Shown piece after piece: positions 1-20,000 of a stretch of 20,000 nucleotides of DNA. The notes below the pieces were generated by a model. It was given only the letters and a program-made list of their open reading frames with translations, was not told the origin of the DNA and ran no database searches. Position numbers and translations under genes: made by a program. Every line of letters starts with the position of its first letter. The first letter of the stretch is position 1. The DNA comes from Craspedostauros australis (lineage: Eukaryota). The stretch spans positions 47,517-67,516 of the forward strand of contig JALAGF010004012.1 of assembly GCA_030167865.1 (NCBI GenBank). Reading direction: 5' to 3'.

Positions 1-576
1 GCCAGATCCAGGTGGCTCAAGTCCAAGTGGGACAGCATCATGGTGGATCCTGAACCGTAGCTTGCTTACGAGTACGTGCCACTAGTTGTACCGCAAGTAC
101 TCGTGGTCTGCGGGGCGATGGGGCTCGGTGCGATGAATGTTGAGTTCCGCAGGCAGCAACGATGGAGGTTTTGCAGTTCATCCCACTCCACTTCATCGCA
201 CATCAGCATAGAGCACCGAGGCAGGTGCTTACCCATACGCATGTTCATTTTTCACATCACACTCCTATTTCCTGTCATATTACACCCCTCTCTACCATAC
301 CTGCATGCTGGAGGGGTACAACGTACACGTTCGTGCGTTCATTCCTACCTACGCACTCATCCATTGTAATATTATAGAATACTCTACGACATGACAACTA
401 TAGAACAATACACGAGTATTGCACTCTCTTAGCTCGTACTCCACTCAGTTGCATTCTTCGAGAACATCGCTTGCGTTGCGGAATAGGAAGGATTGAGCAC
501 GAGGAGAGCGTTGGCTTACTTGATGCGTTAAACTATTCTATGATGACACATGTACAAACATCATGTGCAGCGCTGC

Positions 577-2655
577 CTACCGCCTTCGTCCTCTGCGACC
601 TGCTTCGGGCTTGCCACCGCTGTTGCCACCGCGTCTGCCCGGACGACCACGGTTGCTGTTGCTGTTGCCTCTGGGCTTGCCACGCTGGATCTTGCCACCC
701 GAGATGCCGCCCGGTCCGTAATCCGACTTGCGCGATGACAGACCGTCCAAGGGATCGCCCCTCTGGATGGCATTCTCGATGGCAATGGCCAGGACCTTGT
801 CGCGCTTGGCCACCAACGCCGTGACCTTGCCCTGCCCCGTCTTGCCACGCGCCGTGCGGCCGCTGCGATGCAGGTAGTCCAGGGGATTGAGGGGGAAGTC
901 GAACATGATGACGTGATCGACCTGCGGGATGTCCAGCCCACGCGCGGCGAGGTCCGTGCAGACGAGGATGCTCTCCTTGGGCTGGCCGCGGAACTTCTGC
1001 AGGTTCTCGTTGCGCGCGATGGAGTTGAGCTCGCCGTGATAGGCGTACATGGTGCTCTCGTCGATGCGCGCTTCGCCCAGCGCGTACTGGACGGCGCGGA
1101 CGGAGGCTGCCGTGTTGCAGAAGATGATGGTGGCGCCGCTGCTGTTGTCCTCGTCATCGACGTTTCGATTTCTGCGCTGCGTGTTGCTGACGACCGTGTC
1201 CACGAGGAGGGAGATCTTGTCCGTGCTGCCGACGTCGACGAAGATGTGCTCCATGCGCGGGACGGTCTTGTGCAGACCGGGAGCGGAGAGGATGGTGAAC
1301 TTGGGAAGGATGAGCTTGGCGGCCGCCTGCGGGTCCTTGGCGTAGTTCTTGCGCGCCGAGATGGCGAGGGAGGATCGCTTGGGGTTGTCGCCGATGAGAC
1401 GCTGCACGGCCTGCGTCATGGTGGCGGAAGTGCAGATGAGGCTGGGCGCGTCGGGCTTGAGCCTGAGGTCCCCGTCGTCGCCCGTGGTCTTGGGCGCGCG
1501 TTCGGCGCCGTTGACGTAGAGGAGGGGGTAGAGGAGCTGGCGCAGCTCGCGCGTGAAGCCCTGCTCCAGCATGGTGTCCATCTCATCGACGATGACGGTG
1601 TCGACGGCTCCCAGGAAGAGGGTCTGCGACTGCTTCCACTGCTGCAGGAGGCGTCCAGGCGTGGCGACGACGATGTCCACCGGACGCTGCTTCATGGCGC
1701 GCTTCTGCTTGCCACGGTCCTCCCCGCCCACGATGGACTGGCTGGATACCTTGACGGTGTGCGAGAGCTGCTTGAGGACCGTGGATATCTGGTGGACGAG
1801 CTCCCTGGTGGGCGCGAGGATGAGGACGCGGGGACGGCGCGGAAGACGCTCGTAGTTCTCGAAGACCTCCTGGTGCTTGATGCGCTGGATGGCCGGGAGG
1901 AGGTACGCGAGGGTCTTGCCGGATCCCGTGGCCGCCAGGAAGGCCGTGTTCTTGTCGGCTGCTATTCCGTCTGCGGTTGCTGCTGATTCGGGGCGAGGCG
2001 TGACGGACGCGAGGAGCCGAGGGATGACCATGGACTGGATCTTGGTGGGCGCCTCGAGACGCAGATCGTTCTCCAACACCTCCACGAGCTCCGTCCAGAG
2101 TCCCAGCCGATTCCATGAGTTGTCCGCCTGATCCGACTGCCCCGTGGAGCTGTCATCCGGAGAGTTGCGCGGCATGCGGACTGGCGCCCTGGACTTGGAT
2201 GCTGCGGATTGATCCGAGATGCCAGGGATGGAGGACATGGCAAGCCTGGTTGTGCGATGCTGAAGTTGTTGTTGTTGATGACGGTGTTGATGGTTGGAGA
2301 GCGTCGTTATGGATAGCTTAGATGATGTGAATGATGTGGCTGCCACGAAGGCAAGCGGCGAGCTCGTGCTGGATCTGCGGATGCTGCGATCCGAGTACTG
2401 AAACGCAGCTGATATCACCCGTGGTGATCTGGTGGCGGTGGCTGCCGCCATGGATGCCCGCTTGGCAGCCACGGAAGTGGAAGAGAGAGCGATTGCGAGC
2501 GACATGGTGACGAGTGCTGCTCTGAAAGCAGTGTGATTGCGGTTGCAACTTCGACAGTGACTGCGACTGCGTGCCGCTGATGTTCCAGCCAGTGTTGATG
2601 ATTGCGATTGTGGCTGAGACTTTGAATGCAGATGCCCTGCGGCGGAGGCCTTCAT
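577..2655 (-). CDS. RH39: DEAD-box ATP-dependent RNA helicase, RH39-like (plastid-type); intronless; start uncertain (ATG 2655 or 2505; ORF is open to 3030)
   Basis: All helicase motifs are present: Q motif (WNRLGL..PTKIQ), I ATGSGKT, Ia PTREL, GG, Ib TPGRL, II DEMD (1576-1587), III SAT, IV IIFCNT, V TDLAARGLD, VI HRSGRTAR. Segments PRRPRVLILAPTREL, ATMTQAVQRL, YHGEL and VDHVIMFDFPLNPLDYLHRSGRTAR..GKVTALV closely resemble plant RH39 as I recall it. It ends in an RG-rich tail, with stop TAG at 577-579. Confidence 0.92.
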   Translation of the reverse strand: MKASAAGHLHSKSQPQSQSSTLAGTSAARSRSHCRSCNRNHTAFRAALVTMSLAIALSSTSVAAKRASMAAATATRSPRVISAAFQYSDRSIRRSSTSSPLAFVAATSFTSSKLSITTLSNHQHRHQQQQLQHRTTRLAMSSIPGISDQSAASKSRAPVRMPRNSPDDSSTGQSDQADNSWNRLGLWTELVEVLENDLRLEAPTKIQSMVIPRLLASVTPRPESAATADGIAADKNTAFLAATGSGKTLAYLLPAIQRIKHQEVFENYERLPRRPRVLILAPTRELVHQISTVLKQLSHTVKVSSQSIVGGEDRGKQKRAMKQRPVDIVVATPGRLLQQWKQSQTLFLGAVDTVIVDEMDTMLEQGFTRELRQLLYPLLYVNGAERAPKTTGDDGDLRLKPDAPSLICTSATMTQAVQRLIGDNPKRSSLAISARKNYAKDPQAAAKLILPKFTILSAPGLHKTVPRMEHIFVDVGSTDKISLLVDTVVSNTQRRNRNVDDEDNSSGATIIFCNTAASVRAVQYALGEARIDESTMYAYHGELNSIARNENLQKFRGQPKESILVCTDLAARGLDIPQVDHVIMFDFPLNPLDYLHRSGRTARGKTGQGKVTALVAKRDKVLAIAIENAIQRGDPLDGLSSRKSDYGPGGISGGKIQRGKPRGNSNSNRGRPGRRGGNSGGKPEAGRRGRRR

Positions 2656-3773
2656 CGTTGTCGCTATGCTCTGATCGTTTTGGGCAACAAGTGAGAGACG
2701 CGGAGTGGAATATACTCGTGGTTGTGATGTCCCAACTTCTATTGCACGATGATGTATCTCAATGCACCCAGCTGCACAATGGAGCTCTGCTCTTGATCGA
2801 ACCTTTGCCAAGGTCGTCGGAATGGCAACAGAGAAAGACGAAGTGCAGCTCAGCAGCGATGTCGAAGGCAACAATGTCGATGTTGATGATGTTGTTGATG
2901 TTGTTGATGGGTTCCTTCTTCTGTTCCTCTTCGAGATGTTTCGGTTTCTGTTTGGAATTTGTGGTGTTTTTCGTTTGGATGTGGATGATTGGTATCTAAA
3001 CGTACACATGACGTACTGTATGCATGTCATCCATTATTGATTCCATCGACCACAGTTGTGAAGTCGAGCGACCCACTCGTCAGGCGCGAAACGCGAGCGT
3101 GAGTACCTCGCAAGGGCTTAGATGAACAGCGGAAGAAATGAACGCGGAGTGTCTTTGTGGTCTGTTGAGCTCGAAATGGCGTTGCTTTGCCTTTGGGAGG
3201 AGAAACGCGGTTGATGAAGAAGGGGTGGCGATGTGACTGAACTGTCGCTGGGTGACACGTATTTATGTTCCAATTGATATTGAGTGCATGTCGGAGTGAC
3301 AGGGAATTTGCCGCGCCTGTCACGCAAGAAATGAACGGAAGAGTCGCGAATCGCGAAAGAACGAATGGTGGCGGGATCAGACAAAGCGCGAGAGTTTGCG
3401 CGCCACGATGACGATGATGCGGAAACGACGGCGATGGTGGCAGCGCGGAGACGATGCGAATTCAAAAAGAATCAACGATGTGCACAATGGCAGCAAAGTC
3501 AACTTGGCACTGTGCTATACATCGTCTGTTTGAAGCACCACAGGAGCGTCCTCCCGGAACATCACAAGCCCTCCACATCTCAAGCCGAAGCGACAACAAA
3601 GACGACGGAGGAACAAGAAACAGCGGTTGGTCGAGTGCGGTCTGTAATACGACATCCAGAAATAGTGGAAACAGCGGAAAGCCCCATCGCATCCAAGTTG
3701 CTATACTACTAAGAGTGTTCGTCTGTGTGGACATCGTCAGTGTTGGTAGTCGGGCAAACTGCATGCCAGCAAG

Positions 3774-3813
3774 AACAACAACAACAACGACGACGACGAC
3801 GACGACAACAACA
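3774..3813. repeat. Compound trinucleotide microsatellite (ACA)n(ACG)n(ACA)n
   Basis: The run acaacaacaacaacgacgacgacgacgacgacaacaaca is directly visible. Confidence 0.9.
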
Positions 3814-3965
3814 AGAGAGGCAGCGGAAGATCAGCTGAGAAGGCCGGCAGGAAAGTCGGTCGGAGTGTCAAGATTGATCGGTCGAAGGCCGTAATCGTTC
3901 CAAATAGCCCATCCCGATACATACCGATACGATCGTCCGGGCCATTGCGATCGTCCAACTATAGC

Positions 3966-3996
3966 ACGATCTTGGGAACGATCTTGAGAACGATCT
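3966..3996. repeat. Short tandem repeat, 12-bp unit ACGATCTTGRGA, about 2.5 copies
   Basis: acgatcttggga-acgatcttgaga-acgatct; CGATCGTCC also occurs twice just upstream (~3930 and ~3948). Confidence 0.75.
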
Positions 3997-4286
3997 ATTC
4001 TACTATACTCCATTCGCGCACTCGCCTTCAAAAGCAGACGCCAACACAAACGCAGATACGAGATACTCCAGTGCAACAAGAGTGGAATACGCGCAGTTGG
4101 TGTCGATCCCCACTAACCAGTTGGCAAGCACATTCACGAGAAGGCGCACACAAAAACAGCATCAGCCACAACTGCAACTGCAATTGCAACAATCGACCGA
4201 CAGAACAACCAAGCCACAAAGCTACAGAGCAATAGAGCAATAGATCCATGCCGCTCATCATGCCACCCATCTGCTCCGATTCCACC

Positions 4287-7200
4287 ATGAGCACAAGCAA
4301 CAACAGGCCGCCTCATTCGCCTCACTCACCGCAATCACCGCAATCGCTACATGCAGCTTCGGATCATGTGCTCACGTCTCCCATCCAGCAGATGCGGGCC
4401 AAGCTCAAGAAGAAGGCGGCCAGCCGTGAGGAGATCGAGGCAGAGAAGCGCAAGCAGCAGCAGAACCTCACAAGGCAGAGGCAGAATGTGGCCAAGCTGG
4501 ATCTGGAGCGGAGGCAGGCAACCCTCATCCAGGCCGTGGTCAGGCGGTTCCTCACCAGGCTGCGTGTTGCCAAGCAATTCCCAAAGATGCAGTTCAAGTA
4601 CCGCAAGCAGAACAAGGAGAGGCTGCGTCTCAAGAAGCAGCAGCAGCAGGATACGGCCCTGCGCCAATCTTCCCATCACAACAACCAAAGCGATGCCACG
4701 TCGCTCTCATCTTCGGCGCACAACGCGGGATCGTCACACGTTCCCAACACGCCCAACGCCTCTTCCAAACCAGAGGTCGTTTCCATCTACAAATCGAAGC
4801 CGTACGGCATGGACGACGACAGCGAACACATCATCAAAAGTCCATTCCTCATGATGCGACGCAAGCTCAAGAAGAACAATATGCCACTCCTTCCATCCGA
4901 CAACGCTGTCAATGACGCAGATGACGATGACGCTCGTCGAGAATCCGATGCCTACGCAGCGCAGAAGAGACGTCAGAAGACGGCCTACGAATCGCGTTTG
5001 CAGGCGGCGCGCATGGATCTAGAGCGTCGCAAGGCAACCGTCATACAATCCCTCGTGCGTTCTTTCCTCGTGCGCAAGTCATGTGGCTTTCGATTCAACA
5101 ACACCGCGTCGTCTTCGGCAGCGACAGAGGCAACGCGCGAACCAGAAGATCGTCCAGGAGAATATTCCTACACGGCGCAGCTCAAGGACGAGCCGGACCA
5201 CGTCAAATCGCCAACATTCAGAACCAAATCAAAACCCTACAGAACGTCCGCGGCAAAGCATGCTCCCTCGAGCTATTCGCAATCACCGTACAGCTACACC
5301 ACGACGCCGACTCGCGGGCCCTCCAGAAAGCTCAACGTTCAGCACTTTAACGCTTCCGCTGCCTCCTCCACCGCATCAACGCCGTCCTACATCACCCAAT
5401 CGGCACCGACGCGCTTCAAGAAGTCGGTCGCCTCCAAGTTCGGTCCCCTTCTCAACAGCTCCAAACAGAATGATGGCAATGGCGACGACGAGGAACGCAG
5501 CAAAAGTCCCTACCTGGCCATGAAGCGAAGGCTCAGATCGTCGAAGCAATTACCCATGATTCCATCCACGGATAATGACAGCAACAACGATGACAACGGC
5601 AAAGACATGCGACAGACACCATCCCACCTCCTCTCACCATCGGAGGGATATCAGCGGCGCAAGACGATGCAGAAAACAGCATACCAGCAGCGTTTGGATG
5701 CAGCCAGGCATGATTTGGAACGGCGTGAGATCACCAAACTGCAATCCATCGCGCGCATGTTCCTCGTCCGCAACAAAAAACACCATCTACCACAACGGAA
5801 GGACGACCACAAACGGGGCACTCATGGCACGTACAACAAGAACAGAGTTCTGGACTACAATTCCACCCACACCACTTCGTCCTACGCCAGCTCCGCGCAG
5901 TATGCCACGCCCATAGTCACACCGCAGCAGGTCGACGACCGCCGCGTCTCGCCCAAGATCACACCGTCTGGCCGTTTCCCAAATGCCATCGGCGCCTTGC
6001 CTTTCGCCACTTCGCCCACAGCCGAATCCAATGGTGGCGAACACAACACCAAACCCAAATATCGCTTCCGATCCAATGCCAATACTACTGGGGGCAGCAG
6101 CGCAAGCTCATCTGCTCAGAACAGCCCGGTCTCGTCATCTTCCGCGCAGAATCGACACAATCTCAGACCCACCATGAACCATTCCCTCTCGCCCATCAGC
6201 AAGACTCCGGGTGGATACGTGCCGCCCGAACAACGTCGCACCACCTACGATTCCAGATTGGAGGCTGCCCGTCGCGACAACGAGCGTCGCGAGGCAACCA
6301 AGATACAATCCATCGTGCGCATGTTCCTCTCCAGGAAGAGGCACAACCCAAAATCCTTCCTCAGATCTGCAAAGCTCAAGAAGACGAGATCCTCCTCGTC
6401 CATTCCTACGAACACGCTGCGCAAAGGCAATCTATCGAACAATCGTGATTTCGATGGCAATGGGAAGCACGACGAAAGTGAAAATGTGGAAGACGATGAT
6501 GGCGAGATGACGTTGGCAGATATTGCCACGGTCATGAGAGACAGCAAGAAGCAATCCAGCCAGCACTTCGGACATTCCTCCGCATCCAGCTTCTTCGACA
6601 GCAACAGAGATGTGGACTTTGGGGATGACGCAGACGGCGATGACAAGGTCTCGAGGTTCGGAACCGTCAGCTCTGCCAAAAAGATCGCCAGCAGAAACGC
6701 TGACCAGACCAAACCGAAAACCTCAAAGCCAGTCAGAAGCAGCATCGTTCAGTCGCGAATGAAGAATATCCACAAGACGGCCTGGCAGACGAAGCAGCAG
6801 CAGAAGGCGGAGAAGGAGAAGGAGCTGGCATCCGCTACGACGATGAGCCTGCAAGATCGCATGAAGCATCTCAACACGAAGTCCATCTCCAAACGCCGCT
6901 CCAGTGTCGGTAGCAACCACAGTAAGACGGACTCGGCAGCATCCACATCGAAGTCAGCCGTCAAGCCGGCAGCCACCAGTAAGCCACGGCGCGTGGGACC
7001 GTATTCCAGAAGGAACATGAAAGATAAGGCACAGCCAGCACGGGCGATCCCATCGCCAAAACCAGCAGACGATGCGGAGATGACACGAAGCCGACTGAAG
7101 ACGAAGATGTGGAAGCTGAAGTTGCAAATGAAGTTGCTGCAGAACGAAATCGACGAGGTGAACACGACGGCGCCCACGTCGTCCGCGGCGCTGCAACGAC

Positions 7201-7466
7201 AGCAGCAAAAGCATAAGGAACGCCGATCCAACATGACGCTGTCCACGGAAGCGATGAAGAAGACCAAGATGAAGCGAACCAGCATATCGCCCAGAAGGCG
7301 CAGAGCACGGCCCACTGTCAATGCCGCAACCTTGAAGCAAAATTATACCGCGAAGCAGGAAGCGGGAGCAATTCGGCTACAAGCCTTCGTCCGCGGTTGC
7401 CTTTGCCGCGACCGTGTGAACGTTCTTCTCACCCAAATCTTAAGCGAGCTGAAGCAGCACACGTGA
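4287..7466 (+). CDS. Large, mostly disordered IQ-motif (calmodulin-binding) repeat protein, ~1059 aa, with five IQ motifs and a C-terminal coiled coil
   Basis: Uninterrupted 1072-codon ORF from 4248; ATG 4287 has the better context (TCCACC ATG). IQ motifs: IQAVVRRFLTR (4527), IQSLVRSFLVR (5043), LQSIARMFLVR (5739), IQSIVRMFLSR (6303), LQAFVRGCLCR (7377). Coiled-coil-like segment LKTKMWKLKLQMKLLQNEIDEV. Confidence 0.88.
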   Translation: MSTSNNRPPHSPHSPQSPQSLHAASDHVLTSPIQQMRAKLKKKAASREEIEAEKRKQQQNLTRQRQNVAKLDLERRQATLIQAVVRRFLTRLRVAKQFPKMQFKYRKQNKERLRLKKQQQQDTALRQSSHHNNQSDATSLSSSAHNAGSSHVPNTPNASSKPEVVSIYKSKPYGMDDDSEHIIKSPFLMMRRKLKKNNMPLLPSDNAVNDADDDDARRESDAYAAQKRRQKTAYESRLQAARMDLERRKATVIQSLVRSFLVRKSCGFRFNNTASSSAATEATREPEDRPGEYSYTAQLKDEPDHVKSPTFRTKSKPYRTSAAKHAPSSYSQSPYSYTTTPTRGPSRKLNVQHFNASAASSTASTPSYITQSAPTRFKKSVASKFGPLLNSSKQNDGNGDDEERSKSPYLAMKRRLRSSKQLPMIPSTDNDSNNDDNGKDMRQTPSHLLSPSEGYQRRKTMQKTAYQQRLDAARHDLERREITKLQSIARMFLVRNKKHHLPQRKDDHKRGTHGTYNKNRVLDYNSTHTTSSYASSAQYATPIVTPQQVDDRRVSPKITPSGRFPNAIGALPFATSPTAESNGGEHNTKPKYRFRSNANTTGGSSASSSAQNSPVSSSSAQNRHNLRPTMNHSLSPISKTPGGYVPPEQRRTTYDSRLEAARRDNERREATKIQSIVRMFLSRKRHNPKSFLRSAKLKKTRSSSSIPTNTLRKGNLSNNRDFDGNGKHDESENVEDDDGEMTLADIATVMRDSKKQSSQHFGHSSASSFFDSNRDVDFGDDADGDDKVSRFGTVSSAKKIASRNADQTKPKTSKPVRSSIVQSRMKNIHKTAWQTKQQQKAEKEKELASATTMSLQDRMKHLNTKSISKRRSSVGSNHSKTDSAASTSKSAVKPAATSKPRRVGPYSRRNMKDKAQPARAIPSPKPADDAEMTRSRLKTKMWKLKLQMKLLQNEIDEVNTTAPTSSAALQRQQQKHKERRSNMTLSTEAMKKTKMKRTSISPRRRRARPTVNAATLKQNYTAKQEAGAIRLQAFVRGCLCRDRVNVLLTQILSELKQHT

Positions 7467-7700
7467 GACTGCCATCCATTGCAACCTGAGCACCACAGTG
7501 CCACATTAAAAAAGTATCTCTCCATACTTGCGGGTATGTAGTATAATATTTGTGTTACATTTTCAAGACGATACAGTGCAGTGCATCCAAGTTCTGCATA
7601 AATTATACGTTCAAAATCCTTCATGCCCTCCCCAAAACATCGGGAAAAGTTGAGAAAGCTGTCGCCGGCTGTCAACGTCAGCTGCGCTCGATGACAATCT

Positions 7701-9098
7701 TCAAAATGGCCAAGCGCAGGCGCTGCCATCATCACTGGTCTGTGGGACATTGGCAACGTCCAGCTCCCACCCATTCACATGCTCCCTCAAGAACAGATCG
7801 ATGTCTGGGATGAACGAACTCGAATCCGATGGCATTACGTCCGATATCTCATGCCCCGCGTCTCCTATGATGACAGTTTTCGTCATCCATCTCATGACAT
7901 TGCGCGTGCACTCCAGCGGTACATTCTTGTCACGTGATGCCAATATGAGGAGGGTAGGGATCTTTGTCGATGGTCCTGTTTCTCTTGTCGCTTCATCATC
8001 GCTCGTGTTGACATCGCTGCTGCTATCATTCTTCCAGCACTCTGCCAAGTCTTGCCCAGCTATCTCCATCACCTCATTTGTTTCCCAGTACTGCATCTGG
8101 GTATCCAGAATGTATTGTGCAGTCTGCGGTGGATGTCGCAGACCGTCGTATATGTCTTTCCTATCCGATGCCCCGGGGGAACCTGCTATGCAATGCTGCA
8201 AATACACAGCACGAGATTGGGGATGCGAGACGGGACACAACGGGATGCAAAAGTCAATCCCATGCCCTGGCTTTGGTTTGGCGCCTGCATCAGCATCTGC
8301 ATCTGTACATGCCAACTGTCGCATGACTTCCAACGCGAAGTAGCCGCCGCTGCTGCTGCCCATAACGCCAAATGGTACGCTGGCAGTAGTCGACAGCGTT
8401 TGACTGAACGCGGCCAAGGATTTGAGATCTTGCAGTGTCTTTCCAGTCTCGTGCGTCGTTACCGAACCGTCCCGGAAGGTTGCCGTGACCACGGTCATTC
8501 GCAGCTGTTTCACCAATGCTCGGGTGATGGTCTCGTGGCTGTCGTAATCGCCCTGGCTGAACATCCAGCCATGGATGAAGAACACGACAGCAGATGCTTG
8601 CGTTGGCTTCGTTGTGCGGACGTCGAGCGGTGACCATATCTTGATCGGAATGCCGTGTCCATCCTCCTGACTTTCGACTGTCGACATCTCTGTATGCACG
8701 GATGTGGTCAATGCTATCCGCTGGAATGACTCGGTTGGTCGTCTGCTACCTCCATCGCTCTGTTGCGTGTCGCTACATCTGCTTCCCGATGCTCCCATGC
8801 TGTCTGCGTGACACCGACCAACTGATGAAGCAAGCTGGTGATGATGACCAAGTCTGTGGCCGTAGCTTTGGCCGTGGCTGTGGCAGTGGTAGTTGTTGTT
8901 GTTGTTGTAGCTGCGCCCGAACCTACGTCCGCAATAATATGGCTGCGACGTGGAAGACCGAGCACGCACGAGCAGCACCGACGAATCTGTGATAAATGAG
9001 GCTCTGGCAGTGCTCTGCGATTTAAACGCAATGAGCGCAAACGAGGAAAGCAGCACTGACCAATGACGCTTCAGCCGTCTTTGCAACCGATTCACCAT
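7701..9098 (-). CDS. Alpha/beta-hydrolase fold esterase/lipase (HSL/abhydrolase_3-like); start uncertain (ATG 9098 chosen)
   Basis: FFIHGWMF oxyanion loop, GSSSGG nucleophile elbow (Ser at 8352-8354), LILASRDKNVP (Asp) and GDAGHEI (His) occur in the canonical order. The N-terminus MVNRL..SVLLSSFALIAF..ARASF looks like a signal/transit peptide. Stop TGA at 7701-7703. Confidence 0.82.
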   Translation of the reverse strand: MVNRLQRRLKRHWSVLLSSFALIAFKSQSTARASFITDSSVLLVRARSSTSQPYYCGRRFGRSYNNNNNYHCHSHGQSYGHRLGHHHQLASSVGRCHADSMGASGSRCSDTQQSDGGSRRPTESFQRIALTTSVHTEMSTVESQEDGHGIPIKIWSPLDVRTTKPTQASAVVFFIHGWMFSQGDYDSHETITRALVKQLRMTVVTATFRDGSVTTHETGKTLQDLKSLAAFSQTLSTTASVPFGVMGSSSGGYFALEVMRQLACTDADADAGAKPKPGHGIDFCIPLCPVSHPQSRAVYLQHCIAGSPGASDRKDIYDGLRHPPQTAQYILDTQMQYWETNEVMEIAGQDLAECWKNDSSSDVNTSDDEATRETGPSTKIPTLLILASRDKNVPLECTRNVMRWMTKTVIIGDAGHEISDVMPSDSSSFIPDIDLFLREHVNGWELDVANVPQTSDDGSACAWPF

Positions 9099-9743
9099 CA
9101 GCGTCAACACCTGCAGCAGTGCGACCCTCGTATGGTACCATACGATAGAATAGGGTTGGTAGAGTCTGATACATGTAGACGTCTCGTGGGTGTTGTGGGC
9201 ACCTCCTCGTTGATGTCCTGTGGTGGGTGTGATCATCATCGCCGCCACCCCCTTCTCTGCCAGTGTTGGGCAACATCCGAACGAGAGTGTTCGCATTCTC
9301 GTGATTGCTCGTGACCCACGTTGCAACCAGTCATGAGTTGGTGTCAAATACAAGAGAACATGTTGAAGACAAGCTATCTGATCGCAACTAGAAATGTTAA
9401 CAACTCCATTGGAGCGCCAACCAGAGTTTCAGCCATCCGCCCGCAAAAGTAGAGTCCTCACGCTCTCAGGATTGTGCTGGTACCCTTGGTTGAATACGAC
9501 TAATCCTCGTTTGGGGCAGGATGTTTTGTGTAGTTGGTATGGGTATGGTACGATTATTTGTTTGCTAATGTTCTACACGTATTATGCGATCTTCGTTCTA
9601 CGGTTTCATTCCATTGATGCGTTTACGGTGAGCAGTACTGACATCGAAGGTGCTCGAATTTACGAGGGATGGATGTGATGAGCTGAGACCTTGAGAATGA
9701 CATTGGGCGATGCAGGCTTGGACTGGTGTTGTGTTGCCTTTCT

Positions 9744-12700
9744 TCAGACAATGCCACCGTTGTCGCCCACGCCATCCTTGCTTTGGGCCTGCTCCTCCTC
9801 CTCTTCTGCGAGGTCATCGGAGAATTCGATTTCGATCATTTGTTCGCCGCATTGGTCGTGCTGTTCCTTCTTTGGCGTGTCGGTGGCAGCATCATCGCGC
9901 TGGGCATCGTGATCGGTGCCACTGGGACTGGAAAGCGATCGCTCGAAGGTGACCCTTGGGCTCCTGACGTTGCCGCCCTTCTTTTTCATGTGGCCGGTGG
10001 CGCCAGTGATGGGCGTGCTGCTTTCGATCGATTGGGACCTGCGGAACATGGCCTTGGGCTTGCCAGGCGATGCGAGAAGTCGCTTCGAATCTCCATGATC
10101 CGATCCCATCGAGGTTGACTTGAGGTATGCGCGACGGTGGCCGCTCGAGGGTGACATTCCAGCGGATGACGATCTGTAGTTGCTCGCCTTGGGAAGCGGT
10201 TCTATGTGACCGAACACGGAGCCGCGTCTGGATGGTTTGTCATGATGGACGACCTCCAGGTAATCTCGGAGCTCCTCACTGTCATCGTTTCCGAAATGCG
10301 GAAGGCTCTCCTTGAGCTGGCTCTTGCCGCAAATGCGGCAGATGGTCTGTGCCCACTGGAAGGCGATGTTCTTGGTGAGGTGACCCTGCTTCTCGTTCTC
10401 CTCCACCATGCGGTCCAGATGATGCTCGACGTCTTCGAGGTCGGTGTAGAAACGGAGCAACAGCGTGCCCTGTTCTGACACGAGCTTGAGCCGATCCTCC
10501 TTGATCTTGTGCCAGCGGAGATGGCGTGGCATGCTTGGGGTGACGTCCACTGGTTGCAAGGCAGAAGCAAGAACTTCGTCGACATCCTTCTGGGAAGCAT
10601 CGCTGTTGATGTTTTTGTTGTTGGCTGTCTTCTCCCAGAACTCGACGCGAGGTTCTGCACCCATGAAGTCGAAGTCGAAATGTTCGCTGAGGTCGGAGAT
10701 ATCATCGATTGGCATGTCGCGTTCGACATGCACCTCGCTGATTTCGGAGAGGTTCATGTGACCGACGATCTTTCGCCCCCTGGTGATGTCGCAAAGACGC
10801 AGGCCCTTGCCTCCCTTGGTGGCCTGGAGTGCCTGCAGGGCAGCATCCATGTTGTTGGACATCGCCTGGTCGTCACTGACCTCGAGGTAGACGATTTCGA
10901 ACTGAGTCATGATGACATCAACCGGCACCCATGTGTCCAGAAGCGGCAGCAAACGGCGGTCACAACGGCGCATGGATCGGACAATTCGTGCGCTGGGTGC
11001 GACGTAGGTGGAGAATTCATCCTCCCCTGCAGCTTCGTATGCCAGGCGCTCCAAGTCAACCTCGAACTCCAAAGGCTTCACGATTCGGGGCATGCCATCG
11101 GCGTGCTTGGGCGGTGTGGGGTCGAGGAGTGACACAGTGCCAACGCATGACTTCACTGGCTTTCCGAGCTTTCCGGCGATGATGATGCCCTGGGACTCGA
11201 CAGGCAGCTGCGCGTAGCGGGAGCCGATGAGTTTGAGGCGTTGCGCCGGTGCCGCGGAAGCGGCTGCTGCTCCCGAGCCTGCGTTTTTGGCAGCACCAGT
11301 GCCGTCCAGGTTGCTGATCAGGTGCGGCTGTTCGTCACCCTTCGATGGTCTGTTGTCTTCGCTGCCACGGCCTGAAATGTCGTTGAGGATTGGACCGCTG
11401 CTCAACTTTGGATCCTCCAGCTCCAAACCAAGCATCGCTCGGAACAGCTCTCCGCTGAACTCGCCATGCTTGGCGACGATGTCTGGGTACTTCATGACGG
11501 CCTTGTGCCAAAGCTCCAAGGCGCTGCCGCGCTCCTCGGTCATCGCTGTGCGCTCAGAGTCTGCGCCCAGGAGAAGTTCGCGGAAGGGCGACCTCTCCGT
11601 CTTGACGTGGTTGAGACTGTTCGAGATGTGCGCGCCATTCTTGGTTTCGCTGTCCTCGACGGATGTATCCTCCTGTCTCTGCTCGCCGGAGTTGGTCCAA
11701 TCGACGATCAACCGTGCGATCATGAATCGGAAGACGCGCAGGGCGATCAGGCCAGTGTACGGTTCGATGTGGCCGAGGCCACCGTAGGTGCGGACTCCCC
11801 ATGCCCGGCACACACAGAGGTAGATTGGATCGTAAAGGTTGTGCAGGTACGGATCGTAGTCGTCGTCGCCCTTGTCGTAATCCCCTGCCAGTCTTCTGTA
11901 GGATGGATCGCCCTCCAGGTACGAGCTGGGGGTGGTCTCTGCTTTGTCGCTGCCCGATTCGTAGCCAGATGCGCCGTTGTAGCTGCTGTCGCCGCCCTCG
12001 CAGCACCGCTCAGACTCTGCGTAAACCAGGATAGCCAAGCATGTGGAGGACAAGATCAAATCGATTGCGGCTGCGATCACTGCTATGCGCTCGCTCTTCG
12101 GGCTCGTCGTCTTGAACCGCATCAACCCAAGGACGATGAGAGATGCGATGATGAAGAAGATGTACCACACTGATTCCCACCAGAAGCTGACGCCGATCCT
12201 GAGCTCCCACGTCTGGTCACTGTTATCCAGGATCTTCTCCAGGGCCAGGAACGATTCGATGCGATTACCGATGAGGTAGTACACGACGACGCTGCCGAAG
12301 ACGTGGCTGATCGTGGCGTAGCGCTTGCCCATGAAGTAACGACGCAGGCGCATTCGGATGAGCGCTGGAGACAGCTGGGACATGAGGTCCGACATTTTGT
12401 CGCGCCACGTGCGCTGCACGTATTCGAACCGAACATTGGGCACGTCGGAGGCGGTCGAAGAGACGACCATGTCCACATCCACGTCGACCTCGGACAATTC
12501 GCCGACGGACTTGCCCGAATCCATAGAGGCTCTTTCATCGGAGGCATTGTCGTCCACATCGTCGTTTTTGCCGATGGTATTGTTGGCGGCCTTGTCAATG
12601 TTGGCATTGTTCTGCTTCTTGCCACTTCCGACTGGAACCATGTCAACGATGCGTTCATTTGCGTCATTGTCAGCATTGTTGCTGTTGATCCCGCTTCTAT

Positions 12701-14013
12701 CTGTGACATCATCGTTGCCCTCCAGATCGGCATTTGCATCGTGCATGGGGTCATCCTCGTGGTCGGAGTGGTGTTCCTCTTGCAACGGTCCGAGTCCACC
12801 CGGCAAGCCAGTATCCTGGACGGAATGATCCCGCCAGGACTGGATGATAGCAGACGCGGACACAGCCTTGTGACGGCTTGCACGGCGCGCTGCCTTGCGG
12901 TCGGCCCGTGTTGCAGGTCGTGTACCTCTCGCACCATGTACAGCAGCGATAGCAGCGGGCGTGTCACTTGCGCCAGCCTTGTTCAAACGGTCCAACGCGG
13001 AATCATCGAACGCTCTGTTGCCCATGTCCGCGCGATCCAAATGCGAGGCCTTGGTTCGCGGTGCAGATCCGAAGAAGTTGTCGTCGTTGTGCTCGTCGAC
13101 ACTTCCGAGGCCATTGGCCGTCCGGCCATTGTCAGAATCGAAGGAGCTGCTATTGGTGCTGGCCGTTCTGGATTGCAGGAAGCTTGGCGTTCCCATGGTT
13201 CGCATCATGGCAACACCATCCGACACAGTCTTGCGGTTGCGACGACGCGCCCGCGCTCGTTCCTGACGCGTTTGCAAGATGTTCCGCTCTTCTTCCGGCA
13301 AGCGTGATCGAAGCGCATCGGTGTCCGTCTTGACAAGTTTTGCCAGGAGCTGGGTCTTGTCGGACTCATCCTGCATCTGCTGCATCTGGAATATGGCGCC
13401 GGTCTTGCGATCCGCGCTGAGTGACTTCGTCAAGGGCCTCGCTCTCTGCGCACGGCTTCCAAAGCTCGCGCGCGTTTCTATGGTCATGTCGTCTTGGTAA
13501 CCGCCGGCGGCGCTGTTGGTGCCTGCGACGGTGTTCTCCGCTGCTGCGTTGGTGCTGCTGCAGAACATGACACCGCCGCGCCCATCCTGCAACATGAGCT
13601 CTCCTTCCTGCTGCTGCAAGATGGCGCGCAGCAACTTCTTTCGCTGCTGTTCACGCTGCGCCTTTGCGAGCTCGTGCTGCGCCAATGTTTGCTGCAGGTG
13701 CTTGGTTCGGATGAGATGTCCCATGCTGGTGCAGAGGGTGTACTGCGGGATGACCTTGCCCATGATGAAGCAGAAGACAGCGTAGCAGGACAGGACGGAG
13801 ATGAGGAAGTAGTACCACTCGATGGCTGCCTCCTTGGCGAGGTTCTGCCAGTAGATGAGGAGGAAGGCCAGGCAGATGGCGTAGCCGAACTGCATGACCT
13901 GGATGAGCGCGATGACGAGGTGCGGGTCACCTTGCCAGAACAGGTCGCGCTGCTGCTGCTTGTGGTATTGCTCCTCCTCTTCTCTCATGGACATACCGGG
14001 ACGTTTCCAGTTG
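9744..14013 (-). CDS. Exon 3 of the MLO-like gene (TM6-7, linker, VSD-like and PH-like domains, acidic tail)
   Basis: Open frame of 1423 codons to stop TGA at 9744-9746. Confidence 0.88.
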
Positions 14014-15568
14014 CTGTATTGATGCGTATTGTTTATGGAGGTGAAAGATATGAGCGTGGAGGTGAAGCAATACATGTGAGCTGTGTCGTGTCGTACTGCG
14101 AGGAAAGAGAATATGGAGTGCAATGCGCAGAGCAACTTACATGATGACAGAGAAGATGGATTTCATCTTGTTGTAGACGATGAGGGAGATGATGATGAAG
14201 CCGACGAGCGCCGCGAAGAAGACCGTCTTCATGACGATGCCGATCATCTCTGGATCCTCCGACTCGTAGACGACCATTCCGAGGATGTAGTACATGAGGT
14301 TGAGGGCGCCGATGAGAAGGAGCCACGCCACGGTGGAGATGTGGACGAGCTTGATGAGGACGGTGGACTCCGCCTTCTTGAGGTAGTCTGAGACCTTGAG
14401 TGTGAGGGGCAGACCGTTGGATTCCAGAAAGTGGATGCGTAGCTGGTGGAATCGCACCTGAATGAGGAGCTGGTTGTACTTGGCGACCTCCATGGGATAA
14501 CGGATGTTCATCCAGACGTTTCGCAATGCCTCGCGTATGCCGGAGCATGTGTAGTCAAAGGCGGTGAAGTACTTGCGGTTGTTCTCCACCATGTTGCGCC
14601 TTGTGGTGGTCATGCGCTTGATGTCGCTGTCCGTGGATGCATCGTCGGCGGGGTAGAGGCGGCTGTGCAAGCGTTCGAACTCCTCGCGGATCTCCACGTA
14701 GTGATCAATCTCCAAGGACTCCGTCTGCACCCAAAGCTTGTTGGAGACGCGCCACGACGCGAATGCGAGAAAGACGGACTGGAAGGCGTTGAAGATGGCG
14801 GTGTAGAAGAGGGTGAAGTGAACATCGGCAAAGACGAGCTCTCGTGGGACGTTGAGGTCCTTGTAGTACTTGACGAGGAGGAAGATGATGAGTTCCACGA
14901 TCCCCAGCGTGGACACTGTTGTGTGCGCGTGTGAAGAAGGGGAATGTAGCAGGGTAGAGTAGAGTATGGTGGTGATGCATATGCAGAGCGATGGTGAGAG
15001 GTGGCATAAGGAATGAGGAATGGGTGGGTAGAGAATGCTCCAGCATTGTATGATGGTGATAGAGTAGGAAGAGTGAAGAATGACAGACCACGCATCGCAC
15101 ACAAAGCATGGCATGAAGATGGTACTTACGTTCCTCCTTGACACCATCCAGGACGGAATGAAAGAAGGGACGGCCCTTGGCGGCAACGTCGAGATGATGC
15201 TTGACGATCTCCGCAATGATGAGAAGACCGAGCGTGATGATGCCGACGGCCAGGATGGAATAGTCGAGAGGTCTGCGGTACTCCGGACCTGCCAGCTGAC
15301 GTTGCGCGTGGTAGTCCTCATGGGTTTGATCGTACTGCGCAAAGAAGTTGACCTCCTCATGAGCACCCTGCGGATACTGGTATTGATTGTAGTCATTGTA
15401 TTGATTGTATTGATTGTGTCCATGGTGGTAGTGGTGGTGATGATGGTGGTGGTCCGTTGACACGAATGATGCAGAGAAGATGGAGGAGAAGAAGGAAAGG
15501 ATGCTCCAGTCGCCGCTGCCGTTGCTGTCGTTGGAGGAGAAGTACTCGTATCTCGCTCCGGATTCCAT
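9744..15568 (-). CDS. Three-exon gene join(15568..15130, 14915..14141, 14013..9744), ~1827 aa: MLO-like 7-TM domain + disordered linker + voltage-sensor-like 4-TM domain + split PH-like domain
   Basis: Two GTAAG...CAG introns join ORFs 14705..15895, 14137..15423 and 9744..14135 in frame (439+775+4270 = 5484 nt). Splicing creates KEELSTLGIVELII, matching the MLO KxELMLLGFISLLL motif. Further MLO-like motifs: VHFTLF, FHQLRIHF..DYLKK..LVHISTVAW, LFWQGDPHLVIALIQ, YTLCTSMG. Seven hydrophobic segments are present. Confidence 0.85.
14014..14140 (-). other. Spliceosomal intron 2 (127 bp, GT-AG) of the MLO-like gene
   Basis: Donor GTAAGT and acceptor AATACAG|C. AT+C = Ile, followed by NWKRPG in the frame of ORF 9744..14135. 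Confidence 0.85.
14141..14915 (-). CDS. Exon 2 of the MLO-like gene (TM2-TM5)
   Basis: In frame with ORF 14137..15423; high GC3 and hydrophobic helices; ends at AT|GTAAGT (phase 2). Confidence 0.85.
14916..15129 (-). other. Spliceosomal intron 1 (214 bp, GT-AG) of the MLO-like gene
   Basis: Donor GTAAGT, C/T/A-rich body, acceptor ACAACAG|TG. Removal restores the frame (C+TG = Leu) and the conserved KEEL..LG motif. Confidence 0.85.
15130..15568 (-). CDS. Exon 1 of the MLO-like gene (His/Tyr/Asn-rich N-terminus and TM1)
   Basis: Runs MESGARYEY...YSILAVGIITLGLLIIAEIVKHHL...GVKEE and ends at a C|GTAAGT donor (phase 1). An additional upstream exon cannot be excluded. Confidence 0.78.
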
Positions 15569-15583
15569 CTTGCCTGTCTCTGT

Positions 15584-15632
15584 CTGTGTTGTGTGTGTTG
15601 TGTGTGGTGTTGTGTTTGGCGTGTTGTGTCGT
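15584..15632. repeat. Degenerate GT/TGTTG microsatellite immediately upstream of the MLO-like start codon
   Basis: ctgtgttgtgtgtgttgtgtgtggtgttgtgtttggcgtgttgtgtcgt is directly visible. Confidence 0.7.
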
Positions 15633-16589
15633 TTGTTAAGACTGCGCTTTGCCGAAAGGAAGGAAGGAGGGAGAAGAATGAGATGAGATAGACCCAATGG
15701 AATTGAATGGAATTGGTTGCAGAACAAGAGAGTTGCAGATTGTGAGAGATGGTGAAGGGAGATGCAGATGATGAAAGCGCAATCGCAGTTGCAGACGCAG
15801 TTGATGGTCCAGAAGCAGAAGAAAGTGACGTCCGAGAATACTTGGATGAATGGGCAGATGAATGGACGAAAGGATCGCAGCTTGGCGGTATTCAATGTGG
15901 AGCAATCCAGATACAGGCCAGCTCAACTCAGCTCAGCTCAGCCTGGCTCGGTGCAATGTGCGAAAGAGAAAGGCCACTCACTCTGTGTCTCTCTGTTGGC
16001 TGCGGCCGTAGATGCGGCTGTAGCTGCTTCCACGAGTATTGGCTGACGTATATAATATGTATCTGTATCTGTGTTTGTACACGTCAACAACCAACAGGGC
16101 AGCCACCAAGTCGACGATCGGCAGTCGGAAGCTCGGTCAGAAGCCTGCGTTTGGGAGATGGGATGTGTTGCTATGTGTGCTTGTTTGTGTGCTTGCGTGT
16201 GCCGTTGTGGATGCGATGATGTGCGGGATTATGTGCCGCTTGTCCTCCTTCTGGTGCCTGTTCTCTGAGTAGGTACGAGTACTCGTGGGTAGGCGTGCCT
16301 CCTTCCTGCTGGGCACCTCCTCGACACCTTCTGAACGGCTTCTGAACAGCTTCTGCTTGGTGACGTCTTGACTTCTTCTTGTTGACTTGTTGCTGTCGCC
16401 GTTGCGAATCTTCCTGAATTTGAGTCAAAGTGGGATCAAGTCGAATCAAGTTGGAATCAAAGTGGAATGGAGGGCGGGGGGACTGTTGCTCGCAATTGCC
16501 GTTTGGAATCGTCTCTTGGGTTGGTTTTATGGGGAGTCTCAGTCGCGTGGATGCCTCCAACAACAGAGATTAGTAGTTGGTTGTATGGC

Positions 16590-16617
16590 ACTCTACTCTA
16601 CTCTACTCTACTCTGCT
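16590..16617. repeat. Pentanucleotide repeat (ACTCT)n, about 5 copies
   Basis: actctactctactctactctactctgct; related degenerate AGAGT runs occur near 14955 and 19186-19210. Confidence 0.85.
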
Positions 16618-17083
16618 CCTCCTATTCTCTATTCCGATTGCCTCTTCTCTTGATACGAGCCACGTGAACACAGATACTGGTCGCATCCCAAGACCTTTCC
16701 GAGGCTGTGTCCTGCGATGTTGCTTGGTTGCTGTGTTTCGGCACTTTCCGGAGCCGGCTTGCATCATCAAGTGTCCGGACTGTTGCCACCTCTTTGGACG
16801 GCGCGACCTTCTGTCTTGGTCGGTTTGGCGCCGTCAGCGGTCATGTCACTCGTGTTTCCTCTCTTCGTCTCCGTTTCCGTCTCTCCGTTGTTGCCGCCAC
16901 CGCGCATCGATGCCGCGACAAATCCGATTCTGCTTGCGCAAGCGGTCTTCGCCGCAATGCCGACGCACGTGTGCACAGTCACGCCCTTCCGGCATCCCTC
17001 GACGTGGTTGTTCCGTCTGCTTGGAATTGCGCGCCGGCAAGCGCCATTCTGTGTTGTGTTGCGTCATCACATCATAAGTCATG

Positions 17084-17177
17084 TGACGTCGGCACGGTTG
17101 TCATTCAACTTGATGACGTCGGTTGATTATCTTCTTCAACGCGGATGCCTTGACGTGATAATGAAGACATGACGTCA
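17084..17177. promoter_or_regulatory. Cluster of four TGACGT (bZIP/CRE/aureochrome-type) elements
   Basis: TGACGT at 17084, 17114 and 17151, plus the full palindrome TGACGTCA at 17170-17177, about 400 bp upstream of the glycosyltransferase ATG. Confidence 0.55.
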
Positions 17178-17567
17178 CGGCGGGAGTTCGCAAAGGAGGA
17201 AACGACATCAAGCCATCCACGATTAAATTTCGAAATTCGAAGAAGGTGCGCGTCGATACGGCTTTTTGATTATTCGTGACTCGATCAGTCAACCGAGACT
17301 CATATCGTGTTTGGATTCCACAAGGAATCATGTTGAGGTGTCAAATTCAACGGACACCTTCGACAAAGCGACCAACCTGTCCTCGATGATGTTGGATGCA
17401 GAGTGGACCACATTCCACCAACGCTGTCATCCGCCTACCCAACATGTAACCACTCCACTCTGCTCTGCAGAATACTCCACTAGCCTTGCCTCCACTCAGG
17501 ACGAACGCAATCAGCACCTTCCTATCTGCCTCTCTCCATCCCTTTCCATCTCGCGGTCATCAGAATC

Positions 17568-19040
17568 ATGGGAGATCAAGAAACCACCGAGCCCGACAAA
17601 CCCAGACGGAGCAATGTCGACAGACGGAAGACGACGGAAAAGAAGCTGTCCGTTCTCCCACTGGTGCTGTTGCTAGTCGCATTGCTGATCGCATCGCAAT
17701 TCGCGGTCGCTGCCAGACAGGAGAGCCGCAATGGCTCCCAATTTGGCATCGCTGATGCCATGGATGACCCCTTCCAATTGACCGAAGTGCTCACAGAAGC
17801 CTCGGATCCCAACCTCGTTCAGGAGCAATCGGGGTCATTCAAGGATGTCCCCATCGGAAGATACAACCAGAACAACGTCACAGCAGGAACAGGCATGGCA
17901 GCATGCATACTGTGGAAGGATGACAACCACAACCTCATCGAATGGCTCGCCTTCCACTACCACAACATGCCACTGCGACGACTCATTATGCATCCGGATC
18001 CACGTGCCAAGACATCGCCGATGGAGATACTCGAACGATACACATCTCGTGGAATGATCGATGTGGATATCTGGAATGCCACCGTCGTTCTTGGCGATGC
18101 TGCACTGTCCGATGAGCGGTACGAGGCCATGAATCCCAAACAGCAGACGGATTACTTCCGCGGTCGGCAGCAGGAGTTCATGAGGAAGTGCTTCTTGCAA
18201 TTGCATTCGGAGGGAAAGTGGTCATGGGTCTCGACGCATGACAATGACGAATTCCTCATTCCCAATCAGCACGTGATGCCGGAATATCGCGTTGGGATCT
18301 CAGTCGATGATTCGCAGTCGTATCAGCAATCGAGAGACACGGAAACGGCAACCAACACATCGACGGCAACACAAGCGTCTGCGAACAAGGCTACGATACT
18401 CCCAACGCTGGACCGTATCACGATGATGGAGCTCCTGGACTTGGGAAGGCAGTCCAATATCTCCGCCATGATCTCGAGTCCCTGTGTCGGTTTCCGCCGG
18501 TTGCTGTTTGGATCTCGCGAGAGGAGCCGTGATATCGCAGCAGCCAACACGACGGAATTCGAAGGCATGTCCACCACCTGGAAGCAATCCAAGTTCCACA
18601 CATACCGGTGGAACTGGCACCTTCCGTTTCAGAACAGCGGCATGGGAAAGGCTATCGTGGATGTATCCGGCATCGACCCAGAGAAGGATCTGGGCAACCG
18701 CGCTTGCAATCCGCACAGACCGATCAAGGCCATCTGCACGCAAGGGCAAGGTCACATGAATGCCAACTTGTCGCCAATCATAGTTCATCATTACGTCGGT
18801 GATCGGCATCACTTCACATTCCGCGAAGATCCCCGGGCTGGTTTGAAATGGACTCGGACGGACGAAGTGTACGACCGAAATATCAAGCTGTCCACGATCT
18901 TCGATACCAACACGCGAGGCTGGGTCTCGGGCTTTGTCAGGAGCGTGGGTCACGAGACGGCGCAAGCTTTGTTGCAGGGTATCGGCGAGCGTCATGATGC
19001 GGTTCCTCCTGCCGAATTACAGCCAACAGACACAAGATGA
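17568..19040 (+). CDS. Type II membrane glycosyltransferase, GT92/GT2-like (GT-A fold, diatom-expanded type), 490 aa
   Basis: Short cytosolic N-terminus and signal anchor LSVLPLVLLLVALLIASQFAVAA. Motifs AACILWKDDNHNLIEWLAFHY..PLRRLI..DP...SP, RQQEF..C, DxD motif HDNDEF (18240-18251), KAIVD, NPHRP, HHYVG and REDPR. Confidence 0.82.
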   Translation: MGDQETTEPDKPRRSNVDRRKTTEKKLSVLPLVLLLVALLIASQFAVAARQESRNGSQFGIADAMDDPFQLTEVLTEASDPNLVQEQSGSFKDVPIGRYNQNNVTAGTGMAACILWKDDNHNLIEWLAFHYHNMPLRRLIMHPDPRAKTSPMEILERYTSRGMIDVDIWNATVVLGDAALSDERYEAMNPKQQTDYFRGRQQEFMRKCFLQLHSEGKWSWVSTHDNDEFLIPNQHVMPEYRVGISVDDSQSYQQSRDTETATNTSTATQASANKATILPTLDRITMMELLDLGRQSNISAMISSPCVGFRRLLFGSRERSRDIAAANTTEFEGMSTTWKQSKFHTYRWNWHLPFQNSGMGKAIVDVSGIDPEKDLGNRACNPHRPIKAICTQGQGHMNANLSPIIVHHYVGDRHHFTFREDPRAGLKWTRTDEVYDRNIKLSTIFDTNTRGWVSGFVRSVGHETAQALLQGIGERHDAVPPAELQPTDTR

Positions 19041-19584
19041 AGTTCTGATCATTCTCAAGAGTTCAAACCAAAAGAGCAAGTGTATCCCTGTCACACAAAG
19101 TTCTCTCCGCCCATCGCAAGTCAGCGTTTCGTTGGCGCCATTTCTCCGAGTTTTGCGCCCATCACGCCGCTGCCACTATGGATAAGAGTCGAGTAGAGTG
19201 GAGCAGAGTGCTGTACGAGGAAGAGGAAGAGGACAAGTACGAATAAGAGTACGAGTTGAATACAAGTGGAGTGATATTGCGGTCTCATCCATTTGCTTGC
19301 TTCTTGTGTTGCATCCTTGTTACTCCGCGTACTTTACCCAAATCCGCTCTGTGACAGAGATGGCGGGGGCGGAGTAGAGTGGAAGATAGAGTGAGATGGG
19401 GATCTTCACCATGGGCTTCCTCGATTTTCATGTGGGTAGGAGGTGACCTCTCATCCAGCGCGACATGAAACGACCAGGCTTGGCAACCATAGACTTGCTG
19501 CCATCTTGTGTGAATGCACTCCCCTTTTTCGCAAGTGCCCCCGATTGATGATCGATTGGTCGGAAGTGACGCTGCCGACCCATT

Positions 19585-20000
19585 CTACATACCACTGCGT
19601 TGCTCCAAAAGCGCATCGACGCAAGGGTACCCGCATCCCGCGTCCTGAACATAGCAGTTCTTCACAGACGCGTCCTGGTATGTTCCATCCGAAGAACACG
19701 GACAGACGGCCGAGGCTTCGCACTCCTCCTCCGCCGCACTTTGTAACCGCCGTATCTCGTTGACACGTTGCTGCACGCGTTGCACTCCCAACGACGCGAT
19801 GGTGCGGTCCAACGACTCTTGCACTGCAGCGTATAGCAGAAAGTCGGCGTGTTCGATCTCGTAGGCATCGTAGGACTTCATGTATTCCTGTACGGCCGCA
19901 GTACGCTGGACGGGCTGAATCTTGGTGCAAACATGATGCTTCCCACCGTCATCATAATTGCCCGCCCGCTTAGCGCTGAGAACGACCACGTCGGCTGGTT
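19585..20000 (-). CDS. 3' part of a probable sulfotransferase-like protein (diatom-expanded family with Cys-rich C-terminus); truncated by the window edge
   Basis: The frame is open from the window end (PADVVVLSAKRAGNYDDG..CTKI..DFLLY...SLDRTI..LG..CPCSSDG..CYVQDAGCGYPCVD) to TAG at 19585-19587. The pattern resembles the C-termini of diatom sulfotransferase-like proteins as I recall them. The PAPS-binding motifs would lie outside the window. Confidence 0.65.
   Translation of the reverse strand, partial: PADVVVLSAKRAGNYDDGGKHHVCTKIQPVQRTAAVQEYMKSYDAYEIEHADFLLYAAVQESLDRTIASLGVQRVQQRVNEIRRLQSAAEEECEASAVCPCSSDGTYQDASVKNCYVQDAGCGYPCVDALLEQRSGM

Follow-up and report, generated by a model that had tools for sequence, protein, structure and literature searches.

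On its minus strand, the window (the 20,000-nt stretch of Craspedostauros australis DNA analysed here) carries one protein-coding diatom gene in three exons. Its product, a single chain of 1,827 amino acids, joins an MLO-like transmembrane (TM) module to a second, four-helix membrane module and a cytosolic PH-like domain. We lean towards reading this long MLO-like protein as MLO-type cation entry combined with a built-in C-terminal sensor or regulator. The gene is not unique, being a member of a large family of long MLO-like membrane proteins found so far only under diatom names. A literature search found no paper describing the architecture, in line with the first-pass annotation, which knew of no characterisation of it.

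A three-exon gene and its diatom homologues

The spliced coding sequence (15568-15130 / 14915-14141 / 14013-9744) amounts to 5,484 nt, or 1,827 codons plus a stop, and connects three minus-strand ORFs (14705..15922, 14137..15891 and 9744..14162) through two introns. Both introns have GTAAGT donors (GT at 15129-15128 for intron 1 and 14140-14139 for intron 2) and CAG acceptors (AG at 14917-14916 and 14015-14014, respectively), and the length of intron 1, 214 nt, means that its retention would change the reading frame. The first ATG of the exon 1 frame is at 15568, with none upstream of it in the ORF. A 9-nt tandem repeat lies within exon 1 at 15380-15417. Comparison with homologues revealed that the closest, P0001, matches the protein residue for residue at junction 1 (...VLDGVKEELSTLGIVEL...) and almost so at junction 2 (...IINWKRP...), and that P0014, P0019, P0027, and P0028 are likewise uninterrupted at both. 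P0001 is 56% identical to exon 3 at 100% coverage, and 72% identical over 1,261 kept columns. The splice sites, the open coding sequence and this continuity bear out the first-pass proposal of one spliced chain of ~1827 residues from two canonical introns, and every module that it had placed converts to residues found by hydropathy, AlphaFold2, or conservation. As it had also observed, the ORF track splits the MLO domain; databases do the same, with many 'proteins' of ~228 aa corresponding to the exon 2 equivalent by itself.

Table 1. Features of the gene and its product, with positions in the window
Feature	Residues	Window	Strand	Basis or remark
Exon 1	1-146 and first base of codon 147	15130..15568	-	ATG 15568; donor GTAAGT past 15130
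Intron 1		14916..15129	-	214 nt, GT...AG; homologues read through junction
Exon 2	147-405	14141..14915	-	
Intron 2		14014..14140	-	127 nt, GT...AG; homologues read through junction
Stop codon		9744-9746	-	End of exon 3
MLO-like TM1	104-122	15203-15259	-	Exon 1; hydropathy peak 2.55
MLO-like TM2	148-166	14857-14913	-	Exon 2; hydropathy; invariant LGxVE motif
MLO-like TM3	178-200	14755-14823	-	Exon 2; hydropathy
MLO-like TM4	335-357	14284-14352	-	Exon 2; hydropathy; preceded by large intracellular loop 2
MLO-like TM5	372-394	14173-14241	-	Exon 2; hydropathy
MLO-like TM6, TM7, proximal C-terminal helix	437-458 (TM6), 471-493 (TM7)	13638..13958	-	Pfam Mlo match
Linker	~546-950	12378..13592	-	Conservation profile and consensus
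Second membrane module	951-1190	11658..12377	-	AlphaFold2 model, conservation, hydropathy
S1	973-996	12240-12311	-	Preceded by basic amphipathic pre-helix
S2	1013-1036	12120-12191	-	
S3	1048-1070	12018-12086	-	
S4	1157-1175	11703-11759	-	Runs on as long helix
Conserved helical block	1226-1275	11403..11552	-	Consensus ...LELWe.Ai..yPdIVekYGeFSgELfQaMLGl
Conserved cytosolic C-terminal domain	1326-1675	10203..11252	-	PH-like core inside
PH-like core	1414-1637	10317-10988	-	Beta-sandwich, two inserts, C-terminal helix
C-terminal tail	1676-1827	9744..10202	-	Ser/Arg-rich, weakly conserved; includes stop

As the protein has 40 homologues at E values from 0 to 1e-70, and its C-terminal 741 aa as sole query retrieved 338 clusters at E<=1e-3, chance is excluded. 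The same architecture is present in at least 62 homologues: all five blocks were found in 62 of the 174 stored sequences, while another 43 hold MLO-C and the remaining blocks, with only the N-terminal exons missing. Twenty-one homologues begin with TM1, including P0120 (Grammatophora oceanica, 1,205 aa), which derives from a transcriptome assembly, and P0053 from Seminavis bears the name 'expressed unknown protein'. All taxon names seen (8/8) are diatoms, and the six named species are presumably pennate. In public annotation, three of the 40 homologues carry 'Mlo family' names and 12 a precomputed PF03094 assignment.

The MLO-like N-terminal module

Hydropathy analysis placed seven segments at residues 104-493. 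The N-terminus ahead of them is weakly conserved and contains an NQY repeat as well as a run rich in His; exon 1 also holds intracellular loop 1, which together with TM1 aligns with P0001, P0014, P0019, P0027, and P0028. The Pfam Mlo profile (PF03094) matches with an E value of 7.3e-6 and a score of 25.1 bits, above its cutoff of 24, aligning exon 3 residues 19-125 with profile positions 342-449 of 483, i.e. TM6-TM7 only, the region of strongest conservation within the N-terminal half; exons 1 and 2 of the window scanned alone gave no Mlo match. Among 30 homologues scanned, 24 matched Mlo at E<=0.01, 11 of these above the cutoff, and six had no match; P0001 scored 20.6 bits, under the cutoff. 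The match reaches the exon 2 part in some homologues (profile 147-383 in P0019, 230-455 in P0012), and in none of the 30 does it cover TM1-TM3. The seven-TM MLO-like module of the first-pass annotation is thus upheld, with the MLO assignment supported yet distant and homology established for TM6-TM7.

Loop charge bias predicts an N-out/C-in orientation for this domain, whose predicted extracellular loops contain no cysteines. In all 19 full-length homologues, the Leu, Gly, Val, and Glu of TM2 and the His and Asn of TM3 are invariant, among them the polar or charged residues E154 in TM2 and H179 and N189 in TM3. These helices are the counterparts of those modelled as pore-lining in plant MLO trimers in the accessible text of two preprints. 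A sequence search found no solved MLO structure, and the ion-channel activity of MLO proteins in general is still debated.

Plant MLOs, such as barley Mlo and Arabidopsis MLO2 and MLO6, resemble the module in their seven helices and N-out/C-in bias, in the Pfam profile shared along TM6-TM7 and into the proximal tail, which some homologues also match from intracellular loop 2 to TM5, and in a conserved TM2 Gly with polar neighbours. The present protein differs in being three times longer, in a first extracellular loop of only ~11 residues, and in its additional C-terminal four-TM bundle and PH-like domain. Plant MLOs have four invariant extracellular cysteines according to the accessible part of a preprint, in contrast to zero here, and the Trp past TM7 that is described, in the text available, as part of the plant calmodulin-binding site is absent from the corresponding segment. 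Three residues past the TM2 Gly stands the invariant Glu, where the AtMLO6 preprint, as far as available, lists S69 three residues past G66, a spacing compared by eye and not by alignment. MLO fusions of eukaryotes other than land plants in the accessible parts of Kusch et al. 2016 (PMC4824068) carry EF hands, as opposed to the four-TM bundle and PH-like domain seen here, and the supplement, in its available part, includes an MLO-like protein of 1,187 aa with ten TMs from the brown alga Ectocarpus. 'Diatom' does not occur in the main text of that paper; its searchable supplement file, in which some cells are shortened, contains neither Phaeodactylum, Thalassiosira, Fragilariopsis, or 'Bacillariophy' nor any of five motifs from the C-terminal modules.

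The linker and the C-terminal modules

The first-pass annotation described a ~450-aa disordered linker behind the MLO-like module. Most of this cytosolic segment is unconserved and probably disordered, but three short blocks within it are conserved (residues 626-675, 776-800, and 901-925), the last acidic and the first two sharing a repeated basic pattern, RRxxRxK.xS, that looks like basophilic-kinase sites. No Pfam family matched the linker at E<=10.

Structural modelling supports a PH-like fold for the beta-rich cytosolic domain, as first proposed; the lipid-binding role that the first-pass annotation gave the domain is a putative one. In model m09ef128e0b25, the core is a sandwich of seven strands with a C-terminal helix closing it (pLDDT 85-97 in strands), with an invariant basic run, RSMRRCDRR, on the first strand. 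A Foldseek search of the PDB returned PH-bearing chains in all 32 matches listed, the best being 1btk_B (E 1.2e-3, probability 1.00), with target-normalised TM-scores of 0.51-0.57, and the named neighbours in a structure atlas all belong to the PH clan (scores 0.80-0.83). The PH domains of Btk (PH-TH), GRK2, ArhGAP9, and CARMIL share the modelled sandwich, the helix, and the basic cluster on the first strand. They differ in that identity is 8-11%, two large inserts are present here, the best E value is only that of 1btk_B, and no PH-clan profile matches, the C-terminal domain having no Pfam family at E<=10. Helices of the preceding helical block lie at model residues 297-326 (pLDDT 82-91), and the start of the C-terminal tail falls below pLDDT 50.

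For the second membrane module, the AlphaFold2 model m2d4b1e55d8dd (pLDDT 79.8, pTM 0.74) contains four long helices at about residues 968-996, 1011-1035, 1044-1073, and 1155-1190, and hydropathy gives additional segments at 1020-1175; together with conserved charges, this corroborates the four further TMs claimed at first. Loop charges fit an N-in/C-in topology, with the acidic, Cys-bearing S3-S4 ectoloop of ~85 aa outward by the positive-inside rule, although most of this loop is predicted to be disordered (pLDDT <50). Across 129 homologues, R989 is invariant, and E991 (122), F1025 (114), D1056 (123), and the S4 arginines R1164 (123) and R1167 (124), three residues apart, are strongly conserved, as are R1074 (127), C1075 (127), C1076 (118), C1140 (124), R1146 (126), and E1155 (129) at the loop. 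Further along S4, position 1172 is basic in 85 and 1173 in 60 homologues. No Pfam profile places the bundle in any family.

It is possible, though doubtful, that the bundle is a true voltage sensor and the protein a voltage-gated, lipid-modulated MLO-type Ca2+ channel. The first-pass label 'voltage-sensor-like' fits the topology, with both termini inside and a basic amphipathic helix before S1, and the pattern of conserved buried charges, namely R1164 and R1167 with the basic positions beyond them, the mid-S2 aromatic F1025, D1056 in S3, and R989 and E991 in S1. Five of six homologues without D1056 also lack R1164, and all six without R1164 lack F1025, but the D1056/R1164 co-loss represents only two to three events on the tree, for which a sign test cannot reach significance. 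Family profile A3 brings S0-S3 into register with PDB 3wkv_A, named 'Ion channel' in the search output and presumably a voltage-gated proton-channel chimera, and sets D1056 on its S3 Asp; this match has an E value of 1.9 (9 bits) and is absent with the other three profiles, A1, A2, and A4. Five of the 46 Foldseek matches listed (TPC2, the Ci-VSP VSD 4g7y_S, SpSLC9C1 twice, and AtTPC1) are chains that we take to bear voltage sensors, but 41 are unrelated helical proteins and the best E value is 1.6, with probabilities of 0.05-0.41 and TM-scores <=0.32. Hv1 and the Ci-VSP VSD resemble the bundle in their four helices and in an S3 Asp and S2 Phe at similar depth, while the 4g7y_S and 3wkv_A matches are weak, not significant, and not reproducible. 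Pfam Ion_trans matched neither the protein itself nor, at E<=0.01, any of the 30 homologues scanned, and it does not appear among the 25 families listed, out of 31, that 38 members match at E<=10. Across the 129 homologues, S2 lacks the conserved acid expected in a charge-transfer centre: F+3 is occupied by Ala, Gly, or Thr, and at F+4 Ser (61) outnumbers Asp (39). In S4, strict conservation is limited to two arginines, with a hydrophobic residue at position +6. The ectoloop is marked by strongly conserved Cys and GxRTYGGLGxIEP motifs of a kind unusual among voltage sensors.

The residue classes of F1025, D1056, and E991 are among those given for constriction-site and countercharge positions of voltage sensors in the accessible text of PMC13095418. 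The same text describes SLC9C1, the sperm Na+/H+ exchanger, as a transport domain followed by a four-helix voltage sensor and a cytosolic ligand-binding domain, which would make it the nearest analogy in layout: a non-P-loop transport domain, an S1-S4 bundle with a long S4 that leads into cytosolic helices, and a cytosolic beta-rich regulatory domain, with SpSLC9C1 chains appearing among the weak Foldseek matches. The S4 of SLC9C1 bears six charges and its constriction site is the canonical Y/E/D, in contrast to the two strict arginines and missing S2 acid here; the cytosolic domain of SLC9C1 is a CNBD versus the PH-like domain, and no sequence relationship is detectable.

Alternatively, and also only tentatively, the bundle may be a module of the tetraspan type, with a disulphide-bonded ectoloop to sense or bind a wall, silica-deposition, or adhesion component or a ligand outside the cell; its buried salt bridges would then be structural, and the PH-like domain would relay a signal or anchor the protein. 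The conserved C1075, C1076, C1140, R1146, and E1155 beside the membrane and the outward-facing loop are consistent with this. The sole sub-threshold Pfam matches of the bundle are to tetraspan families (Claudin_2 at E 0.0077, the only one in the protein's own sequence, and MARVEL in two of 38 members, best E 0.13), and pannexin chains make up three of the 46 Foldseek matches listed, but all of these are at noise level. In addition, the large loop connects helices 3 and 4, whereas that of claudins connects helices 1 and 2, and the predicted disorder of most of the loop speaks against the proposal.

Ion entry and its possible regulation

Plant MLOs have long been viewed as scaffold or trafficking factors. 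We consider it rather improbable that the MLO-like domain is such a factor here, conducting no ions, with the PH-like domain and linker recruiting partners. Plant pore features are only loosely kept, as seen in the missing extracellular cysteines and the lack of a Pfam match over TM1-TM3, and the accessible text of a preprint keeps open that MLOs act indirectly through channel recruitment. However, the invariant E154, H179, and N189 would be costly to bury in the membrane unless functional, and Gao et al. 2023 (PMC9810639), in the part available, report calcium-channel activity of MLOs.

We give hardly any credence to an artefact, whether a pseudogene or a false fusion of two neighbouring genes, for which no favourable evidence was found: exons 1 and 2 do depend on splicing, but TM6-TM7, the linker, the four-TM bundle, and the PH-like domain lie within one uninterrupted 1,472-codon ORF, so that the MLO part is joined to the C-terminal modules without splicing, all 1,827 codons are free of internal stops, and the 62 complete and 43 N-terminally incomplete homologues include a transcriptome-derived protein.

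For the reading that we favour, MLO-type cation entry under a built-in C-terminal regulator, we propose that the MLO-like domains oligomerise, by analogy with what is proposed for plant MLO trimers, and form or control an entry pathway for cations such as Ca2+. The four-helix bundle and PH-like domain would act as sensor and regulator, with the long S4 and the cytosolic helices providing the coupling. Candidate stimuli are membrane lipids, the membrane potential, or a cue that reaches the ectoloop from outside the cell, and the linker may add phospho-regulation. Judging from sequence comparison, this architecture is probably common to many pennate diatoms, with an MLO-like part that appears only distantly related to plant MLO.

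Gene model and module anatomy of the fusion protein

Joining three minus-strand ORFs across introns of 214 and 127 nt yields a coding sequence of 5,484 nt that contains no internal stop and encodes a protein of 1,827 residues, the length anticipated by the first-pass annotation, with the ATG at 15568 being the earliest in the exon-1 frame. Both introns begin with GTAAGT (GT at 15129 and 14140) and end in CAG (AG ending at 14916 and 14014). P0001 (1,766 aa), the closest of the database homologues collected, shares 56% identity with the window protein across all of exon 3 and 72% over 1,261 trimmed columns, and the two proteins are sisters in the tree (SH-aLRT 100). P0001 is identical to the window protein at the residues across the first junction and near-identical across the second, while four further homologues (P0014, P0019, P0027, and P0028) are uninterrupted at both. 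As homologues are continuous across them, we consider the exon junctions confirmed. A single ORF of 1,472 codons contains TM6 and TM7 together with the linker, the second module of TM segments, and the C-terminal domain, and no splicing is therefore required to link the MLO part with the C-terminal modules. The long MLO-like fusion protein is real.

The anatomy proposed in the first-pass annotation, a seven-TM MLO-like module followed by a linker, four further TM segments, and a beta-rich domain, proved accurate, its coordinates for each module agreeing with those from hydropathy, conservation, or AlphaFold2 modelling. Over 40 homologues, conserved blocks were found in the MLO-like module (residues 100-545), the second TM module (951-1075 and 1126-1175), a helical block (1226-1275), and the C-terminal domain (1326-1525 and 1576-1675), as well as at three places in the linker (626-675, 776-800, and 901-925). 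Two of the conserved linker blocks have the pattern RRxxRxK.xS in common, and the homologue consensus has a third copy; judged from the motif, these are possible phosphorylation sites for basophilic kinases. Near the N-terminus, the protein carries a His-rich run and an NQY repeat, the latter encoded by a 9-nt tandem repeat, neither of which is conserved among the homologues. The genes adjoining the MLO-like gene are unrelated to it, and an Rfam scan of the window returned no families.

Features of the window referred to in the text, with positions in nucleotides of the whole stretch
Feature	Position	Strand	Residues	Remarks
ORF of the MLO-like gene	14705..15922	minus		one of three ORFs joined by two introns
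ORF of the MLO-like gene	14137..15891	minus		one of three ORFs joined by two introns
ORF of the MLO-like gene	9744..14162	minus		one of three ORFs joined by two introns
His-rich run (HHHHHHHYHHGH), then NQY tripeptide repeat	15380-15451	minus	~40-63	near N-terminus
Invariant Glu inside MLO-like TM2	14857-14913	minus	E154	3 residues past invariant Gly
RRxxRxK.xS copies RRRNRKTVSDGVAMM and RRASRHKAVSASAIIQSW	12378-13592	minus	660-675 and 780-798	linker otherwise unconserved
DEAD-box helicase	580-3033	minus		Pfam DEAD + Helicase_C
1,076-codon ORF with IQ calmodulin-binding motifs	4236-7463	plus		Pfam IQ, E 3.8e-17
Alpha/beta-hydrolase-fold protein	7704-9428	minus		25.6 bits, cutoff 25
Weak GT92-like ORF	17484-19037	plus		20.8 bits, below cutoff 23

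The MLO-like module and its candidate pore

The Pfam Mlo profile (PF03094) matched exon 3 of the window gene at 25.1 bits (cutoff 24; E 7.3e-6), with the match covering only exon-3 residues 19-125, comprising TM6, TM7, and the proximal tail, against positions 342-449 of the 483 in the profile; taken by themselves, exons 1 and 2 gave no Pfam Mlo match. In a scan of 30 homologues, a set of which P0031-P0040 were not part, 11 scored at or above the cutoff, 13 fell below it at E<=0.01, and six had no match. For three of the homologues (P0019, P0012, and P0025), it extends N-terminally as far as positions 147-241 of the profile, corresponding to loop 2 to TM5. A precomputed PF03094 label is attached to 12 of the 40 homologues, and the database name of P0019 is 'Mlo family protein [Nitzschia inconspicua]'. 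Seven hydropathy segments span residues 104-493 of the window protein, and the enrichment of Lys and Arg in the predicted inner loops, together with the acidic character of the outer loops, predicts an N-out/C-in topology.

Plant MLOs are described in a preprint as having four invariant extracellular cysteines (HvMlo C86, C98, C114, and C367), and according to a survey of the family, TM7 of land-plant MLO is directly followed by a helix that binds calmodulin and contains a quasi-invariant Trp (PMC4824068). There is no Cys in the N-terminus or the three predicted extracellular loops of the window protein and no Trp in residues 494-550, where a conserved helix-like segment is present after TM7 (consensus ..L.eTvA..rLeea.r). 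The first-pass annotation had called this an MLO-like module. As distant homology the label stands: with PF03094 above its cutoff, the window protein is, on profile evidence, a genuine if remote member of the MLO superfamily. The missing outer-loop cysteines and the missing Trp past TM7 indicate that it is not a canonical plant-type MLO. We hypothesize from sequence that the protein may function as a channel.

Within TM2, all four specified residues of an LGxVE motif, whose Glu is E154 in the window protein, are kept in all 19 full-length homologues, as are a His and an Asn in TM3 (19/19). In two 2026 preprints, plant MLO is modelled as a trimer in which TM2 and TM3 form the lining of the pore, and one of them lists G66 (a kink), S69, and T73 of AtMLO6 as ion-contacting. 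If the TM2 Gly of the window protein is equated with AtMLO6 G66, E154 falls on S69, a correspondence drawn by eye and by residue spacing, as quoted from the preprint, rather than by sequence alignment. E154 at this position would put an acidic ring into the trimer pore, and by this analogy could serve as a selectivity ring if the MLO-like domain trimerises. Prediction of a complex between the MLO domain and the four-TM bundle of P0001 gave a score of 0.00, in a run where alignments were unused and the fold of the partner was uncertain, and this score carries no weight in either direction.

The PH-like domain and the four-helix bundle

AlphaFold2 modelling of residues 940-1680 with 40 homologues gave a mean pLDDT of 73.1 and a pTM of 0.51, with values of 82-95 in the four TM helices, 85-97 in the C-terminal strands, and below 50 in the S3-S4 ectoloop and inter-domain linkers. 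The C-terminal domain was modelled as a seven-strand beta-sandwich (strands at model residues 475-488, 491-502, 505-510, 548-553, 557-565, 638-645, and 649-654) capped by C-terminal helices (655-698). All 32 Foldseek matches listed for this domain are PH-bearing proteins: the PH domains of Btk (17) and ArhGAP9 (2), as well as GRK2 (12) and CARMIL (1), both of which contain PH domains. Their probabilities were 0.92-1.00 and target-normalised TM scores 0.51-0.57 (isolated PH domains), with a best E of 1.2e-3 and none at E<=0.001. An Atlas feature search returned only PH-clan families as named neighbours (PH_12, PH, PH_14, and ISP3_C), at scores of 0.80-0.83, which are of lead level. As the model strands, Foldseek, and Atlas agree, a PH-like fold is supported for this domain, bearing out the PH-like assignment of the first-pass annotation at the level of predicted structure. 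At the profile level the assignment found no counterpart, with residues 1276-1680 matching no Pfam family at E<=10 and hence no PH-clan profile. An invariant basic run on strand 1, RSMRRCDRR, is suggestive of phosphoinositide binding, and only suggestive.

The four TM segments ahead of this domain, reported in the first-pass annotation as a voltage-sensor-like module, were recovered as four long helices when residues 950-1188 were modelled alone (pLDDT 79.8, pTM 0.74), and the loop charges fit an S1-S4 arrangement with both termini inside. Residues were counted over the 129 homologues with a complete bundle module, from 147 with any match. R989 and E1155 are present in all 129, followed by R1074 and C1075 (127 each), R1146 (126), C1140 and P1156 (124 each), F1015, F1025, and D1056 (123, 114, and 123, respectively), E991 (122), E1071 (120), C1076 (118), and W1016 and C1063 (115 each). 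In S4, R1164 (123) and R1167 (124) lie three residues apart, the +6 position is hydrophobic, and basic residues occur at +8 (position 1172; 85/129) and +9 (position 1173; 60/129). Along the helices, F1025 (S2), D1056 (S3), and R1164/R1167 (S4) are placed near mid-membrane and E991 (S1) in its outer third.

That this bundle is a true voltage sensor is suggested by its N-in/C-in topology and by F1025, D1056, R1164/R1167, and E991, which belong to the residue classes listed for voltage sensors in a review (PMC13095418). However, the S4 of voltage sensors is described there as carrying multiple basic residues at every third position, and only two strict arginines are found here; the S2 acid is also missing, with A, G, or T three residues beyond F1025 and Ser (61/129) or Asp (39/129) four beyond it, and the ectoloop ahead of S4 is strongly conserved. 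Comparisons with known families, and less firmly those with solved structures, likewise speak against a voltage sensor. Pfam Ion_trans (PF00520) gave no match at E<=10 on the window bundle, where a sub-threshold Claudin_2 (E 0.0077) was the sole match, and Ion_trans is not among the Pfam families listed, 25 of 31, for 38 family members. A Foldseek search of the PDB gave no match at E<=0.001 (best E 1.6), and only five of the 46 matches listed were voltage-sensor chains (TPC2, the Ci-VSP VSD, SpSLC9C1 twice, and AtTPC1; probabilities 0.07-0.41), the other 41 being assorted helical proteins; Foldseek is poor at separating helical bundles. One of four family profiles, A3, matched 3wkv_A (E 1.9), a chain that is named 'Ion channel' in the database and is a voltage-gated proton-channel chimera; S0-S3 were aligned in register, and D1056 fell on the S3 Asp of this chain. 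A1, A2, and A4 matched no solved voltage sensor. Family-profile searches of the PDB otherwise gave low-complexity or noise matches, phmmer against the PDB gave none, and an Atlas feature search with the four-TM module yielded scores of at most 0.79 and no family.

In two small subclades (P0086, P0093, P0094, P0139, P0153, P0165, and P0113), the Asp of S3, the first Arg of S4, and the Phe of S2 have disappeared jointly: of the six homologues without D1056, five are also without R1164, and all six without R1164 are without F1025. As this co-loss represents only two or three events on the tree, no test of it can reach significance, and we dropped the covariation as evidence for a voltage sensor because independent events are too few. 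An origin of the bundle by internal duplication was rejected, as hhalign comparisons of the four-TM block with the MLO blocks and with the C-terminal domain did not exceed a probability of 2.3%.

Given the evidence on both sides, we regard a true voltage sensor as doubtful, and charged four-helix sensor or regulator, with the class not narrowed further, is the safer statement. The four extra TM segments of the first-pass annotation thus stand as modelled helices, while its voltage-sensor label, with no Ion_trans or significant Foldseek match behind it, is kept as a hypothesis. In layout, the nearest known system is the sperm Na+/H+ exchanger SLC9C1, in which a transport domain is followed by an S1-S4 bundle whose S4 is a long helix and by a regulatory domain in the cytosol (PMC13095418). 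A more specific and still less probable proposal is that the bundle, with its two gating arginines, S3 Asp, and S2 Phe, acts as a minimal voltage sensor gating, in cis, a non-P-loop Ca2+ pore of the MLO type, while lipid control would come from the PH-like domain. If true, diatoms would provide the first known case of an S1-S4 sensor coupled to an MLO channel, which would amount to voltage-gated Ca2+ entry of a new class and provide direct evidence for the MLO fold as a gated pore.

Distribution, annotation, and implications for MLO biology

With the C-terminal 741 residues as query, representatives of 338 clusters formed at 50% identity were matched at E<=1e-3, 279 of them at E<=1e-10. Local HMMs of five blocks were run on 174 of the collected proteins, and all five blocks, the architecture that the first-pass annotation had proposed to look for in diatoms, were present in 62; another 43 had all except the N-terminal MLO exons, 41 had the bundle, helical block, and C-terminal domain, and 28 were smaller fragments. 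Proteins starting at TM1 numbered 21. The taxon names met were all diatoms (Nitzschia inconspicua, Cylindrotheca fusiformis, Seminavis robusta, Fistulifera solaris, Mayamaea pseudoterrestris, Grammatophora oceanica from a transcriptome, an MMETSP entry beginning 'Syned', and a Bacillariaceae MAG), a range that rests on the named matches, most matches being without a name. The six named species are presumably all pennate.

When the P0019 MLO region was used to look for shorter proteins, 103 matches were obtained, all apparently fragments of the same family, including the Fistulifera protein P0183 (712 aa), which stops inside the linker, and P0208, which stops where the bundle begins. Proteins of near length were searched for with the C-terminal domain, and the 49 matches were all of the same family and on short contigs. 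Thus, neither a stand-alone MLO nor a stand-alone sensor form was seen in these shared-word, length-limited searches; of the 338 cluster representatives matched by the C-terminal residues, the best 150 were listed. Many database 'proteins' of ~228 aa (among P0175-P0277) are the exon-2 equivalent alone, called as separate ORFs, and several eukaryotic models, P0183 among them, end within the linker. Fragmentation of the family across public protein sets is systematic. These long genes are divided or shortened by gene calling in the prokaryote style and by some eukaryotic gene models, and the architecture is therefore largely hidden in present annotation.

Kusch et al. (2016) reported MLO-like proteins of diverse topology in chromalveolates, as well as MLO-EF-hand fusions (PMC4824068). 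Diatoms are not mentioned in its main text, and Phaeodactylum, Thalassiosira, Fragilariopsis, and 'Bacillariophy' are absent from the supplementary file searched (file 2), as are five motifs of the C-terminal modules, some cells of the file being incomplete. The same file lists, for the brown alga Ectocarpus siliculosus, a 1,187-aa MLO-like protein in which 10 TM segments are predicted; this protein might be related to that of the window and share its extra membrane module. In line with the first-pass annotation, which knew of no functional characterisation of such an architecture, our literature search turned up no work on MLO-like proteins of diatoms, nor on a fusion of MLO with a voltage sensor or a PH domain. 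The novelty is an MLO-superfamily protein with two conserved, uncharacterised C-terminal modules.

The proposal that MLO proteins are Ca2+ channels is recent, and their gating mechanism is not yet settled. An MLO-like domain naturally fused to candidate sensor modules is a 'Rosetta stone' of the sort sought by Kusch et al. (2016; PMC4824068), in that it hints at which inputs the MLO fold can be wired to and offers an experimentally tractable construct. For diatom biology, this large family, met under diatom names only, is a candidate component of Ca2+ signalling, and this well-defined, widespread, and unstudied architecture bears on how MLO proteins are gated.
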